The notes under the pieces were generated by a model. It was not told where the DNA came from. It did no database searches and worked only from the letters and a program-made list of their open reading frames with translations. Of a DNA stretch of 64,000 bases, positions 1-64,000 are shown piece after piece; positions within the stretch are counted from its first letter, which is position 1; each line of letters begins with the position of its first letter. Where the stretch lies: the NCBI GenBank assembly GCA_016186795.1, contig JACPKY010000002.1:716943-780942 (forward strand), read 5' to 3'. Source of the DNA: Candidatus Gottesmanbacteria bacterium. GTDB taxonomy: Bacteria; Patescibacteriota; Microgenomatia; 2-02-FULL-39-11. The position numbers were made by a program, and so were the translations under genes.

Positions 1-777
1 AAGTGTTTAGAATCGATAACAAATCAATCGTATCCCAGTAAAAGTATTGAAATAATTGTTGTTGATAATTTTTCCACGGATAGGACAGTCTCCATTGCTA
101 AGAAATATACGTCATCTATTTATCTCAAAGGAAATGAACGTTCTACGCAGAGAAACTACGGGATTAGAGAAAAGGCGAAAGGGAAATATGCACTTTTCCT
201 AGATGCTGATATGAGATTAAGTAAACATGTCATTCGATCATGTGTTGAGAAATTAGAACAAAAAAATGAGATTACTAGTCTCTATATCCTCGAGGAAATC
301 GTCGGAAATTCTCTTTGGTCTAAAGTTCGCAATTTTGAACGTAGTTTTTTTACTGCTACTCCAATCGACGCTGTACGTTTTTTTCGCAGAAAAGATTTTA
401 TTGCAATCGGTGGTTTTGATGAAAAACTTCGAGCATTTGAAGATTGGGATTTGACAAAACGATTAAAATTACTCGGCCAATTTTCTCTGGTAAAAGAACC
501 ACTTTTCCATGATGAAACTTTATTTTCTTTCCAAACGTATATAAGGAAAAAGATCTCTTATGATAAAGACTATTCCTTATACGTAACGAAATGGGGAAGA
601 AATGATGCGGACATCAAAAAGCAGCTTGGGCTTTTCTATAGAAGTATTGGCGTTTTTATTGAAAATGGTAAGTGGAAAAAGATAGTTTCTTCTCCTTATT
701 ATTTCTTAGGCATATGTATCCTTCGAAGCATATTATTTCTCTGTATTGTAGAAAGTCGACTATGGAGAAAATTATAG
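1..777 (+). CDS. Glycosyltransferase family 2 (5'-truncated by window edge)
   Basis: Frame 1 is open from nt 1 and translates to ...SIEIIVVDNFSTDRTVSIAKKY...GKYALFLDADM..., giving the GT-A fold DXD (LDAD) and N-terminal VVDN motifs. The ORF-track start at 211 is an internal Met. Confidence 0.7.
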   Translation, partial: KCLESITNQSYPSKSIEIIVVDNFSTDRTVSIAKKYTSSIYLKGNERSTQRNYGIREKAKGKYALFLDADMRLSKHVIRSCVEKLEQKNEITSLYILEEIVGNSLWSKVRNFERSFFTATPIDAVRFFRRKDFIAIGGFDEKLRAFEDWDLTKRLKLLGQFSLVKEPLFHDETLFSFQTYIRKKISYDKDYSLYVTKWGRNDADIKKQLGLFYRSIGVFIENGKWKKIVSSPYYFLGICILRSILFLCIVESRLWRKL

Positions 778-1928
778 TCCTCCAAAATTGTATATTGTTG
801 ACCAATTCAGTTAGCGGTGGAGATATTATCTTCCCCAAAATGTCTCCGTACCTTACAAAACAATTTGAAGTGCATGTCGTAGGAAATAAACTCACCAAAT
901 CAATTTGGACTACATATGGCGCTAAGACATCGTTTCATCTCTATCACGATATATTTTTTGGATCGTCTCAACGCCTCCTATTTGGACCATTGAAATATCT
1001 TCTCCGTACGTACCAATCAACAAGGATGCTTCTTTCTCTCATTAAGAAACTCGATGGAAGGATCATCATCTACTCATCAAGTGATTATTTTCCAGATATT
1101 ATCCCAGCATTTATTGCTAAAATTTTTTACCCTCAGAGTCTTTGGGTAGGTAGAATTTACCATCTTATTCCTCTCCCTTGGAAAAGAGAAAACCCATTCC
1201 TTTATTCACTATTTAGCTTCCTTTCTCAACGAGCAAGTTTTCTTCTATTGAGATTGAAAGCAAATAAAGTGTTTGTTTTGAAAAATGCATATAAGAATGT
1301 AAAGGGAATCTTTCCAAGTCATCTTCTGAAAACAACATCAGTTGGGACAATAAGTCGTAAAAAAAAACAAGCGAGAGAAATTCTTTATGACTCAATAAGT
1401 ATAGGTACTATTTCTCAAAATCGGGGGGTTTTTGACCTAATTCCAATTTGGCGCCTTGTTGTAGATGAGCTACCGAATGCAAAACTTGTACTCGTTGGTG
1501 GAGGATCTTCCGAGTATATACAAAAACTAGAATTGAAAATACGAAAATATCATCTTCATAGAAATATTTCTTATCTTGGGTCTTTGAGTGAAAAGCGCCT
1601 TCATTCAGTCTTGAAAAAAAGTAAGCTTCACCTCTCAACCCGAAGAGAAGGTGGCGCCAGTATTCCGACGCTTGAAGCTGCAATATGGGGAGTTCCAACA
1701 GTTGCTTATGCATCATCAGCTTTCAAAAAAAGAAACATTCCAGGGTGCATACTCGTTCCTACTGGGATGCATATGCTTTTCGCAAAAAAAATTATTTCTT
1801 TAATTTCTGATAAAAAGCGATACCATGAACTTGCAAAAAAAACCAAGAGAGCATCAAAACAACCAAGCTGGAAATATATCACGGAAACGTTTACGAAGGA
1901 GATTGAAAAACTTACGCTTATACAATAA
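762..1928 (+). CDS. Glycosyltransferase family 1 (GT4-like)
   Basis: The C-terminal half has the GT-B signature ...LVLVGGG...EYIQKLE...STRREGGASIPTLEAAIWGVPTVAY (the EX7E-like region). The start was moved to the second in-frame Met at 762 to limit overlap with the upstream GT2. Confidence 0.65.
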   Translation: MEKIIVLQNCILLTNSVSGGDIIFPKMSPYLTKQFEVHVVGNKLTKSIWTTYGAKTSFHLYHDIFFGSSQRLLFGPLKYLLRTYQSTRMLLSLIKKLDGRIIIYSSSDYFPDIIPAFIAKIFYPQSLWVGRIYHLIPLPWKRENPFLYSLFSFLSQRASFLLLRLKANKVFVLKNAYKNVKGIFPSHLLKTTSVGTISRKKKQAREILYDSISIGTISQNRGVFDLIPIWRLVVDELPNAKLVLVGGGSSEYIQKLELKIRKYHLHRNISYLGSLSEKRLHSVLKKSKLHLSTRREGGASIPTLEAAIWGVPTVAYASSAFKKRNIPGCILVPTGMHMLFAKKIISLISDKKRYHELAKKTKRASKQPSWKYITETFTKEIEKLTLIQ

Positions 1929-1951
1929 TCACTAGCATCCCCTTTATCCCC

Positions 1952-1960
1952 TGCTATAAT
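1952..1960 (+). promoter_or_regulatory. Extended -10 element TGCTATAAT, 6 nt upstream of the ATG (predicted leaderless transcript)
   Basis: The sequence is cctgcTATAATgattacATG, with the -10 hexamer at 1955-1960 and the ATG at 1967. No Shine-Dalgarno is present. Confidence 0.45.
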
Positions 1961-1966
1961 GATTAC

Positions 1967-3049
1967 ATGGATGTGACTCAGAAACCTTTGGATACTGAGG
2001 AGTTAGCGAAACTTCGGAAAAAAGTTGCCGAGGCGCCCCTTCCACCAGAGCTCGCGGAAAAGGCTTCAACTCTTATCGATCGAACATTCTTAAGTCTTAA
2101 ATATGGAGGACAAATTACCGGATTTGATCTTGTTGCCAACTACATTGATTGGATTACGAGTCTACCGTGGAATGCGCGAAGCGATGACGTTTTGGATATA
2201 AACCATGCCAAAGACATCCTCGATAAACATCACCATGGGCTCACTGAAATAAAGGATAGAATTCTTGAGTATCTTTCGGTTATGAAACTAAACATCGAAC
2301 AATCGAAAACTCATCCTGATCAGCCGAATCATAACTTCATGCGGGCACCGATACTTTTTTTCGTCGGTCTCGTTGGTACGGGAAAAACTACAATTGCTCA
2401 AGCAATTGCCGAGGCGATGGGGAGAGCTTTTGTTCGTATTCCCTTTGGTGGTATGGGATCTGCACTTGATCTTCGTGGTGAATCACGCATCCATCCTGAT
2501 GCTGAAGTAGGTCTCGTCATGAAGGCATTACGAAGAGCAAAGACTAAAAATCCAGTCATCCTTCTTGATGAACTTGATCGTGTTACTGACCATGCACGTG
2601 CTGATATCATGGGTGTGCTTATTGAACTTCTCGATCCAGAACAAAACATCGCATTCACCGATCACTACATTGAGTTTCCTTTTGATCTATCCGAAGTTTT
2701 ATTCATAGCTACAGCCAATAATACTGGAAATATATCAACAGCAGTTATGGACAGACTCGAACCAATCCAGATGCCATCCTATAATGACGAGGAAAAAATT
2801 ATTATCGGAAAATCATATGTATTTCCCAAGGTGAGAGAGAGTGCTGGACTGTCATCTCAACAACTTCAAATCAATGATGATGTTTGGTCTCTTATTGTCC
2901 GCCCTTTAGGATTTGATTCAGGTATTCGGACATTAGAACGAACAATTAACGGAATTTGTCGAAAAGTTGCGCGAATGATCGTTGAAGGTAAAATTCAAAC
3001 TCTTCAAATAACTCAAGAGAATGTGAAACAATATCTTCCCACATGGTAA
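1967..3049 (+). CDS. Lon-family AAA+ ATPase lacking both N-terminal substrate domain and C-terminal peptidase domain
   Basis: YIDWITSLPWNARSDD...HHGLTEIKDRILEYLSV matches the Lon long-helix region. Walker A GLVGTGKTTIA and ...ILLDELDRV...LDPEQNIAFTDHYIEFPFDLSEVLFIATANN...MDRLEPIQMPSY match the Lon AAA+ module. The ORF ends about 360 aa in with no S16 peptidase domain. Confidence 0.7.
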   Translation: MDVTQKPLDTEELAKLRKKVAEAPLPPELAEKASTLIDRTFLSLKYGGQITGFDLVANYIDWITSLPWNARSDDVLDINHAKDILDKHHHGLTEIKDRILEYLSVMKLNIEQSKTHPDQPNHNFMRAPILFFVGLVGTGKTTIAQAIAEAMGRAFVRIPFGGMGSALDLRGESRIHPDAEVGLVMKALRRAKTKNPVILLDELDRVTDHARADIMGVLIELLDPEQNIAFTDHYIEFPFDLSEVLFIATANNTGNISTAVMDRLEPIQMPSYNDEEKIIIGKSYVFPKVRESAGLSSQQLQINDDVWSLIVRPLGFDSGIRTLERTINGICRKVARMIVEGKIQTLQITQENVKQYLPTW

Positions 3050-3630
3050 AAATAGATACCATTCTGGGTATTTTGTCTAGACAAATTGCTTCTTGCAAAC
3101 GGTGCCCTTTATACAAAACTGCAAATCATTCCGTCCCCGGAGAAGGATCCTCTCAATCATCAATCGTATTTGTAGGTGAAGCACCTGGAAGAAAAGAGGA
3201 TGAGACAGGGCGGCCGTTTGTAGGGAGAGCAGGTAAACTTCTCGAATATCTTTTACATTCAATCAATCTTCGTCGGAAGGATGTTTTTATCACAAGTATT
3301 CTGAAACATAGACCACCGAAGAATCGGACTCCGAAACCTCAAGAAATAAAAGCATGTAGCTATTGGTTTGTAAAGCAAATTGCAATTATTCAACCGAAAC
3401 TTATTATTCCACTCGGACGGTTTGGACTTGAATTTTTCCTTCCTCATGCAAAAATCACTCAGGTTCATGGTACAATAAAAGAAATACCGGGGAATCGGGG
3501 TTTACGTATTTTTCCGATGTTTCATCCAGCGGCAGGACTGAGGAGTTTAAAGCGAAAAAAAATTCTATTTGACGATTTTCAAATTCTCAAACACGTTCTT
3601 GATAATGAGCATTTTTCTCTCTCCCACTAA
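3043..3630 (+). CDS. Uracil-DNA glycosylase, family 4
   Basis: CKRCPLY...IVFVGEAPGRKEDETGRPFVGRAGKLL...FITSILKHRPPKNRTP..E are the family-4 UDG motifs (GEAPG, the Fe-S Cys ligands, HRPP). Confidence 0.8.
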   Translation: MVKIDTILGILSRQIASCKRCPLYKTANHSVPGEGSSQSSIVFVGEAPGRKEDETGRPFVGRAGKLLEYLLHSINLRRKDVFITSILKHRPPKNRTPKPQEIKACSYWFVKQIAIIQPKLIIPLGRFGLEFFLPHAKITQVHGTIKEIPGNRGLRIFPMFHPAAGLRSLKRKKILFDDFQILKHVLDNEHFSLSH

Positions 3631-5323
3631 GAAACCAGACGAAAAAAATCCATCTTCCTACCTTCGACTTATCCCACTCGGAGGTGTTGGAGACGTGACA
3701 AAAAATATGTATGTGTATGAGTACTGGAAATCTCCACGTGAATTATCAGACATCCTCATTGTTGACTGTGGAATTGGATTTCCCGATGAGTTCATGTATG
3801 GAATTGATCTTGTCATTCCTGATATTTCATATCTTCGAGATAAAAAAGAAAAGATACGTGGAATAGTATTGACTCATGGACATGAAGACCATATTGGAGC
3901 ACTCCCCTATATACTTCCTCACCTGAAAGTCCCGGTATATGGAACAAAACTCACAGCGGCTCTTGCTGAAGTGAAGCTTAAAGATTTTGGTCTCCACACA
4001 CACGTTTCGACTGTTGATACAAACAAAATTCTTCCTATTGGTCCATTTTCCATTGAATTTGTCCATGTTACTCATTCCATTCCAGATGCAACAAATCTTA
4101 TTCTCCGAAATCCCGTAGGCACCATCTACCATGGAAGTGATTTCAAATTCGATTGGACACCAATTGATGGAAAACAAACAGACGTCGGCAAAATCGCCCG
4201 AGCTTCTTCTGAAGGAATCTTATGCCTCCTTTCTGATTGTGTACGAGTTGAATCACCCGGATACACGCTTTCTGAGCAGGTTATTGAAGATACGCTTGAA
4301 AAAGAGTTGAAAGACTGCCCTGGAAAATTTATTTTTACCACACAATCATCAAATATTTCTCGAATTCAGCAGGCGATTAATGTTGCACTCCGAAACCAGA
4401 GAAAAATTGCATTTTTAGGAAGATCAATCGTCAAAAATGTTGATGTTGCCAAAAAACTCGGGTACCTCGAATTCCCAGATGTATTCATTGTTGAGGAAAA
4501 AAATATCAAGCATCTTCCTCCAAAAAATCTCATGCTAATTGTCACGGGAAGTCAAGCTCAACCAAACTCAGTATTATCGAGAATTGCTGAAGGGGTGCAT
4601 AAATTCGTATCAATTACTTCCGGAGATGTCGTTGTTTTTTCTGCAGATCCCATCCCTGGATATGAGAACTCTGTTCATAATCTCATCGATGTATTAACTG
4701 CAGCTGGTGCCAGGGTTAGTTACTCGGAAATTACTGACGAGCTGCATGTCTCTGGACATGGTGCGGCAAACGACCTTGCGCTTATGCTCGGACTTACAAA
4801 ACCGAAACACATTCTCCCAATTGGAGGAACATTCAGGCAAATGAAGCACTATGCCGAACTTGCGAAGAAAATGGGATATAAAGACCATGCCATTCTCCTG
4901 CCAAATGGAGGAAATATCATTGAATTTCGAGCGAATCAAACGGCAAAAATTTCAGGAAATATTGAGCTAAAAAATGTCATGGTCGATGGTCTCGGAGTTG
5001 GAGACATCGGAAATGTTGTCCTTCGAGATCGACAAACGATGGCCAATGAAGGAATTGTTGTCGTTGTTGTTCCTATTGAACAAAGCAGTGGAAAAGTTAC
5101 CGCAGAACCAGATATTATTTCCCGTGGTTTTGTTTATATGAAAGAATCTACAAAGTTGATCGAAACGGCAAAGAGAGTCATTATAAACTCGTTGCGGCTC
5201 AGAAAAGGGAGAATTATCGATTGGCAGTTTGTCAGAAAACAAATTGAGGGGAATTTAGAAGAATTCCTTTATAAAGAAACTCACCGAAGACCTCTCATTA
5301 TTTCCGTTGTCATAGAAGTATAA
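3605..5323 (+). CDS. rnj: Ribonuclease J (metallo-beta-lactamase/beta-CASP)
   Basis: LRLIPLGGVGDVTKNMYVYEY...ILIVDCGIGFPD...IVLTHGHEDHIGALPYIL carries the HxHxDH motif, and the C-terminal beta-CASP region is typical RNase J. Start moved to the internal Met. Confidence 0.85.
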   Translation: MSIFLSPTKKPDEKNPSSYLRLIPLGGVGDVTKNMYVYEYWKSPRELSDILIVDCGIGFPDEFMYGIDLVIPDISYLRDKKEKIRGIVLTHGHEDHIGALPYILPHLKVPVYGTKLTAALAEVKLKDFGLHTHVSTVDTNKILPIGPFSIEFVHVTHSIPDATNLILRNPVGTIYHGSDFKFDWTPIDGKQTDVGKIARASSEGILCLLSDCVRVESPGYTLSEQVIEDTLEKELKDCPGKFIFTTQSSNISRIQQAINVALRNQRKIAFLGRSIVKNVDVAKKLGYLEFPDVFIVEEKNIKHLPPKNLMLIVTGSQAQPNSVLSRIAEGVHKFVSITSGDVVVFSADPIPGYENSVHNLIDVLTAAGARVSYSEITDELHVSGHGAANDLALMLGLTKPKHILPIGGTFRQMKHYAELAKKMGYKDHAILLPNGGNIIEFRANQTAKISGNIELKNVMVDGLGVGDIGNVVLRDRQTMANEGIVVVVVPIEQSSGKVTAEPDIISRGFVYMKESTKLIETAKRVIINSLRLRKGRIIDWQFVRKQIEGNLEEFLYKETHRRPLIISVVIEV

Positions 5324-5394
5324 CGAGCTTCAACCCTTCCAAATCTGCTCGTTTTGCCTTCCTCTTGATTTTTCTGATATCGGAAAAAGAGATG

Positions 5395-5423
5395 TTGACA
5401 AAGTAGTAATATTACTATAGGAT
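5395..5423 (+). promoter_or_regulatory. Candidate sigma70-like promoter TTGACA-17-TAGGAT upstream of ftsK
   Basis: TTGACA at 5395-5400, a 17-nt spacer, then TAGGAT at 5418-5423. An alternative TGCTATAAT at 5453-5461 lies 11 nt before the ATG. Confidence 0.35.
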
Positions 5424-5452
5424 ATAACGGTGCTGTAATCATTCGTTAAACT

Positions 5453-5461
5453 TGCTATAAT
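5453..5461 (+). promoter_or_regulatory. Extended -10 TGCTATAAT, 11 nt upstream of the ftsK ATG
   Basis: The sequence is cttgcTATAATaagctactgccATG. Confidence 0.4.
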
Positions 5462-5472
5462 AAGCTACTGCC

Positions 5473-7635
5473 ATGGCGAGACGATATAGAAGAAGACGAC
5501 ATCTCCACTTCAAACTTAAAAAAGAAACGGTATTTACGATTGTCGCAGTTCTCCTAATGGGAGGTGCAGCACTTGTTGGTATTTCTTATTTTCAAAGTGG
5601 CACGGCACTTATTTTCATTAACGGTTTAGTTGGAGAAAAGTTTGGTTGGGGCGGGATACTCCTTCCTATTGTTCTTCTTTCTCTCTCGACTCTTTTTCTT
5701 GGTATCAAAACCTCATTTACCAAACCGAACGTTCCTCTTGGACTTCTCCTTACCTACATTACGCTTCTGGCATTGACCCAAAGTGGATTTATAGGCCTGA
5801 AAATTTGGAATAATTTTGCCACACTCGTTTCCGGATTTGGCGCTTTCGTCCTTCTCCTTGGAACGTTCTTCATTGGGCTTATTGTACTCTTTAACACATC
5901 AATCGATGAAATTATCACAGGATTCTCACAACTTTCGTCAGATTTTCTAGGGATGTTGAAAAATATTCCGATCTTTTCTTTTCTACAGTCGAAATCCAAA
6001 CCTCTCTTTGTTGAAAAACTATCCCTGAAAACTTCAGGCGATATGAAAAAAGATGAAAAAGTAGATGCTGGATCAAAAAACATCCCAGAGAAAAAAACCC
6101 CAGCCTCTCTTTCGGAACAGACGAAAGAACTCATTTCCGCAAACCTTATTTCAAATACTTCTGCTTCAACGGTGTGGGAATATCCTCCTTTATCACTTCT
6201 AACAGATTCTGCCGGCCAAAAAGCTGACCGCGGAGATCTGAAACAAAATGCTCATATTATTGAAAAAACACTTGAAAGTTTTGGAGTAACTGCCCGCGTT
6301 GCAGAAGTAAATTTAGGACCTGCAGTCACACAGTATGCTCTGGAGATTGCTATGGGAACAAAACTCTCCAAACTCACAGCTCTTTCAAATGACCTTGCGC
6401 TTGCCCTTGCTGCGCCAACTGGCCAAATTAGAATCGAGGCGCCAATTCCAGGAAGGAGTCTCGTTGGCATTGAAATTCCAAATCGCTCTCTGGAGTTTGT
6501 AACACTTCGACACATGCTATTTTCTGATACAATGCGAAAAAGCAAAGATAAGCTTTTAGTTGCACTGGGACTTGATGTTTCAGGATCTCCAGTTACAGCA
6601 AATATCGCAAAAATGCCTCATGTTCTTATTGCAGGGACAACTGGAAGTGGAAAGTCCGTCCTTTTAAATACATGGATCTGCTCTCTTCTTTTTCGCACAA
6701 CACCTTCAGAAGTACGACTTATTCTTGTAGATCCAAAAAGAGTCGAACTAACGGTCTATAATAGTATTCCCCATCTATTAACACCTGTTATTGTTGAACC
6801 AGACAAAATTTTGTCTGCTCTCAAATGGTCCCTCTCGGAAATGGATAGGCGGTATAAACTATTTTCTGAAGTAGGTGTAAGAAATATCGATGGGTACAAC
6901 GAACTTTCTGGCTTTCAGGCCCTCCCATACATTGTCATTTTGGTAGATGAACTTGCAGACCTCATGGCCTACGCACCGGTTGAGGTCGAAGATGCAATCT
7001 GCAGACTTGCTCAAATGGCACGAGCAACTGGTCTTCACTTAGTGGTGTCGACACAGCGACCATCTGTTGATGTCATTACTGGTCTTCTCAAAGCCAATAT
7101 TCCAGCAAGAATTGCTTTCAATGTCTCCTCAATGATTGATTCTCGCGTTATTATTGATATGCCGGGGGCTGAAAAACTCCTTGGACGTGGAGATATGCTT
7201 TTTATTCCTCCGGATCAAGCAAAACCGACTAGAATTCAGGGTGCATATATTTCAGAGGCTGAAGTTGGAAGGCTTGTTGATTTTCTAAAGTCAAAAAATA
7301 TTCCCGTACAATATACGACTGAAGTCACCTCTATGCCCCAAACATGGAAGAAGTCTGGCGGGAGTGGCATATCACAAACTATAGATTCAGGAAGAGATAA
7401 TCAGTTTGAGGAAGCTGTTCGAGTTGTTTGTCAATATGATAGAGCTTCTGCATCGCTTCTTCAACGTAGACTCTCTATTGGCTATGCCAGAGCCGCAAGA
7501 ATTCTTGACCAGTTGGAAGAAGCAGGAATAGTGGGGCCAGGAGAGGGATCAAAACCGCGTGATGTTCTTGTGAGAAATGCAGAAGAATTCTTAGCACAGC
7601 AAAACCAACCTGCCGAAACCTCCCCACAAAACTAA
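5473..7635 (+). CDS. ftsK: DNA translocase FtsK/SpoIIIE
   Basis: N-terminal TM helices, Walker A GTTGSGKSVLLNTWICSLLF, the FtsK alpha/beta domains, and a C-terminal winged-helix gamma domain (...ASASLLQRRLSIGYARAARILDQLE). Confidence 0.9.
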   Translation: MARRYRRRRHLHFKLKKETVFTIVAVLLMGGAALVGISYFQSGTALIFINGLVGEKFGWGGILLPIVLLSLSTLFLGIKTSFTKPNVPLGLLLTYITLLALTQSGFIGLKIWNNFATLVSGFGAFVLLLGTFFIGLIVLFNTSIDEIITGFSQLSSDFLGMLKNIPIFSFLQSKSKPLFVEKLSLKTSGDMKKDEKVDAGSKNIPEKKTPASLSEQTKELISANLISNTSASTVWEYPPLSLLTDSAGQKADRGDLKQNAHIIEKTLESFGVTARVAEVNLGPAVTQYALEIAMGTKLSKLTALSNDLALALAAPTGQIRIEAPIPGRSLVGIEIPNRSLEFVTLRHMLFSDTMRKSKDKLLVALGLDVSGSPVTANIAKMPHVLIAGTTGSGKSVLLNTWICSLLFRTTPSEVRLILVDPKRVELTVYNSIPHLLTPVIVEPDKILSALKWSLSEMDRRYKLFSEVGVRNIDGYNELSGFQALPYIVILVDELADLMAYAPVEVEDAICRLAQMARATGLHLVVSTQRPSVDVITGLLKANIPARIAFNVSSMIDSRVIIDMPGAEKLLGRGDMLFIPPDQAKPTRIQGAYISEAEVGRLVDFLKSKNIPVQYTTEVTSMPQTWKKSGGSGISQTIDSGRDNQFEEAVRVVCQYDRASASLLQRRLSIGYARAARILDQLEEAGIVGPGEGSKPRDVLVRNAEEFLAQQNQPAETSPQN

Positions 7636-7642
7636 TGTCTCT

Positions 7643-8284
7643 ATGAAAACTGTTGGCGAAATATTGAGGAAAGCACGCCTCGAAAAACATCTTGACCTCG
7701 AACTGGTTGAAAAAGATTTACGAATACGGAAAAAATTCTTGCAAGCCATTGAAGATAACTCATGGAATAAACTCCCGTCACTCCCCTATATTAAAGGGTT
7801 TTTAAGAAACTACAGCCGCTATCTTGATCTGAAACCAGAGGAAATGGTTGCAATCTTCCGTCGACAATTTCGTGATCAGGATAAAGAAGGTATTCTTCCA
7901 AAAGGACTTACCAGTCCTCTGAATGATCCTATTATTCGTTTGACACCTCAAATTGTCGTAGGAATAGTAACTCTTTCTTTACTACTTCTTCTTTTTGGAT
8001 ATCTCTTCTTCCAGTATAGACTCTTTACAAGCCCTCCTCCACTTACTATTTTGCAACCTGAAGAGGGGAAGATTGTCACGACAGAAAAAGTTGATGTTGA
8101 AGGACAAACTGACAGCGATGCAGTTGTTTCAATCAATAACCAAAAGGTTGTCGTATCCGCAGATGGAAAATTTCACTTACAAATTCCACTATCCCCAGGT
8201 ATTAATACCATCATCATTGAGTCTACAAGTAAGCACGGAAAAAAGAAGACGATTACACGAACTATTCAACTGCAGAACCCGTAA
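7643..8284 (+). CDS. RodZ-like HTH (XRE) membrane protein
   Basis: N-terminal HTH MKTVGEILRKARLEKHLDLELVEKDLRIRKKFLQAIE, one TM segment (IVVGIVTLSLLLLLFGYLFF), and a C-terminal extracytoplasmic beta-rich domain. Confidence 0.55.
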   Translation: MKTVGEILRKARLEKHLDLELVEKDLRIRKKFLQAIEDNSWNKLPSLPYIKGFLRNYSRYLDLKPEEMVAIFRRQFRDQDKEGILPKGLTSPLNDPIIRLTPQIVVGIVTLSLLLLLFGYLFFQYRLFTSPPPLTILQPEEGKIVTTEKVDVEGQTDSDAVVSINNQKVVVSADGKFHLQIPLSPGINTIIIESTSKHGKKKTITRTIQLQNP

Positions 8285-8301
8285 CATAACAGAATCATTT
8301 G

Positions 8302-8330
8302 TTGACTCTCTATCCTATCTTTATTAGAAT
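8302..8330 (+). promoter_or_regulatory. Candidate promoter TTGACT-17-TAGAAT
   Basis: TTGACT at 8302-8307, a 17-nt spacer, TAGAAT at 8325-8330, then 14 nt to the ATG at 8345. Confidence 0.4.
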
Positions 8331-8344
8331 GGTATGATCTGCCT

Positions 8345-8620
8345 ATGATTGAGCCGACTCAAATACTTCTTTTTACTATCATAGCAATCCTTACTATTAT
8401 TCTCCTTTTCATTGGTTGGCAGATTTATCAGATACTTGAAGAAATTAGAAAGATGCTAACTAAGTTTAATCTCATGATAGATGATGCTAGAAACTTTACA
8501 GACACGATTGGAAAATCTGTCCATAGTCTTAATGGATTTACTGAGGGAGTTCGAGCAGTCTTAAAAGTATTGACCACCTTTAAAAGGGATAAAACGAAAG
8601 ATGGAAATCGATCAAAGTAA
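8345..8620 (+). CDS. Small single-pass membrane protein (DUF948/YtxG-like?)
   Basis: N-terminal TM LLFTIIAILTIILLFIGWQIY followed by a helical region. It overlaps the next small gene. Confidence 0.35.
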   Translation: MIEPTQILLFTIIAILTIILLFIGWQIYQILEEIRKMLTKFNLMIDDARNFTDTIGKSVHSLNGFTEGVRAVLKVLTTFKRDKTKDGNRSK

Positions 8621-8966
8621 ACGCTTTTTAATAGGATTTATTTTCGGTAGTATTTTTGCGCTATTTTTTATTCTCTTTTTCGGATCAAAAAATGGACGCA
8701 GCCTTCTTGAGAAGCTTCTTGATGATGAAGAAGCGTTCGAAAAATCTTTGAGAGGAAAACTTTTGGAATTTCGTAACTTTGGTAATAGACGTATCCTTCC
8801 TTCCGATCATATCCAATCTCCTCTTAACGATCTTTCGAAGAACGACAGTGCATTTATGAAGAATCTATCTGCTGATTTTCCCCAGTCCAAGGAGGAAAAA
8901 CGGCTCTCGTTTACAAAATCAATGAAACATTTTTTTAAGAAAAACGGGAAAATCCTCACTTCCTAG
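8601..8966 (+). CDS. YtxH-like small membrane protein
   Basis: RFLIGFIFGSIFALFFILFFGSKNGRSLLEKLLDDEE resembles the YtxH-family N-terminus (GfllG...APksG). Confidence 0.4.
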   Translation: MEIDQSKRFLIGFIFGSIFALFFILFFGSKNGRSLLEKLLDDEEAFEKSLRGKLLEFRNFGNRRILPSDHIQSPLNDLSKNDSAFMKNLSADFPQSKEEKRLSFTKSMKHFFKKNGKILTS

Positions 8967-9456
8967 GAAGTCTCGTTTGGAGTTCTACAATCGATTCATC
9001 CATAACTCTCAATATCTCCTGAATGATTGATTCAGCCTCAGAGAAAGAAAGTGCTCGGAAGTTATGAGGGAAATAATGGAATACGAGATTTCTCCCCTGT
9101 TTCCAAATCGACCACATGCGATCGGCCAGAATTCTGTCGCCTGTTGCTTCAACAACCTTGTCATAAATAGATTCCCATCGAAGATGTTTTTCTAAGTGTG
9201 GGTTTAAAGCTCTCCCAATTCTGAAGTGATCACCACCATACTGTTCCTTCGTAATAAAAGAACAATCAAGAAATAACTGTTTTAGAAATCCTTCATATGC
9301 CTTGGCAAATGGAAAAACAACGTAGGAATAATCGGATATTTCTAACCGAGGATGTTCAGTTATGTCGTGAAGGAGAAATAATCCTTCCTTTATCAATCCC
9401 TTTTGATTCGGAGAAAGGTATTCCCAAATACGTGCGTTTTCATCTATCTCAACCAT
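8956..9456 (-). CDS. Hypothetical protein; possible HEPN-fold (RNxxxH) domain
   Basis: 166 aa, all-alpha in character, with a C-terminal ...WSIWKQGRNLVFHYF... giving an R-N-x3-H motif reminiscent of HEPN/Abi2-type RNases. No partner gene is recognised. Confidence 0.3.
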   Translation of the reverse strand: MVEIDENARIWEYLSPNQKGLIKEGLFLLHDITEHPRLEISDYSYVVFPFAKAYEGFLKQLFLDCSFITKEQYGGDHFRIGRALNPHLEKHLRWESIYDKVVEATGDRILADRMWSIWKQGRNLVFHYFPHNFRALSFSEAESIIQEILRVMDESIVELQTRLPRK

Positions 9457-9530
9457 ATTTGTCGTGCTTTCCTAAATCTTTCGACTGAAATATCCGAATA
9501 TCCACCAATTCCATTGTATCAAATGAACAA

Positions 9531-10793
9531 TTACGCAAGGAGTTTGGAAACAATATGGGGAAGCGTCGTTCCCTGAACATTTCGAAGAAATTTTTCCTTT
9601 GATGGAAGAATATTTTCTGGATCTTTCAATATATGCCCAGTAAGTACACCGACGACAACATCACTCTTTTTAATGATAGTTTTTTTAACGAGCTTTTTTA
9701 TTCCGGCAACACATGTTGCCGATGCTGGTTCACAACCAATACCAGATGTGTCAATTATTTTTTTTGCTTCAAGTATTTCTTGGTCGGTAACCTCTTCAAC
9801 AACTCCATTGGTTTCCAAAATTGCCTTCTTTGCCCGTAAGAAACTCACTGGATTTCCAATTTTGATTGCAGAAGCAAGAGTGTCTGCATTCATTGTATGA
9901 CGATACTTAAAATCTCCTTTGTAACTTCTGTAAAAAGGATTCGCTCCATGGGCTTGAATAACAGCAATACGTGGAAATTTATCTATGATCCCTACCTCTT
10001 TTAAATCTTTAAGCCCTCTCCCTAGGCTTGAGGCATTCCCTAAGTTTCCGCCAGGCAAAACAACCCAGTTGGGAATTTTCCAGTTAAGCTGCTGTAGAAG
10101 TTCGTAAACAATTGTTTTCTGACCTTCAAGTCTTAATGGATTAATAGAGTTAAGTAGATAGATGTGAAATTGGTTACAGATTTTCTCAACTATACTCATT
10201 GCTTCGTCAAAATCACCATCAATTTCTATATTTGTTGCACCATACGCAATCGATTGCGCAAGCTTTGAGGAAGAAACTCTTCCTTTTGGTAAAAAGACAA
10301 AGCATGGGATCTCGGCTAGTGCTGCATAGGAAGCAAGCGAAGAAGACGTATTTCCAGTTGAAGCACACGCAACAGCTTTCACTCCAAGAAGTTTTGCGTA
10401 GGATATTCCAACCGTCATTCCTCGGTCTTTAAAACTTCCTGTAGGATTTTCACCTTCATGTTTCAAGTATAAAAAATCTACATTCGTAAATTTTCCGATT
10501 TTGTTTGAAATCGATTTCCCCACATTGTAAAGATTTGTATTCCCTTCAGGACGAGTAATAATATATTTTCCATCAATTGGGAAAAGAAACTCTTTATATC
10601 TCCAAACACCACTCTGATAAGGAAATTGGCGACTCTTCCATCTTGTATCAAAAAGTTTGGTAGAAATTTTTCCTTTCAAAGATAGAAAATCACTCCGCTC
10701 AACTTCCAGAACTTCTCCGCAATCACAACGGTATCTGATTTTGCTAAAATCAAATTTTTTATCGCAAGAAACGCATCGAAGAAAAATGATCAT
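9531..10793 (-). CDS. thrC: Threonine synthase (with N-terminal Zn-ribbon)
   Basis: The PLP motif HEGENPTGSFKDRGMTV, an N-terminal CxxC...CDC ribbon, and the fold-type II PLP enzyme layout. Confidence 0.85.
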   Translation of the reverse strand: MIIFLRCVSCDKKFDFSKIRYRCDCGEVLEVERSDFLSLKGKISTKLFDTRWKSRQFPYQSGVWRYKEFLFPIDGKYIITRPEGNTNLYNVGKSISNKIGKFTNVDFLYLKHEGENPTGSFKDRGMTVGISYAKLLGVKAVACASTGNTSSSLASYAALAEIPCFVFLPKGRVSSSKLAQSIAYGATNIEIDGDFDEAMSIVEKICNQFHIYLLNSINPLRLEGQKTIVYELLQQLNWKIPNWVVLPGGNLGNASSLGRGLKDLKEVGIIDKFPRIAVIQAHGANPFYRSYKGDFKYRHTMNADTLASAIKIGNPVSFLRAKKAILETNGVVEEVTDQEILEAKKIIDTSGIGCEPASATCVAGIKKLVKKTIIKKSDVVVGVLTGHILKDPENILPSKEKFLRNVQGTTLPHIVSKLLA

Positions 10794-10794
10794 A

Positions 10795-11418
10795 TCACTC
10801 TTTTATAAGATTAACAAAATTCTCAACGTCAAAATTATTTTTTCTCAGTAGAAAGTAATCCAGTGTTATATCAGCAATTCTTTCATATTCCTTTCTTCTA
10901 TATGCCAACAGTTTGGGATAATTCCGCTTAAGAGCTGATATATCGGTCTCATCCTGCCGTTTATTAAAACTTTCACCCCACACGACGGGCTTTGGTTCTT
11001 TGAGATAGGACGTATACATTTCGTCTTGAACTTTGTATGGAGTATCCAAATATATAATTTTTGTATTATTTTTCAATTTTTTCAAAATAGTAAAACCCGT
11101 ATATATGACACTTCCTGTTGTATCTATAACAACAGCTCTATCAGCATAATCACTGTTTACTTGATCGATGAATTTCTCAAGAGATTCTTTTTCAAATTTT
11201 AAATATTTTTTACTATTGCTTTGATATCTTTCCTCATATGGTTGACCTAGCCATTTTGAAACATCTGAAATACCCCTATAGCCTAATTTTTTTAGAACAC
11301 TTCCTAATTTATATTCTATATAATCATCACAGCAGAGCTTAATATATCCATATTCCTCCAATTTCTCCGACCAAAAGGTTTTACCTGAATTAGACATGCC
11401 AATAAGAGAAAGCTTCAT
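10795..11418 (-). CDS. P-loop NTPase/kinase of unknown specificity, embedded in the thr operon (candidate non-orthologous homoserine kinase)
   Basis: Walker A GMSNSGKTF is followed by a small kinase-like fold of 207 aa. Its start overlaps the asd stop by 4 nt, and its own stop abuts the thrC start. Confidence 0.5.
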   Translation of the reverse strand: MKLSLIGMSNSGKTFWSEKLEEYGYIKLCCDDYIEYKLGSVLKKLGYRGISDVSKWLGQPYEERYQSNSKKYLKFEKESLEKFIDQVNSDYADRAVVIDTTGSVIYTGFTILKKLKNNTKIIYLDTPYKVQDEMYTSYLKEPKPVVWGESFNKRQDETDISALKRNYPKLLAYRRKEYERIADITLDYFLLRKNNFDVENFVNLIKE

Positions 11419-12491
11419 ATATATCCTTTATTTACAAGTAATTCTGCCAAAAGTATTGCACCACCTGCGGCACCTCTAATTGTGTTGTGTGACAAGGCAA
11501 TAAATTTCCAATCAAAGTGTTTATCTTCTCGTAGTCGACCCATGGAAATTCCCATACCGTTCTCCAAATTACGATCGAGTTTACTTTGAGGTCTATTTTC
11601 TTCTTCAAAGTAATTGATAAATTCCCTGGGGGCGGATGGTAAGTGTAACTTCTCTATTGGATTTTTATAATTTTTTATTGCGCTAAGTAGCTGTTTCTTT
11701 GATGGTTTTATTCCAAAAGAAACAGAGACACTTGTCATATGTCCATTTGAAGAAGGTATGCGGATACATGTTGCCGATATCTCTGGTTTTTTTGCCAGTG
11801 CAATTTTATTGCTTCTTATTTTCCCCCAAATTTTAAGCGGCTCTTTCTCTGATTTTTCCTCCTCGCCGGCAATATTGGGAATAACATTATCAACCATCTC
11901 CGGCCAACTATCAAACGTTTTCCCAGCGCCTGATATAGACTGCATGCTGACTACATGGACCTTTTGAGGTTGAAATTTATGAAGAGTGGTAAGTATGGAT
12001 ACATACGACTGGATAGAACAATTGGGTTTAACAACAATGAATCCTTTTTTCCAACCGCGATTTTTCCTTTGAACATCGATAAGTTTTATGTGTTCAGGAT
12101 TAATTTCCGGCATAATCATAGGAACATCTTCTACCCAACGATTGGTTGAATTATTGGAAACTACAGCCATATTTTTTGATGCATAATATTCCTCAATCTT
12201 TTTGATCTGATTCTTTTCCAAATCCAGAGCAGAAAATACCAAATCGACACGCCTTACAATCTCATCAATATCTTCCTCAACAGATTGGATAACTACATTC
12301 TTAAGTGTTTTTGGAATTTCTTTATCAATTTTCCATCTTCCTTTTACAGCTTTTTGGTATATTTTTCCTTTTGAGGCAGGTGATGCTGCTAAAGCAACTA
12401 CTTCAAACCAGGGATGGTTGGCCAAAAGAGTAGCAAACCTTTGACCCACCATACCTGTGGCGCCTAATATACCGACTCTGATTTTTTTCAT
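11415..12491 (-). CDS. asd: Aspartate-semialdehyde dehydrogenase
   Basis: N-terminal GATGMVGQRF Rossmann motif, the active-site Cys region VVKPNCSIQ, and a 4-nt overlap with the upstream hom gene. Confidence 0.8.
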   Translation of the reverse strand: MKKIRVGILGATGMVGQRFATLLANHPWFEVVALAASPASKGKIYQKAVKGRWKIDKEIPKTLKNVVIQSVEEDIDEIVRRVDLVFSALDLEKNQIKKIEEYYASKNMAVVSNNSTNRWVEDVPMIMPEINPEHIKLIDVQRKNRGWKKGFIVVKPNCSIQSYVSILTTLHKFQPQKVHVVSMQSISGAGKTFDSWPEMVDNVIPNIAGEEEKSEKEPLKIWGKIRSNKIALAKKPEISATCIRIPSSNGHMTSVSVSFGIKPSKKQLLSAIKNYKNPIEKLHLPSAPREFINYFEEENRPQSKLDRNLENGMGISMGRLREDKHFDWKFIALSHNTIRGAAGGAILLAELLVNKGYI

Positions 12492-13525
12492 AGCACTCCT
12501 CCAATAGTTAATATGTCGCCAAATACTCCAGATGCAGTCACGAAAGGACCAGCACCGGGGCCCTTAATCACAAGAGGTTGAGATAAATAATATTTGGTAG
12601 TAAAGATGACTATATTATCTGGTCCCGTCAGAGTCCCAATATCATTCTCTTTTTCTACCTCTCGTAGTCCTATTGTGCAATTTTTTTTAGAAATATCGGC
12701 TACAAAACGGAGTACTTTATTTTTCTTTTTAGCTTTTTTAAATTTTTCAATATAAAGACTATCAAGTCGAACTATATGTGTCATAAATTCATCTACGGTA
12801 AATTTTTCATACTCTGGTGGGTAAAGCTTTTTTATTTGTATATCTTTCATTTCTATTTTTTGTCCAATCATCCGGGCAAGGATGATTACTTTCCTAGCCA
12901 CATCATTTCCTGATAGATCCTCTCGCGGATCAAATTCGGTGTATCCAATCTTTCGGGCAATTCTGACCGACTCAGAAAAAGACTTTCCTTCCTCTATTGA
13001 TGAACAGATAAATCCAAGCGTCCCACTGAAACAGCCAGTAATACTAATTATTTCATCGCCTGTAGCAAGGAGTGTTTTTAACGTTCGAATAACAGGCAGT
13101 CCTGCCCCGACTGTAGTTTCATGAAGTATTTGATTGGGTTTAAAAGAATGTAGCAACTTATATTGTGTATATGGACCTGCAAGCGGCCGTTTGTTTGCAA
13201 GAACAACTGATGCCCCTTTTTGCAAAGCGTGATAGAGAAATGGAAAAGTAGCATCGGATGCGGTGAGATCTAAAAGAATAAATGAGGAATTGACTTTATT
13301 GATAACATTCTTTATTTCTGCATTCATTTTTGCTGGAAAATTTCGTATTTCTTGATTTGATAAACCGTTATCGGAAAATATTCCCCCTTTACTGTTAAAT
13401 AGACCATAGTAACAGATATCAATGTTGAATCGTTTTTTAATACCATTTTCCCCTCGAGTGATTTGACCAATGAGTGCTTTGCCGACATTCCCTACTCCTA
13501 ATTGAATCAGTTGAATTTTTTTCAT
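12488..13525 (-). CDS. hom: Homoserine dehydrogenase
   Basis: IQLIQLGVGNVGKALIGQI Rossmann motif. It overlaps the upstream aspartokinase gene by 4 nt. Confidence 0.8.
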   Translation of the reverse strand: MKKIQLIQLGVGNVGKALIGQITRGENGIKKRFNIDICYYGLFNSKGGIFSDNGLSNQEIRNFPAKMNAEIKNVINKVNSSFILLDLTASDATFPFLYHALQKGASVVLANKRPLAGPYTQYKLLHSFKPNQILHETTVGAGLPVIRTLKTLLATGDEIISITGCFSGTLGFICSSIEEGKSFSESVRIARKIGYTEFDPREDLSGNDVARKVIILARMIGQKIEMKDIQIKKLYPPEYEKFTVDEFMTHIVRLDSLYIEKFKKAKKKNKVLRFVADISKKNCTIGLREVEKENDIGTLTGPDNIVIFTTKYYLSQPLVIKGPGAGPFVTASGVFGDILTIGGVL

Positions 13526-14427
13526 GTCTTATTCCCTTGCCAAATTTTTGTGCCAGCAAGTTCTGGCCTGAAGGTATTTTTCACCCAAACCACTATTTTT
13601 TTGTCAATGATAGGCTCCAGGGCTTGAGGATGAAGAACTTTTGCACCATTCTTTGCCATTTCGGCTGCTTTTTTATAAGAAATTTCCGCTAAAAATCGTG
13701 CGCTTCCATTCTTTTTTGGATCAGCAGAAAAAACTCCATCTACTTCCTTCCAAAGAATAACTTCTTGAGCATCAAGAACGTGGGCAAGAATTGTTGCGCT
13801 GTAATCGGAACCACCCCGGCCAAATGTTGTGATCCGACCGTCAAGTGTAGCCCCAAAGTAACCTGTAAATACAGGAATAATTCCCTGAATAAGCATTGGA
13901 AGAAGTACACGCTCTGCCTGGTTACGCGTTTGGGGGATAAGTACCCGCGCATCACCAAATTTGTCAGTTGTGACAATGACCTTTGAGCTTTCAATAGGTT
14001 TTGCCGTAACTCCTAGGTTTTGTAATGCGCATGCAACGAACGTGCTACTTATTCTTTCACCATAAGAAACAATATGGTCGAATGCTTCTTTACCATAATC
14101 TCGGTGGAATGTTACATACGCTGTCAGTTGAGCAAAAAGTTGGGAAAGAGAATCAAAGAAAGAACACGGACCATTCTTATTTTTCTGAATTTCTCGTGCA
14201 ATATCAAAGTGAAAGTCATGTAAATCCTGAAGCTCCTTAACTCCATTCTCAATTTGATTGGCTTTATAATTCTGATATATTGAGATGAGACGATCAGTCA
14301 CTCCTAAAAATGCCGAAACAACAATAATAACTTTTTCCTCACGTGCAAAATTTTTTATAACACCTGCAACGTGATATATTTTTTGAGCGTCAGCAAGGGA
14401 CGCTCCTCCAAATTTCATAATTTTCAT
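13522..14427 (-). CDS. Aspartokinase, catalytic domain only (no ACT regulatory domains)
   Basis: MKIMKFGGASLADAQKIYHVAGVI... is the amino-acid kinase family signature. At 301 aa it is about 100 aa shorter than ACT-containing aspartokinases. An AAGGAA Shine-Dalgarno sits 8 nt upstream. Confidence 0.8.
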   Translation of the reverse strand: MKIMKFGGASLADAQKIYHVAGVIKNFAREEKVIIVVSAFLGVTDRLISIYQNYKANQIENGVKELQDLHDFHFDIAREIQKNKNGPCSFFDSLSQLFAQLTAYVTFHRDYGKEAFDHIVSYGERISSTFVACALQNLGVTAKPIESSKVIVTTDKFGDARVLIPQTRNQAERVLLPMLIQGIIPVFTGYFGATLDGRITTFGRGGSDYSATILAHVLDAQEVILWKEVDGVFSADPKKNGSARFLAEISYKKAAEMAKNGAKVLHPQALEPIIDKKIVVWVKNTFRPELAGTKIWQGNKT

Positions 14428-14508
14428 ACTTGTTTCCTTTCAATCAGCTTGCACTAAAGCTCCAGCAGATTATGCACCTCTGCATTCTCTCATCGGCAAG
14501 AGCTGCAT

Positions 14509-14535
14509 AAAAAAACCTCCCTTTCAGGAGGTCTC
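14509..14535 (-). terminator. Attenuator terminator hairpin (GAGACCUCC-UGAAAG-GGAGGU) followed by U7, on the minus strand
   Basis: The plus strand reads AAAAAAACCTCCCTTTCAGGAGGTCTC. The reverse complement gives a GC-rich stem followed by seven U residues, about 80 nt upstream of the aspartokinase ATG. Confidence 0.6.
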
Positions 14536-14566
14536 ATTTGCATCGACAATTATCTTATCGCATTAA

Positions 14567-14635
14567 CTACGAGACCTCCTTTGTGGAGGTAGTAGTGGTA
14601 GTAACAATAAGATTTCGCAAGCGACGTAAAACCAT
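14567..14635 (-). CDS. Threonine-operon leader peptide (22 aa: MVLRRLRNLIVTTTTTSTKEVS)
   Basis: Minus-strand ORF ATG GTT TTA CGT CGC TTG CGA AAT CTT ATT GTT ACT ACC ACT ACT ACC TCC ACA AAG GAG GTC TCG TAG. It carries five consecutive Thr codons, then Ser and another Thr. The codons overlap segment 1 of the attenuator, and the stop codon lies just 3' of segment 2. Confidence 0.55.
   Translation of the reverse strand: MVLRRLRNLIVTTTTTSTKEVS
14571..14590 (-). promoter_or_regulatory. Attenuator hairpin A (ACCUCC-ACAAA-GGAGGUCUC); its 3' arm is perfectly complementary (9 bp) to the 5' arm of the terminator, forming the antiterminator
   Basis: Segment 2 (GGAGGUCUC, plus coordinates 14571-14579) is the reverse complement of segment 3 (GAGACCUCC, plus coordinates 14527-14535). 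Segments 1 and 4 repeat ACCUCC and GGAGGU. Confidence 0.6.
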
Positions 14636-14645
14636 ATTTGGTACG

Positions 14646-14674
14646 ATTGTATAGAACCTATCCTTCGTTGTCAA
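14646..14674 (-). promoter_or_regulatory. Candidate promoter for the thr leader: TTGACA-17-TACAAT (minus strand), with the -10 placed 10 nt before the leader ATG
   Basis: Reverse complement of tgtcaa at 14669-14674 and of attgta at 14646-14651, separated by 17 bp. Confidence 0.45.
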
Positions 14675-14722
14675 CAATGTACTTATCATATATACTATCA
14701 TATCAATGCAAATCTATATACT

Positions 14723-16576
14723 ATGACCCATAAAGAAGTTAGAAAAAAATTTATCTCGTTTTATAAAGGAAAAAGACATGTAGAAATCCCATCGGCTTCC
14801 CTTGTTCCCGAAAATGACCCTACTACCCTCTTTACGAGTTCAGGCATGCAACCTCTTGTACCCTACCTTCTTGGGGAAAAACATCCTTCAGGTACACGTA
14901 TTGTTAATAGTCAAAAATGTTTCCGTGCACAAGACATAGATGAAGTGGGCGATAACAGGCATACAACATTTTTTGAAATGCTCGGCAATTGGTCACTTGG
15001 AGACTATTTTAAGGAAAATCAACTCCCTTGGTTTTTTGAATTTTTAACGGATGAATTACATCTTGATCCGAAGAGACTATATATAAGTGTTTTTGAGGGA
15101 AATGAATTTGTCCCAAAGGATAATGAATCCATTAAGATTTGGAAAGAACTCTTCTCCCAGGTTGGAATTGAGGCAAAAGAAGGAGAAAGAATTTTTTCGT
15201 ATGGTGTAGATAAAAACTGGTGGTCCCGCTCAGGTACACCAGACAAAATGCCTCCGGGTGAACCAGGAGGTCCTGACAGTGAGGTATTTTATGACTTTGG
15301 AATTGAGAGAAAATTCCATGAAAATTCTCCATGGAAAAATAAGCCTTGTCATCCAAACTGTGAATGTGGCCGGTTCTTAGAGATTGGAAATTCTGTATTT
15401 ATGGAATACCAAAAACAACAGAACGGAAGTTTTAAAGAATTACCGCAAAAAAATGTAGATTTTGGTGGAGGACTTGAGAGATTAGTTGCTGCAACGAATG
15501 ATAATCCTGATATGTTTCAAATAGATTTGTTTTCAACCGCAATTAAGACTTTGGAAGCTATTACCAAGACGCCTTCAAATTACAAAATACATCCGCGTCC
15601 TTACAGAATAATCTCTGATCATTTAAGAGCTGCAATTTTTTTGGTTGATAGCGGAGTAGAGCCTTCAAACAAGCTGCATGGATACGTTTTAAGACGCTTA
15701 ATAAGACGGGCAATGATCCAAGCAAGAGAATTAGGTATGATGGGTGATGAATGGCTTTCAAATGCAATCCCTGAGTTTATTTCCCAGTATTCTCAAATAT
15801 ACCCATCTGTTACGAAAAATACACCAGAAATCAATCAAGTCATTACTGCAGAAGTAGATAAATTCAGAAAAACTATAGATCGGGGCTTAAGAGAATTTGA
15901 AAAACTAAAAGATAACCAGCTTACTGGATCAACTGCATTTAATTTATACCAAAGTTATGGATTCCCTTTAGAAATTATAAAAGAGCTATATTTACAAAAA
16001 GGAGTGACTCTGAATGAACTAGAATTTAGCGAAGCGCAAAAAACTCATGCTAATCTATCAAGAAAAGTTACAAGTAGACTTTTTAAAGGAGGACTGGTTG
16101 ATCAAAGCGAAGCTGTCGTAAAACTTCATACGGCAACACATCTGCTACAACAAGCATTAAGAGAAGTATTAGGTAGTCACGTACGGCAAAAAGGCAGCAA
16201 TATTACAGCAGAACGTCTCCGTTTCGACTTCACTCATCCGGAAAAAATCTCAAATGAAACTATTGAAAAAATCGAACATCTCGTCAATAAAAAAATTGAT
16301 AAAAACCTGACAGTGTCGGTGGAAATCGTCCCGCTTAATAAGGCTATTGAAGAAGGAGCCCTAACCGTTCCGGGCACAACATACCCTGAACAGGTAAAAG
16401 TCTACTCTATTGGGAACTTCTCAAAAGAGGTCTGTGGAGGACCTCATGTTGACTTTACAGCTACCATAGGTTCGTTTAAGATAGTAAAAGAAGAGGGAAT
16501 TTCCCAAGGTGTAAGACGCATATACGCCAAAGTATCTTCTGATCATGTCAATACTAGGAAAAATCATGCCCAGTAG
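14723..16576 (+). CDS. alaS: Alanyl-tRNA synthetase (catalytic and editing domains; C-terminal C-Ala domain absent)
   Basis: N-terminal FISFYKGKRHVEIPSASLVP...FTSSGMQP...GNWSLGDYFK, and the editing-domain Zn motifs HTATHLL (HxxxH) and CGGPHV (CxxxH). At 617 aa it is well short of the ~875 aa full-length enzyme. Confidence 0.9.
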   Translation: MTHKEVRKKFISFYKGKRHVEIPSASLVPENDPTTLFTSSGMQPLVPYLLGEKHPSGTRIVNSQKCFRAQDIDEVGDNRHTTFFEMLGNWSLGDYFKENQLPWFFEFLTDELHLDPKRLYISVFEGNEFVPKDNESIKIWKELFSQVGIEAKEGERIFSYGVDKNWWSRSGTPDKMPPGEPGGPDSEVFYDFGIERKFHENSPWKNKPCHPNCECGRFLEIGNSVFMEYQKQQNGSFKELPQKNVDFGGGLERLVAATNDNPDMFQIDLFSTAIKTLEAITKTPSNYKIHPRPYRIISDHLRAAIFLVDSGVEPSNKLHGYVLRRLIRRAMIQARELGMMGDEWLSNAIPEFISQYSQIYPSVTKNTPEINQVITAEVDKFRKTIDRGLREFEKLKDNQLTGSTAFNLYQSYGFPLEIIKELYLQKGVTLNELEFSEAQKTHANLSRKVTSRLFKGGLVDQSEAVVKLHTATHLLQQALREVLGSHVRQKGSNITAERLRFDFTHPEKISNETIEKIEHLVNKKIDKNLTVSVEIVPLNKAIEEGALTVPGTTYPEQVKVYSIGNFSKEVCGGPHVDFTATIGSFKIVKEEGISQGVRRIYAKVSSDHVNTRKNHAQ

Positions 16577-18641
16577 TGAGTCGAAGGAGTACTTCCTTAT
16601 TCTTGGCATGGAAGAAAGGCGGATTACTGCAGCCGTTGCAAAGCTTTCTGGAAACGAAATTACAATTCTCGGAACAGGCGAGGGTGAATGGAATAAAGGA
16701 GATAATGCATCAGACGTTGCAGATATTGCTATTTCTGCTGCAGAAAAAAATCTAAAAGAGAGCGTCCTTCTTGAAAAAGTTATTTTTGGACTTCCCATAG
16801 ACTTTCTCGAAAATGATGCTATTAAACCGGAACATCTCGTAACGCTAAAAACAATTGCGAAGGAACTTGATTTAAAACCGAGTGGGTTTATTGAGTATCC
16901 TCAAGCATTTGCATACTACCTTGAATCAAAGGAAGGTTCTGCTCCAACACTTCTTCTCTTTTCAATAGGATCTACGGATATTACTGTCTCTCTTATCCGG
17001 GTTGGCAAATTAGAAAAAAATAGTACGCAACCTCGAAGCGAATCTTTCACTGACGATATAACCCGTATTGTCAATACTTTTAAGGATGAAATTCTTCCCT
17101 CTCGAATACTTATTTATGATCGGACACAAAAAGAGAATGTAGAAAATATTCGGGAGGAGCTATTACGATTCTCCTGGCATAAGTACTCATCATTTCTCCA
17201 TACCCCAAAAGTTGAGACACTCCCTGAAAATGTGGGAACTCTCGCTCTCGTTGAAGCAGCGGGAGGAAGTATCTTAAAATTGATGCAAGAGGAGATTGAG
17301 GAATCTCCTCCAAAAGATGAAAATTTCGGGTTTGTAAAGCATGCAGAAAAAAAGGGCACGTCGGAGAAAGAATTGGAAACTGAAATCGAGAAAAAAAGAG
17401 AGCCATTAAAATCTTTGCGAAATTTGCCTCTCCTTTCGAATCTTTTGGGAAACATCTCAAAAATTTCTCTCCCTAAACTGGCTCTCTTTGAATCTTTTTC
17501 AGGGAGAAAACTCTTTCTTATTATTCCATTCATTGTCCTTACTCTTTTTCTTGTTGCAATTGGAATGAGAATTTTTTTCTACTCCCCAAAAGCTGAAATT
17601 CATTTCATTACATACCCTATTTCGACATCAAAACGTATTGCGGTCCTGTTTACAACTGAATTGAATCGTTCTTCTGAATCAAACGTCATTATTGCAACTC
17701 CGATAAACGTTGAAACAAGTGGTGAAAAGGCTGTTGCAACAACCGGAAAATCAAAAATTGGAGAAGCCGCCAAAGGCGAAGTAACTATTTATAATAAAAC
17801 GCTTGCAGGAAAGACTTTTCCAAAAGGAATAATTCTCACAACCGACTCTCTACAGTTTAGCCTTGATCAAGATGTAAACGTCGCCTCTGCATCGGATACC
17901 GGAGAAGGACTTACATTTGGCAAAATAACATCGAAAATTACCGCGCGTGAGATTGGCCCGGAGGGAAATATACCGGCTGGTCGGAATTTTACATTCAAAG
18001 ATTTTCCTGAATCACAATATTATGCAAAAAATGTGGAAAAACTAACTGGTGGCACAAGCCGTGAAGTCTCAAGTGTGTCAAAAAATGATCAAGATGGACT
18101 CCTTACAGCTCTTTCTAACGAACTTATACAAAAGGCGAGACAGGAAATTACTGGTAAAATTCACCAAGATGAAAAGATACTTGATGCTTCAATGAAAGAA
18201 ACCGTTAAGAACAAAAATTACAACAAAGATGTTGGTGCTGAAGCAAAAGAATTAACTCTTCAGGGAACACTGGAACTTTCCGCACTTGTTTACAAAAACT
18301 CTGATATAACAATACTCTCGAGTACAAATCGATCGGAAATCCCATCAGGGTATACACTTGATACTCTACGAACTACTGTCCGAATTGGTGACGTAACGAT
18401 TGATAAAAAAGGTGATTATACAGGAGAAGCCTCGATTACTTCCTATTTCATCCCCTCGTTTGATATACCTTCACTCAAAGCGAAACTTGTTGGAAAATCT
18501 TACACGGATGTCAAGTCATTCCTTGCCTCTGTGGAAAACGTCGCTGGCTTTGAAATTGTTGCCTTTCAAACGCCACCGTTTTTTGGAAATAGACTCCCGC
18601 TCCGAAGAGATAACATCTCCATCTCTGTAGTCCCTCGATAA
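16545..18641 (+). CDS. Large bitopic membrane protein of unknown function (cytoplasmic N-terminal domain, one TM, about 350-aa extracytoplasmic domain)
   Basis: One TM (LFLIIPFIVLTLFLVAIGMRIFFY) at about residue 325 and an acidic linker. The N-terminal region weakly resembles the actin-like ATPase first motif (FLILGMEE...ITILGTGEG). The start may be the downstream Met at 16608, after the alaS stop. Confidence 0.35.
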   Translation: MSILGKIMPSSESKEYFLILGMEERRITAAVAKLSGNEITILGTGEGEWNKGDNASDVADIAISAAEKNLKESVLLEKVIFGLPIDFLENDAIKPEHLVTLKTIAKELDLKPSGFIEYPQAFAYYLESKEGSAPTLLLFSIGSTDITVSLIRVGKLEKNSTQPRSESFTDDITRIVNTFKDEILPSRILIYDRTQKENVENIREELLRFSWHKYSSFLHTPKVETLPENVGTLALVEAAGGSILKLMQEEIEESPPKDENFGFVKHAEKKGTSEKELETEIEKKREPLKSLRNLPLLSNLLGNISKISLPKLALFESFSGRKLFLIIPFIVLTLFLVAIGMRIFFYSPKAEIHFITYPISTSKRIAVLFTTELNRSSESNVIIATPINVETSGEKAVATTGKSKIGEAAKGEVTIYNKTLAGKTFPKGIILTTDSLQFSLDQDVNVASASDTGEGLTFGKITSKITAREIGPEGNIPAGRNFTFKDFPESQYYAKNVEKLTGGTSREVSSVSKNDQDGLLTALSNELIQKARQEITGKIHQDEKILDASMKETVKNKNYNKDVGAEAKELTLQGTLELSALVYKNSDITILSSTNRSEIPSGYTLDTLRTTVRIGDVTIDKKGDYTGEASITSYFIPSFDIPSLKAKLVGKSYTDVKSFLASVENVAGFEIVAFQTPPFFGNRLPLRRDNISISVVPR

Positions 18642-18642
18642 T

Positions 18643-19353
18643 ATGGCACTGTATAGTTATAGAAAACAGTCAAGAAGAAGACTTCGGAAAGTCATTCGCA
18701 CTGTCTCTTTTGTTTTTATTCTTTCAGGACTTGGTATTCTTTTGTGGGTTCTTTCTCCGATTATTTTTTTTGAACTTGTCTATGCACCAAGATTTACTGG
18801 ATTACTGCGCCCAATTCCAGAAACCATTATAGAGGATACACTCGCGTCCACTCTCCCAATTATACTTCCAAGCGAGCGAATTGACTATACGAAAGCACGG
18901 GTTTGGTTTCCAAAAGCAACGAATATTTCCCTCCCCCAAACACCAACTGTCTATACTCTTTCAATTCCAAAAGTTGATATTTTTGACGCATCTGTCACCG
19001 TTGGTGGTGATGATCTCATGAAGAGCCTGATTCATTTTGCTGGACCTCTCCCTGGACAAAATGGAAACCCAGTCATATTGGGCCATTCAACGCTCCTATG
19101 GTTCTACAATCCTCGTGATTATAAATCTATATTTTCAAAACTCCCATCACTCAAGATTGGAGATACAATACAGGCCCGCGTTGATTCAATCACATATACT
19201 TTTAAGGTGTATGAAATGAGTATTGTTTACCCTGATGATCTTTCTGTGCTTCGCCAACAGAACGACAATTCGTATATTACCCTAGTAACATGCGTACCAC
19301 CGGGTACATACTTAAAACGACTTGTCGTTCGAGGAAGGCTTGAAAAAATATGA
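18643..19353 (+). CDS. Sortase-family transpeptidase
   Basis: N-terminal TM anchor, a His region PVILGHSTL, the catalytic TLVTCVPPG (TLxTC) motif, and a downstream Arg (RLVVRGRL). Confidence 0.7.
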   Translation: MALYSYRKQSRRRLRKVIRTVSFVFILSGLGILLWVLSPIIFFELVYAPRFTGLLRPIPETIIEDTLASTLPIILPSERIDYTKARVWFPKATNISLPQTPTVYTLSIPKVDIFDASVTVGGDDLMKSLIHFAGPLPGQNGNPVILGHSTLLWFYNPRDYKSIFSKLPSLKIGDTIQARVDSITYTFKVYEMSIVYPDDLSVLRQQNDNSYITLVTCVPPGTYLKRLVVRGRLEKI

Positions 19354-20636
19354 ATTCCCGTTTGACTAAAGATAACCACTCAAAACAATCTCTGAAAGCG
19401 CTTGACGCTATTAAGAAGAAACTACTTGGAAAAAAACTGAATTATCGCGAGATCTACACTCTCATGGATGAAATATCTCATGAGCGTCTAGGACCGATAC
19501 TTACCACATATTTTGTTGCAGCTGGTTTTAAAGAAGGATTCTCTCAACAAGAGCTTTACCACCTTACTCAGGCGATGGCAGAAACAGGCGCGCGACTCCA
19601 CTTTAAAGGAATAGTTGCCGATAAACATTCTACCGGTGGACTTGCGGGAACTCGAACGACAATGATTCTTGTACCGATTGTTGCTGCGGCAGGATTTACT
19701 ATCCCAAAGAATTCATCTCGCGCTATTACGACACCATCCGGAACCGCAGATACAATGGAAATTTTAGCTCCAGTTGTTTTTACGCCGAAAGAAATTCAGC
19801 GTATTGTGCAAACAGTAGGAGGATGTATTGTTTGGGGAGGCCATTTGGGACTAGCTCCTGCCGATGATGTTATTATCCAAGTAGAGGAACCACTCTCTTT
19901 CGAATCATTTGATAAAATCATTGTCTCAATCATGGCGAAGAAAATAGCCTCAGGGGCTACTCATCTTATTTTGGATATTCCTGTAGGGAAAACGCTTAAG
20001 ATTAATCACTTTAAAGATGCTGAAATAGTTGCCGATAAATTTGGCTACCTTGCAAAGCGGTTTGGTATAAAACTTGCCGTTGATATCAATCAGGCGTTTG
20101 AACCAGCTGGACATGGTGTTGGACCACTCCTTGAGGCAAGAGATGTTCTTAAGGTTCTTGAACAAAGACCAGATCGCCCTTTTATGCTTGAGGCAAAAAC
20201 TCTTCGCCTGGCAGGAAAACTGCTAAATCTTTGTCTTTCCGATAATAAGAAAAAAGATACCGGGAAAAGTGGCGAAGAGTTAGCAACAGAGATACTAACG
20301 AGTGGAAAAGCATTGGAAAAAATGCAACAAATCATCAGGGCTCAAGGAGGAAACCCTCACATTAGTGTCGAAAATTTACGTATGTCACAGATGAAGTACG
20401 AAGTTCTTTCATCTCAAAAAGGCATCATCACAACCTTCAATAATAAAAACCTCACGATCATTGCGAAAATTCTTGGTGCACCCACAGATAAAAAGGCAGG
20501 TGTATATCTCGTCCGTCGCATTGATGAACGTATTGATAAAAATGATATACTGTGTATACTATATTCGTCCGACAAATGGCGATTGAAAGAGGCAGTTGAA
20601 ACACTCCAACATGTGCCGATCTACCAGTTAAGTTAA
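19350..20636 (+). CDS. Thymidine phosphorylase family (glycosyltransferase family 3): pyrimidine-nucleoside or AMP phosphorylase
   Basis: DKHSTGGLAGTRTTMILVPIVAAAGFTIPKNSSRAITTPSGTADTMEIL matches the KHSTGG...TGGT.DK phosphate- and nucleoside-binding motifs. Length 428 aa. Confidence 0.75.
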   Translation: MNSRLTKDNHSKQSLKALDAIKKKLLGKKLNYREIYTLMDEISHERLGPILTTYFVAAGFKEGFSQQELYHLTQAMAETGARLHFKGIVADKHSTGGLAGTRTTMILVPIVAAAGFTIPKNSSRAITTPSGTADTMEILAPVVFTPKEIQRIVQTVGGCIVWGGHLGLAPADDVIIQVEEPLSFESFDKIIVSIMAKKIASGATHLILDIPVGKTLKINHFKDAEIVADKFGYLAKRFGIKLAVDINQAFEPAGHGVGPLLEARDVLKVLEQRPDRPFMLEAKTLRLAGKLLNLCLSDNKKKDTGKSGEELATEILTSGKALEKMQQIIRAQGGNPHISVENLRMSQMKYEVLSSQKGIITTFNNKNLTIIAKILGAPTDKKAGVYLVRRIDERIDKNDILCILYSSDKWRLKEAVETLQHVPIYQLS

Positions 20637-20640
20637 ACGA

Positions 20641-21603
20641 ATGAAGAAGAAATTCTTTGTCCTTCTCATTATCCTCTCATGTTTCTCTTTGGTCGTATTT
20701 CTCTGGTGGTATCAAGCAGAAAAAGCACCAAATCCGAAAGACACGGCTATGACCATTTTTTCTATTGAAAAAGGCGAAAATATTAAAAATATTGCTGATA
20801 GATTGGAAAAACAGGGGTTTATTCGATCTCCTCTTGCATTTTTCCTCCTTGCTCGGTTTGGAGGATTTTCACAACGAATTCAAGCTGGAGACTTTCGTCT
20901 GAGTACCTCAATGGATCTTCAAACAGTAATCGAATCACTTACGCATGGAACCGTCGATACATGGATTGTCATTCCCGAAGGATGGAGGAGTGAAGAAATA
21001 GCTCTCAAACTTGCAAGAGAATTAAATATTCCAGAAAGAGAATTTCTTCACGTTGCAAAAGAAGGATATATGTTTCCAGACACGTACTTATTTCCGAAAG
21101 ATGCAACAGCAGGAGCTGTAGCAAAAACTATGATGGATAACTTCGATAAAAAGGCTGATGAGAGAATTCGTACTCTGGCAAGCAAAAAAAATCTAACACT
21201 TACTGAGCTAATCACTATTGCATCACTTGTCGAACGTGAAGCAAAATTTTCGGAAGACCGTCCGCTTATAGCGAGTGTAATTCTCAATCGCCGTGCTATC
21301 GGGATGAAACTTGATATCGATGCGACAGTCCAATACGCTTTGGGATACCAATCTCAGGAAAAGACATGGTGGAAAAAAGATTTAACAACAGAAGACCTTC
21401 GCCTTGATTCACCGTACAATACATACATTCATTCCAATCTTCCTCCAACTCCAATTACCAACCCTGGAATTGCTGCTATCGAAGCTGTTGTCACTGCACC
21501 TTCGACATCATACATTTACTACATTGCTGATAAAACGGGAAAATCTCACTTTGCACAAACACTTGAGGAACACACCGCAAATATTGCCAAATATCTCAAC
21601 TAA
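20641..21603 (+). CDS. mltG: Endolytic murein transglycosylase MltG (YceG-like)
   Basis: N-terminal TM, then the YceG-domain signature ...LVEREAKFSEDRPLIASVILNRRAIGMKLDIDATVQYALG...YNTYIHSNLPPTPITNPG. Confidence 0.8.
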   Translation: MKKKFFVLLIILSCFSLVVFLWWYQAEKAPNPKDTAMTIFSIEKGENIKNIADRLEKQGFIRSPLAFFLLARFGGFSQRIQAGDFRLSTSMDLQTVIESLTHGTVDTWIVIPEGWRSEEIALKLARELNIPEREFLHVAKEGYMFPDTYLFPKDATAGAVAKTMMDNFDKKADERIRTLASKKNLTLTELITIASLVEREAKFSEDRPLIASVILNRRAIGMKLDIDATVQYALGYQSQEKTWWKKDLTTEDLRLDSPYNTYIHSNLPPTPITNPGIAAIEAVVTAPSTSYIYYIADKTGKSHFAQTLEEHTANIAKYLN

Positions 21604-21674
21604 AGAATTTCTTCCCACCTTCTGACTCTTGAAAATCTTTTCTATCTATATCATAATAGTACTTTCCCATTCAT

Positions 21675-22085
21675 ATGAAGAAAGCTGACCTCATTGCCAA
21701 TCTTCGAAATGATGTATATTGCCGGATGAAACCATCCCCAATACATGGAGTTGGTGTTTTTGCAATCCGAACTATTCCGAAAGGAATAAATATCTTTAAG
21801 GGATCACAGGAGAGCTTTTATGATTTTACAAAAAAAGAGCTCCAAAAAATATCTAAACCGGTTCAAAAGCTCATCTATGATTTTTGCTGCATCGAGAAGG
21901 GAAAAGTGTTTATACCCAAAGCGGGATTGAATAGTATTGACATATCATTTTTTGTCAATCATTCAAACAAACCGAATGTGAGATTTGATGAGGAACAAGG
22001 CTCATTTATCACGTTAAGAAAAATCAGTTCAAACGAAGAACTTGTTGTCGATTACTCCGATTTTGAAAAAAATGTTCAAACCTAA
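21675..22085 (+). CDS. SET-domain protein (putative protein-lysine methyltransferase)
   Basis: [13 protein letters not shown]..., then [10 protein letters not shown] (a variant of the NHSCxPN SAM-binding motif), and [10 protein letters not shown] (the ELxxDY post-SET tyrosine motif). 136 aa. Confidence 0.6.
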
Positions 22086-22981
22086 AACCAAGATTTCTTC
22101 TTTTTTCCTTCTTCTTCAAATTCATTCAAGAGTTCTTTTTGATGGGATGTCAGTTTTGTCGGGATGCGTACTTTTACTCGCACATACAAGTCGCCTCTCC
22201 CCCCTCCATGAATGTGTGGGATGCCTTTTTCGCGAAGTCGAATGAGAGCATGGGGTTGCGTTCCAGGTTGAATCTTTACATTCAATGGTCCATCAATTGT
22301 TGGGACGGAAACAATATCTCCGACCGTGGCTTGAACGATACTTGTTTCCACGTCAGTTATCAAATCGTATCCTTCTCTTTTAAACCGTGAATCTGACTGT
22401 ACTTCAACAACAATATCAAAATCGTCAAAACGAATTCTTGACCCGCTATCAACTCCTGCCGGAATCTTAATTTTTTGGCGCTTTCCACCGAGGTCAACTG
22501 TTTTTTCAACTCCTTTCACAGCCTCCATAAAGTCAAGCGTTAGACGGTAAATAGGATGCTGTTTCCCTCGTCCTCTACCAAACGGTGATCCAACACCGAA
22601 AAATTGTTCGAAAATCTCAAATGGATCGGAAAATCCCCCAAAATCTCCACCGCCTTCAAATGGTGACCCCCCATATGTTGTGTATGTATAGGTGAACGGC
22701 CCGTATCTTCCGGTTTGCTGTCCTTCAAATGGCTCACGACCTGCTCCGAAACCACCCCCTGGCTGAAAGGCTGAGTCACCGTATTGGTTGTATACCTCAC
22801 GCTTTTTTGTATCAGAGAGAATTTCGTACGCTTTATTGATTTCCTTAAACTTTTCGGTCGCTTCTGTTGATTTGTTTCTATCCGGATGCCACTGGAGGGC
22901 TAACTTTCGATATGCACGCTTGATATCACTTTCTGTTGCGTTTTTCGATACTCCGAGTACCTCGTAATAATCTCTCGCCAT
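22082..22981 (-). CDS. dnaJ: DnaJ-family co-chaperone (J-domain plus G/F-rich region plus C-terminal substrate domains; no Zn-finger)
   Basis: [33 protein letters not shown] (HPD motif), a Gly/Phe-rich linker, and no CxxCxGxG repeats. Confidence 0.8.
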
Positions 22982-23068
22982 AATATTTATCTTCGGAATA
23001 TGGGGTCTTTATTTTTTCCTGGAATCATTGGAGGAGAGTAACTATCCAATCGCTCTTTCAACATACCA

Positions 23069-24970
23069 TTACTCCACTACTTCCCCCTCTTGCACATCTT
23101 CTTTCTTCGACTTTTTCTCATCTTTTTTCTCCCCGTTCCCTTTCTCCTCTTGTTTTGTCTCTTTTCCTGTTTGAGGTTGTTGTTGATACATCGACTGACC
23201 TATCTTTTGCAGAGAATCTGAAAGATCTTTTGTTTTTGCCTCAAGATCTTCTTTTGTACCAGTATCAAGTATTGATTTAAGGGCTGTAATCTTTTCCTCT
23301 ACCTCTTTTTTGATATCGGGAGATACCTTCTCACCTGCATCTTTAACTGATTTCTCTGCAACATAGATCATGTTATCAGCTTTATTGCGCACCTCTATCA
23401 TTTCTTTCTTTTTCGAATCCTCCGATGCATGGGCTTCCGCTTCTTTCGTCATCTTCTCAATCTCATCTTTTGAAAGACCGGTTGAACCGGTTATTTTAAT
23501 ACTCTGAGATTTCCCTGTCGCTTTATCTTTTGCGGAAACACTTAATATTCCATTGGCATCAATATCAAACATCACCTCAACTTGGGGAATCCCACGAGGT
23601 GCAGGTGGAATACCATCAAGAATGAATCGTCCAAGTGATTTATTATCTGCTGCCATTGGTCGTTCTCCTTGGAGCACATGGACTTCAACCGACGTCTGGT
23701 TATCCGCAGCAGTTGAAAAGATCTCTGATTTAGATGTCGGTACAGTTGTATTCCTCTGAATAAGCGGTGTCATAACTCCACCAAGCGTTTCGACACCAAG
23801 AGTTAACGGTGTAACATCAAGAAGCACAACATCTTTCACGTCTCCAGTGAGTACCCCTGCTTGGACGGCAGCACCAACTGCAACAACCTCATCTGGATTT
23901 ACCGATTTATTTGGTTCTTTCCCAAAAAAGTTCTTTACTACCTCGGTGACCTTTGGCATTCTGGTCATTCCACCAACCAAGACAACTTCGTCAATATCGC
24001 TTTTTGTAATTTTTGCATCTTTAAGAACCGCGCCAACCGGTTCCAAGGATTTATCAATTAGACCTCCGACTAAGCTTTCCAATTTGGAGCGGGTAAGTTT
24101 TTTCACCAAATGGAGCGGTCCCTCTTTCCCTTGAGTAATAAAGGGAAGATTTACCTCTGCCTCAAGTGCAGTTGAAAGCTCTATCTTTGCCTTTTCGGCT
24201 GCGTCTCGAAGCCTTTGCAGAGCCTGAGGATCTCTCCGCAGATCTACTCCGTTTTCTTTCTTAAATTCATCCGCAAGGAAATCAAGAATCACTTTATCAA
24301 AATCATCTCCTCCGAGATGTGTATCTCCATTTGTTGCTTTCACTTCATACACACACTCACCAAGTTCAAGTACTGAGATATCAAACGTACCACCACCAAG
24401 ATCGTACACCGCAACCGTATGCGCATGTTTCTTATCAAGACCGTATGCCAAAGCTGCAGCTGTTGGTTCATTCAGAATCCGTTTGACAGTGAGTCCCGCA
24501 ATTTCTCCTGCTTGTTTGGTTGCTTGTCTTTGAGAGTCATCGAAGTATGCAGGAACAGTAATAACTGCTTCAGTTACTTTCTGACCAAGATACCCTTCGG
24601 CATCTGCTTTAATTTTTTGTAAAATCATGGCTGAGATCTCTTGAGGAGTAAACGTTCTTCCCTCAACCTCAACAACCGCCATTCCATCTCGACCCTCTTT
24701 AATAACGTATGGAAGCCATTTTATATCATGCTGTACTGATTTATCGTTAAACTTTCTCCCCATGAGTCTTTTGATAGAAAATATTGTCGACTTGGGGTTT
24801 ATTACCATTTGCCGTTTCGCAACATCTCCCACTATTCGTTTGATTGGATCAACAACAGATGGAATGACGTTTCGGCCCTCAGAGGAATGGATGACTTTAG
24901 GATTTCCTCCCTCCATAACTGCTACACAGCTATTCGTTGTACCTAAATCAATACCGATTATTTTTGACAT
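23069..24970 (-). CDS. dnaK: Chaperone DnaK (Hsp70)
   Basis: [33 protein letters not shown], and a C-terminal lid region. A strong Shine-Dalgarno (AAGGAGG) lies upstream. Confidence 0.95.
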
Positions 24971-25008
24971 ATATTTTCCTCCTTACAAATGAATGAATGG
25001 TTCATAAT

Positions 25009-25524
25009 TTAATTTGATGATTTTTCAGATACTTCTGCTTCCTTTAATTCGTCTTTTTTCTTTCCAACGATTACTTTTGCCGGTCTTAAAAGTTTCCCTC
25101 TATAAAAGTACGCTTTCCCAAGTTCTCCTAAAACTTCATTATCTTTTCCATTTTCAACTTCTCTCACCTCAATACACTCCATCGTATGCGGGTCATACAT
25201 TGTTCCAACGACTATTTTATGCGTGACACCGTATCCTTGCAGTACATCATGAAATTGCAATCTTACTGACTTTAACCCTTGATCTTCTCTATACGGGTCA
25301 TGTTTTAGCATCTCATCAAATACATCAATAATTGGTAATAATTTCAAAACTAGTTGTTCTTCTAACCGATTTGTTAATTCTTTCTTTTCTTCTTGTACTC
25401 TTTTTTCTAAATTTTGATAGTCAGCGAGTGCCCGAAGATATTTTCCTTTCCAGACATTTTCTTCTTTCTCACTCTGAAGAGCTTTTGAACCGTCGTGCTT
25501 TTTACTTTGTATTTTCATCACCAA
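25009..25524 (-). CDS. grpE: Nucleotide exchange factor GrpE
   Basis: A coiled-coil N-terminus and C-terminal beta-domain typical of GrpE (...VGTMYDPHTMECIEVRE...). It has a TTG start and sits between hrcA and dnaK. Confidence 0.8.
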   Translation of the reverse strand: MVMKIQSKKHDGSKALQSEKEENVWKGKYLRALADYQNLEKRVQEEKKELTNRLEEQLVLKLLPIIDVFDEMLKHDPYREDQGLKSVRLQFHDVLQGYGVTHKIVVGTMYDPHTMECIEVREVENGKDNEVLGELGKAYFYRGKLLRPAKVIVGKKKDELKEAEVSEKSSN

Positions 25525-26249
25525 TTTGCCGCAACTTCATTAATGAGATTTCCCATATACCGAACGAGTGGAATGATTTTCGGATAATTTAATCGAGAAG
25601 GACCAATGACACCAATGACGCCTTGATGATGTGGCGAAGAAATCTTGGTAAATACTCCCCCACATTGATTGAGAAACTGCCGCCCCAGATCGTCACCGAG
25701 GAGTACTGAAAGAGGTTCTTCATTTGACGTTATAGAACTTGCGACATCCCACCAAAACTCATACTCATCAAGAGTATTGAGTAAATGTTTGGTGATATCA
25801 ATATCAAAAAATTCCGGCATATCGAGAATATTTGATATACCTGAGGAATAAAGATGGCCCTCATCAGTTGCTGCCAGTGACATCGTTTTTGTATTTTTTG
25901 CAAGAGCCCGTGTTGCCTCCCTTAAGAGTTTATCCGTTTCTTCTCGGTAATCCCAAATTTTTTGTTTTACAGTCACTTCCTCTGTCACCGAAAGTTCCTT
26001 TGTCTTCATGAGCTTCTCAACATACAATCTCATTGCTTCAGGAGTGGGCGATCGACCAGCTGAAGTATAAGGCTGTTTTAAATATCCATACTGGGTAAGC
26101 TTCACCATCTCATTACGAATTGTAGCCGGTGAAACACCAAGGTTATACTTTTTATCCAATGTTTCAGATCCCACGGGTTCGGCGGTTTCAATAAACTCTT
26201 CTATAATTACTCGCAGTATCTGAAGTTGTCTTTCACTCAGAGAATTCAT
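25518..26249 (-). CDS. hrcA: Heat-inducible transcription repressor HrcA
   Basis: MNSLSERQLQILRVIIEEFIETAEPVGSETL...ATIRNEM winged-HTH N-terminus. The gene order hrcA-grpE-dnaK-dnaJ matches the canonical operon. Confidence 0.8.
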   Translation of the reverse strand: MNSLSERQLQILRVIIEEFIETAEPVGSETLDKKYNLGVSPATIRNEMVKLTQYGYLKQPYTSAGRSPTPEAMRLYVEKLMKTKELSVTEEVTVKQKIWDYREETDKLLREATRALAKNTKTMSLAATDEGHLYSSGISNILDMPEFFDIDITKHLLNTLDEYEFWWDVASSITSNEEPLSVLLGDDLGRQFLNQCGGVFTKISSPHHQGVIGVIGPSRLNYPKIIPLVRYMGNLINEVAANW

Positions 26250-26276
26250 AGATCATCACTGGTCACAGATTGTAAT

Positions 26277-26303
26277 TAGCACTAAGATATCATGACTGCT
26301 AAT
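26277..26303. promoter_or_regulatory. CIRCE operator (HrcA binding site)
   Basis: TTAGCACTA-agatatcat-GACTGCTAA matches the consensus TTAGCACTC-N9-GAGTGCTAA at 8/9 and 8/9 positions. It lies about 28 bp upstream of the hrcA start, in the spacer shared with the divergent hydrolase gene. Coordinates are approximate, within 1 nt. Confidence 0.75.
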
Positions 26304-26355
26304 CATTGTCAAGAGAAGTACTTTTTTCTTTTCACACTTCGATTTCCATGCTACG

Positions 26356-28284
26356 ATGGAAAAGATGAAACATGCAGTCTTTCTCATCATCTGCATAGTT
26401 GCTCTGCTCGGACTCCTTTCAACACAGGAAAAAGTTCGACAATTTCTTTCAATAGCAGCACCCACTCCAGCAAATATTACAATTGATGTACAAAATAGTA
26501 AACAGCCTCTCTTTCTCCCGTGGCTAAATTTTGCACAGGGAGGTGAAGAACCTACTCAGATGCTTTCTCCAGCCATTTCAGCTATGCAGCAACTGCGTCC
26601 CCAATACGTACGAATTGACCATATCTATGATTATTATGTTCAAATGGCGAAAGGAAATGATGGCTATTCATATGATTTCACCCAACTTGATAAAACAGTT
26701 GATGATATACTGACGATGGGCGCGCTCCCTTTTTTCAGCCTTTCATACATGCCAAAGATTTTCACTGAAAACGAATCAGTCATTGATCAACCTTCTAATT
26801 GGCAAGATTGGTCGAATCTTGTACAAAAAACCATCGAACACTATAGTGGAAAGAAGTTCAAAAACCTTACTCATGTATACTATGAGTTGTGGAATGAACC
26901 GGAACTTCCACAATTTGGATCATGGAAACTCTCCTCTCCAAAAGATTACCGCATGCTCTATTACTACACTTCCATTGGTGCACAGAATGCGCAAAACGTC
27001 AATGAATTTTCACTCGGCGGCCCGTCAGTTGGATCCTACTACCCTTCCTGGGTTTCTGATTTTGTGGCGTTTGTGGAACAAAATAACCTTCGACTCGACT
27101 TTTACTCTTGGCATAGATACGGTACAAATCCAGAAATATTTGTGAACGACGCCAAAAATATTCGGTCTAAACTAGCACGGTTTCCCACGTATAAAGATAT
27201 CCCACTCATTCTTTCTGAATGGGGATTAGACTCTGACAATACTGATCGGAATAATTCCGATGCTGCGGGAGCATTTACAATAGCAGCTGCGAGGAATTTC
27301 ATAAATCGAATTGAGAAAGCATTTGCGTTTGAAATTAAAGACGGTCCTCCCCCTAATGGTGGAAAATGGGGACTTCTTACCCATGAGAGAACAACAACAC
27401 CTCTTTCACGAAAACCGCGATACAAGGCATTTCAAACCTTAACGAAACTTTCGGGAGAACTCCTTCCACTTTCTGGGGAAGGAACATTCGTATCGGCAAT
27501 AGGAACAGTCGAAAACAACGCATATAAAGTTATTATCAGTAATTATGACCTTGCAGGAAAAAATGCTGAAAATGTACCAGTCACGTTTTCGCGTCTTGCC
27601 CCGGGACAATACACCCTCACCTACACGTATCCTCTTTCTGAAATTACTGGTCAGTATGACGATACAACAACAACTGGTGTACTATCTCACTTGTTTCCAC
27701 TTCAACCGAACTCCCTCTTATTTCTTCAATTGACTCCGGTATCACAATTTGCAGACCGCTCTCAAGGCGCAAGTGGTACATCAGATGATTTTTCGCTCCC
27801 TCTCACTCATCTTGAAACTTCGCTTATCTTCACAACACCAACCTTTTATCTCACTTCCCAAGGAAGTGTTGAATTTGACCTTCAGGTTTTATGGGATGAT
27901 AACAATGGAGCATTTTATATATTTGAAATCCCCTACACAGATTCAGGAGGATCTATTAGAAAACTATCACTTGTTAAACAAACAACGGGAAAAAATCACT
28001 TCCTTACTCTTTTAACTGAAGAGGGAACCAGTCAAAAAATTACACATCGAATTGATTCGTGGGAGAAAAATTCCTGGCATCATATAACTGTTAAATGGGA
28101 TAGCAAAGATATATCCCTTGAAGTTGATGGGAAAAACGCTCTAGAATTTCCCCTTCGTCTTACAATCAATGAAGGCAAAACACTTACTTTTCCAGCCTCT
28201 CCAATAGCTATTGATAACCTTATTATCCGAATGAATGGGAAAATTCTTATAGAACGACACTTCAACAGAGATATAGACTCATAG
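26356..28284 (+). CDS. Secreted clan GH-A glycoside hydrolase (GH39/GH5-like) with C-terminal LamG/ConA-like domain
   Basis: Signal peptide MEKMKHAVFLIICIVALLGLLS. Acid/base motif YYELWNEPE and nucleophile region LILSEWG. The C-terminal 200 aa are beta-rich (HITVKWDSKDISLEVDGKN...), consistent with a lectin-like domain. Confidence 0.5.
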   Translation: MEKMKHAVFLIICIVALLGLLSTQEKVRQFLSIAAPTPANITIDVQNSKQPLFLPWLNFAQGGEEPTQMLSPAISAMQQLRPQYVRIDHIYDYYVQMAKGNDGYSYDFTQLDKTVDDILTMGALPFFSLSYMPKIFTENESVIDQPSNWQDWSNLVQKTIEHYSGKKFKNLTHVYYELWNEPELPQFGSWKLSSPKDYRMLYYYTSIGAQNAQNVNEFSLGGPSVGSYYPSWVSDFVAFVEQNNLRLDFYSWHRYGTNPEIFVNDAKNIRSKLARFPTYKDIPLILSEWGLDSDNTDRNNSDAAGAFTIAAARNFINRIEKAFAFEIKDGPPPNGGKWGLLTHERTTTPLSRKPRYKAFQTLTKLSGELLPLSGEGTFVSAIGTVENNAYKVIISNYDLAGKNAENVPVTFSRLAPGQYTLTYTYPLSEITGQYDDTTTTGVLSHLFPLQPNSLLFLQLTPVSQFADRSQGASGTSDDFSLPLTHLETSLIFTTPTFYLTSQGSVEFDLQVLWDDNNGAFYIFEIPYTDSGGSIRKLSLVKQTTGKNHFLTLLTEEGTSQKITHRIDSWEKNSWHHITVKWDSKDISLEVDGKNALEFPLRLTINEGKTLTFPASPIAIDNLIIRMNGKILIERHFNRDIDS

Positions 28285-28288
28285 AATG

Positions 28289-29941
28289 CTATAAATCATT
28301 AACTATCTCCTCTGATGTATCAATAAGCACATCTTGTCTTTTATGACGGATGTTTGCGGCAATTCGTGTCAAAATTGTTACCTGTGGTACTTCCAGAAAC
28401 CAAGCAAGGAAAAAATATACCGAGAGTCCCATCACCGTAGAAATACCAGTAAGGAGAAAGAGGTTGATAGTCCGAGTTGTGTCAAAGACTAGCTGGTCAA
28501 AAAGTTTTATCGGGATATAAAGTGCCACACCAGTCACAATGCCGGAGAGAAAAATTTTAAGAGTGGGCATAAGAAGTTCATATCGATTAAATGCACCTAT
28601 TTTTCTATCCAGAAGAAATAAAAGAAAGACCATGTTTACAATACTTGCGATCGATGCGGACAATCCCAAAGCCCATACTTCCCATCTATATACTTTAATA
28701 AAAATGATAGAAAGAGCTGTATTCATTAAAACGCTCACCGCTCCGACAAGTAAAGGAGTTTTACTATCATGGAGGGCATAAAAGCTTCTCGCAAGGAGAT
28801 GAATGATCGCTTGTGCAAAGAGAGAAATACTAAAATATGCAAGTGTTCTACTCGTCTCAAAAGTCGTTGTTATATCAAAAAGAGAACGTATACCATAGAC
28901 CAACCGTACGACTGGAAATCTCAGTACTATTAAAATAGCCGATAGCGGCACTACAAGAAACAAAATCTGATGGAATGATGATAAAAATATTTTTTTGAAT
29001 GTTTCAATATCTTTCTTGGCATGAAGGGAGGAAAGAGAAGGAAAAGTCGCTTGTGCGATACTCGCCCCAAAAAGTCCTATTGGTAACTGCTGGAGATGTT
29101 GAGCAAAATTAAAAGCAGTTACCGACGCGGCTCCAAGAAGTGTGGAAAGAACCAAATCAATCGTTGTATCGATCTGAGAGACGGCAAGTCCCACAGTTCT
29201 CGGAAACATAAGTTTTCCGACTTCGCGTGTACCAGGGTCCTTCGTGTCGAATACAAACCGATATCGATACCCATGAGCAAAAACAATAGGTATTTGAATC
29301 ACTGCAAAAAGAAAGGCTCCTAGCACAACTCCCAAAACAGGTCCATACAATCCCACATAAGGAGAAAGAAATACTATTCCAAGAATAATACCAACGTTGT
29401 ACACAATTGGAGCAATAGAAGGGAGGAGAAAATTGCGAAATGACTGCAAAATACCTGTAAAAAAATTTCCGATGATAAGGGGGAAAACCTGAGCAACAAT
29501 CATTATTTGTGTAAACGATGCCATTTGCACAATTTCTCCTTCTGTAAAACCCGGTGCAAGAATATGAGATATCTCTTTGGCAAAAATCACCATGGGCAAA
29601 GAAAAGATAAAAAAGAGTAACGTACCAATTGTAATGATGGAAGATGCCATACGGAAGGCAGCTTCTTTCCCTTTTGTATCAAGATGTGCAGTAAAAACTG
29701 GAATAAACGCAGAAGAAAGCGCACCCATAACCAGTAATTCAAAAATCATATTCGGAATCCGGAATGCTGCAATGTAAACACCAAGTTGGGAGGGAGTAAA
29801 GTGTGTTGCAAGCAACCAATCTCTCACAAGCCCCAAAACACGCGACAGTAAAACGGCAACCATAATTACTGTTGCTGCCGATATGATGCTTGTTTGACTT
29901 TTGGAAAAGAAACGGAATGTATGCTTAAACAGCTTGACCAT
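28289..29941 (-). CDS. murJ: Lipid II flippase MurJ (MviN)
   Basis: MVKLFKHTFRFFSKS...AATVIMVAVLLSRVLGLVRD is a typical MurJ N-terminus, and the protein is polytopic (about 14 TM). Start moved to the internal Met. Confidence 0.8.
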   Translation of the reverse strand: MVKLFKHTFRFFSKSQTSIISAATVIMVAVLLSRVLGLVRDWLLATHFTPSQLGVYIAAFRIPNMIFELLVMGALSSAFIPVFTAHLDTKGKEAAFRMASSIITIGTLLFFIFSLPMVIFAKEISHILAPGFTEGEIVQMASFTQIMIVAQVFPLIIGNFFTGILQSFRNFLLPSIAPIVYNVGIILGIVFLSPYVGLYGPVLGVVLGAFLFAVIQIPIVFAHGYRYRFVFDTKDPGTREVGKLMFPRTVGLAVSQIDTTIDLVLSTLLGAASVTAFNFAQHLQQLPIGLFGASIAQATFPSLSSLHAKKDIETFKKIFLSSFHQILFLVVPLSAILIVLRFPVVRLVYGIRSLFDITTTFETSRTLAYFSISLFAQAIIHLLARSFYALHDSKTPLLVGAVSVLMNTALSIIFIKVYRWEVWALGLSASIASIVNMVFLLFLLDRKIGAFNRYELLMPTLKIFLSGIVTGVALYIPIKLFDQLVFDTTRTINLFLLTGISTVMGLSVYFFLAWFLEVPQVTILTRIAANIRHKRQDVLIDTSEEIVNDL

Positions 29942-29956
29942 TGGCCCTGTTCCTAG

Positions 29957-29962
29957 TATACT
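29957..29962 (+). promoter_or_regulatory. -10-like TATACT, 7 nt upstream of the rpsT ATG (leaderless arrangement)
   Basis: The sequence is cctagTATACTacaacacATG. Confidence 0.35.
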
Positions 29963-29969
29963 ACAACAC

Positions 29970-30263
29970 ATGCCAATTACAGAAGGCGCCAAGAAAAAGC
30001 TACGACAGGACAAGAAAAGAACCGAGAGGAATTTACGGAGTAAAAATACATTAAAACAAGCGATAAAAAAACTGAAAAAAACTCCTTCGCAAAAAAATCT
30101 CTCTCTTGTATTTCGCCTCCTTGATATTTCAGGAAAAAAGAATATGTTTCACAAGAATAAAATCAAGAGGTTGAAATCAAAATTCTCCCAAATTTCGAAA
30201 ATGAAAAGCAGTAAAAAACAAGAATCAGTGACAAAAAAGGGGCAAAACAGAGCAAAAAAATAG
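29970..30263 (+). CDS. rpsT: 30S ribosomal protein bS20 with Lys-rich C-terminal extension
   Basis: MPITEGAKKKLRQDKKRTERNLRSKNTLKQAIKKL is the bS20 N-terminal helix pattern. The ORF-track start at 29901 is a TTG and represents an upstream extension. Confidence 0.75.
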   Translation: MPITEGAKKKLRQDKKRTERNLRSKNTLKQAIKKLKKTPSQKNLSLVFRLLDISGKKNMFHKNKIKRLKSKFSQISKMKSSKKQESVTKKGQNRAKK

Positions 30264-30332
30264 AGAGCAATTTCTTCATTCTTCTCCTTTTTTCCACTCG
30301 AAGTCCTTCATCACTCGTAGTATGATAGAACT

Positions 30333-30890
30333 ATGCCTGCCCGCCATAAGCCTGTCAATATCAACCTTATCATAAAAGATGAACTTGGAGAGTCTTTTTC
30401 TGGACAACTTCTTAAATGGGCACTCACCTATGGAAGATATACTATTATCATTACGCAGATCATTGTCCTCTCTGTTTTTTTCCTCCGGTTTAAATTAGAT
30501 AGAGATCACACAGATCTAAAAGAATCGGTTGCCCAAAAACAGGCGATTGTTGAATCTGTCACAGACCTCGAGGTAGAAATTCGAAGGGTTCAAGACCGTC
30601 TCGCAAATATCAAGAAGTTGTCTCAAAATCAGGAAGTCCCATTGAATGTCATCCTTTTTTTCCAGGATCAATCACCGTCAGATACTCTCTTTGATTCTTT
30701 CAATCTCAATGGGAATAAACTGGCATTTTCTGCATCAGTTGCAAACCTTCGCAGTTTTTCATTTTTTATGAATGTACTGCAAGAAAATAAAAGCTTTTCT
30801 GAGGTAACGCTCAGCGAAATAAGTAGACGTCCAAATGGAAGAGTCGAATTTAAAATCGATACAAAAATTAATCCCATTCAATTCCAATGA
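30333..30890 (+). CDS. PilN-like type IV pilus inner-membrane component
   Basis: N-terminal KPVNINLIIKDE (similar to the INLLP PilM-binding motif), one TM, and a coiled-coil plus alpha/beta periplasmic domain. It overlaps the next gene by 4 nt. Confidence 0.45.
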   Translation: MPARHKPVNINLIIKDELGESFSGQLLKWALTYGRYTIIITQIIVLSVFFLRFKLDRDHTDLKESVAQKQAIVESVTDLEVEIRRVQDRLANIKKLSQNQEVPLNVILFFQDQSPSDTLFDSFNLNGNKLAFSASVANLRSFSFFMNVLQENKSFSEVTLSEISRRPNGRVEFKIDTKINPIQFQ

Positions 30891-31498
30891 AACAGTTAAA
30901 CTTCCATCAACCGCTCTTACGAAATACATACAAACGATTTTCTCCTCTTATAACCAATAGAAAAACCGCCTCTTATCTTACTCTGACACTTACTCTCCTA
31001 TCGCTTTCTTTCTTCGGAATATTTGCCGTTCGCCCAACACTTATAACAGCAGTATCCCTGTTTCGCAGCGTTTCAGATTTAAAACAGTTAAATACTGAAT
31101 ACGAACAAAAAATCGGAGATATCATTCGAGCCCAAGCTGAGTATGAAAAAATTCTGAATGATATACCTGTGATAAATGGATCTCTTCCACAAAATCCTGC
31201 ATTCAGTCAAGTTGCTGGAAATATTGAAAAATTTGCTTCTCGTGAAGGATTTACTATCACCCAACTCCAAATCGACAATGTTCCCATATCGACACCTTCA
31301 AGTACGAATCGTATCTCTGAATTTGGGTTCCGAGTAATTGGTACGGGTGACTATCAAACGGTAATGGCTTTTTTTTCTCACCTCTTAAACTGGAGGCGAA
31401 TTGTTTCCATAAACTCATTTGATATGACTCCTGAAGGAAGTACAAATAGTGGGACCTTAAGACTCTCACTACGAGCGCTCACATACTATGAACCATAA
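30887..31498 (+). CDS. PilO-like type IV pilus inner-membrane component
   Basis: N-terminal TM (LTLTLTLLSLSFFGIFAV), a coiled coil, and a ferredoxin-like domain. The gene order is that of pilN then pilO. Confidence 0.4.
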   Translation: MKQLNFHQPLLRNTYKRFSPLITNRKTASYLTLTLTLLSLSFFGIFAVRPTLITAVSLFRSVSDLKQLNTEYEQKIGDIIRAQAEYEKILNDIPVINGSLPQNPAFSQVAGNIEKFASREGFTITQLQIDNVPISTPSSTNRISEFGFRVIGTGDYQTVMAFFSHLLNWRRIVSINSFDMTPEGSTNSGTLRLSLRALTYYEP

Positions 31499-31676
31499 AG
31501 AATTTGCAATTCTTGCCATTATTCTTTTTCTCTCCGTTTTTGCGTGGATTTTCTTTGGAATTTATCACGCACGAACCACCTCGACTGTTTCTCAAAAAGA
31601 ACTCCACCAGGTAGTTCCGTTGACACCTAAATTCGACAATGACATAATCAATGTACTCAGAGGCAGGGAGGAGTAG
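31488..31676 (+). CDS. Small single-pass membrane protein (62 aa) in the pilN/pilO-like cluster
   Basis: TM FAILAIILFLSVFAWIFFGIY. It is translationally coupled on both sides. Confidence 0.25.
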   Translation: MNHKEFAILAIILFLSVFAWIFFGIYHARTTSTVSQKELHQVVPLTPKFDNDIINVLRGREE

Positions 31677-33035
31677 ATGTATCGAAAGGAAAGAAAATTA
31701 CCAACGCTTATTGCCCTCTTTTTACTCTGTCTTGGATTTGGTGGGATTATCTATCTTGACAAACAGATTCCCCAAACGATCACCTCTGCAAAATCGGCTA
31801 TCCTTCCTCAAGAAATTCACTTTACGAATATCTCGGATTCATCACTGACGGTATCGTGGGTAACTGAGAAAGCGGAAAAGGGAAGTGCACAAATAAAAGT
31901 CGGAGAGAAAACGTTTACTTATTTTGACGTTAGTGATGTCGATAACATATCACGTGCGCGTACAACCCACTATATTACGTTCAAAAGTCTTAATGAGAGT
32001 ACTCCCTATACGGTAAAAATTATAAGTGGCGACCCACGGTGTGATCCAAAAGAGGTATGTCCTTCATTTGAAAAAAGTACAGCGAAAAAAATTACTCCTT
32101 CTACCAATCTTTCTCCTGTCCGCGGCACGATCGTTACTCCAGATAATCAACCAGTGGATGGATCTATTGTCTATCTCGTCATTGGGCAAAGCCTCCCTCT
32201 TTCTGGAAGAACAGATACTTCCGGACTCTGGGTAATATCTTTACAAAATCTACTCATGACAAATACTGAAACGCGATTAGAACCAAAAGACACCGACCCT
32301 GTTGAAATAACGGCAATTCTGACACCAGAGAAAAAAACTACACTCACAACTACCTTTAAAGCGATCCGGGAAAACGGCATCATTCCAGTCATGATGATTG
32401 GAAGATCGTATAATTTCCCCAATTCTCTTGGCTTAGAAGAGGGAAATTCTTCCACCAATACAACACTTGGAGCATCTGATGAGAAACTACCACAACCATC
32501 CGGAAATGGGAATATTCAACTCTACTTCCCCGTAAAAGAGAGTGAAACAACAACCGATACAAACCCTCGTTTCCGAGGAACTGGACTGAAAGGTACCCAA
32601 CTTCTTATCACCGTCAACTCTACCCCACAGACGGCTAAAATTACTGTTGGAAACGACGGTACATGGTCATGGAGACCTCCAAAATCACTCCCACCTGGAG
32701 AACATTATATTAGTGTCGAAGGGTACGATGAACGTGGAAAACTCATTTCTGTAAAACGGAAGTTTATTGTATTAAAAAGTGGCGAAAGCGTCTTAGGAGA
32801 AGCAACCTCTTCGGCAACTCTTACCCCCTCACCTATCCCTACTGATAGTCCTACTCCAACACCAACAATCTTTACTACCCCATCCCCATCTCTTTCCCTC
32901 ACCCCAACTCAAACACTTACTCCAACAGCACTTCCGAAAGTAGAACCCCCTCCCACAGGAAGTTGGCAGTATTTAGGAATTTTATTAGTACTTGGGACGA
33001 CACTTACAGCTTTTGGGGTTCTCTTACTACTCTAA
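31677..33035 (+). CDS. Cell-surface protein with Fn3-like and Ig-like (Big) domains, a Pro/Thr-rich stalk and a C-terminal hydrophobic anchor
   Basis: Signal/TM LPTLIALFLLCLGFGGIIYL. Fn3-like SDSSLTVSWVTEKAEKG...TPYTVKI. Ig-like ...GTQLLITVNSTPQTAKITVGNDGTWSWRPPKSLPPGEHYISVEGYD. A PT-rich linker TPSPIPTDSPTPTPTIFTTPSPSLSLTPTQTLTPT. The C-terminus is ...PPTGSWQYLGILLVLGTTLTAFGVLLLL. Confidence 0.5.
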   Translation: MYRKERKLPTLIALFLLCLGFGGIIYLDKQIPQTITSAKSAILPQEIHFTNISDSSLTVSWVTEKAEKGSAQIKVGEKTFTYFDVSDVDNISRARTTHYITFKSLNESTPYTVKIISGDPRCDPKEVCPSFEKSTAKKITPSTNLSPVRGTIVTPDNQPVDGSIVYLVIGQSLPLSGRTDTSGLWVISLQNLLMTNTETRLEPKDTDPVEITAILTPEKKTTLTTTFKAIRENGIIPVMMIGRSYNFPNSLGLEEGNSSTNTTLGASDEKLPQPSGNGNIQLYFPVKESETTTDTNPRFRGTGLKGTQLLITVNSTPQTAKITVGNDGTWSWRPPKSLPPGEHYISVEGYDERGKLISVKRKFIVLKSGESVLGEATSSATLTPSPIPTDSPTPTPTIFTTPSPSLSLTPTQTLTPTALPKVEPPPTGSWQYLGILLVLGTTLTAFGVLLLL

Positions 33036-33060
33036 AATAATAGAGTATCCCGAAATATTT

Positions 33061-33750
33061 TTATGTCCGCAGTGAAATCTGCACAATCTCCAAAAAGATG
33101 TATGGATCAAGACTTGCTTTTCCTAATAGAATTCCATCGATTGCATCCATTTTTAAAAACTCCTCCACGTTTTTGACTGTTACACTCCCTCCATAGAGAA
33201 CATATTGTAGCGGATGAGCCTTTTTCACCACCGATGCAACTTTGTTTGCATTTTCGGGTGAATCCGAAGTTCCTGAACCAATTGCCCAAACAGGCTCGTA
33301 AGCCACATATCTGACTCCGATAGGAATAGGTGTTTCCTCGTTTTGGATGCAGTAAAGCGTTTCAAGGTGTGCATTTTTCGCAAGATGCACCTTTTCGGTA
33401 AGCGTACGTTCCTCTTCCCCAAGAAGCTTTCTCCGTTCAGAATGCCCAATAAGGACGTACTTGGCATATTGCGCAACCATTTGAGCTGTTACTTCCCCCG
33501 TGTACGCTCCGGAAGGATATGAAGAAACCGTCTGGGCACCAATTGAAAGAGGAAGCCGGAAATGATCTATCAGATGTTTTGCAAGCGACAGGTAGATAAA
33601 CGGAACAAAAAGAATACACTCTACACTGTGACTTTTTTCAAAGCTATCCTTTTTCTGTTTTTCGGCAAACTGTTTAAACCAGTCGTGTACATCTCCCTCT
33701 GATTTATAAGACTTCCAATTCCCTGCGATAATTTTTGTCTTTCGTTCCAT
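33061..33750 (-). CDS. tpiA: Triosephosphate isomerase
   Basis: KIIAGNWKSY, ...GHSERR, YEPVWAIGSG. Confidence 0.85.
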   Translation of the reverse strand: MERKTKIIAGNWKSYKSEGDVHDWFKQFAEKQKKDSFEKSHSVECILFVPFIYLSLAKHLIDHFRLPLSIGAQTVSSYPSGAYTGEVTAQMVAQYAKYVLIGHSERRKLLGEEERTLTEKVHLAKNAHLETLYCIQNEETPIPIGVRYVAYEPVWAIGSGTSDSPENANKVASVVKKAHPLQYVLYGGSVTVKNVEEFLKMDAIDGILLGKASLDPYIFLEIVQISLRT

Positions 33751-33788
33751 ATCCTACTTACTATGGTAATATAAAGTATTATTTTATC

Positions 33789-35624
33789 ATGAACTTTCCC
33801 CTTCTGAAAGATTTAAATAGTGAACAGTTTCGCGCCGTTGAGGAAAACGAAGGGCCAATTCTTATCCTAGCAGGTGCAGGTTCTGGCAAAACCCGTGTCC
33901 TTACATTCAAAACTGCATACCTGATTCAGGAGAAAAACGTTGATCCCGGAAATATTTTTATGGTGACGTTCACCAACAAAGCAGCAACCGAAATGAAAAA
34001 GCGTATAGAGATGTTACTTACAAGAAGTCAAAAAGAATCCTTTCGTACCCCATTTGCAGGGACGTTCCATGCATTCTGTGCTCGAATACTTCGAAGAAGC
34101 GGAGGATCAATTGGGATTCCTCCAAACTTCAGTATCTATGATACGCAAGATAGTAAAGAAGCTATAAAAGAGGTTATGAGAAAATTAGATCTGGACCAAA
34201 AGAAATACAATCCAGCTTCAGCAGCTGTCATGATCTCACAGGCGAAAAACGAACTTATCTCAGAGATAGATTACTTCCACTATGTACGAGGTCATTTTCA
34301 AGAAGTAATTGCTGGCGTATATGTTGAATACCAAAAATTACTCCGAAAAAATGGAGCGTTAGACTTTGATGATCTCATCATGGTAACTGTCACACTTCTT
34401 CGAACTGATACGTCATGCGCCACCTACTATCAAAGTCTCATTCACTACCTTTTAGTTGATGAATATCAAGATACAAACCACGGCCAGTATGAATTGACAA
34501 AACTCTTATCATGGGGAAGGAAAAATATTTGCGTCGTGGGAGACGCTTCACAAAGTATTTATGCATGGCGTGGTGCAGATTTCCGAAATATCATAAAGTT
34601 TCGAGAGGATTATCCAGAGGCCAAAATATTTCATTTAGAACAGAACTATCGATCGACAAAAAAAATCCTTGAGGCGGCAAATAGTGTCATATCGAAAAAT
34701 ACATCTCATCCGATCCTTACTCTCTGGACAAAAAAACCAAGCGGATACCCTATTATGGTTTACCAAGCGAGTAATGAACACCATGAAGTCGACCTCATTG
34801 TTATGGAGATTAAAAAAGAACAATCATTCCACAACAGACCTTACTCTGATATTGCAATTCTTTACCGAACCAATGCACAAAGTCGGATCTTTGAAGAAGC
34901 ATTTCTCCGAGCAGGAATTCCGTATATCCTCGTTGGCGGAATACGTTTCTATGAACGGAAAGAAGTAAAAGATGTCCTTTCGTACCTACGACTTTTGGAC
35001 AACCCGAACGACTCGGTATCGCTAACACGCGTACAGAAAATAGGTAAAAAGAGATCCACTCAGTTTTTGGAATTTCTCTCGGAGTTTCAATCATCAACAC
35101 GTCTTCAAAAGATGAGCACAACTGATCTCCTCACGAAAGTTTTGGAAATAACAAACTACCGTGCGTTATATAATCCAGAGATTGAAGAAGAACTTTCTAA
35201 ACTTGAAAATATCCGTGAGTTAAACTCTGTTGCTACTGAATTTCCACGTCTTCCTGATTTTCTTGAAAATGTTGCACTGGTCGAACAAGAATATTTCCCA
35301 AACTTGCCGAGTAATCGTACAAAACAAACCGACGCAATCACTCTTATGACTTTGCATGCCGCAAAGGGACTTGAATTTCCTCTCGTTTTTATGGTCGGCA
35401 TGGAAGAAGGATTATTTCCTCACGCAAAAACACTTTTTGAACCACTGGAGCTTGAAGAAGAGAGAAGACTCTGCTATGTGGGAATGACTCGGGCTATGGA
35501 AAAACTTTATCTAACCTATGCAAATCGTAGACTTTTCTTTGGCCAGAAAAATAGCAATCAAATTTCTCGTTTTCTTTTTGATATCCCTGAGCATTTACTT
35601 CAAATGGCTCTCGGCACATTCTAA
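33789..35624 (+). CDS. UvrD/PcrA/Rep-type superfamily 1 DNA helicase
   Basis: LNSEQFRAVEENEGPILILAGAGSGKTRVLT (motif I), DEYQDTN (motif II), QNYRST, and VGMTRA. Start moved to the internal Met at 33789 to avoid a divergent overlap with tpiA. Confidence 0.8.
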   Translation: MNFPLLKDLNSEQFRAVEENEGPILILAGAGSGKTRVLTFKTAYLIQEKNVDPGNIFMVTFTNKAATEMKKRIEMLLTRSQKESFRTPFAGTFHAFCARILRRSGGSIGIPPNFSIYDTQDSKEAIKEVMRKLDLDQKKYNPASAAVMISQAKNELISEIDYFHYVRGHFQEVIAGVYVEYQKLLRKNGALDFDDLIMVTVTLLRTDTSCATYYQSLIHYLLVDEYQDTNHGQYELTKLLSWGRKNICVVGDASQSIYAWRGADFRNIIKFREDYPEAKIFHLEQNYRSTKKILEAANSVISKNTSHPILTLWTKKPSGYPIMVYQASNEHHEVDLIVMEIKKEQSFHNRPYSDIAILYRTNAQSRIFEEAFLRAGIPYILVGGIRFYERKEVKDVLSYLRLLDNPNDSVSLTRVQKIGKKRSTQFLEFLSEFQSSTRLQKMSTTDLLTKVLEITNYRALYNPEIEEELSKLENIRELNSVATEFPRLPDFLENVALVEQEYFPNLPSNRTKQTDAITLMTLHAAKGLEFPLVFMVGMEEGLFPHAKTLFEPLELEEERRLCYVGMTRAMEKLYLTYANRRLFFGQKNSNQISRFLFDIPEHLLQMALGTF

Positions 35625-35634
35625 CAACACATCG

Positions 35635-35640
35635 TATAAT
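35635..35640 (+). promoter_or_regulatory. TATAAT -10 box 11 nt upstream of the femAB-like ATG
   Basis: The sequence is atcgTATAATatactcacagtATG, with no Shine-Dalgarno. Confidence 0.35.
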
Positions 35641-35651
35641 ATACTCACAGT

Positions 35652-36674
35652 ATGCAAATCTTAGAAGTTTCTGCATCATACCAGAAATCATTTAATAAAC
35701 TCGCTACTCATCCTCTTCAATCCTGGGAGTGGGGCGAGTTCCGGCAAAAAACTGGAGTACGCGTTGTTCGGCTTGGTAAGTTCAATAATGGTGCGCTTTC
35801 TGAGGTTCTCCAGATGACAATCCATCAATTACCTGGAGGATTTACTATCGGGTACGTTCCAAAATCACACATCCCCAGTCAAGCATTGTTTCAGGAGCTT
35901 TATAAAGTTGCAAAATCCAATTCATGTATATTCATTAAATTTGAACCGAATGTGATCGAAAATCCAAAACAAATACATCTCTTAGGAGAGCTTAAACTTA
36001 TTCAATCACCTCATCCGCTATTTACCAAATACACATTTCAATTAGATTTAGAACAGTCGGAAGAAACACTTCTTAAAAACATGCATCCGAAAACACGATA
36101 TAACATCAAAGTGGCACAAAAAAATGGTGTTGTAGTAAAGGAGGAAACATCAACTCGTGCCTTCCAAGCATATTTGGATCTAACATTCGCCACTTCAAAG
36201 CGGCAGGGGTTTTTTGCCCACAACCGAGATTATCATGGCAAAATGTGGGATACTCTCCGACCTTCAGGAATTGCACACTTATTGTGTGCAGAATATGAAG
36301 CTTTGGGACAGTCAAAAATTCTTACCGCCTGGATTCTTTTCCTCTTCCACAATATATTGTACTACCCGTACGGCGCATCAAGTTCTGAATATCGAAATGT
36401 TATGGCATCAAATCTTATGATGTGGGAAGCAATCCACTTTGGGAAAAAACAGGGAGCAAAGCTTTTCGATCTCTGGGGATCACTCGGTCCAAATCCAGAC
36501 TCCAGTGATCCTTGGTATGGATTCCATCGTTTTAAACTTGGCTATAGCCCAAAGCTTATCACATTCGTTGGCAGCTTTGATGCAATAGTTAATCCATACG
36601 CGTATAGAGTGTATACCTCTATTTATTTTCTTCGAGAAAAACTCCTTACGTTGAAACGAGTTCTTACTCCATAA
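35652..36674 (+). CDS. FemAB-family peptidoglycan interpeptide-bridge aminoacyltransferase
   Basis: LQSWEWGEFRQKTG... at the N-terminus and a GNAT-like duplicated fold, typical of FemX/FemAB. Confidence 0.65.
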   Translation: MQILEVSASYQKSFNKLATHPLQSWEWGEFRQKTGVRVVRLGKFNNGALSEVLQMTIHQLPGGFTIGYVPKSHIPSQALFQELYKVAKSNSCIFIKFEPNVIENPKQIHLLGELKLIQSPHPLFTKYTFQLDLEQSEETLLKNMHPKTRYNIKVAQKNGVVVKEETSTRAFQAYLDLTFATSKRQGFFAHNRDYHGKMWDTLRPSGIAHLLCAEYEALGQSKILTAWILFLFHNILYYPYGASSSEYRNVMASNLMMWEAIHFGKKQGAKLFDLWGSLGPNPDSSDPWYGFHRFKLGYSPKLITFVGSFDAIVNPYAYRVYTSIYFLREKLLTLKRVLTP

Positions 36675-36679
36675 TCTCC

Positions 36680-37519
36680 ATGAATGACATTCGTCAAACA
36701 TCACCGTTTGCCCAGTTTATGTCCGATCTCGGCTGGGATGTCGACTTTATTGAAAATCAGCATATATTTAGACGCCACTTTCCCTTCGTTGGGAATTTTG
36801 CCAAAATGCCACGGCCGAATTTTCCCCTGTCTATTTCAAAATTGAAAAAATATATGAAGAGTCAAAATGTTTTCCGTTTGAAGCTTTCACCTTTTCTACA
36901 GACTCGATCAAGAAAATACGTACAGGCAAAAAAATCATTATCCTCAAACGGATTTTCCATTGATGCAAACCCATTCAACCCAACAACTACCATTCAGATT
37001 AACTTAGAACGAGAAACTGAAAAAATCTTCCAGTCTTTTTCAGAAGCAAAACGGCGCGGTGTGCGCCGGGCTTTAAAACATGGAGTACAGATTTATGAAA
37101 CATCAGATATTTTCTCTTTCATTGCAATTCGGAAACATCAGTATAGACCGCTTGGATTTCTTATAACACGAGAAATGCAATGTCTGTGGGAGAATTTTTT
37201 CCCAGAAAAAGCAACGCTTCTCTTGGCATACACAAAAGAAAAACGAGCGATTGCTGGGATTCTGCTTCTTATATCAAACAAAACAGCATACTATTGGTAT
37301 GCATCTGCTCTCACTGAAGGGAAAAAGTTATTTGCACCAACTCTCCTTGTGTGGGAAGCATTGAAAGTCTCAAAGAGAAAACGCTGTTCTATTTTTGATT
37401 TTGAAGGTATTTACGATGAACGGTTTCCGAAAGCATCAAAATCCTTTAGGGGATTTACAAAATTCAAAGAGGGGTTTGGCGGGGAAAAGGTAATTTTTTC
37501 GGAAAACTTTACTATATAA
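36680..37519 (+). CDS. FemAB-like/GNAT-fold aminoacyltransferase paralog (shorter)
   Basis: Follows directly after the previous gene. The C-terminal ...FDFEGIYDE...FTKFKEGFGG resembles the FemAB C-lobe. The assignment is tentative. Confidence 0.4.
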   Translation: MNDIRQTSPFAQFMSDLGWDVDFIENQHIFRRHFPFVGNFAKMPRPNFPLSISKLKKYMKSQNVFRLKLSPFLQTRSRKYVQAKKSLSSNGFSIDANPFNPTTTIQINLERETEKIFQSFSEAKRRGVRRALKHGVQIYETSDIFSFIAIRKHQYRPLGFLITREMQCLWENFFPEKATLLLAYTKEKRAIAGILLLISNKTAYYWYASALTEGKKLFAPTLLVWEALKVSKRKRCSIFDFEGIYDERFPKASKSFRGFTKFKEGFGGEKVIFSENFTI

Positions 37520-37521
37520 CT

Positions 37522-38301
37522 TCACACATCATTGGGAACATCCAGCCATACAACCTCCATACCAGAAAATTCACGACCTACTTTTTCCATTAATGACTTT
37601 ATTCCTAGCGTTTCTGTTGCATAATGACCTCCAGCAATCATAGAAATGCCGGCTTCCCGGAACAATTCCCTATTCCATTCATGAACTTCACCAGTAATGT
37701 AAAGATCAATCTCCTGATCTAGAAGTTCTTGCATTGAGCCTGCGTATGGCGCACCTTTCCCAGAAAGAGCAACAACCCGAGTAATATTTTTAGATTTAAA
37801 TGGGTAGATAACTGTTCTTCTACTCATATATGCCTTCATAGATGTGACAATTGAACGCAATGTTTTCCTTTTTTCAAAAAACCCAATCCATCCCCAGGGA
37901 TCACCCCGATACCTATATGGGTACGATGGTTTTGCACCAATGATATTTAGAATTTGGACATTATTTCCGAATTCTTTGTGAGCATCAAGGAGGAAGTGAT
38001 ACCCAAATAAAGAAAGATTATTCTTAATAAGAAACCCAATTCTTTTTTGGAAAAGAGAATCATAGGTACTTGCTGAGGGAAAATTCAATGAGTGATGGAC
38101 CACTAAGACATCACAGGAAGTCTCTTTTGCTCTTTCAAACAACCGAAGTGAAGCAGAAACACCAAATCCAATTTTTTTCACTTCGTTTGTCCCTTCTATG
38201 ACTAAACCATTTGCCATAGAAGGATCAACTCGAGCCGTATCGATTTCCTTCATAGCGAGAAGTGATGTCAAATACTTTGCCAATTCTTTAACAGAGATCA
38301 T
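37522..38301 (-). CDS. Nif3-family dinuclear metal centre protein (GTP cyclohydrolase 1 type 2 homolog)
   Basis: NGLVIEGTNEVKKIGFGVSASLRLFERAKETSCDVLVVHH, then a C-terminal ITGEVHEW...AGGHYATE. Confidence 0.7.
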   Translation of the reverse strand: MISVKELAKYLTSLLAMKEIDTARVDPSMANGLVIEGTNEVKKIGFGVSASLRLFERAKETSCDVLVVHHSLNFPSASTYDSLFQKRIGFLIKNNLSLFGYHFLLDAHKEFGNNVQILNIIGAKPSYPYRYRGDPWGWIGFFEKRKTLRSIVTSMKAYMSRRTVIYPFKSKNITRVVALSGKGAPYAGSMQELLDQEIDLYITGEVHEWNRELFREAGISMIAGGHYATETLGIKSLMEKVGREFSGMEVVWLDVPNDV

Positions 38302-38312
38302 TCGATTTCCCT

Positions 38313-41243
38313 TTATTCCATATTATATATACCACAAAACATCTTGTACTCACATGAGACGCAGAGCATGTTGCCGCTACAGCGAAAATCAGATGTTTCA
38401 ATCGCATGTATCCATTTCCATAAATTCCTCTTCTCAAGATTTAATTGCTCTGTACTTCTTGTCGTTGATATTTTTTCTTGACTGTCGAAATAGTATAGTG
38501 TCAATACAATATCCTCAACCTTCCGTTGAAAAGGTGGTTCACGTATCTCGGTCGCAGCAAGAGCATACATAGAGAGTTGTAAATTCGTGTCTACCTCACG
38601 CTGAGTCGGAATCCTTCCTGTTTTATAATCTATTATCTCAATCTTCCCCTCTCCTAGATCGTCGATTCTATCAATCCTTCCACCGATTTTTACGACTCTC
38701 GAATCAAGAGTAATAGTGGTAGTAAATGGCTGTTCTACAACCAGTATATCTACGTTCGGATCGAATTCTTTGGTAAAGTAATTTTCTAAGTAATTCTTCC
38801 CTCGTCGAATCATTTCCACTTCGTACTTTTTACTGGTATATCCTTCCCGTATCCAATTTTTCGTAAGTAATTGTAACAGTATTTTTTTTGAGACTTTTTC
38901 TCCTTGCTTCACCATCTGGTAAAAGTCTTTGAGAGTCGTATGGATGCTTGAGCCAAATGACAACGCAGGCGATACTGGAGGACGAATATTGAGTATGTAG
39001 TGCAACTTATAGTGAAGAGGGCAAACTCTGAAGGAGTCGATCTGTGAGTATGAGATATACGATATTGGTTGAATGTTGGTTTTACTTTTTTTCTCTTCTT
39101 TTTCATGCTTCTGCCAGGCAAGGAGAGATAGCTGATCTGACGTTTTTACCTCTTTCTTAGATGCAACAACGTCATCACCTAATGCTTCATATACAAACGG
39201 TGACACTTTTGCCTCTCTTTTTCCTTCACCGTAGTAATTTGAAGATGTAAAGTATAGTTTATCGCAAGACCGAGTCATTCCTACATAAAAAAGCCTCCGC
39301 TCTTCTTGCTCATGATAGTCACCTTGTGGCAGTTCTTCTTTAATAAGTTTTAAAGGTATGGGAAGTTGTTCTTTTTTTTCAATCGAAGGGAATCTGGATG
39401 AAGTAAGGTTTACCATAAACACAACCTTAAATTCCAACCCCTTTGCGCTATGAACTGTAAGAATATTTACTGCGTCATTGAAAAACCAATCTGTATCGGT
39501 AGCTTGTGGTGATTCACCCAATTCTAGAGAAAGAGTAATCCAATTGAGTATTGCGTTGACTGAAGTATCTTGATGATCAACCTCGTATGATTTCAATTTC
39601 GAAAAAAATTTGGAAATATTATTTGACTGTTTTTCGTCAAGTGGAAATCTGTATTCGAGAATATTTTTTAACATACCGGTATCTTCAAGAAAATAATAAA
39701 GAATCTGTCCAGCCGATTCGTGCGGAATGAGTTTTAAATGACGTATAACCATGTCGATTATCTTTTCTAATTTTTGATAAGAATCCTCAGAGATTGTAGG
39801 AAATCTTATATTTGGGACATTTCTTTTTCTTAAGACGATTTCGCAGGATTCGAAAAGACTGAAATTATATTTCCTGCCAACATTTGCGATAGCTGCTAAA
39901 TCCCGTGCAGAAATATCAAAATACTGCATAGATAATACTCTATACAGTGCAATGTTATCTTCGAAGTTATCCAGAACATGAAGATACGATATGAAGTCTT
40001 TTACTTCCGGTTGACGGAAAAGTTGACCGGGACCAAGGAACTGGAAGGGAACACCATGGCGCAGGAATGCTCGTATAAAAGGCTCGGCATAATTATTTGC
40101 CCGTAGCAGTATTGCGAAATCGCGGTACGCATAGAGATTTTCTCCTTTTTCATTTTTTCCATTCCCAACAAGATTCTCGATCTCTTTTACGACACTTTCT
40201 GCCTCATTCTCAACCCGATCATGATAAAGGAACCGAATGGGGTCACCCTTTTCCTTCCGTATTGAAAGAAGTTTTTTCGTTATTCCCTCCTTTACCTCTA
40301 ATCTATCTGGATTATTATGCAATATAAGTCTATATGCCTTATCAAGAATCTCTTGAGTAGAGCGATAATTACCCGTTAAGACAATGAGTTTTGCTTTCGG
40401 GAAGTTTTTTCGAAAAGAAAGTACATTGGAAACCGCAGCTCCTCGGAACTTATAAATTGACTGATCATCATCGGCAACCGCTGTCAGATTGGCATGTTTA
40501 CCAGCAAGTAAAAGCAGTAGCTCGTTTTGGGAAACATTTGTATCTTGGAATTCATCAACGAGGACAAATTTGAATTTCTCTTGATACAATTTGAGTATAT
40601 TTTTTCTTTCCCGGAATAGATACAATGTATCCGTTATTAAGTCTCCATAATCCATCAATCCCTCTTTTACTTTTAGTTCTTGGTACTGTTTATATGCATG
40701 TGCTAACTCTCGAGTTTTTTCTACTTCTAATTTATCTTCTCCATGTTTCATTTTATGAACGTATTCAAGATACTGAGGTGGAGTTACATCTTCATCTTGT
40801 AGTCTGGCGAAATGATGTATCATTCCTTGAATGAATTTTGTTGGATTTCCGAGTGGACGAAAGTACTTCAAACGAAACTGAAAAAGATTTCTTCTTATAA
40901 GAAGTGTTGCATCTGTATCAGATAGAAGTCGGTATGTCGGGGAAAACCCGATATGAATTGCTTCCTGTCGAAGTACGCGATCACAGAATGCGTGAAAGGT
41001 GGAAACCCACATCTGTGTATACCCATAAGGCATAAGGACATCTACCCGTTCTTCCATCTCACGGGCTGCTTTTTGAGTAAAGGTGAGTGCGAGAAGTTCT
41101 GACGGTTTCGCCAGATTATTTGTAATGAGCCATTTGATTCTTTCGGTTATTACCGTTGTTTTGCCTGTTCCTGCCCCTGCAATGATAAGAAGTGGCCCCG
41201 CTTCATGTTGAATTGCTTCTCGTTGCTCGGTGTTTAGTTTCAT
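38313..41243 (-). CDS. UvrD-type helicase fused to a C-terminal PD-(D/E)xK, Cas4/AddB-like Fe-S nuclease
   Basis: N-terminal LIIAGAGTGKTTVITERI, DEFQDTN, GNYRST, and VGMTRS. The C-terminal GGRIDRID...IEIIDYKTG carries nuclease motifs II and III, together with a Cys cluster CPLHY...CSGNMLCVSCEYKMFC of the C...Cx2Cx5C type. Confidence 0.8.
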   Translation of the reverse strand: MKLNTEQREAIQHEAGPLLIIAGAGTGKTTVITERIKWLITNNLAKPSELLALTFTQKAAREMEERVDVLMPYGYTQMWVSTFHAFCDRVLRQEAIHIGFSPTYRLLSDTDATLLIRRNLFQFRLKYFRPLGNPTKFIQGMIHHFARLQDEDVTPPQYLEYVHKMKHGEDKLEVEKTRELAHAYKQYQELKVKEGLMDYGDLITDTLYLFRERKNILKLYQEKFKFVLVDEFQDTNVSQNELLLLLAGKHANLTAVADDDQSIYKFRGAAVSNVLSFRKNFPKAKLIVLTGNYRSTQEILDKAYRLILHNNPDRLEVKEGITKKLLSIRKEKGDPIRFLYHDRVENEAESVVKEIENLVGNGKNEKGENLYAYRDFAILLRANNYAEPFIRAFLRHGVPFQFLGPGQLFRQPEVKDFISYLHVLDNFEDNIALYRVLSMQYFDISARDLAAIANVGRKYNFSLFESCEIVLRKRNVPNIRFPTISEDSYQKLEKIIDMVIRHLKLIPHESAGQILYYFLEDTGMLKNILEYRFPLDEKQSNNISKFFSKLKSYEVDHQDTSVNAILNWITLSLELGESPQATDTDWFFNDAVNILTVHSAKGLEFKVVFMVNLTSSRFPSIEKKEQLPIPLKLIKEELPQGDYHEQEERRLFYVGMTRSCDKLYFTSSNYYGEGKREAKVSPFVYEALGDDVVASKKEVKTSDQLSLLAWQKHEKEEKKSKTNIQPISYISYSQIDSFRVCPLHYKLHYILNIRPPVSPALSFGSSIHTTLKDFYQMVKQGEKVSKKILLQLLTKNWIREGYTSKKYEVEMIRRGKNYLENYFTKEFDPNVDILVVEQPFTTTITLDSRVVKIGGRIDRIDDLGEGKIEIIDYKTGRIPTQREVDTNLQLSMYALAATEIREPPFQRKVEDIVLTLYYFDSQEKISTTRSTEQLNLEKRNLWKWIHAIETSDFRCSGNMLCVSCEYKMFCGIYNME

Positions 41244-41286
41244 ACCCTGGTTGTCCGGTGAAGAATGTTAGTTTTTGCGGATTAAA

Positions 41287-42282
41287 TTATTCTTCCAATT
41301 CTTTCTTACTATTCGTTTCGAATGAAGTTGTATTTGTAAGTTTCTGACCCAATAAAGTAAAGCTTGTAAAAACATTGTTCATTTGGTTATACGCGTTGTT
41401 GATATGTTTTTGAAGAATACCCATATTCTCATCTACTTTTAGATAATCTTTTTGAACTGCTCGAATTATTCGTAGTATCTGTTTTGCTTGCTCCTCAATT
41501 TTTTGCCCTTCAAACGACATAAGAATGGCACGAAGATATGCGTAAAATGTCATCGGAGAAACAGGGAGTACTCTTTTTGACGAGGCAAAATCAAAAACAT
41601 CTGGATTGTTCACAATTTCGTAGTATACCGCCTCACTAGGAATGTACATAAGAGCATAATCAACGGTTCCCTCCTCGGTGACTATATATTTCCTCGAAAT
41701 ATCATTAATATGTCTTTTCACATCATCAATGAAATCTTTTGTAACTATTTTTCTTTCTCTGTCATCTTTCACAGACATTAATTTGCGGAAATTTTCCATC
41801 GGGAATTTTGAATCAACTGAGATAATTCCATTCCCTGTCTTAATGGCAGCATCCACCGTAACACCCGATTTGAATGTGTGTTGCAGATAAAATGATTGTT
41901 TCGGAAGCATCTGACCCAGAAGTTCTTTCAAGATTTGCTCTCCAATGTTTCCTCGGAGTTTTGGACTCTGAAGAAACTCTTGTAGTTCCTTCATCCCTCT
42001 TCCTATTTCACTCATTTCCCCGATGTTTTTCTGCACAGCTGCTATAAATTTCGCAGCATTATCTAAGCGATCGTTCATTGCTTTTGTTGATGTTTGTAAC
42101 GTTTCGACAATGTTTTTATTTTGTGCATCAATTCGTGCGTTCGTACTTTTGAGCCACGCGAGAATTTCATCTGTTGGATGACTACGTTTCTCAATAGAGT
42201 GAATCCATGTACGGAGAAAGAAAAAGAGAGATACGAAACCAACAAAAATAAATAATGAGATAAGAAGAAATGATATATCCAT
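41287..42282 (-). CDS. rmuC: DNA recombination protein RmuC
   Basis: N-terminal TM, a coiled coil, then the RmuC domain ...VDYALMYIPSEAVYYEIVN...VLPVSPMTFYAYLRAI. Confidence 0.8.
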   Translation of the reverse strand: MDISFLLISLFIFVGFVSLFFFLRTWIHSIEKRSHPTDEILAWLKSTNARIDAQNKNIVETLQTSTKAMNDRLDNAAKFIAAVQKNIGEMSEIGRGMKELQEFLQSPKLRGNIGEQILKELLGQMLPKQSFYLQHTFKSGVTVDAAIKTGNGIISVDSKFPMENFRKLMSVKDDRERKIVTKDFIDDVKRHINDISRKYIVTEEGTVDYALMYIPSEAVYYEIVNNPDVFDFASSKRVLPVSPMTFYAYLRAILMSFEGQKIEEQAKQILRIIRAVQKDYLKVDENMGILQKHINNAYNQMNNVFTSFTLLGQKLTNTTSFETNSKKELEE

Positions 42283-42330
42283 AGCGCAAAAAAAGCGTTT
42301 TTATTCTACCATGAAACATCTTACAATAGT

Positions 42331-42645
42331 ATGATGATCCACCAAAAAAAATTTGAGTTCACTCATCTTTTCGTACCGCTTACTCTCTGGGTGATCTTCT
42401 GTCTCTATACACTTCTCATCCCTCCTGACTCAATTGTGTCTTTTTTGGGTTTCTATCTTGTGCTTTTTCTTGCACTATTTCGATCACTCCGGTTATTTTT
42501 TCATCTCTCTCTTGCTCTACCAGTGAGTTTTTTTCCACTGTTTGTATTAGGTCTTTTTCAATTTCAGCTAAACAATAGTATAAATTTAAGCCTCCTCGGG
42601 GGTCTTTTGATAACGATTTTTTTCTATTTTAGGAAAGGAAAATAG
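42331..42645 (+). CDS. Small polytopic membrane protein (hypothetical)
   Basis: Three predicted hydrophobic helices over 104 aa. Confidence 0.3.
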   Translation: MMIHQKKFEFTHLFVPLTLWVIFCLYTLLIPPDSIVSFLGFYLVLFLALFRSLRLFFHLSLALPVSFFPLFVLGLFQFQLNNSINLSLLGGLLITIFFYFRKGK

Positions 42646-42700
42646 ACAACGACGAAACTGGGAATATATTCATAAGTCCTGGCCAAAGAGAGTTCGTTCT

Positions 42701-42709
42701 TGCTATAAT
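42701..42709 (+). promoter_or_regulatory. Extended -10 TGCTATAAT 7 nt upstream of the metG ATG (predicted leaderless)
   Basis: The sequence is ttcttgcTATAATacgcttcATG. The same cttgctataat 11-mer occurs upstream of ftsK. Confidence 0.45.
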
Positions 42710-42716
42710 ACGCTTC

Positions 42717-44165
42717 ATGGAAAAATATTACATAACCAGCGCTATTCCGTATGTAAATGCTTCACCACACATTGGGCATGCGCAAGAATTTATCTATGCG
42801 GATTGTATACGACGGTACCAATTGTTAAAGAAGCAAAAGGTTTTCTACCTCTGTGGTGCAGATGAAAATGCATTAAAAATTGTCCAAGCAGCAGAAAAAA
42901 AGGGAGAAACACCGCAGGTATTTTGTGATAAAAATCAGCAGGAATTCAGAAATCTTGCACAAAAACTCAACGTTTTTTTTGACGCGTGGCAAAGGGGAAC
43001 AGATAGAAACCATTTTGTTTCTTCGCAACATCTGTGGAGTCTCTGTAAGAGAAATGATGATATATATAAGAAATCCTATTCTGGTCTTTATTGCGTGGGG
43101 TGCGAAACGTTTTATACACCGGAGGAACTCGACGAGAAAGGCGAATGTTTTGAACATCCTGGAAAACAACTTGATAAAGTTGAGGAGGAGAACTATTTTT
43201 TCAAACTCTCGAAATATCAAAGTTTTCTTGAAAATTTAATTGAAAAAGACAAGCTCAGAATTATACCGAAGAATCGTAAAAATGAGGCATTATCATTCAT
43301 TCGAAGAGGTCTTGAAGATTTCTCAATTTCGAGAAGTCGGAAACGAGCAAAAAACTGGGGAGTACCAGTTCCAAATGACCCCGCCCAAATTATGTATGTC
43401 TGGTTTGATGCTCTCAATATTTACCAAAGCGGGATAGGGTTTGGATGGAATACTCCTCTTTATAAAAAATGGTGGCCACAGGATGTAATGGTTATCGGAA
43501 AAGGAATTCTTCGTTTTCATGCGATCTATTGGCCAGCAATTCTCCAATCGGCAAATCTTTCGCTTCCGCGCTCACTCTTTGTCCATGGATATCTAACGGT
43601 CAATGGTCAAAAAATGTCTAAAACGTTAGGAAATGTCATTGATCCGAACGTATTTCTAGATGCCTACGGAACCGATGCTGTACGATACTATCTTTTACGA
43701 GAGATCCCAGCATACAGTGATGGAGATTTTTCCGACCGACGGTTCAAAGAGGTTTATAATTCTGACCTTGCAAATGGATTAGGAAATATCGTAGCTAGAG
43801 TTGCAAAACTATGTCAAACCGATAATATTCCCGGAATCATCAACTATTCAAAAGACCTCGATAATCTCCAATCCGCTATCCGGACTGGAGGATATTATGA
43901 TTCTCTTGAACGATTTGAGTTCAATCTCGCATTGGAAGAATTATGGAAAGAAATAAAAAGCTTGGATATTAAACTTGATGAAGAGAAGCCTTGGGCGAAA
44001 ACGAGAGAAGAGAGACACGAATTTCTCACTTTTTACGCTAAACGATTATTAAGCTTGGCACACGAGTTGCAGATATTTTTACCCATAACAGCAAAGAAAA
44101 TTGCTGATCAATTTGTGAATCAGGAAATTAAATCCCAACCACCACTATTTCCAAGGATTGTATAG
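42717..44165 (+). CDS. metG: Methionyl-tRNA synthetase (minimal form)
   Basis: YITSAIPYVNASPHIGHA (the HIGH motif), the CVGCETFY Zn knuckle, and KMSKTLGN (the KMSKS motif). Confidence 0.9.
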   Translation: MEKYYITSAIPYVNASPHIGHAQEFIYADCIRRYQLLKKQKVFYLCGADENALKIVQAAEKKGETPQVFCDKNQQEFRNLAQKLNVFFDAWQRGTDRNHFVSSQHLWSLCKRNDDIYKKSYSGLYCVGCETFYTPEELDEKGECFEHPGKQLDKVEEENYFFKLSKYQSFLENLIEKDKLRIIPKNRKNEALSFIRRGLEDFSISRSRKRAKNWGVPVPNDPAQIMYVWFDALNIYQSGIGFGWNTPLYKKWWPQDVMVIGKGILRFHAIYWPAILQSANLSLPRSLFVHGYLTVNGQKMSKTLGNVIDPNVFLDAYGTDAVRYYLLREIPAYSDGDFSDRRFKEVYNSDLANGLGNIVARVAKLCQTDNIPGIINYSKDLDNLQSAIRTGGYYDSLERFEFNLALEELWKEIKSLDIKLDEEKPWAKTREERHEFLTFYAKRLLSLAHELQIFLPITAKKIADQFVNQEIKSQPPLFPRIV

Positions 44166-44194
44166 ACACTTTGTTTCTCATAGAGAAGTGAAAA

Positions 44195-45010
44195 ATGTTT
44201 GTCGATACCCACTGTCATCTTAACTTTCATGCATTTACAAAAGATGTCGCAGATGTCGTTGAACGAGCCCGAGAAAGAGGTGTTCGAAAGATCATTATTC
44301 CAGGAGCAAAAATTGATTCAAGTAGAAAAGCAATTGAGATTTCCCATAAATTCCCAGAGTGCTTTGCTGCGGTTGGAATTCATCCGCATCACTTCATTGA
44401 TTTACAAAAAATTTCAAAACAAGTAATCTATCAGGAGCTTACAAAGCTTGCTAAAGAGAATAAAGTTGTCGCAATTGGTGAGGTTGGATTCGATAATCAC
44501 CGTTATCGAAACTACCCTCCTCTTACAAAAGACGATAAAAATTTACAGCGCGATCTTTTTGAATTACAACTTGCTATTGCCAAGGAACAAAATCTCCCCC
44601 TTGTTATTCATAATAGAGAAGCTGAAATGGATTTTCTCGCTCTTTTCAAAAGTAAGATGCTTTCTTTCAATGTAAGAGGAGTATTTCACTGTTTTGAAGG
44701 TACTCCTTCGTTCCTCCATACAGTACTTCACCAGGGCTTCTCTGTTGGATTTGATGGAAATACTACCTATCGGGAGAACAATTTTCTACGGGAATTGGTA
44801 AAAGTAGTTCCGCTAGACCAGCTACTTCTAGAAACCGACTCTCCCTTTTTAACTCCAGAGCCAAAAAGAGGAAGCCGTAACGAGCCTTCATACCTTCCAT
44901 ATCTAGCAGAAATTGTCGCACGTATCCATAGTATTCCTCTTGAAAAACTTGCTGATCAAACAACGAGGAACGCTTCTTCTTTATTTAGGCTTTCCGAACG
45001 AGTGTGGTAA
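44195..45010 (+). CDS. tatD: TatD-family metal-dependent hydrolase/DNase
   Basis: MFVDTHCHLNF...GEVGFD...HNREA...HCFEG. The SD-like GAGAAGTGAAAA lies upstream. Confidence 0.85.
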   Translation: MFVDTHCHLNFHAFTKDVADVVERARERGVRKIIIPGAKIDSSRKAIEISHKFPECFAAVGIHPHHFIDLQKISKQVIYQELTKLAKENKVVAIGEVGFDNHRYRNYPPLTKDDKNLQRDLFELQLAIAKEQNLPLVIHNREAEMDFLALFKSKMLSFNVRGVFHCFEGTPSFLHTVLHQGFSVGFDGNTTYRENNFLRELVKVVPLDQLLLETDSPFLTPEPKRGSRNEPSYLPYLAEIVARIHSIPLEKLADQTTRNASSLFRLSERVW

Positions 45011-46512
45011 AATACCCAAGTAGATGTATGATGCGGATCTTTACACGCAACCCTCACGAAATGAAACGGTTGCTCGAAATCATCTTTCCTCTTCTTACGT
45101 GGTCAATTATTACACTCCCTGTGTGGCTATCTCCTTTCCACCCAGCAGTAGTTGCCTACTTTATTCTCACTTTTAATATCTATTTTTTTTACAAATCCTT
45201 TTCAGTTGCATTTTTTTCAACACTTTCATTCTTTCGCCTCTCAAGACTCTCGAAACATAATTGGCTTGAACAGGCAAAACTACTTCCTGAATATCGCAAA
45301 ATGTATCACGCGATCATCATCCCAAATTATAGGGAAGGTATAGAAAAGGTCAGAAGAACTCTTCAACAACTTACCATGCAGGACTTCCCTCTTAATCGAA
45401 TACTTATCATTTTAGCAATGGAAGAAAGAGAGGGGGAAACTGCAAAAATACGTGGAAATGAGTTGGTTGAAGAATTCGGAAAAACATTTGGATATTTCTC
45501 AGTAACATATCATCAAGATCTTCCAGGGGAAGTAAAAGGGAAAGCAAGTAATTCTGCCTGGGCTGGTAAAATGCTCGAAATCATCCTAAAGAAAAAAAAG
45601 ATCAATGAATCGTATGTTACAGTAACTTCATGCGATGCTGACTCTCTTCTCCCTCCAAAATACTTCTCGTACTTAACATATACGTTTTTAACGGACGATA
45701 ACCGTACCTATCATTTTTACTGGGCACCGGTACTTCTTTATAGTAATTTCTGGGAGATCTCATTGCCAATTCGCTTGCAGGCAACAATTTCCAGTATCGT
45801 TCGACTAGCCTGTCTCTCACGTCCTGATTCACTCATACAGATTTCTACGTATAGTTTGTCGTTTGCTATGCTCAAAAAAATTGGGTATTGGGACACGGAC
45901 ATCATTCCTGAAGACTGGCATATTTTCTTGCAAGCATTCTTCCAACTTGGGGAAAAAGTCCGTACGGTACCGTTGTATCTTGTTATCACAAGAGATGCTG
46001 TCAACGGAACAAATCTTCTAAAAACACTCCATTCACGGTATGAACAAGAAAAGCGATGGGCATGGGGAATTACTGATATTCCTTATGCGGTACATAAATT
46101 CTTCACAACTCCTCATATACCAATTCTTCCTAAATTTTTTCGTGTATTCTATGTCATAGAAAATCATATTCTCTGGCCTGCCTCTTTTTTCCTCCTAACG
46201 TTTGCCGCATCAATCCCTGCTCTTATAAATCCTCAATTCTCTCGCACGGCACTTGGTTACAATCTTCCAAAGATGTCAGGAATTATTCTTACCGTCACGC
46301 TTCTATTTATTGTTGTATTAATCGTACTTGATAGTAAATCTAGACCGAAAAGACCATCAACATATTCAGTTGCAAAAACACCTCTTTTAATTTTCCAATG
46401 GATTCTTCTACCTGTGGTATCTTTCTTCTTTTCCTCCCTTCCAGCCCTTGAAGCTCATACGAGACTCCTCCTTGGCAAACGATTGGAATATAAGGTTACT
46501 GAAAAATTCTAA
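45004..46512 (+). CDS. Membrane-embedded processive family-2 glycosyltransferase (cellulose/chitin-synthase-like, with QxxRW)
   Basis: N-terminal TMs, a GT-A domain AIIIPNYREG...VTSCDADSLL (DXD), the Q-E-K-R-W motif in YEQEKRWAWG, and C-terminal TMs. Confidence 0.7.
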   Translation: MVKYPSRCMMRIFTRNPHEMKRLLEIIFPLLTWSIITLPVWLSPFHPAVVAYFILTFNIYFFYKSFSVAFFSTLSFFRLSRLSKHNWLEQAKLLPEYRKMYHAIIIPNYREGIEKVRRTLQQLTMQDFPLNRILIILAMEEREGETAKIRGNELVEEFGKTFGYFSVTYHQDLPGEVKGKASNSAWAGKMLEIILKKKKINESYVTVTSCDADSLLPPKYFSYLTYTFLTDDNRTYHFYWAPVLLYSNFWEISLPIRLQATISSIVRLACLSRPDSLIQISTYSLSFAMLKKIGYWDTDIIPEDWHIFLQAFFQLGEKVRTVPLYLVITRDAVNGTNLLKTLHSRYEQEKRWAWGITDIPYAVHKFFTTPHIPILPKFFRVFYVIENHILWPASFFLLTFAASIPALINPQFSRTALGYNLPKMSGIILTVTLLFIVVLIVLDSKSRPKRPSTYSVAKTPLLIFQWILLPVVSFFFSSLPALEAHTRLLLGKRLEYKVTEKF

Positions 46513-47792
46513 TGCTCCAGTATATCCTGTATCATACACCGCTTTTTTACTTCATCCAGTCAATCTGGAGAGACGAAGCTTTCTCCTATTTCATGTCATT
46601 ACCCTCAGCTTTCTCTATCATCCAAAACACAGCCCAAGATTTCAATCCACCTTTTTACTATCTTACTCTTCATTTTTGGATTGCAATATTTGGAAAATCT
46701 GACATTGGACTTCGTCTTCTATCATTTCTGCCACATGTCGGAAGTACATACATAGCATATCTACTCTCCCGCAGATTTTTTTCTAATCGTTTTTCTGTCT
46801 TTGTTGCACTCTTCACATTTTTTAACCCAATGCTCCTTTACTATGCATTCGAAATACGCATGTATTCATTCTATGCACTTTTTACATTCGCAAGTATTTA
46901 TTTCCTAATCCAAAAGCAATGGAAATGGTATGTTTTCTCTGCTGTACTTGGACTTTATACACATTCATTTTTCCCTCTTGTTATAGTTTCGTTCGCGATA
47001 TATTTTCTCTTCGTGAACCATTCTGGAAAAAAGATTTTCCTGCGCATACTACAACCACTTATATTCTATCTTCCTTGGATGCCAATACTTCTTAACCAAT
47101 TTATCAGATCAAAAGATTCCTGGATATTTCCCGTTGATTTCCAACTTGTAAAATCTGTCCTTGGAAATATATTTACTTCCTATGAAGGAACTCCAGGTGA
47201 TATATGGCATTATACTGGACTACTTTCACTTTTTATCTTTGCATTCTTCGTTTTTGGCATCATGAAGAAACCAAAAACGGCACTATTATTTTTCATACCA
47301 ATTGTTATTCCTCTCCTTCTCGTTTTGACTTATTCATTTATACGCCGACCTATCTTTGTTAACCGATATCTCATCTTTGTCGCTGTTTTTGAAATCTTGG
47401 GGGTTAGCTTCGGAATTTGGGTAATAAAAAATCGGATTATTAGAAATATTGCTGTCGCAGCTTGGTTCTCTTTGATCCTTCTCATCAACCTATTTCTTCC
47501 ACCTTTTCATAAGAAAACTGATTTCAAAATGACATTTGCAGAAATAAATAGTTTTTCAACGAAAAATGATTATGTCTATGCAAAAACTCCAATTAGCTTT
47601 CTTGAATCTGCATATTATTATATCTATCCAGAAAATGTATTTATTTATAATCCGAATGACATTACCATCCCAAGCTACATTGGTACCACTGTTGTCTTCC
47701 CATTAGCCTCTCAAAAAACTTTTCCTCCGGCTCCGTCTCGCACTTTTCTGATTGCTGATGATGGTACTTATGACATCGTTATAAGTCGATAA
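46512..47792 (+). CDS. GT-C fold glycosyltransferase (PMT/ArnT/YkcB-like, GT39/GT83)
   Basis: A first-loop SIWRDEAFSY (DE motif) and PPFYYLTLHFW, and the protein is polytopic with about 11 TM. Confidence 0.55.
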   Translation: MLQYILYHTPLFYFIQSIWRDEAFSYFMSLPSAFSIIQNTAQDFNPPFYYLTLHFWIAIFGKSDIGLRLLSFLPHVGSTYIAYLLSRRFFSNRFSVFVALFTFFNPMLLYYAFEIRMYSFYALFTFASIYFLIQKQWKWYVFSAVLGLYTHSFFPLVIVSFAIYFLFVNHSGKKIFLRILQPLIFYLPWMPILLNQFIRSKDSWIFPVDFQLVKSVLGNIFTSYEGTPGDIWHYTGLLSLFIFAFFVFGIMKKPKTALLFFIPIVIPLLLVLTYSFIRRPIFVNRYLIFVAVFEILGVSFGIWVIKNRIIRNIAVAAWFSLILLINLFLPPFHKKTDFKMTFAEINSFSTKNDYVYAKTPISFLESAYYYIYPENVFIYNPNDITIPSYIGTTVVFPLASQKTFPPAPSRTFLIADDGTYDIVISR

Positions 47793-47801
47793 CACCATGC
47801 C

Positions 47802-48161
47802 ATGCTTGAACAGACAAATACTCCCTCTCTTTTGAACGATCCAATCATACGAAAGTCATTTTCTGCAACGCTTTTTTTCTTCCTTCTTTTTTTTCTTCTC
47901 TTTATCTGGAAATGGTCATCCTTTCCATCTGAACTTCCTCTCTACTATACTCGACCTCGAGGACCAGAGCAGCTTGGCTCTATGTGGGAGCTTTTACTCC
48001 TTCCAATACTTTCTCTAAGCATCTTTCTCATTCACTTTTTTATTGCCTCGCGCTTATTTAAGAGAGAAAAACTCCTTTCTCAACTTCTTATGATTTCCCA
48101 AACGGTTATTATTGCACTTCTGTTCATTACCTGTGCACAAATAATTTTTTTAATAACCTAA
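47802..48161 (+). CDS. Small membrane protein (hypothetical) within glycan cluster
   Basis: Three hydrophobic helices. It sits between the GT-C and WecA-like genes. Confidence 0.3.
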   Translation: MLEQTNTPSLLNDPIIRKSFSATLFFFLLFFLLFIWKWSSFPSELPLYYTRPRGPEQLGSMWELLLLPILSLSIFLIHFFIASRLFKREKLLSQLLMISQTVIIALLFITCAQIIFLIT

Positions 48162-49250
48162 ATGCTCATTCTACTTTTGCTTTTAGCACTCATTCTTTCG
48201 GCGTCTATTACATATCTCACGACTCCTTTTGTTATACGCCTGGCAAGAAAATTACAACTTGTTGACGATCCGTCGCTTCGACCACATCCTGCTCATACAC
48301 ATAAGGGGAAACTTCCTCGGGCTGGTGGTCTTGCCATATTTAGTGGTATTTTTATTTCTCTTTTTCTTGTTTCAGCACCTCACACAATTATCTTTGGGAT
48401 TTTCATAAGTGCAGCAATTTTGGTTTTAGTCGGTATTTGGGATGATCGAAAGGACCGTTCACCATATATCCGCTTTGCAACAAACTCTCTGGCAACACTT
48501 CTTGTTATTATTGCGGGAATAAGCATTCCTTATATCACGAATCCTTTTGGAGGTATTATTCAGCTTGACGCATTTCAAGTTTCTTTCACATTGGTAGGAC
48601 TTCCTCTGACGATTACGGCAGCTCATGTGGTTGCCTTCTTGTGGATTGTATGGATGACCAATATTATTGGCTGGTCTGGTGGAGTTGACGGTCAACTTCC
48701 AGGATTTGTATCTATAAGTGCATTTGTCATCGGTCTTCTTTCTCTACGATATGCAACGGTTGATGAAAATCAAGTTCATGTCACACTCTTATCGTTTGCA
48801 ACCGCTGGAGCATTTTTGGGGTTTCTGCCATGGAATTTTTATCCTCAAAAAATTATGCCTGGATATGGAGGAAAAACGCTTGCAGGTTTTCTCCTTGCAG
48901 TACTTTCTATTCTTTCTTTTAGTAAATTAGGAACTGCGCTTCTTGTTCTCGTAATTCCTTTTACAGATGCAATATTTATTCTTTTTCAACGACTCCTCTC
49001 AAAACGGTCTCCGATGCATGCATCATCGAACCATCTCCACCACCATTTACTTGCACTCGGCTGGGGAAGACGAAAAATTGCCGTCTTTTATTGGATTATC
49101 TCAGCATTAACTGGTACCGCCAGTCTTATTCTGAATAGTAAACAAAAAGTATTTGTGGTGCTTCTGGTACTTGTTTTGACAGCAGGATTTATACTGTGGA
49201 TCAATTTCCTGATAAAACTACCACATAAGTGGCGGGAAGAAGAGTACTAA
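48162..49250 (+). CDS. Polyprenyl-phosphate N-acetylhexosamine-1-phosphate transferase (WecA/TagO/MraY family, GT4 superfamily)
   Basis: ...LPRAGGLAIFSG..., VLVGIWDDRKD (DDxxD), and about 10 TM. It has the WecA-like topology. Confidence 0.7.
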   Translation: MLILLLLLALILSASITYLTTPFVIRLARKLQLVDDPSLRPHPAHTHKGKLPRAGGLAIFSGIFISLFLVSAPHTIIFGIFISAAILVLVGIWDDRKDRSPYIRFATNSLATLLVIIAGISIPYITNPFGGIIQLDAFQVSFTLVGLPLTITAAHVVAFLWIVWMTNIIGWSGGVDGQLPGFVSISAFVIGLLSLRYATVDENQVHVTLLSFATAGAFLGFLPWNFYPQKIMPGYGGKTLAGFLLAVLSILSFSKLGTALLVLVIPFTDAIFILFQRLLSKRSPMHASSNHLHHHLLALGWGRRKIAVFYWIISALTGTASLILNSKQKVFVVLLVLVLTAGFILWINFLIKLPHKWREEEY

Positions 49251-50087
49251 TTAATTCGCTTTTTCAGCGTATCGAGAAGAAACCCACCCCTCCTTATTTG
49301 TCTGGAAGGAAATCTTGTACCAACCTTGACTTTCATCAAGTAAAGGAAATTTTTCTCCTGGTTTCACTTGCCCAATTTCTGTAGCGGAAGTTGATGCGCT
49401 TGATCGTACACGAAGAAAACCTGTAGGAGTGTCTTTTATAAGAATTGATGGACCGGTCGATGCCTTACTATCAATAATCCCTGAACTAGAGGCGATGGTT
49501 GGACTGGGTGTAATTGCTCCGCCTGATAATGCTAACTGAAATTGCACCACAACTTTATATCCCGCTGTCGCTTGAATCCTTGTAGTTCTACTCACAAATC
49601 CAGCAGATGTTACAGTAACATCATGGTCTCCGATAGTTACAGAAAAAGTCGTTGGTGTTATCGCTTTTTCTTGACCATCAAGCAAAATTGTTGCAGCATC
49701 AGGCTGAGAAGAAACAGAAACCTGTGATTCACTTCCGGATATTTTTTCGAGAGTGAGCACTTCACCACTTGATGTTAATTCGCTTACACCTAACTGCCGG
49801 TTTACATACGTCAAAACAGATGGATAAATAGAGATGTTCCCTTGCCAAGAAGACGATTGTGTCGCGGCATCCTGCGGTATGAGTTTCAAGATATACTTGC
49901 CTGCTCGTTGCTTATCTTCAATCGGAGTTTCCCCAACAAGTTTATCGTTAAGAAATACAGATGTTCTGGGTGTTGATTCTACACGCAATCCCCCAATTGC
50001 TGAAGTATTAAGGGAAAGAAATTTAAATCCCCCAATTGCAGCAACAAGAACTACAATACATACAATGATAAGCGCTTTCTTATTCAT
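49251..50087 (-). CDS. Secreted protein with PEGA domains and C-terminal SH3b domain
   Basis: Signal anchor, PEGA-like VFLNDKLVGETP and ILLDGQEKAITPTTFSV, and a C-terminal GQVKPGEKFPLLDESQGWYKISF (SH3b-like). Confidence 0.5.
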   Translation of the reverse strand: MNKKALIIVCIVVLVAAIGGFKFLSLNTSAIGGLRVESTPRTSVFLNDKLVGETPIEDKQRAGKYILKLIPQDAATQSSSWQGNISIYPSVLTYVNRQLGVSELTSSGEVLTLEKISGSESQVSVSSQPDAATILLDGQEKAITPTTFSVTIGDHDVTVTSAGFVSRTTRIQATAGYKVVVQFQLALSGGAITPSPTIASSSGIIDSKASTGPSILIKDTPTGFLRVRSSASTSATEIGQVKPGEKFPLLDESQGWYKISFQTNKEGWVSSRYAEKAN

Positions 50088-50156
50088 ATGCCCACTATAT
50101 CATCCTAAACCCGCTTTTTCAAGGAAAAATGAGAGAAACCATTGAGCTTTCTTCAA

Positions 50157-50189
50157 CAAAAAATCCCGAGGAGTCCTCGGGATTTTTTG
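50157..50189. terminator. Bidirectional rho-independent terminator downstream of groEL
   Basis: AAAAAATCCCGAGG-agt-CCTCGGGATTTTTT forms a 9-10-bp GC-rich stem flanked by an A-run and a T-run, between the groEL stop and the PEGA gene start. Confidence 0.7.
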
Positions 50190-50202
50190 TTCATTTTCAT
50201 TG

Positions 50203-51858
<1,656 letters not shown>

Positions 51859-51872
51859 TTAAAATATATAAA

Positions 51873-52175
51873 TTATTCAACAATTGCGAGAATATCTTTT
51901 TGTTCAACGAGTAACCACTCTTCATTTCCGACTTTGATTTCATTCCCACCCCATTTTTTATACATCACTGTTTGACCAACCTTCACCATCATAGGAACCT
52001 TGTCACCTTTTTCATTTGTTGTCCCAGCACCAACTGCCATAATTTTTCCCATTTGGGGCTTTTCTTTTGCTGTTTCAGGAAGAACAATTCCTGATGCTGT
52101 CTTTGTTTCTCCTTCCAGTGGTTTAATGAGAACATTGTCAAATAGTGGCTTGATTGATTTTGAACTAATTGTCAT
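51873..52175 (-). CDS. groES: Co-chaperonin GroES
   Basis: IKPLFDNVLIKPLEGETKTASGIVLPETAKEKPQMGKIMAVG. The start was set at the Met preceded by AAGGAGG plus 7 nt. The ORF-track N-terminal extension is rejected. Confidence 0.9.
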   Translation of the reverse strand: MTISSKSIKPLFDNVLIKPLEGETKTASGIVLPETAKEKPQMGKIMAVGAGTTNEKGDKVPMMVKVGQTVMYKKWGGNEIKVGNEEWLLVEQKDILAIVE

Positions 52176-52196
52176 ATCAACCTCCTTCTTTAGATT

Positions 52197-52223
52197 TTGG
52201 CACTTGAATAATGTGATTGCTAT
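52197..52223. promoter_or_regulatory. Degenerate CIRCE-like inverted repeat upstream of groES
   Basis: TTGGCACTT-gaataatgt-GATTGCTAT matches the CIRCE consensus at 7/9 and 7/9 positions, about 20 bp upstream of the groES SD. Confidence 0.4.
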
Positions 52224-52246
52224 TTTAAAAGGAGAGAAAAAACTTG

Positions 52247-53170
52247 TCAAGGGGGGTTTTCATATTCGATATTGAAAGCCCTAAAAGGTAATTTGAGATT
52301 ATACCTTCTACATTTTTCTTTGAATAATCTCAATATTCTTTTCCCTGCATCGTCTGGATGAAACTGAATTACACCATCGCGTATTACCTCTGACGTTCGT
52401 TTTTTTTTCATGTATCGAAGCTGCAAGTGCTTGAAAAAATATTCTATTGGAGAAATAAAACTATATCGGTTGTTAGTAAAATCCCGATTGAAAAGGAGAG
52501 AAGATTGCCTCAAAGTCCAAGCGTTCGGTAAAAATTTCCTCACCCAACTATTTTCCTTAAGAATTTTGCGGAATGTATCATTCCTTTCCCAGAGTATTTT
52601 CATTTGCATCAGTTCATACGCAGTGTAAAGATTCTGTTCTTTTGTGAGAATCTCTAAGTGCTGAGTATCAAGATACATATTCAGACAAAGCTTGCCGCTA
52701 TAGGATTTTTCGTTTGGATGACGACGGATACCCAATATCTCATAAAGAACGGTCATAAAAAATCGTGTTGTCCAGATATACCCTGGTTTGGTTACAATGA
52801 GTAAATCAATATCATCATTCTTAGTCCCAAATTCAACTGCAAGGGCACCTGTAAGCGCAACCAATTCAACAGTGGGAACGATACGAAGTATGCGAGTATA
52901 TTTTTGAGCAAGTCGAATCTTTTCCAAGGAGTATTTCTGTCGTATTTTTCGCTCCACAATTCCGCTAATACTTCCTTTTACAAAGTAATACTCGTTTTTC
53001 TTTTGAACACCCGATATTTGTCGTAAATTCTTTTTGAGCTCATCTTGCCAGTTGTTATCTGATAGTTTCGTCAGAATCAGCCTTGTTCGTATTTCACCAA
53101 TCGTGAGAGGATAACGGAAAACGTCACTATAGAGAAGCGTTGCGAGAATGCTTTGCTTTAAAAATTGCAT
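52247..53170 (-). CDS. Nucleotidyltransferase-fold (Pol-beta-like minimal NTase motif) protein of unknown function
   Basis: ALTGALAVEFGTKNDDIDLLIV fits the G[GS]x9-13Dx[DE] pattern of the NTase fold, with an N-terminal helical (wH-like) region. 307 aa, immediately upstream of groES. Confidence 0.4.
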   Translation of the reverse strand: MQFLKQSILATLLYSDVFRYPLTIGEIRTRLILTKLSDNNWQDELKKNLRQISGVQKKNEYYFVKGSISGIVERKIRQKYSLEKIRLAQKYTRILRIVPTVELVALTGALAVEFGTKNDDIDLLIVTKPGYIWTTRFFMTVLYEILGIRRHPNEKSYSGKLCLNMYLDTQHLEILTKEQNLYTAYELMQMKILWERNDTFRKILKENSWVRKFLPNAWTLRQSSLLFNRDFTNNRYSFISPIEYFFKHLQLRYMKKKRTSEVIRDGVIQFHPDDAGKRILRLFKEKCRRYNLKLPFRAFNIEYENPP

Positions 53171-53184
53171 GGTTACTACACGAA

Positions 53185-54786
53185 TTACTGAATGGCTGAA
53201 GAAATGTTAAAGCGGGAAAAAACTTGTTGAAAACCATTATCAGCAGTTTGCAGTGCAGTCTCAGGGCTAACACCTTGTGATAGAGAGTTTACCGCGTCTT
53301 TCATGTATTTTATAAGAGAGGTATTGAGTCCAGTCTCTCCATCTTCTGTTCTCGATGCTAACGGAAATGATTTCATCGTTGGTGCCATTTCTAATAATGG
53401 AGCAAGAAGCATATTATCCTTCAATGTGTTTGCTAAATCTACACGAGAGTACGGCTCTCCTAGTACTTGTCTTACTTGAATTTGCAAACCGTAGTATTTT
53501 GTCATAACTTCCGGACTTGATAGATATTTTAAAAACTGCCATGCTTCATCTTTATTCCGACTCTTACTTGAAACTCCCTCAACCCAATATGATGCCCAAT
53601 TCACTTGTGGGCAATTCTGACTACTACAGGGAAGTTGTGGAACTTTTGCGGTTTTAAAATTCAGGTTCGGATTTATAGCTCGAATTGCATCGATTTGCCA
53701 ACTCGGAGCAAATATTATCGCAGCATTACCTCGGGCAAATGCCACAATTGAATTCTCCAGTATCCCATCCCAGGTATTATTGGGGGCTTCAATAAAACGG
53801 TGATAAAAAGTCAATGCCTCAGTTGCACACGATTTAACCTGAGAATCAGCGCATGAAAAAAGTGACGTATGAAGATTGACTCCGTTTTGTAACATCATAA
53901 GAGCTAATATGTCGCTGAAGTGTCCAATATTTTCTGCGCCTCCTAATGCAATACCAGCAGTGACAATTCTTTCATTCTCTTTTACAGTCAAACGAGGAGC
54001 AACATTTTGCACGTCTACCCATGTAGTCGGAACAGAAACATTCGCATTTTTAAGTATATCCTCGTTATAGAAAAGCATTAATCCATCTATCTCAAGAGGT
54101 ATTCCGTAGAAATTTCCGTTCACTTTAAGATCCGAGGCGGCAATCGGGAAAAAAATTGAGGTGAACTCTCCATCGGAGTATATTGTTTTTGGAACAGGAT
54201 CAAGCTCTTCAACAAACATTGGGACCCAGGTATTGTGAAAACGAAATATATCAGGTCCTTCGTTACGGGCAATTGCTGCTTCAACTCTCTCCCTATACTG
54301 TTTCGGATCTTCGTTTACGTAGTTTATCGTAACATTGGGATGGGCTTTTTTATAATCGTCAAGAATAGGTTGTATAACTTCTTTTCCCTCCCATAGTCCC
54401 CAGTATGTCAGTGTTACCTCCTTTGGTGCGGGTTTTGATTGGAATAGTAACCGCACAATAAAAAAAAGTGCCACTACGAGTACAATTCCTGCAATAAGAA
54501 ACAGAAGTACTTTTCTTTTTTTGTTCTCCTCAAATGGAGGAGGTGGGGGAATAGTATCGGAGGGAGATTCTCCACTTGGTTCCGGTTGGAGCTGAGATGA
54601 TTCTTCTTCTTGTTCTGGTGGCTGCTCAGATCGAAGGTCTTCCTGACTTCTGGATGCATCTTCAACTGGCGCAGAAACAGCTTCCTGATAACTCGATTCT
54701 AAAGGGTTTGAAAATATTTCACCCGAGGAAGCTGTCGTATCTGCCGTTTTATCAGAACTCTCATCTTCTTTTTTTAAATTATCCAT
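53185..54786 (-). CDS. Family-1 extracellular solute-binding protein (MalE-like) anchored by an N-terminal TM with an acidic/Pro-rich cytoplasmic tail
   Basis: TLTYWGLWEGKEV...PDIFRFHNTWVP... is the SBP_bac_1 pattern. It is preceded by the TM VLLFLIAGIVLVVALFFIV and a cytoplasmic low-complexity segment of about 100 aa (EQPPEQEEESSQLQPEPSGESPSDTIPPPPP). Start set at the internal Met at 54786. Confidence 0.6.
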   Translation of the reverse strand: MDNLKKEDESSDKTADTTASSGEIFSNPLESSYQEAVSAPVEDASRSQEDLRSEQPPEQEEESSQLQPEPSGESPSDTIPPPPPFEENKKRKVLLFLIAGIVLVVALFFIVRLLFQSKPAPKEVTLTYWGLWEGKEVIQPILDDYKKAHPNVTINYVNEDPKQYRERVEAAIARNEGPDIFRFHNTWVPMFVEELDPVPKTIYSDGEFTSIFFPIAASDLKVNGNFYGIPLEIDGLMLFYNEDILKNANVSVPTTWVDVQNVAPRLTVKENERIVTAGIALGGAENIGHFSDILALMMLQNGVNLHTSLFSCADSQVKSCATEALTFYHRFIEAPNNTWDGILENSIVAFARGNAAIIFAPSWQIDAIRAINPNLNFKTAKVPQLPCSSQNCPQVNWASYWVEGVSSKSRNKDEAWQFLKYLSSPEVMTKYYGLQIQVRQVLGEPYSRVDLANTLKDNMLLAPLLEMAPTMKSFPLASRTEDGETGLNTSLIKYMKDAVNSLSQGVSPETALQTADNGFQQVFSRFNISSAIQ

Positions 54787-54795
54787 GCTTATGTT

Positions 54796-56247
54796 ATGAT
54801 AATCGACGCTACATCCATGGTCAAGAAAAAAACACCCCAACAAAATAATCCTCCCCCTTCTATTTCACGACTAGTTTTTCTCTCTGTCGTTATAGGAGGA
54901 ATTTTAATAACAATTCTTTCCACATCGCTACTGGCTCGATTCGAGAAAACATATAGCAACGTGAGCTATCCAGGAGTACGACTCGATGGAGTTTCTGTTT
55001 CTGGAAAAACAAAAAACGAGATTGAAACGTATTATGCCCAAAAAAGCGAACCTCTTTCCAGTCTTACTCTCACAATAACATATGAAGATAAAATTGCATC
55101 AATCTCAGGAGAAGACCTTGCTCTTTCCTTTGATGGGAAACTAGCTGCAGAGCAAGCATTCCGTATTGGAAGAAGTGGAAATATACTTTCCGACACGTAT
55201 CAGAAATGGAGAGCGTTTTCCAGTGGAATCAATCTTACAAGTATTCTCACGATGAAGACTGACGTTATTGATGATACACTTGCTAATCTTTCCATCGCAA
55301 TAAATATTGAGCCGCAAGATGCGCTATTTCAATTTAAAGAAGGAAAGGTGCTTTCTTTCCGTCCTTCGAAAGATGGAAGAAAACTTGATAATGAAGAGGC
55401 AAAGAAACATATCCAGAAGTCAATACTTTCGTTTACTCGCCAAGAAAATTTACAATCACCTCAAATCACTCTTGACCTGCCAGTTCGTATTGTTGAACCA
55501 AACATTACAACTGAAAATTCAAATAATTACGGTATTAAGGAACTCCTTGGAACAGGAAGCTCAAAATTTCGAGGTTCAATTCCTGGAAGAAAACACAATA
55601 TTGATCTTGCATCAAAGAAATTAAGCGGCCATTTAATTCCTCCAGGAGGCGAATTTTCATTCAACACCACACTTGGAGACGTATCCGCTTCAACTGGATT
55701 TCAACCTGCTTACATTATCAAAGAAGGGAGAACTGTCCTGGGTGATGGAGGGGGAGTTTGCCAAGTCTCTACGACACTTTTTCGAGCAGCTATTCAGGCA
55801 GGACTCCCGATTACTGAACGACATGCTCATTCATACCGCGTCGGTTACTATGAACAAGATTCTCCGCCCGGTATTGATGCTACAGTGTTTGCACCTTCCT
55901 ATGATCTGAAATTCAAAAATGACACATCTCACTATATACTCATTCAGTCTCGTGTTGATCTAGTGAACGAAACGCTCGAATTTGATTTATTTGGAACAAA
56001 AGATGGAAGGGAGATCGAAATAACAAAACCAGTTATTTATTCTCAGACTCCTCCTCCACCCGATCTCTATCAGGATGATCCAACCATTCCAAAAGACGTT
56101 ATTAAACAAGTAGACTGGAAAGCATGGGGCGCAAAGGTAAGTTTTGACTATAAAGTGAAAAAAAATGGCAGTCTCATTTTTGAGAAGTCATTCTTTTCTA
56201 ATTTCCAACCTTGGCAATCAGTATTTTTACGCGGCACAAAAGAGTAA
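54796..56247 (+). CDS. VanW-family protein
   Basis: N-terminal TM, then the VanW domain ...PPGGEFSFNTTLGDVSASTGFQPAYII...GDGGGVCQVSTTLFRAAIQAGL. Confidence 0.75.
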   Translation: MIIDATSMVKKKTPQQNNPPPSISRLVFLSVVIGGILITILSTSLLARFEKTYSNVSYPGVRLDGVSVSGKTKNEIETYYAQKSEPLSSLTLTITYEDKIASISGEDLALSFDGKLAAEQAFRIGRSGNILSDTYQKWRAFSSGINLTSILTMKTDVIDDTLANLSIAINIEPQDALFQFKEGKVLSFRPSKDGRKLDNEEAKKHIQKSILSFTRQENLQSPQITLDLPVRIVEPNITTENSNNYGIKELLGTGSSKFRGSIPGRKHNIDLASKKLSGHLIPPGGEFSFNTTLGDVSASTGFQPAYIIKEGRTVLGDGGGVCQVSTTLFRAAIQAGLPITERHAHSYRVGYYEQDSPPGIDATVFAPSYDLKFKNDTSHYILIQSRVDLVNETLEFDLFGTKDGREIEITKPVIYSQTPPPPDLYQDDPTIPKDVIKQVDWKAWGAKVSFDYKVKKNGSLIFEKSFFSNFQPWQSVFLRGTKE

Positions 56248-56252
56248 CAATC

Positions 56253-56732
56253 ATGACAAAAATTCTTTCTATTGCGCAAGCAGCAACATCTGTACAGAGA
56301 ATAAAAAACCAAGGAAAAACTGTTATTCTTGTTGGTGGATGTTTTGATATTCTCCACGTTGGACACGTAAAATTCCTCAAAGCTGCAAAACAAAAAGGAG
56401 GACACCTTTTTGTCCTTCTTGAAAGTGACGAAACCGTCCAGAAAATTAAGGGGAAAAATCGACCATTTTTCACACAAAGAGAAAGAGCTGAAATGCTTTC
56501 TGAGCTTCAAAGTATCGACTTTGTAATACTCCTTCCACCGCTTGGAACAGATGAGGAATATCATACGCTTATTTCATCACTCAGACCAGATATTATAGCT
56601 GTTACTCCCAACGATCCCCACTTAGAAAAAAAGAGACTTCACGCCCATCGTGTCGGTGCAAAAATCGTTTTTATCCCTCATATAAATCCATTTTCTACCA
56701 CTCGTGTCATCAATCACCTGGGAATTGAATAA
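56253..56732 (+). CDS. Cytidylyltransferase-like nucleotidyltransferase (RfaE domain II/TagD-like; HxGH)
   Basis: TVILVGGCFDILHVGHVKFLKAAKQKGGHLFVLLESDETV. Confidence 0.7.
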   Translation: MTKILSIAQAATSVQRIKNQGKTVILVGGCFDILHVGHVKFLKAAKQKGGHLFVLLESDETVQKIKGKNRPFFTQRERAEMLSELQSIDFVILLPPLGTDEEYHTLISSLRPDIIAVTPNDPHLEKKRLHAHRVGAKIVFIPHINPFSTTRVINHLGIE

Positions 56733-56737
56733 TTCGT

Positions 56738-57823
56738 ATGAAAATTTTAGCAATCGAATCGAGTTGCGATGAAACTGCGGCTGCAGTTATTGAAGACGGA
56801 GTAAAGATTCTTTCAACGGTTGTATCCTCATCTGAAGATCTTCATAGAGAAATCGGAGGAATAATCCCAGAAACAGCTGCGCGGCAACAGTTACATTCTA
56901 TTTTGCCAGTTATTGAAAAAGTTATTGCACCATTTTCCATCTCTTCCCCTACCGCAAAGAAGAATCCCTCTAAACTAATAGAAGAGATTCAAAGAAATAT
57001 TGATGGAATTGCGGTAACAATTGGCCCTGGACTTATTGGCTCTCTTCTTGTAGGAGTTGAAACCGCAAAAACACTTGCGTACTCAACAGGAAAATCTCTC
57101 ATTCCGGTCAACCATATATCTGCCCATCTTTATGCAAATTGGCTAGATCGGAAAAAAATTCCTGAATTTCCTGCAATTGGACTTGTTGTTTCTGGCGGAC
57201 ATACTGAACTTTTCTTTCTAAAAAATCATAGAGAATGGAAATGGCTCGGTGGTACGCGTGATGATGCAGCGGGAGAAACGTTTGACAAAACTGCACGACT
57301 TTTAGAGCTTGGGTACCCGGGTGGACCAGCTATTGCCGCTGAAGCTGAAAAATTAACAACTCTTGATTCTCAACTTTCAATTAAACTGCCAAGACCAATG
57401 TTTGACTCAAAAGATTTTCAGTTCTCTTTCTCAGGTCTCAAGACTGCAGTTATCCGAAAAGTCCAAGAACTACAGAGTACCAATCAATGGGACGAACAAA
57501 TAGTTATACAACTGGCGCATGAAATTCAAGAATCTATTACCGATGTTCTTGTAAAAAAGACGCTTGATGCTGTGAAAAAATATGCTGTCAAATCAATACT
57601 CTTAGGCGGAGGGGTTGCAGCAAATAGAAGACTTTCAGAAAAGTTTAATCTTCAAATTTCATCCCGATTTAATCGGGAAAAATCGAAAATTAATCTTCAT
57701 GTCCCTCCTCCCTCACTTTGTACGGACAATGCAGCATACATTGGAAGTTTTGCCTATTTCTGTGGAAAACCTGCTTCTTTATCTGAGGTTAATGCAGAGC
57801 CAAATCTTGAACTTGAAGTATAA
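56738..57823 (+). CDS. tsaD: tRNA N6-adenosine threonylcarbamoyltransferase TsaD (Kae1/Gcp)
   Basis: MKILAIESSCDETAAAVIEDG, ...GVAANRRL..., and the His/His/Asp metal site. Confidence 0.9.
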   Translation: MKILAIESSCDETAAAVIEDGVKILSTVVSSSEDLHREIGGIIPETAARQQLHSILPVIEKVIAPFSISSPTAKKNPSKLIEEIQRNIDGIAVTIGPGLIGSLLVGVETAKTLAYSTGKSLIPVNHISAHLYANWLDRKKIPEFPAIGLVVSGGHTELFFLKNHREWKWLGGTRDDAAGETFDKTARLLELGYPGGPAIAAEAEKLTTLDSQLSIKLPRPMFDSKDFQFSFSGLKTAVIRKVQELQSTNQWDEQIVIQLAHEIQESITDVLVKKTLDAVKKYAVKSILLGGGVAANRRLSEKFNLQISSRFNREKSKINLHVPPPSLCTDNAAYIGSFAYFCGKPASLSEVNAEPNLELEV

Positions 57824-57831
57824 AAATGTGA

Positions 57832-60075
57832 GTGTATAATCCGAATATGATTGACAAAATCTATACGCATCAAGATATTGAACAAAAATGGTACAAAGAG
57901 TGGGAAGAAAACGGATATTTTAAGCCCTTCCTCAATTCTTCAAGAACTCCTTTCTGCATAATTTTACCTCCCCCGAATGCAAATGCAGATCTCCATATGG
58001 GACACGCAATGTATGTTGTCGAAGACATCTTAGTTCGATATCACCGGATGAAGGGGGACGCGACACTGTGGCTTCCAGGAGCTGATCATGCAGGCTTTGA
58101 AACCCAGTTTGTGTTTGAAAAACAGCTTGCAAAGAAAGGGGAAAGTCGGTTCGATTTCCCTCGTGAGACATTGTATACAATGATCTGGGATTTTGTTCAT
58201 ACAAATCGTGGCAAAATGGAAAACCAGTTACGTCGATTAGGGTTTTCACTGGATTGGTCTCGTCAAGTTTTCACACTTGATCCGAAAGTAGTTTCAATTG
58301 TCTATAAAACATTTAAAAAACTTTACGATGAGAAACTTGTCTATCGTAGCGAGAGACTCGTAAATTACTGCACACGATGTGGAACAGGTTTCTCTGATCT
58401 GGAAGTAAACTATGTCGAACGAAATGATCCACTTTACTTTATGAAGTATGGATCATTCGTTATTGCAACAGTAAGGCCAGAAACGAAGTTTCGTGATACT
58501 GCACTTGCAGTAAATCCAAAAGACAAACGGTATAAACAATATATAGGCAAGACATTTGATATACAGGGACTTTTAGGAGTGGTGAAAATGACGATCATTC
58601 CTGATAAAGAAGTCGATCCGAAATTTGGAACTGGTATTATGAAAGTGACTCCTGCACATGATCCTCATGATTTTGAACTTGGAAAAAAATTCACCTTGCC
58701 GGTTACCCCTATTATAGATTTTAAAGGAAGAATGGATTTTTCTTGGTTTATAGACAAAAAGGGGACAGATCAGAAATATGTGGAAAGAGCCAAAAAATAT
58801 CATGGCCAGAAGGTCCTTCAAGCGCGGAAAATGATGGTTGAAGACCTTAAGACAGATGGATTGCTTCTTAAAACTGACGAGAACTATACTCATCGCATCG
58901 GCATCTGCTATCGATGCGGCACAGTCATTGAGCCTCTCCCGATGAAACAGTGGTTTATAAAAATTCAACCGTTGACTCAGAAAGCAGTACGTTCCATAAA
59001 AGAAAAGAGGGTGACTTTCACTCCAAAACGATTTGAAAAAATAGCAATTAAGTGGCTGACAAATTTCCATGACTGGAACATAAGTAGACAAATTGTGTGG
59101 GGTATCCGTATACCAGCTTGGAAATGTGTTCGCTGCGCTCAAACTCAAAAATCAAAAATCAAAAATCAAAATGAAAAAGAATGGATCGTAACAAATGGAA
59201 AAAAACCAGAGAAGTGTCCTACATGTGGGAACACTCAATTAGAGCAGGATACGGATACGTTTGACACGTGGTTTTCCTCTGGTCAGTGGCCTGTTGCTAC
59301 TTTAAAGGTGAATAACGAGAAAGATTTTGAGACATTCTATCCTACCTCAGTTATGGAAACAGGGTATGATATCCTTCCTTGGTGGGTTTGTAGAATGATA
59401 ATGCTCGGTTTGTATATGACAGGGAAAGAACCGTTTAAAATAGTATACCTTCATGGACTGATAAGAGATGCTAAGGGGCAAAAGATGAGTAAATCCAAGG
59501 GAAATGTAGTAAACCCTTTACAAATGGTAGATACATACGGAGCAGATGCGCTCCGTATGGCACTCATTTATGGAACAGCAGCAGGGAATGATCTTTCTCT
59601 TTCTGAAGATAAGATTCGAGCTATGAGAAACTTTTCTAACAAACTCTGGAATATTATGAGATTCATATCTTCTTTTTCTGAAAATTCTCCATCGACCATT
59701 CTTGGTGAACGGAAGGAATTACCAAAATGGATAAATACTCTTGAAAAAGAAATACTTACTTTGATCAAGAGAACCACAACACTTATTGCATCGTATAAAT
59801 TTGGTCAAGCGGCTGAGCTTCTATACGAGTATATTTGGCATACGTTTGCTGATAAGCATATTGAGGAGTCAAAAAGGTGGAAAAGTCCAAAAACAATGGA
59901 ACAGGTTCAGAAAGCTCTTTCATCAACCTATCTTACGTGTATTACTCTTCTCCATCCTTTCATGCCTTTCATTACAGAAGAAATAACAAACCATCTAGGA
60001 AGGGAAAGATCTCAACCACTTATCGTGTCTCCGTGGCCGAAGGGGGATGACTTATCTACTTCTCAACAATTTTGA
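57832..60075 (+). CDS. valS: Valyl-tRNA synthetase (lacking C-terminal coiled-coil)
   Basis: A GTG start gives MYNP... (the conserved YNP), then PPPNANADLHMGHAMYV (the HIGH region), WLPGADHAGFETQ, and KMSKSKGNVV. Confidence 0.9.
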   Translation: MYNPNMIDKIYTHQDIEQKWYKEWEENGYFKPFLNSSRTPFCIILPPPNANADLHMGHAMYVVEDILVRYHRMKGDATLWLPGADHAGFETQFVFEKQLAKKGESRFDFPRETLYTMIWDFVHTNRGKMENQLRRLGFSLDWSRQVFTLDPKVVSIVYKTFKKLYDEKLVYRSERLVNYCTRCGTGFSDLEVNYVERNDPLYFMKYGSFVIATVRPETKFRDTALAVNPKDKRYKQYIGKTFDIQGLLGVVKMTIIPDKEVDPKFGTGIMKVTPAHDPHDFELGKKFTLPVTPIIDFKGRMDFSWFIDKKGTDQKYVERAKKYHGQKVLQARKMMVEDLKTDGLLLKTDENYTHRIGICYRCGTVIEPLPMKQWFIKIQPLTQKAVRSIKEKRVTFTPKRFEKIAIKWLTNFHDWNISRQIVWGIRIPAWKCVRCAQTQKSKIKNQNEKEWIVTNGKKPEKCPTCGNTQLEQDTDTFDTWFSSGQWPVATLKVNNEKDFETFYPTSVMETGYDILPWWVCRMIMLGLYMTGKEPFKIVYLHGLIRDAKGQKMSKSKGNVVNPLQMVDTYGADALRMALIYGTAAGNDLSLSEDKIRAMRNFSNKLWNIMRFISSFSENSPSTILGERKELPKWINTLEKEILTLIKRTTTLIASYKFGQAAELLYEYIWHTFADKHIEESKRWKSPKTMEQVQKALSSTYLTCITLLHPFMPFITEEITNHLGRERSQPLIVSPWPKGDDLSTSQQF

Positions 60076-60724
60076 CGTTTTCAATAAGAATTGGGCTTTG
60101 GGGTTTTGATAACTCCCTTTGGGCATTCTCTTCAACAGGTGTATCGGAAATTTCATCAATGACATCCATACCATTTGTTACTTTCCCAAAAATAACGTAC
60201 TGCTTCGGTAGGTTATAATCTTGATGCATGATAAAAAATTGGCTACCATTCGTATTTGGTCCATGATTTGCCATTGCGACTATTCCACGTGTATAGTCTC
60301 TATTTATCTTCTCGTCGGGAAAAGTGTATCCTGGTCCACCAGTACCGTTGCCCTCTGGATCACCACCTTGAATCATAAATCCTTTCATGATTCGATGAAA
60401 AATGGTGTTCGTATAAAATCCGTCTCTTGAAAGGAATACAAAGTTGTTTACTGTTTGTGGTACTTCATCTGTAAAAAGCTGAATTTCAAAAGAACCTTTT
60501 GATGTTGTTACTTCTGCGGTATATTTTTTCTTTGTGTCAATTGAAAGTGGCGGTGGTGAAGAGTATGTTTTTGCTTGATTTTGGGATTGAGAGGTAGACT
60601 TAGATGTCTCCTTTATATTCTTACTATCTCGGGAAAATAGAAATAGGCTCACGAGAATCAAAACAATGATTACAGCTATATAAAGGAAAAAGTCCTTCAG
60701 ATGTTTTGGCTCACCAGAAGACAT
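60056..60724 (-). CDS. Cyclophilin-type peptidyl-prolyl cis-trans isomerase with N-terminal membrane anchor
   Basis: FEIQLFTDEVPQTVNNFVFLSRDGFYTNTIFHRIMKGFMIQGGDP...GTGGPGY. Confidence 0.85.
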   Translation of the reverse strand: MSSGEPKHLKDFFLYIAVIIVLILVSLFLFSRDSKNIKETSKSTSQSQNQAKTYSSPPPLSIDTKKKYTAEVTTSKGSFEIQLFTDEVPQTVNNFVFLSRDGFYTNTIFHRIMKGFMIQGGDPEGNGTGGPGYTFPDEKINRDYTRGIVAMANHGPNTNGSQFFIMHQDYNLPKQYVIFGKVTNGMDVIDEISDTPVEENAQRELSKPQSPILIENVKIVEK

Positions 60725-60730
60725 AACGAC

Positions 60731-61408
60731 TTAGATGTATTTCTTGACGTTTGCGCCTTTACGAATTTCATCAAACCATTTATCAAATAATTCTGAAACT
60801 TTCTGCTGTTTCAAAATACTTTTTACCTCTTCACGAAGAGCAGCTGGATCGGTTGCATTCTTATACGCCTGTGCATTTTGAGCAATGTAGTCTTCAACCT
60901 CACTCGAAGAAATGGAGGCTTCGCTATCAAACATTCTATCAATCGAGAGTTGAATTTCTATCTGCCTTCGAAACTCCTCTTTTGTCATTCCCTGTGCGAG
61001 TAGCGCTTCATCAAGTGTTGCTCTTCCCTCGAGACGCTTTTCTATATCGGCAACTTTCGTATCAATATCTTGGGCTGTCACAATGATTCCTTTCTGACGT
61101 GCCGCTGCTAAAATAAGTCGTTCATTGATAAGATTTTCTAGCATTTGATCACCAAATTTCCTGACAAGTTGATCATTCAGTTGCCACCTGGATATTGGCT
61201 GACCATTCACCATCGCGGCAATAAACGATCCTTTGAACTTCCAGAGAAGAAGGGCAAGAAGAAGAATAGAGATGAGGATAATGTTTTTGAGTGTAAATAT
61301 TTGAGGGGAAGAGCGTTCTTTCAATGTAAGCGGTGTTTGCACTTCAGCGGGTGAAACTAAATGCGTTTTCCGACTTGTGTTTCTGTTTGTACTTCTTTTT
61401 TTCGGCAT
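60731..61408 (-). CDS. SurA/PrsA N-terminal-domain-like foldase (no PPIase domain)
   Basis: TM anchor, then MVNGQPISRWQLNDQL...ENLINERLILAAARQKGI, resembling the SurA_N chaperone domain. Confidence 0.4.
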   Translation of the reverse strand: MPKKRSTNRNTSRKTHLVSPAEVQTPLTLKERSSPQIFTLKNIILISILLLALLLWKFKGSFIAAMVNGQPISRWQLNDQLVRKFGDQMLENLINERLILAAARQKGIIVTAQDIDTKVADIEKRLEGRATLDEALLAQGMTKEEFRRQIEIQLSIDRMFDSEASISSSEVEDYIAQNAQAYKNATDPAALREEVKSILKQQKVSELFDKWFDEIRKGANVKKYI

Positions 61409-61455
61409 AAGATGACTTACTATACACTACCGAATTCTTATTGGCAAGCAGTATG

Positions 61456-61899
61456 TTATGTAGATTTCTGTATTCTCTCACTAACTAATTTCGCAACAAG
61501 CGATCCATTGGCATTCCCTCTTACTCTCGCCATTACCCGACCTATAATTTTCCCTACGTATTGCAAGTCTTTCCCCTGCATCACTTCTTCTTCAATAATT
61601 TTTCGTATTTCTCCCTCAGTCATTTGCGCGGGTAAATATTTTTGAATCATCTGAAGTTGTTTTTCCTCATCATCTACCAAATCCTGCCGATTTCCTTTTC
61701 TAAAAAGCTCTATCGCTTCTTTCCGTTTTTTTAGTTCCTTCTGAAGCACAATTTTACATTCCTCATCGGAAAGATTTCGGCCTTTTGCAATTTCTTCATA
61801 TTGTATTTGAGAGAGAAGAAATCGAAAGACTTTAACCTCTGTCCCCTTTCCTTCCTTCAATGAAGCTACCACGGCTTTTTGAATTTCGTCTTTTAGCAT
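61456..61899 (-). CDS. GatB/YqeY domain protein
   Basis: MLKDEIQKAVVASLKEGKGTEVKVFRFLLSQIQYEEIAKGR...LSDEECKIVLQKELKKRKEAIELF. Confidence 0.8.
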   Translation of the reverse strand: MLKDEIQKAVVASLKEGKGTEVKVFRFLLSQIQYEEIAKGRNLSDEECKIVLQKELKKRKEAIELFRKGNRQDLVDDEEKQLQMIQKYLPAQMTEGEIRKIIEEEVMQGKDLQYVGKIIGRVMARVRGNANGSLVAKLVSERIQKST

Positions 61900-62048
61900 A
61901 ATTTATCTACTCTACCAGTCTAAACGGTAGGTGTAAAGATTATTTGGGATAATAGATAAAGAAGAAGTATAGAAAGAGACAGAGCAAGAATAAGAATTAA
62001 TTTATACGAAGAATAAAAATTTGCCATACTCTTACTACCTCATCTATC

Positions 62049-63323
62049 TTACACTGTTTTGATAAATCTTACTATTTCCCGAAAAACAAATTGACCTTTA
62101 CTGCCATAGAGGAGAGAATTTCTTCCTGTTTGTTCTCCGCCGACCAACCGTAATTCGGAATCCTCAAGAAGAGAATCTACTACAAATCCACAGCGTCTTA
62201 TCTCTGAGAGTATTGGAAGAAAGTGCCTTTTTCCTTCAAGGAAAAAGGCAGGAAAAATGATGATAACTTTTCCATTTTTTTTCACTATTTTTGAAAATTC
62301 GACAAAAGCTGAGGTGTAGAGGAGAGAAATTTCATGCTGTATTTTTTGAATCATCGAGGTATCCGGCTTCCCCACCATCGGAGGACCTAAATATGGCTCT
62401 GTGACGATTGCGTCGACGGTTTGGTGAGACAACCGCGCACTCAGCCGTACCACATCAGTCAGAAAAATTTCCAATCGTATCTCTTTTTTTAGAAGTTGAG
62501 GATAACGCTCCTGTAACCAAGAAATGTTTCTTTTGGTATCTTCAATAGCCTTTTGGCTCTTGTCCGAACCGAGAATATTAGTATGTCCTAAAAGAAGGGC
62601 TTCTTGGAGAATTGTCCCACTTCCACAGAAAGGATCAAGTAGAATTTCTTCACTTCCCATATCTGCAAGATTTACTAACATCCGAGCAAGTTTTGTGGGA
62701 AGTATACCGGATTTCTTATCAAGGTAGGGTCTACCAATATCACGTTGACTATATTTCTCAAAATCTTGAACTGTATATGTTTTTCCTGCAAGAAGTGAAT
62801 CTTTTGCTAGAAAGAGAGCGATCTCGACACCTTGTCGCAATAACCCATTTTTAACAACTGACACAGAAGTAAGGTATCGTTCTTTAACTCGCAAAAATCC
62901 TACCCGAATACCTTTTTTTTTGAGATTGTCCTTGACCATAAAATTTATCGCTTGGAGGTTGTTCTGTAGTTTTTTCAAAAGCTGGTAATTACCACATACA
63001 TCATAAAGACTTATTCCCAAATGAGTCTTCTTGGGGATATTGGGCAGATACTTGGCAGTAATGTTTTCATAAGAGAATATACTTTCAAATCCACTGTTTC
63101 TTGCATCAAGATGGACCTCATCATATATCTCACCTGCTTTCACTATACCTCCTAATCGTTCGATAAGAGTAGGGATAGGAAGAAGTTTCTCTGTTCTACA
63201 AATAACAGCTTCAGACGATATATGCTCAAAGACATGAGCTTGAGAAATTGTTTTTATGACAACTTTTAGTTCAGCAAGTGAAACAGATGGATATCTTCCG
63301 AGGATAAAAAAATAGCGGTGCAT
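62049..63323 (-). CDS. Putative RNA methyltransferase (UPF0020/Trm11/RlmL-like class I SAM MTase with N-terminal THUMP-like region)
   Basis: Motif I LLDPFCGSGTILQEALLLG. Motif IV is degenerate (VTEPYLGPP instead of (D/N)PPY). The N-terminal domain is about 150 aa. Confidence 0.5.
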   Translation of the reverse strand: MHRYFFILGRYPSVSLAELKVVIKTISQAHVFEHISSEAVICRTEKLLPIPTLIERLGGIVKAGEIYDEVHLDARNSGFESIFSYENITAKYLPNIPKKTHLGISLYDVCGNYQLLKKLQNNLQAINFMVKDNLKKKGIRVGFLRVKERYLTSVSVVKNGLLRQGVEIALFLAKDSLLAGKTYTVQDFEKYSQRDIGRPYLDKKSGILPTKLARMLVNLADMGSEEILLDPFCGSGTILQEALLLGHTNILGSDKSQKAIEDTKRNISWLQERYPQLLKKEIRLEIFLTDVVRLSARLSHQTVDAIVTEPYLGPPMVGKPDTSMIQKIQHEISLLYTSAFVEFSKIVKKNGKVIIIFPAFFLEGKRHFLPILSEIRRCGFVVDSLLEDSELRLVGGEQTGRNSLLYGSKGQFVFREIVRFIKTV

Positions 63324-63332
63324 GGAGTTACA

Positions 63333-63950
63333 TCATTCAATTACTTCTTCATCAAATCCAAGATCTTCTTCATCGGATGTATTTGAATATGTAGAGGTAT
63401 CGGGTGCTAAAGTTGGTTCAATAAATTGAAATGATGTAGTTACCATCTCAAAAATTTTCCCCCAATATTCTCTATCTTGCAGATTGCTATCAATTTGATA
63501 AAGATATCCATCCCGATACATTGCGATGGTAATCTTTGACTGGTCCCCTGAGACAAATCCTTTCTTTGCATCCTCCCCACCAATCGTTGTATCAATAAGA
63601 TTTTGAACCTTCGCTTTCGTAAGATATCCCTCAAGATTCCCAGATGGAAGATCTTTCACCCATATAATGATTCCCCCAGGATGATCGGAATTTTTTAATT
63701 CAACCTGAGCATAATTTTCTTGGTCTTCATCATGTTTATCAATTTCTATATTTTTCGGATAGTCAAATTGAAATTCAGCCTGATCAACCCATGTCGTTAC
63801 CTCTAGATATGGAGATGGTGGAATTACCATCGTCTCGGATGACTCTGATTGATTTTTCTGTGAAGAAATCATGAAATAGTAGACAGAAATACCGCTCACT
63901 AAAAGTACTGTCGTAGCAAGAATGATAAAAACTATTTTGGGTATTTTCAT
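63333..63950 (-). CDS. Membrane-anchored or secreted hypothetical protein with acidic C-terminus
   Basis: N-terminal anchor IVFIILATTVLLVSGISVYYF. There are no recognisable motifs. Confidence 0.3.
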   Translation of the reverse strand: MKIPKIVFIILATTVLLVSGISVYYFMISSQKNQSESSETMVIPPSPYLEVTTWVDQAEFQFDYPKNIEIDKHDEDQENYAQVELKNSDHPGGIIIWVKDLPSGNLEGYLTKAKVQNLIDTTIGGEDAKKGFVSGDQSKITIAMYRDGYLYQIDSNLQDREYWGKIFEMVTTSFQFIEPTLAPDTSTYSNTSDEEDLGFDEEVIE

Positions 63951-64000
63951 GCGTGTAGTATAGCAATAAATATTGCCAATTACCACCTATTTTTGTACAA

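Follow-up and report, generated by a model that had tools for sequence, protein, structure and literature searches.

Near-consensus -10 boxes recur directly upstream of start codons in the 64,000-nucleotide stretch of Candidatus Gottesmanbacteria DNA analyzed here (hereafter the window). These boxes are very probably sigma-70-type extended -10 promoters, whose transcripts would be leaderless or nearly leaderless mRNAs. The juxtaposition of box and ATG is real and not a chance pattern. That promoters abut AUG codons, and do so commonly in this genome, was the main proposal of the first-pass annotation. Sequence statistics and comparative data strongly support it, through a positional peak of the boxes, their association with TGn and -35 elements, their conserved position in diverged relatives, and a bias toward ATG starts.

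The proposal had been built on three copies of the 9-mer TGCTATAAT, upstream of a Lon-type gene, ftsK, and metG, and on -10 boxes before rpsT, a femAB-like gene, and the thr leader peptide. All of the boxes, with their coordinates and spacings, proved correct on rechecking (Table 1), as did the 11-mer cttgctataat common to the ftsK and metG copies and the absence of a Shine-Dalgarno (SD) core from the last 20 nt before these six starts. Counting both strands, the window holds exactly three copies of TGCTATAAT, and each precedes the ATG of a long gene. Shuffled sequences gave a mean of 0.47 copies, and 0 of 100 shuffles reached three. We also considered an origin of the copies in a repeat or mobile element. 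This was rejected because their flanks share nothing past the 11-mer, apart from a nearby ttcgtt at ftsK and metG; the copies therefore appear to be independent promoters.

Manual curation of the window assigned a -10 box to 16 starts among ~29 transcription units, at a spacer of 6-7 nt in nine and of 9-13 nt in seven. The start codon is ATG in all 16. Extended -10 elements (TG, one base, and a TATAAT-like hexamer with A2 and T6) are represented by the three copies of TGCTATAAT and by TGGTATGAT, TGCTACGAT, and TGGTAGAGT. The curated share is partly circular for five genes (GH39, valS, SBP, murJ, and uvrD), whose starts were chosen with the box in view. Those of valS and uvrD are backed by N-terminal homology: with ATG 57847, the N-terminal length of the ValRS-like protein falls within 1 residue of that of Thermus thermophilus ValRS (1gax), and with ATG 33789, the Pfam UvrD domain starts at about residue 9. 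A "leuS"-type reading of the gene at 57832 was replaced by the ValRS-like one, and the promoter of this gene overlaps the 3' end of tsaD. The GH39-like start is less certain, having been picked from two ATGs 3 codons apart, and the SBP gene has an alternative, SD-led TTG start at 54840/54843 behind GGGGAGG. For the Lon-like gene, over 100 homologues with lengths of 359-363 aa confirm the start, and the ftsK N terminus (MARR...) is common to ftsK of two related loci (L066 and L023). The murJ box sits in a palindrome, TAGTATACTA (29954-29963), that also contains the rpsT -10 box.

Table 1. Starts with a proximal -10 box, the predicted thr attenuator terminator, and contrast cases in the window
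Feature	Positions	Gene, ORF, or start codon	Strand	Arrangement
Lon-type AAA+ ATPase (Lon-like), 360 aa	1952..1969	gene 1967-3049	+	TGCTATAAT (1952-1960), 6-nt spacer (gattac), ATG 1967
ftsK	5453..5475	gene 5473-7635	+	TGCTATAAT (5453-5461), 11-nt spacer, ATG 5473; predicted 5'UTR ~4 nt
91-aa membrane ORF (ORF91)	8330..8347	ORF 8345-8620	+	TGGTATGAT, 6 nt, ATG
Predicted thr attenuator intrinsic terminator	14509..14535		-	GAGACCTCCTGAAAGGGAGGTTTTTTT; fold z = -5.1
thr leader peptide, MVLRRLRNLIVTTTTTSTKEVS	14633..14674	ORF 14567-14635	-	TTGACA, 17 nt, TACAAT, 10 nt, ATG 14635
Secreted GH39-like protein	26349..26367	ATG 26365	+	TGCTACGAT, 7 nt, ATG
rpsT	29934..29972	gene 29970-30263	+	TTGACC, 17 nt, TATACT (29957-29962), 7 nt, ATG 29970
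murJ	29939..29960	ATG 29941	-	TATACT, 13 nt, ATG
PilN-like gene	30321..30335	gene 30333-30890	+	TATGAT, 6 nt, ATG
UvrD/PcrA helicase (uvrD)	33777..33791	ATG 33789	+	TATTAT, 6 nt, ATG
FemAB-family gene	35635..35654	gene 35652-36674	+	TATAAT (35635-35640), 11 nt, ATG 35652
metG	42701..42719	gene 42717-44165	+	TGCTATAAT (42701-42709), 7 nt, ATG 42717
PEGA/SH3 protein	50085..50122	gene 49251-50087	-	TTGAAA, 17 nt, (TGa)TATAGT, 6 nt, ATG
Solute-binding protein (SBP), candidate start	54784..54824	ATG 54786	-	TTGACC, 17 nt, TATCAT, 9 nt, ATG
ValRS-like synthetase (valS)	57813..57849	ATG 57847	+	TTGAAG, 16 nt, TATAAT, 6 nt, ATG
SurA-N-like gene	61406..61447	gene 60731-61408	-	TTGCCA, 17 nt, TATAGT, 10 nt, ATG
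YqeY-like gene	61897..61937	gene 61456-61899	-	TTTACA, 17 nt (spacer ends TGG), TAGAGT, 9 nt, ATG
dnaK (contrast, operon-internal)	24968..24984		-	SD AAGGAGG, 7 nt, ATG
hrcA (contrast)	26247..26312		-	TTGACA-17-TATCTT promoter, leader ~27 nt, no SD
groEL (contrast, operon-internal)	51841..51857		-	SD AAGGAGG, 7 nt, ATG
groES (contrast)	52173..52250	ATG 52175	-	TTGACA-17-TAAAAT, SD AAGGAGG 52181-52187, ATG

For large-scale counts, hexamers were required to match TATAAT at 5 or more of 6 positions, including A2 and T6, and spacers were measured from whichever start codon came first in an ORF, some of these starts being wrong. The comparison set comprised ~80 related CPR loci (25 Gottesman-like metG loci, 8 independent Lon-like loci, and 46 other CPR loci); L005 and L006 are near-duplicates, and the NCBI titles of many loci are unreliable. 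At a 6-nt spacer, we counted 73 hexamers per 1000 ORFs in the window and 84, 72, and 74 per 1000 ORFs in the three sets, respectively. The background at spacers 30-54 was 6-10 per 1000 ORFs, which places the peak at 7-12x background. A leaderless-type signal was also seen in loci from several other CPR groups. No TATAAT-like peak was found in gut-metagenome Lon loci (37% GC; 4 and 0 per 1000 at spacers 6-7), where SD cores reached ~200 per 1000 at each of the spacers 7-10. A small set of DPANN archaeal loci (147 genes) showed no peak either, with a noise of 7-27 per 1000 per spacer that is too high to decide.

A test anchored on the motif is independent of start calling. The window contains 40 exact TATAAT hexamers on its two strands, and ATGs of ORFs of at least 100 codons follow them at spacers 6 (two cases), 7 (one), 11 (two), 20, and 27, that is, five matches in three spacers versus ~0.07 per spacer elsewhere. 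Loci L005-L029 contain 281 exact hexamers. ATGs of ORFs in the same length class numbered 10, 5, 4, 5, 4, 7, and 5 at spacers 6 to 12. Only one fell at spacers 0-5 taken together, and spacers 13-30 averaged ~0.8 each.

Under the strict 5/6 rule with automated starts, 27% of first genes qualified in the window and the Gottesman-like loci versus 6-13% in control windows. Only ~18-19% of all ORFs in the relatives showed the excess by this rule, and most genes there lack both a proximal -10 box and an SD. Across the CPR loci, ATG starts made up 92% of the leaderless class versus 69% of the others, a gap partly inflated by over-extended ORFs among the latter. The T found at -1 before ATG in ~50% of cases was considered as a "pyrimidine -1" signal of transcription starts and dropped, since SD-led genes and the gut control show it equally often.

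The sequence around the hexamers is consistent with promoter function. TG is present at -15/-14 of 26-38% of start-proximal hexamers versus 5.6-6.0% of other hexamers (p = 3e-5 to 5e-9). This 5- to 6-fold enrichment would mark them as promoters rather than ribosome sites. Matches to the -35 element at 4 or more of 6 positions were enriched at first genes (31% versus 13%, p = 0.003), and in the window, TTGACA-like -35 boxes lie at 16-17 nt at rpsT, the thr leader, PEGA, valS, SurA-like, and YqeY. The enrichment of both elements argues for a promoter role in the first and the internal gene classes alike.

The boxes also keep their place in related genomes. At metG, where the start was fixed by N-terminal alignment (conserved M..FY.TSAIPY), 19 of 25 Gottesman-like orthologous loci (protein identity, 57-66%) retain a TAnAAT-type hexamer of 5/6 or better. 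The distance to the start is 6-8 nt in 16 of the 19 and 9, 11, and 12 nt in the others. At the Lon-like gene, six of eight orthologous loci carry TAnAnT 6-10 nt before the ATG, five of them with TGn. The position of the box is thus conserved at both genes although the flanking sequence has diverged, which implies selection on its exact placement.

SD sites are in use in the window as well, with cores peaking at spacers 5-7 (73-91 per 1000 versus a background of 11). The first-pass annotation described clear AAGGAGG or GGAGG sites at dnaK, groES, groEL, asd, and lysC. We recovered them at dnaK, groES, and groEL (AAGGAGG) and at asd (GGAGGAG); lysC has only AAGGAAA. Its suggestion of two initiation classes, with heat-shock transcripts led by SDs, holds for dnaK, groES, and groEL but fails for hrcA and dnaJ, which lack an SD, and asd and lysC are not heat-shock genes. 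Moreover, dnaK orthologues have no SD in two of three relatives. Strong SDs in the window belong mostly to operon-internal genes (dnaK, groEL, and asd) or come after a leader that serves regulation, as at groES (CIRCE-like element) and lysC (thr attenuator). Where a gene lies in its transcript and whether it requires a regulatory leader account for this split better than a division into chaperones and the rest. Many other internal genes overlap their upstream neighbor by 1, 4, or 7 nt, suggesting translational coupling. The SD signal in relatives is weak or absent in several CPR groups.

The strong AAGGAGG sites imply that the anti-SD is present in this organism. Rfam (gathering thresholds) and tRNA scans gave no matches in the window, hence no rRNA, and loci L001-L084, searched with a regular expression for the conserved 3' region of 16S, also yielded no rRNA. 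Loss of the anti-SD has been reported only in one Parcubacteria subgroup (PMC9297842).

The first gene of the hrcA-grpE-dnaK-dnaJ cluster, hrcA, has a CIRCE operator with 2 mismatches over its promoter (26276-26302; 0.02 expected), and this operator is conserved in two related loci (L008 and L027). Upstream of groES, a CIRCE-like element (52197-52223) matches at 14/18 positions, and groES orthologues in L018 and L029 retain both the element and the SD. CIRCE regulation would account for the promoter-distal start codons that the hrcA and groES operons keep.

Within the first 20 kb, the top-scoring promoter match (11/12) is that of the thr leader. The 22-aa leader ORF contains TTTTTST, and the genes downstream of the predicted terminator are lysC-hom-asd-DUF7790-like ORF-thrC. 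A segment of the leader ORF, GGAGGTCTC, is complementary to GAGACCTCC of the terminator 5' arm, giving a 9-nt antiterminator complementarity. With a regulatory-codon run, alternative hairpins, and a terminator before biosynthetic genes, the region has the predicted layout of a thr-type attenuator. Rfam returned no Thr_leader match for it, only a sub-threshold Phe_leader match.

One could ascribe the arrangement to wrongly assigned start codons together with chance matches in a genome as AT-rich as this one (39% GC). About 700 hexamers with at least 5/6 matches occur in the window, and a promoter scanner found loose sigma-70-like sites there no more often than in shuffles (55 versus 52.4, 52 versus 45.5, and 66 versus 48.2); the informative part is therefore limited to the sites that score highest and to their positions. 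Those positions speak against chance: the sharp spacer-6 peak repeats in three independent locus sets and is missing from the gut-bacterial control, no shuffle reached three copies of TGCTATAAT, and the metG, Lon-like, and ftsK starts are fixed by homologue N termini and lengths. This explanation is already disfavored, and we give it almost no credence. A second view takes TAnAAT as an A/U-rich signal that recruits ribosomes to leadered mRNAs without an SD, as in GeneMarkS-2 group B (the Bacteroidota type), read by the ribosome or bS1 ~6 nt before the AUG. The related CPR loci lend it some weight, since 24% of their close-packed, co-directional "internal" genes carry the element, much like their first genes (20-27%), which is the GeneMarkS-2 criterion for a non-SD ribosome site. 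In addition, several CPR groups show hardly any enrichment of SD cores, and A is generally abundant between -14 and -4. However, a group B motif stands at all genes without promoter features, whereas the start-proximal motif is a -10 consensus, exactly TATAAT, linked to TGn at 5-6x background and to -35-like boxes at 16-18 nt, the "internal" class included. TG and -35 elements are RNA polymerase contacts, and we know of no ribosome-binding role for them. In the window, moreover, the element occurs at only 2/31 internal genes versus 4/15 first genes, and the AT-rich gut-bacterial control lacks the peak. A ribosome signal is thus very unlikely.

It is also conceivable, if unlikely, that the boxes are real but secondary promoters, with most mRNA coming from upstream promoters or read-through and carrying an SD-less leader, so that leaderless translation would be minor. 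Promoter-like sites do lie farther upstream of ftsK (TTGACA-17-TAGGAT at 5395-5423, 49 nt upstream) and of ORF91 (TTGACT-17-TAGAAT at 8302-8330, 14 nt upstream), and at ftsK, a leadered transcript may therefore coexist with a leaderless one. At alaS, SET, rmuC, NIF3, and hrcA, the best -10 box is separated from the ATG by 17-34 nt with no SD, and the organism can therefore presumably translate SD-less leadered mRNAs. Nevertheless, at rpsT, metG, PEGA, valS, and the thr leader, the intergenic region offers either no better promoter match than the proximal site or no other match at all, and the position of proximal boxes is conserved across diverged genomes.

We favor the interpretation that the boxes serve as housekeeping sigma-70-type promoters, most of them extended -10 (TGnTATAAT) with a weak or moderate -35 element, and from it we infer where transcription starts and how ribosomes are recruited. 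RNA polymerase would start ~7 nt past the hexamer. Where the spacer is 6-7 nt, the mRNA would begin with the A of the AUG and be truly leaderless; where it is 9-13 nt, a stub of 2-6 nt, too short for an SD, would precede the AUG. The ribosome would bind the 5'-terminal AUG directly, without SD/anti-SD pairing. This route may be the default for about half of the transcription units in the Gottesmanbacteria genome. Operon-internal genes would rely on translational coupling or on SDs, and leaders would be retained at a minority of first genes, at several of them on account of a regulatory element (CIRCE or the thr attenuator) in the leader or promoter region.

A wider claim is possible but doubtful: that genes throughout CPR are by default expressed through leaderless initiation at extended -10 promoters, with SD pairing nearly abandoned, in a regime accompanying the reduced CPR ribosome. 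It would span Microgenomates-, Parcubacteria-, and Saccharibacteria-titled loci alike, and promoters inside the 3' ends of upstream genes would turn packed co-directional genes into separate leaderless mRNAs. The reduced CPR ribosome has no uL30, often no bL9, and a shortened bS1.

Leaderless mRNAs are regarded as an ancestral form of translation start, independent of bS1, and in bacteria they are documented mainly in Actinobacteria and Deinococcus-Thermus. Our literature searches (CPR, Patescibacteria, Saccharibacteria, Microgenomates, and TM7x) found no paper describing them in CPR; the single CPR transcription-start data set that they showed as cited is for Nanosynbacter lyticus (PMID 35975994). 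A Gottesmanbacteria case with weak SD usage would extend the leaderless architecture to a very large uncultured radiation with unusually reduced ribosomes. In such genomes, gene finders that assume SDs will misplace starts, and promoter-proximal ATGs can fix them; in the window, misleading upstream start codons are found at rpsT, valS, uvrD, and murJ.

Several of the elements described here have well-known counterparts. As in the extended -10 promoters of E. coli and Gram-positive bacteria, TG lies one base before a near-consensus -10 box and the -35 element is weak or absent (Lon-like, ftsK, metG, GH39, ORF91, and YqeY). The E. coli promoters normally precede SD-bearing leaders, whereas here the transcript would begin at the start codon. 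The HrcA/CIRCE arrangement shows nothing unusual relative to the known system: TTAGCAGTC-N9-TAGTGCTAA (16/18 positions) overlaps the hrcA promoter, and a degenerate copy precedes groES. The thr attenuator resembles that of E. coli in its regulatory-codon run (T-T-T-T-T-S-T), mutually exclusive hairpins, and terminator before lysC-hom-asd-...-thrC. It differs in its host, a CPR bacterium, and in its leader ORF, which starts ~3 nt from the predicted transcription start with no SD; this would be a classical thr attenuator whose leader peptide is translated without one. Amino acid attenuators of Corynebacterium and other Actinobacteria have leaderless leader peptides.

The closest counterpart of the gene starts is group C of GeneMarkS-2, exemplified by Mycobacterium tuberculosis, Streptomyces, Corynebacterium glutamicum, and Deinococcus deserti. 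In this group, the first genes of ~25-50% of operons have a Pribnow box 6-8 nt from their start codon, and SDs are found at part of the remaining genes (PMC6028130). The box lies ~6-8 nt upstream in the window and in the three related locus sets. Within the window, it precedes 27% of first genes by the strict rule, SDs occur at remaining genes, and the start codon of all 16 curated candidates is AUG. The spacer peak is therefore the same, and the share of transcription units is comparable or higher. Unlike the high-GC actinobacteria and Deinococcus of group C, the lineage belongs to the Patescibacteria/CPR (Microgenomates, Ca. Gottesmanbacteria), with a low-GC genome of ~1.1 Mb. The extended -10 TGn is prominent here, relatives use SDs very little, and their proximal promoters also lie within the 3' ends of upstream genes. 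The architecture would be the known bacterial leaderless type, here in Patescibacteria, and reveals no new mechanism.

The 64-kb window has a GC content of 38-41% and gave no matches to rRNA, tRNA or Rfam families. Its proteins indicate affiliation with the Microgenomates group of Patescibacteria (candidate phyla radiation, CPR); the genes described below were assigned via Pfam. An NCBI protein of 'Candidatus Gottesmanbacteria bacterium' matches the Lon-type AAA+ protein at 100% identity, and the methionyl-tRNA synthetase (MetRS) shares 57-66% identity with those of Gottesmanbacteria MAGs.

The first-pass annotation had described -10 boxes abutting six start codons without a Shine-Dalgarno (SD) site. 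Rechecked against the window sequence, all of its coordinates and spacings were correct, and the SD core was absent from six of six starts. The motif TGCTATAAT occurs exactly three times on both strands of the window, each time on the coding strand; shuffled sequences contained 0.47 copies on average, and none of 100 reached three. The rpsT promoter is of textbook form, and that of the thr leader is the top sigma-70 match within the first 20 kb. Reading all gene starts in the window added further examples, including a possible one at a solute-binding protein (SBP) gene. The curated tally was 9 starts with spacers of 6-7 nt and 7 with spacers of 9-13 nt among ~29 transcription units. Five of these starts (GH39, valS, uvrD, murJ and SBP) had competing start codons and were selected with knowledge of the box. 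Two of the selections have homology support: the valS ATG gives an N-terminal length within one residue of Thermus thermophilus ValRS, and the uvrD start places the beginning of the Pfam domain at about residue 9.

Start-proximal promoter elements and neighboring features in the window (spacer, nucleotides between the -10 hexamer and the start codon)
Feature	Position (strand)	Element	Spacer
Lon-like AAA+ gene	1967-3049	TGCTATAAT	6, ATG
Uracil-DNA glycosylase gene after it	1967-3630 region		
ftsK		TGCTATAAT	11, ATG
ftsK, second promoter-like site	5395-5423	TTGACA-17-TAGGAT	49 nt upstream of ATG
Two small ORFs facing toxin gene	8345-8620 and 8601-8966 (+)		
HEPN/RnlA-like RNase toxin gene	8956-9456 (-)		
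thr attenuator	14509-14674 (-)		
thr leader		TTGACA-17-TACAAT	10, ATG
hrcA promoter, overlying CIRCE	26276-26302 (CIRCE)	TTGACA-17-TATCTT	
Palindrome (10 nt)	29954-29963	TAGTATACTA	
rpsT	(+)	TTGACC-17-TATACT	7, ATG
murJ	(-)	TATACT	13, ATG
FemAB gene		TATAAT	11, ATG
metG		TGCTATAAT	7, ATG
groES, degenerate CIRCE	52197-52223		
ValRS-like gene	57832-57849 (start region)	TTGAAG-16-TATAAT	6
ORF91		TGGTATGAT	6
GH39-like gene		TGCTACGAT	7
PilN-like gene		TATGAT	6
UvrD/PcrA		TATTAT	6
PEGA/SH3 gene		TTGAAA-17-TATAGT	6
SurA-like gene		TTGCCA-17-TATAGT	10
YqeY		TTTACA-17-TAGAGT (-35/-10 spacer ends in TGG)	9
SBP gene (possible)		TTGACC-17-TATCAT	9

Three of these loci have further features. The second, good promoter-like site upstream of ftsK means that this gene may have both leadered and near-leaderless transcripts. 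The palindrome TAGTATACTA supplies the TATACT box on each strand, for rpsT and murJ, and is a possible bidirectional promoter based on -10 symmetry. For the ValRS-like gene, the best solved-structure match is T. thermophilus ValRS (E = 8.5e-22). The gene's longest ORF opens at a GTG, and codons 2-3 of that ORF (TAT AAT) form the -10 box; starting at the ATG five codons downstream gives a better fit to the N-terminal length of ValRS.

The placement of -10 boxes exceeds chance in two tests. The start-anchored test took hexamers matching TATAAT at 5 or more of 6 positions, with A2 and T6 required, by distance from the first start codon. With crude automated start calls, some near-duplicate loci and unreliable NCBI titles, the 6-nt spacer in the window held 73 hexamers per 1000 ORFs. 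The corresponding values were 84 and 72 for two Gottesman-like sets (25 loci, and 8 loci fetched independently) and 74 for 46 loci from other CPR, against a background of 6-10 at spacers 30-54. The motif-anchored test, which is independent of start calling, ran from exact TATAAT to an ATG opening an ORF of 100 codons or more. In Gottesman-like loci, 40 of 281 TATAAT had such an ATG at spacers 6-12, in line with the range described in the first-pass annotation; the count fell to ~0.8 per spacer past 12 and to a single case across spacers 0-5. The window had matches only at 6, 6, 7, 11, 11, 20 and 27. Control loci from gut metagenomes (37% GC) showed no -10 peak (4 and 0 per 1000) and a massive SD signal. 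The DPANN archaeal set (147 genes) showed no peak either, although it is small and noisy and carries little weight. Thus, neither the method nor AT-richness generates the signal.

The arrangement is also conserved. Sequence upstream of metG is unalignable across the 25 Gottesman-like genomes, in which the ATG is fixed by the conserved N-terminus M..FY.TSAIPY. Nevertheless, 19 of the 25 keep a TAnAAT-type hexamer (at least 5 of 6 matches), many with TGn; 16 lie 6-8 nt before the ATG and three at 9, 11 and 12 nt. The Lon-like start is fixed by more than 100 homologues of 359-363 aa, and six of eight relatives have TAnAnT 6-10 nt before it, five with TGn. Analyzed one by one, the sets of loci titled Gottesmanbacteria, other Microgenomates, Parcubacteria groups and Saccharibacteria each showed a 4- to 9-fold enrichment at spacers of 6-7 nt; SD cores were scarcely enriched in them. 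ATG made up 92% of starts in the leaderless class versus 69% in the rest, a gap due in part to over-extended ORFs in the latter.

The 360-aa Lon-like product comprises the AAA+ module and Lon lid only, with no protease domain, a stand-alone form conserved among these Gottesmanbacteria-type homologues. The next gene, overlapping by 7 nt, encodes uracil-DNA glycosylase, not a protease. MetRS from Aenigmatarchaeota- and Micrarchaeota-titled DPANN MAGs (loci L056, L059, L063, L064, L069, L075, L076, L079 and L081) is 48-51% identical to that of the window, as near as MetRS of many other CPR groups, which hints at a MetRS type shared or transferred between CPR and DPANN.

Could the hexamer act in translation rather than transcription? 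TG at the extended -10 position accompanied 26-38% of start-proximal hexamers, against 5.6-6.0% of the remaining hexamers of this type in those loci (p 3e-5 to 5e-9), and -35 matches were likewise enriched. Both elements are contacts of RNA polymerase, evidence against reading the hexamer as an A/U-rich translational enhancer. The unbiased base profile of 829 CPR starts has T at -12, A at -11, A at -9/-8 and T at -7, with T/G at -15/-14. However, the motif in relatives is equally common before tightly packed genes and first genes, which would otherwise point to a ribosome site. We read the packed-gene motifs as probable promoters embedded in upstream gene ends, as in ...gtgacagaaaaagTATAATagatccATG of three relatives' loci (L020, L021 and L026).

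TATAAT lies 6 nt before ATG within the upstream gene's last codons in these three (PMT_2), in L011 and L022 (tatD) and in L007. Some such loci have an SD-like GGGGAG directly after the box (TATAATAGGGGAG...ATG), where the predicted transcription start would lie within the SD. Across CPR and control loci, the base at -1 relative to the ATG is T in ~50% of starts and G in only 8%. No class departs from this, SD-led genes and the gut-bacterial control included, and the bias may be partly a start-calling artefact.

The first-pass annotation had contrasted these starts with clear SD sites at chaperone and amino acid biosynthesis genes. Such sites exist at dnaK, groES and groEL (AAGGAGG) and asd (GGAGGAG), but lysC has AAGGAAA only, and hrcA and dnaJ lack an SD. 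The first gene of the hrcA-grpE-dnaK-dnaJ cluster, hrcA, has a ~27-nt leader and a CIRCE with two mismatches (16/18 positions; 0.02 expected). Upstream of groES, TTGACA-17-TAAAAT is followed by a degenerate CIRCE (14/18 positions) and then by the SD. Relatives (L008, L027, L018 and L029) retain both CIRCE copies, and the SD of groES is likewise conserved; of three dnaK orthologues, two have no SD. dnaK and groEL are internal genes; asd, hom and lysC are internal to, or downstream of, the thr attenuator. About one-third of co-directional neighbors overlap, mostly by 1, 4 or 7 nt. The idea that chaperone genes keep SD sites therefore holds only in part; transcript position and regulatory leaders explain the contrast better than chaperone status does. 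First genes without regulatory leaders are predicted to be leaderless; internal genes would use SD or coupling, and genes with regulatory leaders retain them.

The predicted thr-type attenuator, upstream of lysC-hom-asd-DUF7790-like ORF-thrC, is complete: it comprises a promoter, a leader peptide of 22 aa that contains TTTTTST, and a terminator whose 5' arm is complementary to GGAGGTCTC within the leader ORF. Its fold z-score is -5.1, and Rfam Thr_leader gave no match to it. The leader peptide would be translated without an SD from a predicted ~3-nt 5'UTR. Elsewhere, the toxin gene converges on two small unannotated ORFs, making region 8601-9456 a possible toxin-antitoxin or defence module.

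At sigma-70 promoters, transcription begins ~7 nt past the -10 hexamer. With spacers of 6-7 nt, mRNAs would therefore begin with AUG, and spacers of 9-13 nt would leave a stub of 2-6 nt; both kinds of mRNA would be translated without SD pairing. The -10 box placement is a genuine feature, robust in the statistical tests and conserved in evolution. Of the widespread leaderless mRNAs originally proposed, the recurrent, enriched and conserved placement stands, and the transcript starts themselves are sequence-based predictions. CPR ribosomes are reported to have a shortened bS1 and to lack uL30 and bL9, with loss of the anti-SD in some Parcubacteria only (PMC9297842). Our literature search found no paper reporting leaderless gene-start architecture for CPR. 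The same architecture defines GeneMarkS-2 group C, bacterial genomes with a -10 box 6-8 nt before first-gene starts, known from Actinobacteria and Deinococcus-Thermus (PMC6028130). The window represents a known kind of gene-start organization in a new lineage.

Follow-up and report, generated by a model that had tools for sequence, protein, structure and literature searches.

The gene at positions 1967 to 3049 of the window, the 64-kb stretch of Candidatus Gottesmanbacteria DNA analysed here, is best explained as an intact gene for a stand-alone Lon-type AAA+ ATPase, and its product probably works as a ring-forming, non-proteolytic, ATP-driven remodeller or chaperone. The protein would represent a form of LonA, present in Microgenomates, Dojkabacteria and other Patescibacteria, from which the N-domain, the long coiled-coil helix and the S16 peptidase appear to have been lost. 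It is predicted still to assemble into a ring and to hydrolyse ATP, and would no longer pass unfolded polypeptide to a protease, ATP-driven remodelling or chaperoning without proteolysis being the more likely role.

An open reading frame of 360 amino acids with an ATG start is present on the forward strand.

1967 to 3049, + strand: coding sequence of the stand-alone Lon-type AAA+ ATPase, 360 aa plus stop, from Pfam, NCBIfam and PDB matches and an AF2 model

The original prediction of this frame, with neither a Lon N-domain nor an S16 peptidase, was borne out by these matches. Pfam searches of the 360-aa protein returned only AAA (residues 131-267, E 5.4e-18) and Lon_lid (residues 292-342, E 1.3e-12), with no match to LON_substr_bdg or Lon_C. 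The NCBIfam model TIGR00763 (lon) was covered at positions 251-571 of 795 with 316.4 bits, which does not reach the whole-protein LonA equivalog cutoff of 608.05. The PDB sequence matches were all to LonA, among them B. subtilis Lon 3m6a (E 1.9e-73); this refers to the Lon-named matches at E <= 1e-3, all labelled Lon or mitochondrial Lon, and excludes the weak, unclassified, lid-only matches 5e7s and 4ypm. Residues 250-579 of E. coli Lon (6u5z) align to residues 12-357 of the ATPase, which corresponds to LonA residues ~250-580, comprising the three-helix bundle and the AAA+ α/β and lid domains, and is 39-40% identical to the AAA+ modules of B. subtilis and E. coli Lon. The AF2 model (pLDDT 84.5) gave Foldseek top matches that were LonA without exception, and its exact structural counterpart is the E. 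coli Lon crystallisation construct of residues 235-584 (PDB 6N2I; TM 0.86/0.92). A database protein identical to the ATPase carries the name 'AAA family ATPase' (Candidatus Gottesmanbacteria bacterium).

Alignment to LonA, LonB and LonC had been proposed as a check, and the protein sides with LonA by both PDB sequence and Foldseek matches. No LonB-type transmembrane or other AAA+ insertion was found in the alignment to B. subtilis and E. coli Lon, the sole insertion being short, variable and hydrophilic; LonC-type degenerate ATPase motifs were not found, the ATPase motifs being intact. The parts of the protein outside the catalytic motifs are as follows.

1991 to 2161, + strand: three-helix bundle (residues 9-65; AF2 helices 9-22, 27-45 and 51-65), equivalent to α8-α10 of LonA HI(CC) in Lon alignments
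2291 to 2332, + strand: family-specific variable insertion of ~14 residues (109-122), N-terminal to the first β-strand of the ATPase domain, from alignment with B. subtilis and E. coli Lon
2777 to 3037, + strand: α/lid subdomain (residues 271-357), including sensor-2 R321 and the Pfam Lon_lid match at 292-342
3035 to 3046, + strand: C-terminal tail L-P-T-W-COOH, conserved in relatives

Domain boundaries for the three-helix bundle were taken from PMC6722904, which places the long helix α7 of E. coli Lon at residues 189-243. The frame had been thought to start at this long helix; the alignment begins at about E. coli Lon residue 250, past α7, so that only the last three HI(CC) helices, the three-helix bundle, are kept. 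It had also been thought to run on for about 100 aa past the α-subdomain, but its last ~90 residues are the α/lid subdomain itself, and the stop codon falls 3 residues beyond the lid alignment. Alignment with the structures of isolated Lon α-domains (1qzm, 1x37 and 4git) covers ATPase residues 269-357. The motif strings quoted in that description were those of the Lon consensus; the frame itself reads HHGL and EYLSV. The insertion at residues 109-122 is the least confident internal stretch of the AF2 model (pLDDT 57-66). At the C-terminus, conservation of P358 and W360 reaches 90% or more in the Gottesmanbacteria-type set. In most Microgenomates the protein terminates with [FY]LP[TS][WY] or [FY]I[EQ]xY, and in the Roizmanbacteria type with EFLS.

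A residue census was taken across 213 protease-less family members (sets of 100 and 113) and 68 true Lons, 281 sequences in total.

2366 to 2389, + strand: Walker A GLVGTGKT (residues 134-141; K140 = E. coli Lon K362), K and T invariant in 213/213 protease-less proteins and 68/68 Lons
2555 to 2572, + strand: Walker B VILLDE (residues 197-202; D201/E202 = E. coli Lon D423/E424), invariant in 281/281
2717 to 2755, + strand: sensor-1 N251 (= N473) to arginine finger R263 (= R484), both invariant, E. coli Lon positions from PMC6722904
2927 to 2929, + strand: sensor-2 R321 (= E. coli Lon R542), invariant
2486 to 2512, + strand: rebuilt pore-1 loop R-I-H-P-D-A-E-V-G (residues 174-182), from the residue census

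K140, D201/E202, N251, R263 and R321 are all invariant in the 213 family members, among them the sensor-2 and arginine-finger residues whose conservation the original prediction had left to be checked. In AAA+ proteins the arginine finger acts across the subunit interface. Since all residues for ATP binding and hydrolysis are invariant, including this one, we infer that the protein would form a ring and hydrolyse ATP. The protease domain of LonA supplies much of the hexamer interface, and ring assembly without it is for that reason an assumption.

The pore-1 loop carries H176 for Y398 of E. coli Lon, D178 for G400 and E180 for M402. Its consensus is T-Y-[VI]-G-[AS]-[ML]-P-G in true Lons, whereas the protease-less family has x-x-P-D-A-E-[PV]-G. 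The aromatic position is Y in 68/68 true Lons, in contrast to H, R, F, S, Y, Q or N in the protease-less family. The D178 position is D in 79/100 and 84/113 members of the two sets, and the E180 position is E in 98/100 and 113/113. Because pore-1 has changed from an aromatic-hydrophobic to a conserved acidic form, the feeding of polypeptide to a protease has probably been lost, and the altered loop suggests another mode of client engagement. Some lineages keep F or Y at the aromatic position (21/100), so that some family members may still be capable of threading. The earlier proposal of a retained Lon-like unfoldase or chaperone without proteolysis stands as far as a retained ATPase is concerned, conserved and with its residues intact; the term unfoldase is doubtful, as the pore-1 aromatic is not conserved.

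The missing domains were searched for with profile HMMs in six-frame translations of the window together with 90 loci (1.42 Mb). The Lon_C profile, which was built from 95 Lon P domains and recovers 110/151 sequences of a representative set, reached E 6.8 at best, and the Lon N-region profile E 1.1 over the same sequence; both profiles recover their domains in control Lons. No S16 domain was found within 10 kb of the ATPase gene in any of the 90 loci, which come from many lineages. Probing the window with the E. coli Lon P domain (a sequence validated on full-length Lons) by tblastn and by phmmer returned nothing. The local protease search covers the 64-kb window of the 1.12-Mb genome and the loci of relatives; the remaining ~94% of this genome may encode a stand-alone S16 peptidase or a second, full-length Lon. 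A frameshift masking a downstream peptidase domain, which the original prediction had considered, is refuted by the six-frame Lon_C result.

The gene is preceded by a promoter-like element and followed by two genes on the same strand.

1952 to 1960, + strand: extended -10 promoter-like element TGCTATAAT (TGnTATAAT), read from the sequence, with a putative promoter function
3043 to 3630, + strand: family-4 uracil-DNA glycosylase (UDG) gene (Pfam UDG E 2.8e-34; TIGR00758 188.6 bits against a cutoff of 125.3)
3605 to 5323, + strand: RNase J gene (Pfam Lactamase_B, RNase_J_b_CASP, RMMBL and RNase_J_C; start from gene call and sequence)

The promoter-like element ends 6 nt 5' of the ATPase ATG and no Shine-Dalgarno sequence is present, which makes a leaderless transcript, or one with a very short leader, probable. 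Gottesmanbacteria-type relatives have TGnTATAAT in the corresponding position; in other lineages the variants TATACT or TATTAT are seen. The ATPase gene is followed, as described before, by UDG with a 7-nt overlap, the shared letters being ATGGTAA at 3043-3049, and the end of the UDG gene shares 26 nt with the start of RNase J, whose ATG is at 3605. Because the ATPase frame overlaps UDG and UDG overlaps RNase J, the three genes probably form one translationally coupled unit. No terminator-like site was found on the + strand between 1967 and 5323, and the three genes may be co-transcribed.

Four independent assemblies contain the same 360-aa gene with UDG and RNase J after it, and the stop codon is therefore genuine. 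The short form gave more than 530 matches in GTDB species-representative genomes (Microgenomates, Dojkabacteria and other Patescibacteria). From 80 retrieved loci, all 79 usable ORFs encode 338-388 aa, with the stop 0-3 residues past the end of the query. The best 120 database relatives (70-86% identity) have 324-388 aa, except one of 547 aa with a Pro-rich N-terminal extension, and Lon_C is absent from all 120. A distant branch at 40% identity is also protease-less. Across Patescibacteria the short form is shared at 40-86% identity with the ATPase residues intact. Whether related genomes have the truncated form, a question raised at the outset, can be answered: hundreds of species share it, at the same length, and no full-length Lon was present at the syntenic position in the related loci examined. 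Because the same short form is conserved over hundreds of Patescibacteria species, it is read as a working stand-alone ATPase and not as a broken Lon. The gene is, judged by pN of 0.075-0.30 while pS is ~0.8 and saturated, under strong purifying selection. A neighbour-joining tree placed 34 of 35 protease-less sequences in one group free of protease-bearing Lons, with bootstrap support for the protease-less clade of 51/100. The nearest named full-length Lons are from Anaerolineales, Clostridiales, Deinococcus and Deltaproteobacteria. One of the full-length Lons closest in the tree (P0168) clearly comes from a GC-rich organism.

Two other explanations concern partners of the ATPase. The protein could be one half of a split Lon, its partner an S16 or other peptidase encoded elsewhere in the style of HslU-HslV or ClpX-ClpP, onto which the aromatic C-terminal tail might dock. 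C-terminal tails dock HslU onto HslV. The end of the ATPase coincides exactly with the boundary between the ATPase and protease domains of Lon, and the extreme C-terminus [FY]LP[TS][WY] is conserved in most Microgenomates. Such a division is unlikely, since partner genes are usually linked and the window and 90 loci hold no S16 domain near the gene; the pore-1 aromatic needed for polypeptide translocation is not conserved, and the C-terminal motif is missing from the Roizmanbacteria-type and distant branches. Somewhat more plausible, although still doubtful, is an ATPase of RNA metabolism, tied to the flanking exoribonucleases and remodelling RNA-protein complexes or the basic proteins within them as an analogue of the degradosome helicase. 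In relatives the ATPase gene usually lies between PNPase and RNase J: PNPase is directly upstream in 55/79 loci from species-representative genomes, and 58/69 related loci have RNase J downstream on the same strand (directly adjacent in 37), with short gaps or overlapping genes. The linkage to RNase J is kept in this genome despite the replacement of the upstream block by glycosyltransferase genes, and it extends to relatives whose identity over the aligned region is 40-55% (loci L005 and L009). An acidic pore loop could, as speculation, grip basic RNA-binding proteins. However, the nusA-infB-rpsO-pnp ... ftsK-alaS block could be mere inherited gene order, the RNase J/PNPase linkage is absent in the Roizmanbacteria type (neighbour GroES) and in loci L008, L025, L077 and L084, and the protein is acidic (pI 5.7, as are true Lon AAA+ modules), with no recognisable RNA-binding domain. 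In its boldest version, a long shot, Microgenomates, Dojkabacteria and related Patescibacteria would have given up Lon proteolysis, and the acidic-pore motor would serve as the remodelling subunit of a PNPase/RNase J RNA-degradation machine, like the DEAD-box helicase of the degradosome.

That the ATPase is instead a DNA-repair accessory acting with the translationally coupled UDG is very unlikely. The two genes overlap by 7 nt here, and UDG is the next gene in 12/69 related loci and lies within 2.5 kb in 20/69 (~29%), including relatives at 43-46% identity (L006 and L007); in ~70% of loci, however, UDG is not at this position, and the pore loop is acidic. E. coli Lon binds DNA through a basic patch (R306/K308/K310/K311), the equivalent of which is conserved neither in the protease-less family nor in most full-length Lons; as it is not conserved even among true Lons, the patch is uninformative on DNA binding. 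A recent pseudogene, or an assembly or sequencing artefact truncating a normal lon, can practically be dismissed. It has the truncated domain content in its favour, and against it stand the identical gene, with the same stop, in independent assemblies, the length kept in hundreds of species, the strong purifying selection (pN down to 0.075 against pS ~0.8) and the absence of a protease-domain remnant in any reading frame; the suggestion that the gene is degenerate is thereby refuted.

Further candidates were tried and rejected. For membership in a defence system, PADLOC gave weak generic P-loop matches only (best DolB, E 2.4e-5, 21.7 bits) and no BrxL. For heat-shock regulation, the sole CIRCE-like element in the window sits upstream of hrcA and not of the ATPase gene, and Roizmanbacteria-type loci have no CIRCE in the stretch from GroES to the ATPase gene. 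With regard to DNA binding, the pI of the ATPase is the same as that of Lon AAA+ modules.

Read as a non-proteolytic remodeller or chaperone, the protein can be compared with several known systems. With the AAA+ module of LonA (endopeptidase La, MEROPS S16) it shares the three-helix bundle, the α/β domain and the Lon-type lid, and the Walker A/B, sensor-1, arginine-finger and sensor-2 residues are identical. In contrast to LonA, it is without the N-domain, the long coiled-coil helix and the S16 peptidase (the Ser-Lys dyad domain), and it has the x-x-P-D-A-E-[PV]-G pore-1, the ~14-residue insertion and the conserved C-terminal tail. The ATPase belongs, with Lon and the HslU/ClpX-type unfoldases, to the HCLR clade, an assignment taken from bioRxiv 10.1101/617159. 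It resembles those of HslU-HslV and ClpX-ClpP in that it has a single AAA+ module and a gene separate from that of any peptidase, but has no linked partner peptidase gene in the window and 90 loci. HslU and ClpX keep the aromatic pore-1 residue, which is not conserved in the protease-less Lon family. LonC and the Lon-like domains of RadA/Sms and ComM are Lon-derived, with one of the two Lon activities given up; what remains in them is the protease-fold domain, with the Lon ATPase lost or replaced, whereas the protease-less family does the reverse, the ATPase being kept and the protease-fold domain gone. Protease-dead mitochondrial Lon/Pim1 is a precedent for a protease-independent, ATP-dependent chaperone function of the Lon ATPase. 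Those proteins are engineered full-length point mutants with a normal pore loop, whereas the form described here is natural, domain-deleted and widely conserved.

A recent classification of Lons (PMC9569914) gives all of them both an ATPase and a protease domain, and nothing on this protease-less family was found in ~8 million full texts. Mycoplasma pneumoniae, with its reduced genome, has just two ATP-dependent proteases, Lon among them, and both are essential (PMC7737663). In the family described here, strong selection maintains the Lon motor throughout a radiation of bacteria that are equally reduced, while the protease appears to have been dropped. The JGI label 'ATP-dependent Lon protease' on family members misleads, and may cause the proteolytic capacity of these organisms to be overestimated. 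The protease-less family provides a natural test case for the function of the Lon ATPase without proteolysis.

An ATG-initiated open reading frame at 1967..3049 (+) encodes a protein of 360 aa, in which Pfam detects an AAA domain at residues 131-267, a Lon-specific lid at 292-342 and no other domain. The match to the central part of LonA, and the lack of a substrate-binding N-domain and S16 peptidase domain, were thus correctly recognised in the original prediction: all strong PDB sequence matches are LonA proteins (B. subtilis 3m6a, E 1.9e-73), and residues 250-579 of E. coli Lon (6u5z) align with residues 12-357 of the query. The NCBIfam 'lon' equivalog model is covered at positions 251-571 of 795, with a score of 316 bits (cutoff 608). 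An AlphaFold2 model (pLDDT 84.5, pTM 0.79) superposes on LonA AAA+ modules; among these, 6n2i (E. coli Lon residues 235-584) is almost an exact counterpart (TM 0.86 relative to query length, 0.92 relative to target length). Both proposed ends required correction. Helix α7, the long helix, spans residues 189-243 in E. coli Lon (PMC6722904), and the ORF begins downstream of its equivalent rather than at it, keeping only the three-helix bundle of that region. Nor does the ORF continue for about 100 aa past the α-subdomain, which itself makes up the final ~90 residues; the stop lies 3 residues beyond the end of the alignment. The protein descends from the LonA AAA+ module and is predicted to work like it.

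The same ATPase gene, followed by genes for uracil-DNA glycosylase (UDG) and RNase J, was present in four independent sequencing runs, and an identical database protein is named 'AAA family ATPase [Candidatus Gottesmanbacteria bacterium]' and comes from a contig of 1,118,283 bp. The best 120 database relatives (70-86% identity) carry AAA and Lon_lid domains only and are 324-388 aa long, except P0063 (547 aa), which has a proline-rich N-terminal extension and an unchanged C-terminus. The short form is common to related genomes: when each GTDB species was scanned through a single genome, at least 530 stretches encoding a Lon-like ATPase of this kind were returned. The 80 loci kept for comparison include Gottesman-, Shapiro-, Roizman-, Levy-, Woese-, Beckwith-, Ames-, Curtiss-, Chisholm- and Cerribacteria, as well as unclassified Microgenomates and Patescibacteria. 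The ORF was 338-388 aa in all 79 extractable loci, with the stop 0-3 residues past the query's end, and comparison with 14 relatives gave 0.075-0.30 non-synonymous differences per site against saturated synonymous sites (~0.8). The identical gene in four runs, the conserved length and the few non-synonymous changes at synonymous saturation led us to reject a pseudogene or artefact, and with it the suggestion of a degenerate Lon or recent pseudogene; by these sequence comparisons a conserved, functional stand-alone ATPase is near certain.

More diverged cluster representatives (P0122 through P0233, 40-57% identity) are protease-less too, as are, among the matches listed, 120 proteins related to the distant member P0164; those of these proteins that carry names are from Dojkabacteria, 'Patescibacteria group' and one Nomurabacteria. 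A neighbour-joining tree of 132 AAA+ modules placed 34 of 35 protease-less sequences in one group with no protease-bearing Lon within it (bootstrap 51/100). Separately, among the best 150 cluster representatives, ~35 Lon proteases carry two or three Lon-type AAA+ modules in tandem, each bearing a Lon lid of its own, ahead of one Lon_C (S16 peptidase) domain; they include P0121 (1113 aa, Candidatus Dependentiae bacterium), P0123, P0124 and P0126-P0130.

Motifs were compared among 100 Microgenomates-type members, 113 distant-branch members and 68 single-module full-length Lons. No variation occurred at Walker A K140/T141, Walker B D201/E202 or sensor-1 N251, nor, on a point raised with the original prediction, at Arg finger R263 or sensor-2 R321. 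The E. coli Lon equivalents are K362, D423/E424, N473, R484 and R542 (PMC6722904). The pore-1 loop of true Lons reads T-Y-[VIL]-G-[AS]-[MLI]-P-G, with Y in 68/68. In the protease-less family the Y398 position holds H, R, F, S, Y, Q or N (H176 in the window protein), the G400 position D in 79/100 Microgenomates-type and 84/113 distant-branch members, and the M402 position E in 98/100 and 113/113, respectively. Because D and E are held at these positions, the loop is judged not to be decaying, but to be re-specified as an acidic loop under its own constraint. Many distant-branch members have low-complexity N-terminal extensions, and the alignment revealed two further features:

Residues 109-122: variable insertion of ~14 residues, a feature of the protease-less family
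C-terminus: conserved tail, LPTW in the window protein, [FY]LP[TS][WY] or [FY]I[EQ]xY in most Microgenomates, absent from Roizmanbacteria-type ATPases

The next gene was correctly called as a UDG: ORF 3043..3630 (+) encodes a family-4 enzyme and overlaps the ATPase stop by 7 nt (ATGGTAA), and its own end overlaps the RNase J ATG (3605) by 26 nt. Downstream genes encode FtsK, then a RodZ-like HTH_25 protein and, at a greater distance, AlaRS. The motif TGCTATAAT at 1952-1960 ends 6 nt before the ATPase ATG, with no Shine-Dalgarno sequence. TGnTATAAT occupies the matching position in Gottesmanbacteria-type relatives (retrieved loci L010-L020 and L090), 6-12 nt before the start codon and likewise without a Shine-Dalgarno sequence, and -10-like variants occur there in many other relatives. 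This arrangement suggests that the gene has its own promoter and, in Gottesmanbacteria, a leaderless-type or very short-leader transcript. No terminator-like site was found on the + strand from the ATPase gene to the end of the RNase J gene.

Gene order around the ATPase is strongly conserved across Microgenomates (L010-L089). In species-representative genomes (e.g. L039 4408-6603; L014 4098-4367) the block runs NusA, IF-2, DHH protein, S15, PNPase, ATPase, then an optional UDG, RNase J, FtsK, RodZ-like protein, a small membrane or YtxH protein, and AlaRS. The gene for the exoribonuclease PNPase lies directly upstream in 55/79 loci, and that for RNase J, also an exoribonuclease, lies downstream on the same strand in 58/69, directly adjacent in 37. 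The upstream part of the block is replaced by glycosyltransferase genes in the window genome. Some loci (L011, L018, L020, L024, L026 and ~25 others) are species-representative MAG records with this Microgenomates block under the title 'uncultured Gammaproteobacteria bacterium', 'uncultured Pseudomonadales bacterium' or 'Candidatus Bathyarchaeia archaeon'; these names seem to be placeholders or mislabels. The block also repeatedly contains the gene for a large protein that weakly matches Baseplate_J-like proteins, beside AlaRS in the window (16545-18641 (+), 698 aa, ~30 nt overlap) and L063 (17628-19814, 728 aa), and in shorter form upstream of FtsK in L008 (11253-12446, 397 aa). Elsewhere in the window, ORF 8956-9456 (-) (166 aa) weakly matches HEPN RNase LS / RnlA toxin domains (HEPN_RnaseLS 29.3 bits, barely over the cutoff of 29) and may be a toxin-antitoxin remnant.

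In Roizmanbacteria-type loci (L043, L050, L054, L059, L062, L066, L075, L080, L081, L085) the ATPase gene lies outside the ribonuclease block; in nine of them a divergent GroES gene lies ~130 nt upstream, and a convergent RNaseH_like (PF04308) gene follows downstream in nine. A search of the interval between GroES and the ATPase gene in these loci revealed no CIRCE element. The window itself contains a CIRCE-like inverted repeat, TTAGCACTAAGATATCATGACTGCTAA (26276-26302), with 2 mismatches and a chance expectation of 0.02; it lies 27 nt upstream of hrcA (25518-26249 (-)), which is followed by an ORF of grpE size (25009-25524 (-); size only) and dnaK (23069-24970 (-)), with groEL further on (50203-51843 (-)). 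This gene set with its repeat indicates a classical HrcA/CIRCE chaperone regulon in the genome, to which the Lon-like ATPase gene does not belong.

A profile HMM of the Lon protease (P) domain, built from 95 P domains and detecting 110/151 sequences of a representative set, found no match in six-frame translations of the window and 90 related loci (1.42 Mb; best E 6.8); a second HMM, for the N-terminal region of Lon, also found none there (best E 1.1). These searches rule out, for the window and the 90 loci, a linked peptidase partner gene and a frameshifted protease remnant, the latter disposing of the proposal that a frameshift hides a downstream peptidase. A split Lon, in which the ATPase serves an S16 partner encoded elsewhere, is considered improbable, and the ATPase probably works without any peptidase partner. 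An Arg finger has a purpose only where two subunits meet; its conservation argues that the protein probably continues to assemble into an ATP-hydrolysing ring. Lacking a peptidase and a conserved aromatic gripper, it is probably a non-proteolytic remodeller or chaperone and is unlikely to serve a protease as its unfoldase. Of the original notion of a retained, proteolytically dead Lon-like unfoldase or chaperone, a retained ATPase without proteolysis is supported by the conserved short form and its intact ATPase residues, and the unfoldase role is doubtful.

We consider it likely, from sequence, that the protein is an intact stand-alone Lon-type ring ATPase with such a remodelling or chaperone function. 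A specific role with the flanking ribonucleases, for which gene order is the one line of evidence, is compatible with this and is a tentative possibility; a role with UDG, encoded within 2.5 kb of the ATPase gene in 20/69 loci, is highly doubtful, and a pseudogene or artefact is refuted. These estimates overlap with that for the stand-alone remodeller and do not add up to unity, as the RNA-metabolism and DNA-repair roles are versions of it.

Compared with the Lon protease family, the ATPase has no S16 domain, N-domain or pore-1 tyrosine and scores under the curated cutoff, and so falls outside that family by its defining tests. LonC, like the Lon-like domains of RadA and ComM, has kept the protease fold and dropped the Lon ATPase; the protease-less ATPase is their mirror image. 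Defence-system protein models such as BrxL gave no match. NCBI annotates the protein as 'AAA family ATPase' and JGI as 'ATP-dependent Lon protease', the latter misleading. Full-text literature on Lon in Candidate Phyla Radiation, Patescibacteria, Microgenomates and Saccharibacteria yielded nothing on the protease-less family. The ATPase is a genuine, conserved and apparently undescribed variant within a well-known protein family. Losing domains is not unusual in evolution, and databases already list protease-less ATPases under generic entries; a superphylum-wide Lon motor without a protease, with an acidic pore loop and encoded between PNPase and RNase J, would be unexpected to specialists on Lon, and the idea is directly testable.

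What the first reader, a model, noticed from the sequence alone, without database searches (positions are those of the whole stretch)
10795..11418. Orphan P-loop kinase sits exactly where homoserine kinase should be in a five-gene translationally coupled thr operon
The operon encodes aspartokinase, homoserine dehydrogenase, Asd, a 207-aa Walker-A (GMSNSGKTF) kinase-like protein, and ThrC. All junctions overlap by 4 nt or abut. The only enzymatic step from Asp to Thr not encoded is homoserine kinase (ThrB). ThrB is normally a GHMP kinase, and no GHMP-kinase-like ORF is present. The inserted gene is a small P-loop NMP/shikimate-kinase-like fold. Being co-transcribed under a threonine-specific attenuator argues that it acts in the threonine pathway, most economically as a non-orthologous homoserine kinase. 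If true, this would be a new case of non-orthologous enzyme displacement.
Basis: partly seen in the sequence, partly recalled or inferred. Interest (0 to 1): 0.72.

Follow-up and report, generated by a model that had tools for sequence, protein, structure and literature searches.

The report
Shikimate-kinase-fold homoserine kinase in thr operon
A small kinase gene in the threonine operon of an uncultured groundwater bacterium most likely does the job of the missing homoserine kinase; one similar replacement is proven in Desulfovibrio, but this unannotated family is far more widespread.

Summary
On the minus strand lie five coupled genes: aspartokinase, homoserine dehydrogenase, Asd, a 207-aa Walker-A protein (10795-11418) and ThrC. 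They follow a promoter and a threonine-codon leader-peptide attenuator.

Its best curated match is NCBIfam NF040667, the Desulfovibrio homoserine kinase shown by Price et al. 2018 to rescue E. coli thrB-. The score is 31 bits against a cutoff of 197, so it is a distinct family.

- The family has about 419 clusters at 50% identity, in CPR bacteria, DPANN archaea, Desulfobacterota, Chloroflexi and red algae.
- In 48 of 56 CPR-type loci it lies next to thr genes, usually directly upstream of thrC of either class.
- In Peribacteria it is fused to aspartokinase-ACT-homoserine dehydrogenase.
- Threonine leader peptides directly precede it in three lineages.
- GHMP ThrB and this kinase never share a locus.

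It is very probably a homoserine kinase (about 0.8), but this is untested. It is neither an orphan nor a new principle. It is a new, widespread variant that may fill part of the known "missing ThrB" gap.

The parts
14646..14674 (-). Sigma-70-type promoter, TTGACA-17 nt-TACAAT. The -10 box ends 10 nt before the leader ATG.
   Evidence: 11 of 12 consensus matches, the best in the 5.5-kb region scanned. The total count of promoter-like sites in that region is not above the shuffled expectation, so only position and quality support this one.
14567..14635 (-). Leader peptide ORF MVLRRLRNLIVTTTTTSTKEVS* (six Thr and one Ser in seven consecutive codons). It contains attenuator region 1 (14590..14585, ACCUCC) and region 2 (14581..14570, AAGGAGGUCUCG).
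   Evidence: sequence and translation; the 1:2 hairpin.
14509..14535 (-). Attenuator regions 3 and 4: an intrinsic terminator, GAGACCUCCU-GAAA-GGGAGGUUUU followed by a U run. Region 3 can instead form a perfect 10-bp pairing with region 2 (the antiterminator).
   Evidence: fold z = -4.72; the free RNA forms the 1:2 hairpin plus the terminator. With the first 12-20 nt masked, a 12-bp antiterminator stem forms and the terminator disappears. With 32 nt masked, the terminator returns.
13522..14427 (-). Aspartate kinase, catalytic domain only (301 aa, no ACT domains).
   Evidence: PF00696, 1e-47; TIGR00657, 273 bits, matching profile positions 5-286 of 442.
12488..13525 (-). Homoserine dehydrogenase (345 aa).
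   Evidence: PF00742, 4.8e-46.
11415..12491 (-). Aspartate-semialdehyde dehydrogenase (358 aa).
   Evidence: NF006416, 460.7 bits; TIGR00978, 349.5 bits.
10795..11418 (-). The finding: a 207-aa P-loop kinase of shikimate-kinase fold, predicted to be an ATP:L-homoserine O-phosphotransferase.

Conserved residues are Walker A G7-M-S-x-x-G-K13, D31, E35, the W56-x-G58-x-P60 loop, E76, D99-T-T-G-S103, P142-K-P144, W147, R174 and Y178.
   Evidence: sequence, structure, families. (genomic context).
9531..10793 (-). Threonine synthase ThrC (420 aa), which uses O-phosphohomoserine.
   Evidence: TIGR00260 equivalog, 278.6 bits against a cutoff of 167.1; PALP.

Best explanation
The ORF at 10795-11418 (minus strand) encodes an ATP-dependent L-homoserine kinase built on the shikimate-kinase (NMP-kinase-like P-loop) fold. 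It takes the place of the GHMP-type ThrB in this Candidatus Gottesmanbacteria genome.

Pathway logic from established biochemistry: aspartokinase, then Asd, then homoserine dehydrogenase make L-homoserine. This kinase phosphorylates the gamma-hydroxyl to give O-phospho-L-homoserine. ThrC converts that to threonine.

Inferred catalytic roles:
- Walker-A K13/T14 hold ATP-Mg.
- D31 aligns with the catalytic Asp of shikimate kinase and activates the hydroxyl.
- The lid segment P142-K143-P144...W147 closes over the phosphates.
- R174 aligns with shikimate kinase R136 and would bind the substrate carboxylate.
- The family-specific acidic residues D99 and E76, and the inserted W56-G-x-P loop, would reshape the pocket for an amino acid instead of shikimate.

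Expression of the whole operon is set by a threonine-codon leader-peptide attenuator.

Shown here: fold, conserved residues, gene order, fusions, co-regulation signals and locus-level exclusion with ThrB. Inferred: the substrate and all residue roles.
For: 1. Family placement. NF040667 (hom_kin_desulfo, homoserine kinase) is the best NCBIfam hit for the window protein, for all 38 aligned members (best E 5e-13) and for 10 more members from other phyla and from the fusion protein (29-49 bits). Shikimate kinase models score 15-20 bits lower or not at all. NF040667 appears to represent the Desulfovibrio homoserine kinase family of DvMF_0971 (my inference from its name and description). DvMF_0971 rescues an E. 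coli thrB- strain (PMC5764234).

3. The pocket is not a shikimate pocket. In the hhalign comparison with E. coli AroK (96% probability) the catalytic Asp and R136 equivalents are kept. The FRxxE arginine aligns with L73, and GGG is T101-G102-S103.

4. Gene context. 48 of 56 CPR/archaeal-type loci have a thr gene on the same strand within 300 nt. Most often this is thrC immediately downstream, and it can be either the short ThrC class or the Thr_synth_N class.

5. Fusions. Aspartokinase-ACT-homoserine dehydrogenase-kinase fusions of 1031-1047 aa occur in Peribacteria (L038 and L040; L044 and L047; P0135).

6. One genome carries two kinase-thrC pairs.

7. thrS is adjacent in 15 loci, including Desulfobacterales.

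8. Co-regulation. Thr-run leader peptides followed by terminators lie directly upstream of the kinase gene in L011, L026 and L045, and upstream of thr operons in at least 8 further loci.

9. Locus-level complementarity. 28 of 80 loci holding the closest ThrC relatives carry GHMP ThrB beside ThrC and none carries this kinase. None of the 80 kinase loci carries GHMP ThrB.

10. No aro (shikimate pathway) family recurs among 135 other neighbouring ORFs.
Against: - There is no biochemical or genetic test of any member of this family.
- The score against NF040667 (31 bits) is far below its cutoff (197). I could not obtain DvMF_0971 itself for a direct comparison or a tree, so a specific common origin with the Desulfovibrio enzyme is not shown.
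- Only 64 kb of a contig of about 1.12 Mb was visible. A GHMP ThrB, a TIGR02535-type enzyme or a ThrH could lie elsewhere.
- Outside CPR the context is weak. Only 3 of 24 loci labelled Desulfobacterota, Chloroflexi or other non-CPR taxa have a threonine-related neighbour (thrS). Two Woesearchaeota loci have none.
- Context-based ThrB replacements can fail in tests. BT2402 (TIGR02535) did not rescue E. coli thrB-, and a genuine shikimate kinase of Phaeobacter did not either.
Confidence: 0.8

Rival explanations
1. It is a kinase that serves the threonine pathway in another way. For example, it might phosphorylate a different hydroxy-amino acid or intermediate (L-serine, L-threonine, 4-hydroxythreonine). 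Or it might act as a regulatory or accessory ATPase for ThrC or homoserine dehydrogenase, rather than making O-phosphohomoserine.
For: The substrate is not measured. The pocket differs from every solved relative, with family-specific inserts and D99/E76. Context proves only a link to threonine metabolism. BT2402 shows that a gene can be needed for threonine synthesis without rescuing thrB-.
Against: Homoserine phosphorylation is the only step of Asp-to-Thr without a gene in the operon. The kinase is fused to the C-terminus of homoserine dehydrogenase, whose product is homoserine. It is paired with bona fide ThrC of two classes, whose substrate is O-phosphohomoserine. Induction on threonine starvation fits a biosynthetic enzyme and not a threonine-consuming one. 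The nearest curated family is a homoserine kinase.
Confidence: 0.12
2. It is an ordinary, divergent shikimate kinase (AroK/AroL), as JGI, UniRef and some GenBank records name its relatives.
For: It has a shikimate-kinase fold. 20 of 38 members give weak Pfam SKI hits. Sources name homologues 'shikimate kinase'.
Against: The window protein has no SKI or AroK/AroL hit at E<=0.01. The shikimate-binding Arg of FRxxE and the GGG motif are replaced. No aro gene recurs near any of 80 loci, whereas thr genes do. From my own knowledge, not tested here, CPR bacteria generally lack the shikimate pathway.
Confidence: 0.03
3. It is an unrelated small nucleotide or metabolite kinase that sits in the operon by chance, or as a recent insertion with no role in threonine synthesis.
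For: The sequence gives only weak generic P-loop hits: AAA_33, and DUF7790 at 24.6 bits against a cutoff of 23.
Against: The adjacency is conserved across many CPR classes at 42-55% identity. Other evidence is translational coupling by ATGA overlap, domain fusion and dedicated Thr attenuators in front of the kinase gene. DUF7790 is hit by only 1 of 38 members.
Confidence: 0.02

Closest known systems
Desulfovibrio homoserine kinase DvMF_0971 (NCBIfam NF040667, hom_kin_desulfo; Price et al. 2018, PMC5764234)
   Same: It is a small P-loop protein related to shikimate kinase that replaces GHMP ThrB. NF040667 is the best curated model for every member of the present family that I tested. The predicted reaction is the same.
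   Different: Scores are 29-49 bits against a cutoff of 197, so PGAP does not name these proteins. The present family is about 207 aa against a 163-position model. It has an inserted W-G-x-P loop and a longer lid. It sits inside thr operons or is fused to ThrA-like proteins. It spans CPR, DPANN, Desulfobacterota, Chloroflexi and red algae. No member has been tested experimentally.
Shikimate kinase AroK/AroL (Pfam PF01202)
   Different: The FRxxE arginine is Leu and GGG is TGS. There are extra inserts. The genomic context is threonine, not aromatic amino acids.
GHMP-family homoserine kinase ThrB (E. coli thrB type)
   Same: It occupies the same operon slot, immediately next to thrC and downstream of hom. 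The predicted reaction is the same.
   Different: The fold and sequence are unrelated, with no GHMP motif. The two never occur together in the 160 loci examined.
TIGR02535 / ThrB2 (BT2402), the phosphoglycerate-mutase-like predicted homoserine kinase of Bacteroidetes and some archaea
   Same: It is another context-predicted replacement for ThrB in thr operons.
   Different: It has a different fold and probably a different phosphoryl donor. Its activity is still unproven, and it failed to rescue E. coli thrB-.

Membership tests
NF040667 hom_kin_desulfo (shikimate-kinase-like homoserine kinase) | Whole-protein score at or above the curated cutoff (197 bits) | tested here: not met
   30.8 bits for the window protein. 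Other members score 28.9-48.9 bits; the best E-value among the 38 aligned members is 5.1e-13.
NF040667 hom_kin_desulfo (shikimate-kinase-like homoserine kinase) | The model is the best-scoring curated family, ahead of shikimate kinase models | tested here: met
   It is the top hit for 38 of 38 aligned members plus 10 of 10 further members. Shikimate kinase models are absent or 15-20 bits lower.
NF040667 hom_kin_desulfo (shikimate-kinase-like homoserine kinase) | Homoserine kinase activity (rescue of thrB-, or threonine-rescued auxotrophy of mutants) | not testable with these tools
   This is known only for DvMF_0971.
Shikimate kinase (AroK/AroL, PF01202) | Pfam or NCBIfam score at or above threshold | tested here: not met
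   The window protein has no SKI, AroK or AroL hit at E<=0.01. 20 of 38 members give hits, with a best E of 3.9e-7.
Shikimate kinase (AroK/AroL, PF01202) | Shikimate-binding residues: the Arg of FRxxE (M. tuberculosis R58) and the GGG motif (G79-G81) | tested here: not met
   In the hhalign comparison with E. coli AroK the Arg aligns with L73 and GGG aligns with T101-G102-S103.
Shikimate kinase (AroK/AroL, PF01202) | Walker A, catalytic Asp, and overall fold | tested here: met
Shikimate kinase (AroK/AroL, PF01202) | Genomic association with aro genes | tested here: not met
   No aro family is listed among the recurrent families of 135 neighbouring ORFs (only the 25 most frequent are shown). 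thr genes are adjacent in 48 of 56 CPR-type loci.
GHMP homoserine kinase ThrB | GHMP kinase domains and the PxGSGLGSS motif | tested here: not met
   There are no GHMP Pfam hits. The fold is P-loop, NMP-kinase-like.
Leader-peptide transcription attenuator (thr/trp/his type) | A short ORF rich in the regulatory codon, overlapping region 1 of mutually exclusive 1:2, 2:3 and 3:4 helices, with 3:4 an intrinsic terminator | tested here: met
   Function in vivo was not tested.

The most novel reading that the evidence does not exclude
This is a separate, ancient family of shikimate-kinase-fold homoserine kinases, not merely a stray relative of the Desulfovibrio enzyme. On this reading it is the principal homoserine kinase of CPR bacteria. 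It would also serve many Desulfobacterota and Chloroflexi, some DPANN archaea and, with a plastid-type N-terminal extension, red algae. It would then account for a sizeable share of the prototrophs that GapMind reports as lacking any known ThrB.
Probability: 0.45. Interest if true: 0.65.

Novelty: new variant of a known kind. Interest (0 to 1): 0.5.

Why it matters
Homoserine kinase is one of the steps most often reported as missing in automated reconstructions of amino acid biosynthesis. GapMind rated it low-confidence in 29 of 148 prototrophs, and 14 of those also lack the TIGR02535 candidate.

A family of about 419 clusters at 50% identity is currently labelled 'hypothetical' or mislabelled 'shikimate kinase'. 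It has strong genomic evidence for this activity and gives a directly testable candidate.

Confirming it would have three consequences:
- It would correct auxotrophy predictions for CPR/Patescibacteria, which are usually assumed to be unable to make amino acids, and for Desulfobacterota and Chloroflexi.
- It would stop shikimate pathway steps being wrongly credited to genomes that lack the pathway.
- It would raise the question of how red algae make O-phosphohomoserine.

The conserved Thr leader-peptide attenuators also show classical ribosome-mediated attenuation operating in CPR bacteria.

Tried and rejected
- I could not obtain the DvMF_0971 sequence or the NF040667 seed sequences. All three large protein searches list only the 120 best hits, which are all close family members. 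The exhaustive profile search lists only the top 150. The relation to the Desulfovibrio enzyme therefore rests on HMM scores only.
- The afdb50 fold library was unavailable.
- The first metagenome scan, with the single ThrC sequence, found nothing. The repeat with an alignment worked.
- The look-up of the exact window protein only returned the same locus again.
- The third protein search, seeded with a Desulfobacter-like member to find cultured carriers, returned only MAG and metagenome proteins.
- Two Woesearchaeota contexts were uninformative.
- Literature searches for this family in CPR or red algae found nothing beyond Price 2018, GapMind and a gut-microbiome ThrB2 paper. GapMind's supplements added nothing useful.
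- The DUF7790 Pfam hit (24.6 bits against a cutoff of 23) was dismissed as generic P-loop similarity, because only 1 of 38 members shows it.
- Direct phmmer of the protein against PDB sequences gave only noise.

Full report
**What is in the window.** On the minus strand lie five tightly packed ORFs:
- 14427..13522, 301 aa
- 13525..12488, 345 aa
- 12491..11415, 358 aa
- 11418..10795, 207 aa
- 10793..9531, 420 aa

Pfam and NCBIfam assign four of them without ambiguity:
- Aspartate kinase: TIGR00657, 273 bits. Only the catalytic domain is present, with no ACT domains.
- Homoserine dehydrogenase: PF00742, 4.8e-46.
- Aspartate-semialdehyde dehydrogenase: NF006416, 461 bits.
- Threonine synthase: TIGR00260, 278.6 bits against a cutoff of 167.

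The first three junctions are ATGA overlaps. The last is TGA-t-ATG.

The identical 207-aa protein is on record as hypothetical protein HYW55_04790 of a Candidatus Gottesmanbacteria MAG, on a contig of 1,118,283 bp. The organism is thus a CPR/Patescibacteria bacterium.

**The attenuator.** A near-consensus promoter (TTGACA-17-TACAAT, 14674..14646) lies upstream of the aspartokinase gene. Ten bases after the -10 box, a 22-codon ORF begins (14635..14567). It encodes MVLRRLRNLIVTTTTTSTKEVS. The leader RNA folds far better than shuffled controls (z = -4.7).

Masking nucleotides to imitate a ribosome gives the behaviour of a classical four-region attenuator:
- Free RNA forms a 1:2 hairpin (ACCUCC / GGAGGU) plus a 3:4 terminator at 14535..14509, followed by a U run.
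- With the first 12-20 nt covered (ribosome stalled on the Thr codons), region 2 pairs with region 3 in a 12-bp antiterminator, and the terminator disappears.
- With 32 nt covered (ribosome at the stop codon), the terminator returns.

**What the 207-aa protein is.** It has a Walker A motif (GMSNSGKT). It is not an orphan:
- The word-indexed search found 319 homologues.
- An exhaustive profile search found 419 clusters at 50% identity with E<=1e-30, and 650 with E<=1e-10.
- 357 GTDB species genomes encode a relative.

An alignment of 38 members (A1) shows these invariant or near-invariant positions: G7, M8, S9, G12, K13, D31, E35, W56, G58, P60, E76, D99, T100, T101, G102, S103, P142, K143, P144, W147, R174 and Y178.

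A profile-profile comparison with E. coli AroK gives 96% probability. It aligns:
- D31 with the catalytic Asp of shikimate kinase
- K143-P144 with the lid RPLL motif
- R174 with the carboxylate-binding R136

Two signature shikimate-binding elements are changed. The Arg of FRxxE aligns with L73, and GGG is T101-G102-S103. Two inserts are specific to the family (residues ~42-52 and ~64-70 in the AroK alignment); the conserved W56-x-G58-x-P60 loop lies between them.

The window protein has no Pfam SKI hit and no AroK/AroL NCBIfam hit at E<=0.01. So it has the shikimate-kinase fold but fails the tests that define a shikimate kinase.

**The precedent.** Price et al. [quoted passage not shown] It had been annotated as shikimate kinase. 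Mutants are rescued by threonine, and the gene rescues an E. coli thrB- strain.

NCBIfam NF040667 (hom_kin_desulfo) appears, from its name and description, to represent that family. It is the best NCBIfam hit for:
- the window protein (30.8 bits)
- all 38 members of A1
- ten further members from Desulfobacterota, Chloroflexi, an archaeon and a fusion protein (29-49 bits)

It always scores ahead of the shikimate kinase models. All scores are far below the curated cutoff of 197. The present family is therefore not a member by that criterion, and annotation pipelines call it hypothetical or 'shikimate kinase'. I could not retrieve DvMF_0971 itself, so I cannot say whether the two groups are sisters.

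**Genomic context across 80 species (L004-L083).** I used the window's own proteins, a second ThrC class, ThrRS and E. coli ThrB as probes.
- 48 of 56 loci with CPR, archaeal or placeholder labels have a threonine gene on the same strand within 300 nt of the kinase gene. Most often this is thrC immediately downstream.
- The partner ThrC belongs to either of two classes: the short type of the window, or the Thr_synth_N type. The link is therefore to the reaction, not to one gene lineage.
- In Peribacteria the kinase is the C-terminal domain of a protein of 1031-1047 aa: aspartokinase-ACT-homoserine dehydrogenase-kinase (L038 and L040; L044 and L047; P0135 and P0133). This is a ThrA-like protein extended by exactly the next enzyme of the pathway.
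- One 1.2-Mb CPR contig carries two kinase-thrC pairs.
- thrS is adjacent in 15 loci. These include thrS-kinase-thrC operons and three Desulfobacterales loci.
- Thr-run leader peptides followed by terminators lie directly upstream of the kinase gene in L011, L026 and L045, and upstream of thr operons in L013, L016, L020, L025, L030, L041, L061 and L082.
- Among 135 other neighbouring ORFs, no shikimate pathway family appears among the listed recurrent families (only the 25 most frequent are shown). The recurrent families include Cys/Met PLP enzymes and IF3.

**Positional displacement.** A metagenome scan with an alignment of the window-type ThrC returned the 80 closest ThrC loci. In 28 of them a GHMP ThrB, detected with E. 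coli ThrB, lies beside thrC. It typically appears as hom-thrB-thrC. None of these loci contains the P-loop kinase. Conversely, none of the 80 kinase loci and nothing in the 64-kb window resembles GHMP ThrB. The same operon slot is thus filled by one or the other.

**Limits.**
- No member of the family has been assayed.
- I saw only 64 kb of the genome, so a canonical thrB elsewhere is not excluded.
- In loci labelled Desulfobacterota, Chloroflexi or other non-CPR taxa (24 loci) only the three thrS neighbours link the gene to threonine. Two Woesearchaeota loci are uninformative.
- Context-based predictions of ThrB replacements have failed before in complementation tests (BT2402).

**Conclusion.** This is most likely a homoserine kinase of shikimate-kinase fold (my confidence is about 0.8).

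The principle is already known from Desulfovibrio. What is new is a distinct, unannotated and much more widespread family, embedded in thr operons, fused to ThrA-like proteins and placed under Thr attenuators. It also reaches red algae, where members carry long Ser/Ala/Arg-rich N-terminal extensions.

Homoserine kinase is one of the most frequent unexplained gaps in amino acid pathway reconstruction. The family is therefore a useful and cheaply testable candidate. I rate it as a new variant of a known kind, of moderate interest.

Noticed in passing
window 14509-14674 (minus strand); L011:1553, L013:4849, L016:4110, L020:430, L025:1338, L026:1282, L030:4075, L041:6708, L045:7866, L061:4274, L082:4209: Classical Thr-codon leader-peptide attenuators (runs of 5-10 Thr codons followed by an intrinsic terminator) precede thr operons in many CPR lineages. 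Their sequences are unrelated to one another. In the window the leader ATG lies only 10 nt after the -10 box, so the leader peptide mRNA would be nearly leaderless.
   Followed up: partly
L024:9985 (before ThrRS at 10122-12053); L023:12809 (before ThrRS at 12935-14713): Short Thr-run ORFs (MELNYVDRLSEYILLILNTTTTTTC, MKNRRITTTTTTP) sit directly upstream of threonyl-tRNA synthetase genes. This suggests pheST-like leader-peptide attenuation of thrS in CPR bacteria.
   Followed up: no
window 13522-14427 and 12488-13525 (minus strand): The aspartokinase (301 aa) has no ACT regulatory domains, and no ACT domain was detected in the homoserine dehydrogenase either. The same short aspartokinase recurs in related loci (for example L013, L015, L023, L030). 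Control of the pathway may rest on the attenuator rather than on allosteric feedback.
   Followed up: no
P0260, P0272 (Porphyridium purpureum FVE85_9190), P0285 (Gracilariopsis chorda), P0207 (Galdieria sulphuraria Gasu_38570), P0310, P0318, P0228, P0262, P0231, P0241: Red algae encode clear members of the family, with all conserved motifs kept. They carry 80-170 aa Ser/Ala/Arg-rich N-terminal extensions that look like plastid transit peptides. They are annotated as hypothetical or shikimate kinase.
   Followed up: partly
L038:5481-8615, L040:5481-8624, L044, L047; P0135, P0133: Peribacteria/Peregrinibacteria-type loci encode a single polypeptide of 1031-1047 aa: aspartokinase-ACT-ACT-homoserine dehydrogenase-P-loop kinase. 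thrC follows it.
   Followed up: yes
L084 and L085 (JGI contig Ga0645779_00032, 1.2 Mb): One CPR genome has two kinase-thrC pairs. One sits in a ThrA-asd-kinase-thrC operon. The other follows a LysX / LysY-like / homocitrate synthase / LysZ-like / aminotransferase cluster (the alpha-aminoadipate-type lysine pathway).
   Followed up: no
L004:8913-10055; L005:2776-4359 and L005:11908-12557: A Cys/Met-metabolism PLP enzyme (cystathionine gamma-synthase-like) lies directly after the kinase gene in L004, and two more occur within the L005 locus. This hints that O-phosphohomoserine may also feed methionine synthesis there, as it does in plants.
   Followed up: no
L055:435-3795 and L059:7181-10580: In two loci labelled Syntrophobacteraceae (L055) and 'delta proteobacterium' (L059) the kinase gene lies between a DUF4126 membrane protein gene and an ACT_6 protein gene; in L055 the ACT_6 gene is followed by DUF711. 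The meaning is unknown.
   Followed up: no
window 8956-9456 (minus strand): A 166-aa RnlA/LsoA-like HEPN protein gene (PF18869 29.3 bits, PF19034) starts 75 nt downstream of thrC on the same strand. No terminator was detected in between.
   Followed up: no
L057 and L063 (Desulfatiglandales MAG DATKZQ01): Two paralogues of the kinase occur in one Desulfatiglandales MAG. Neither lies next to thr genes.
   Followed up: no
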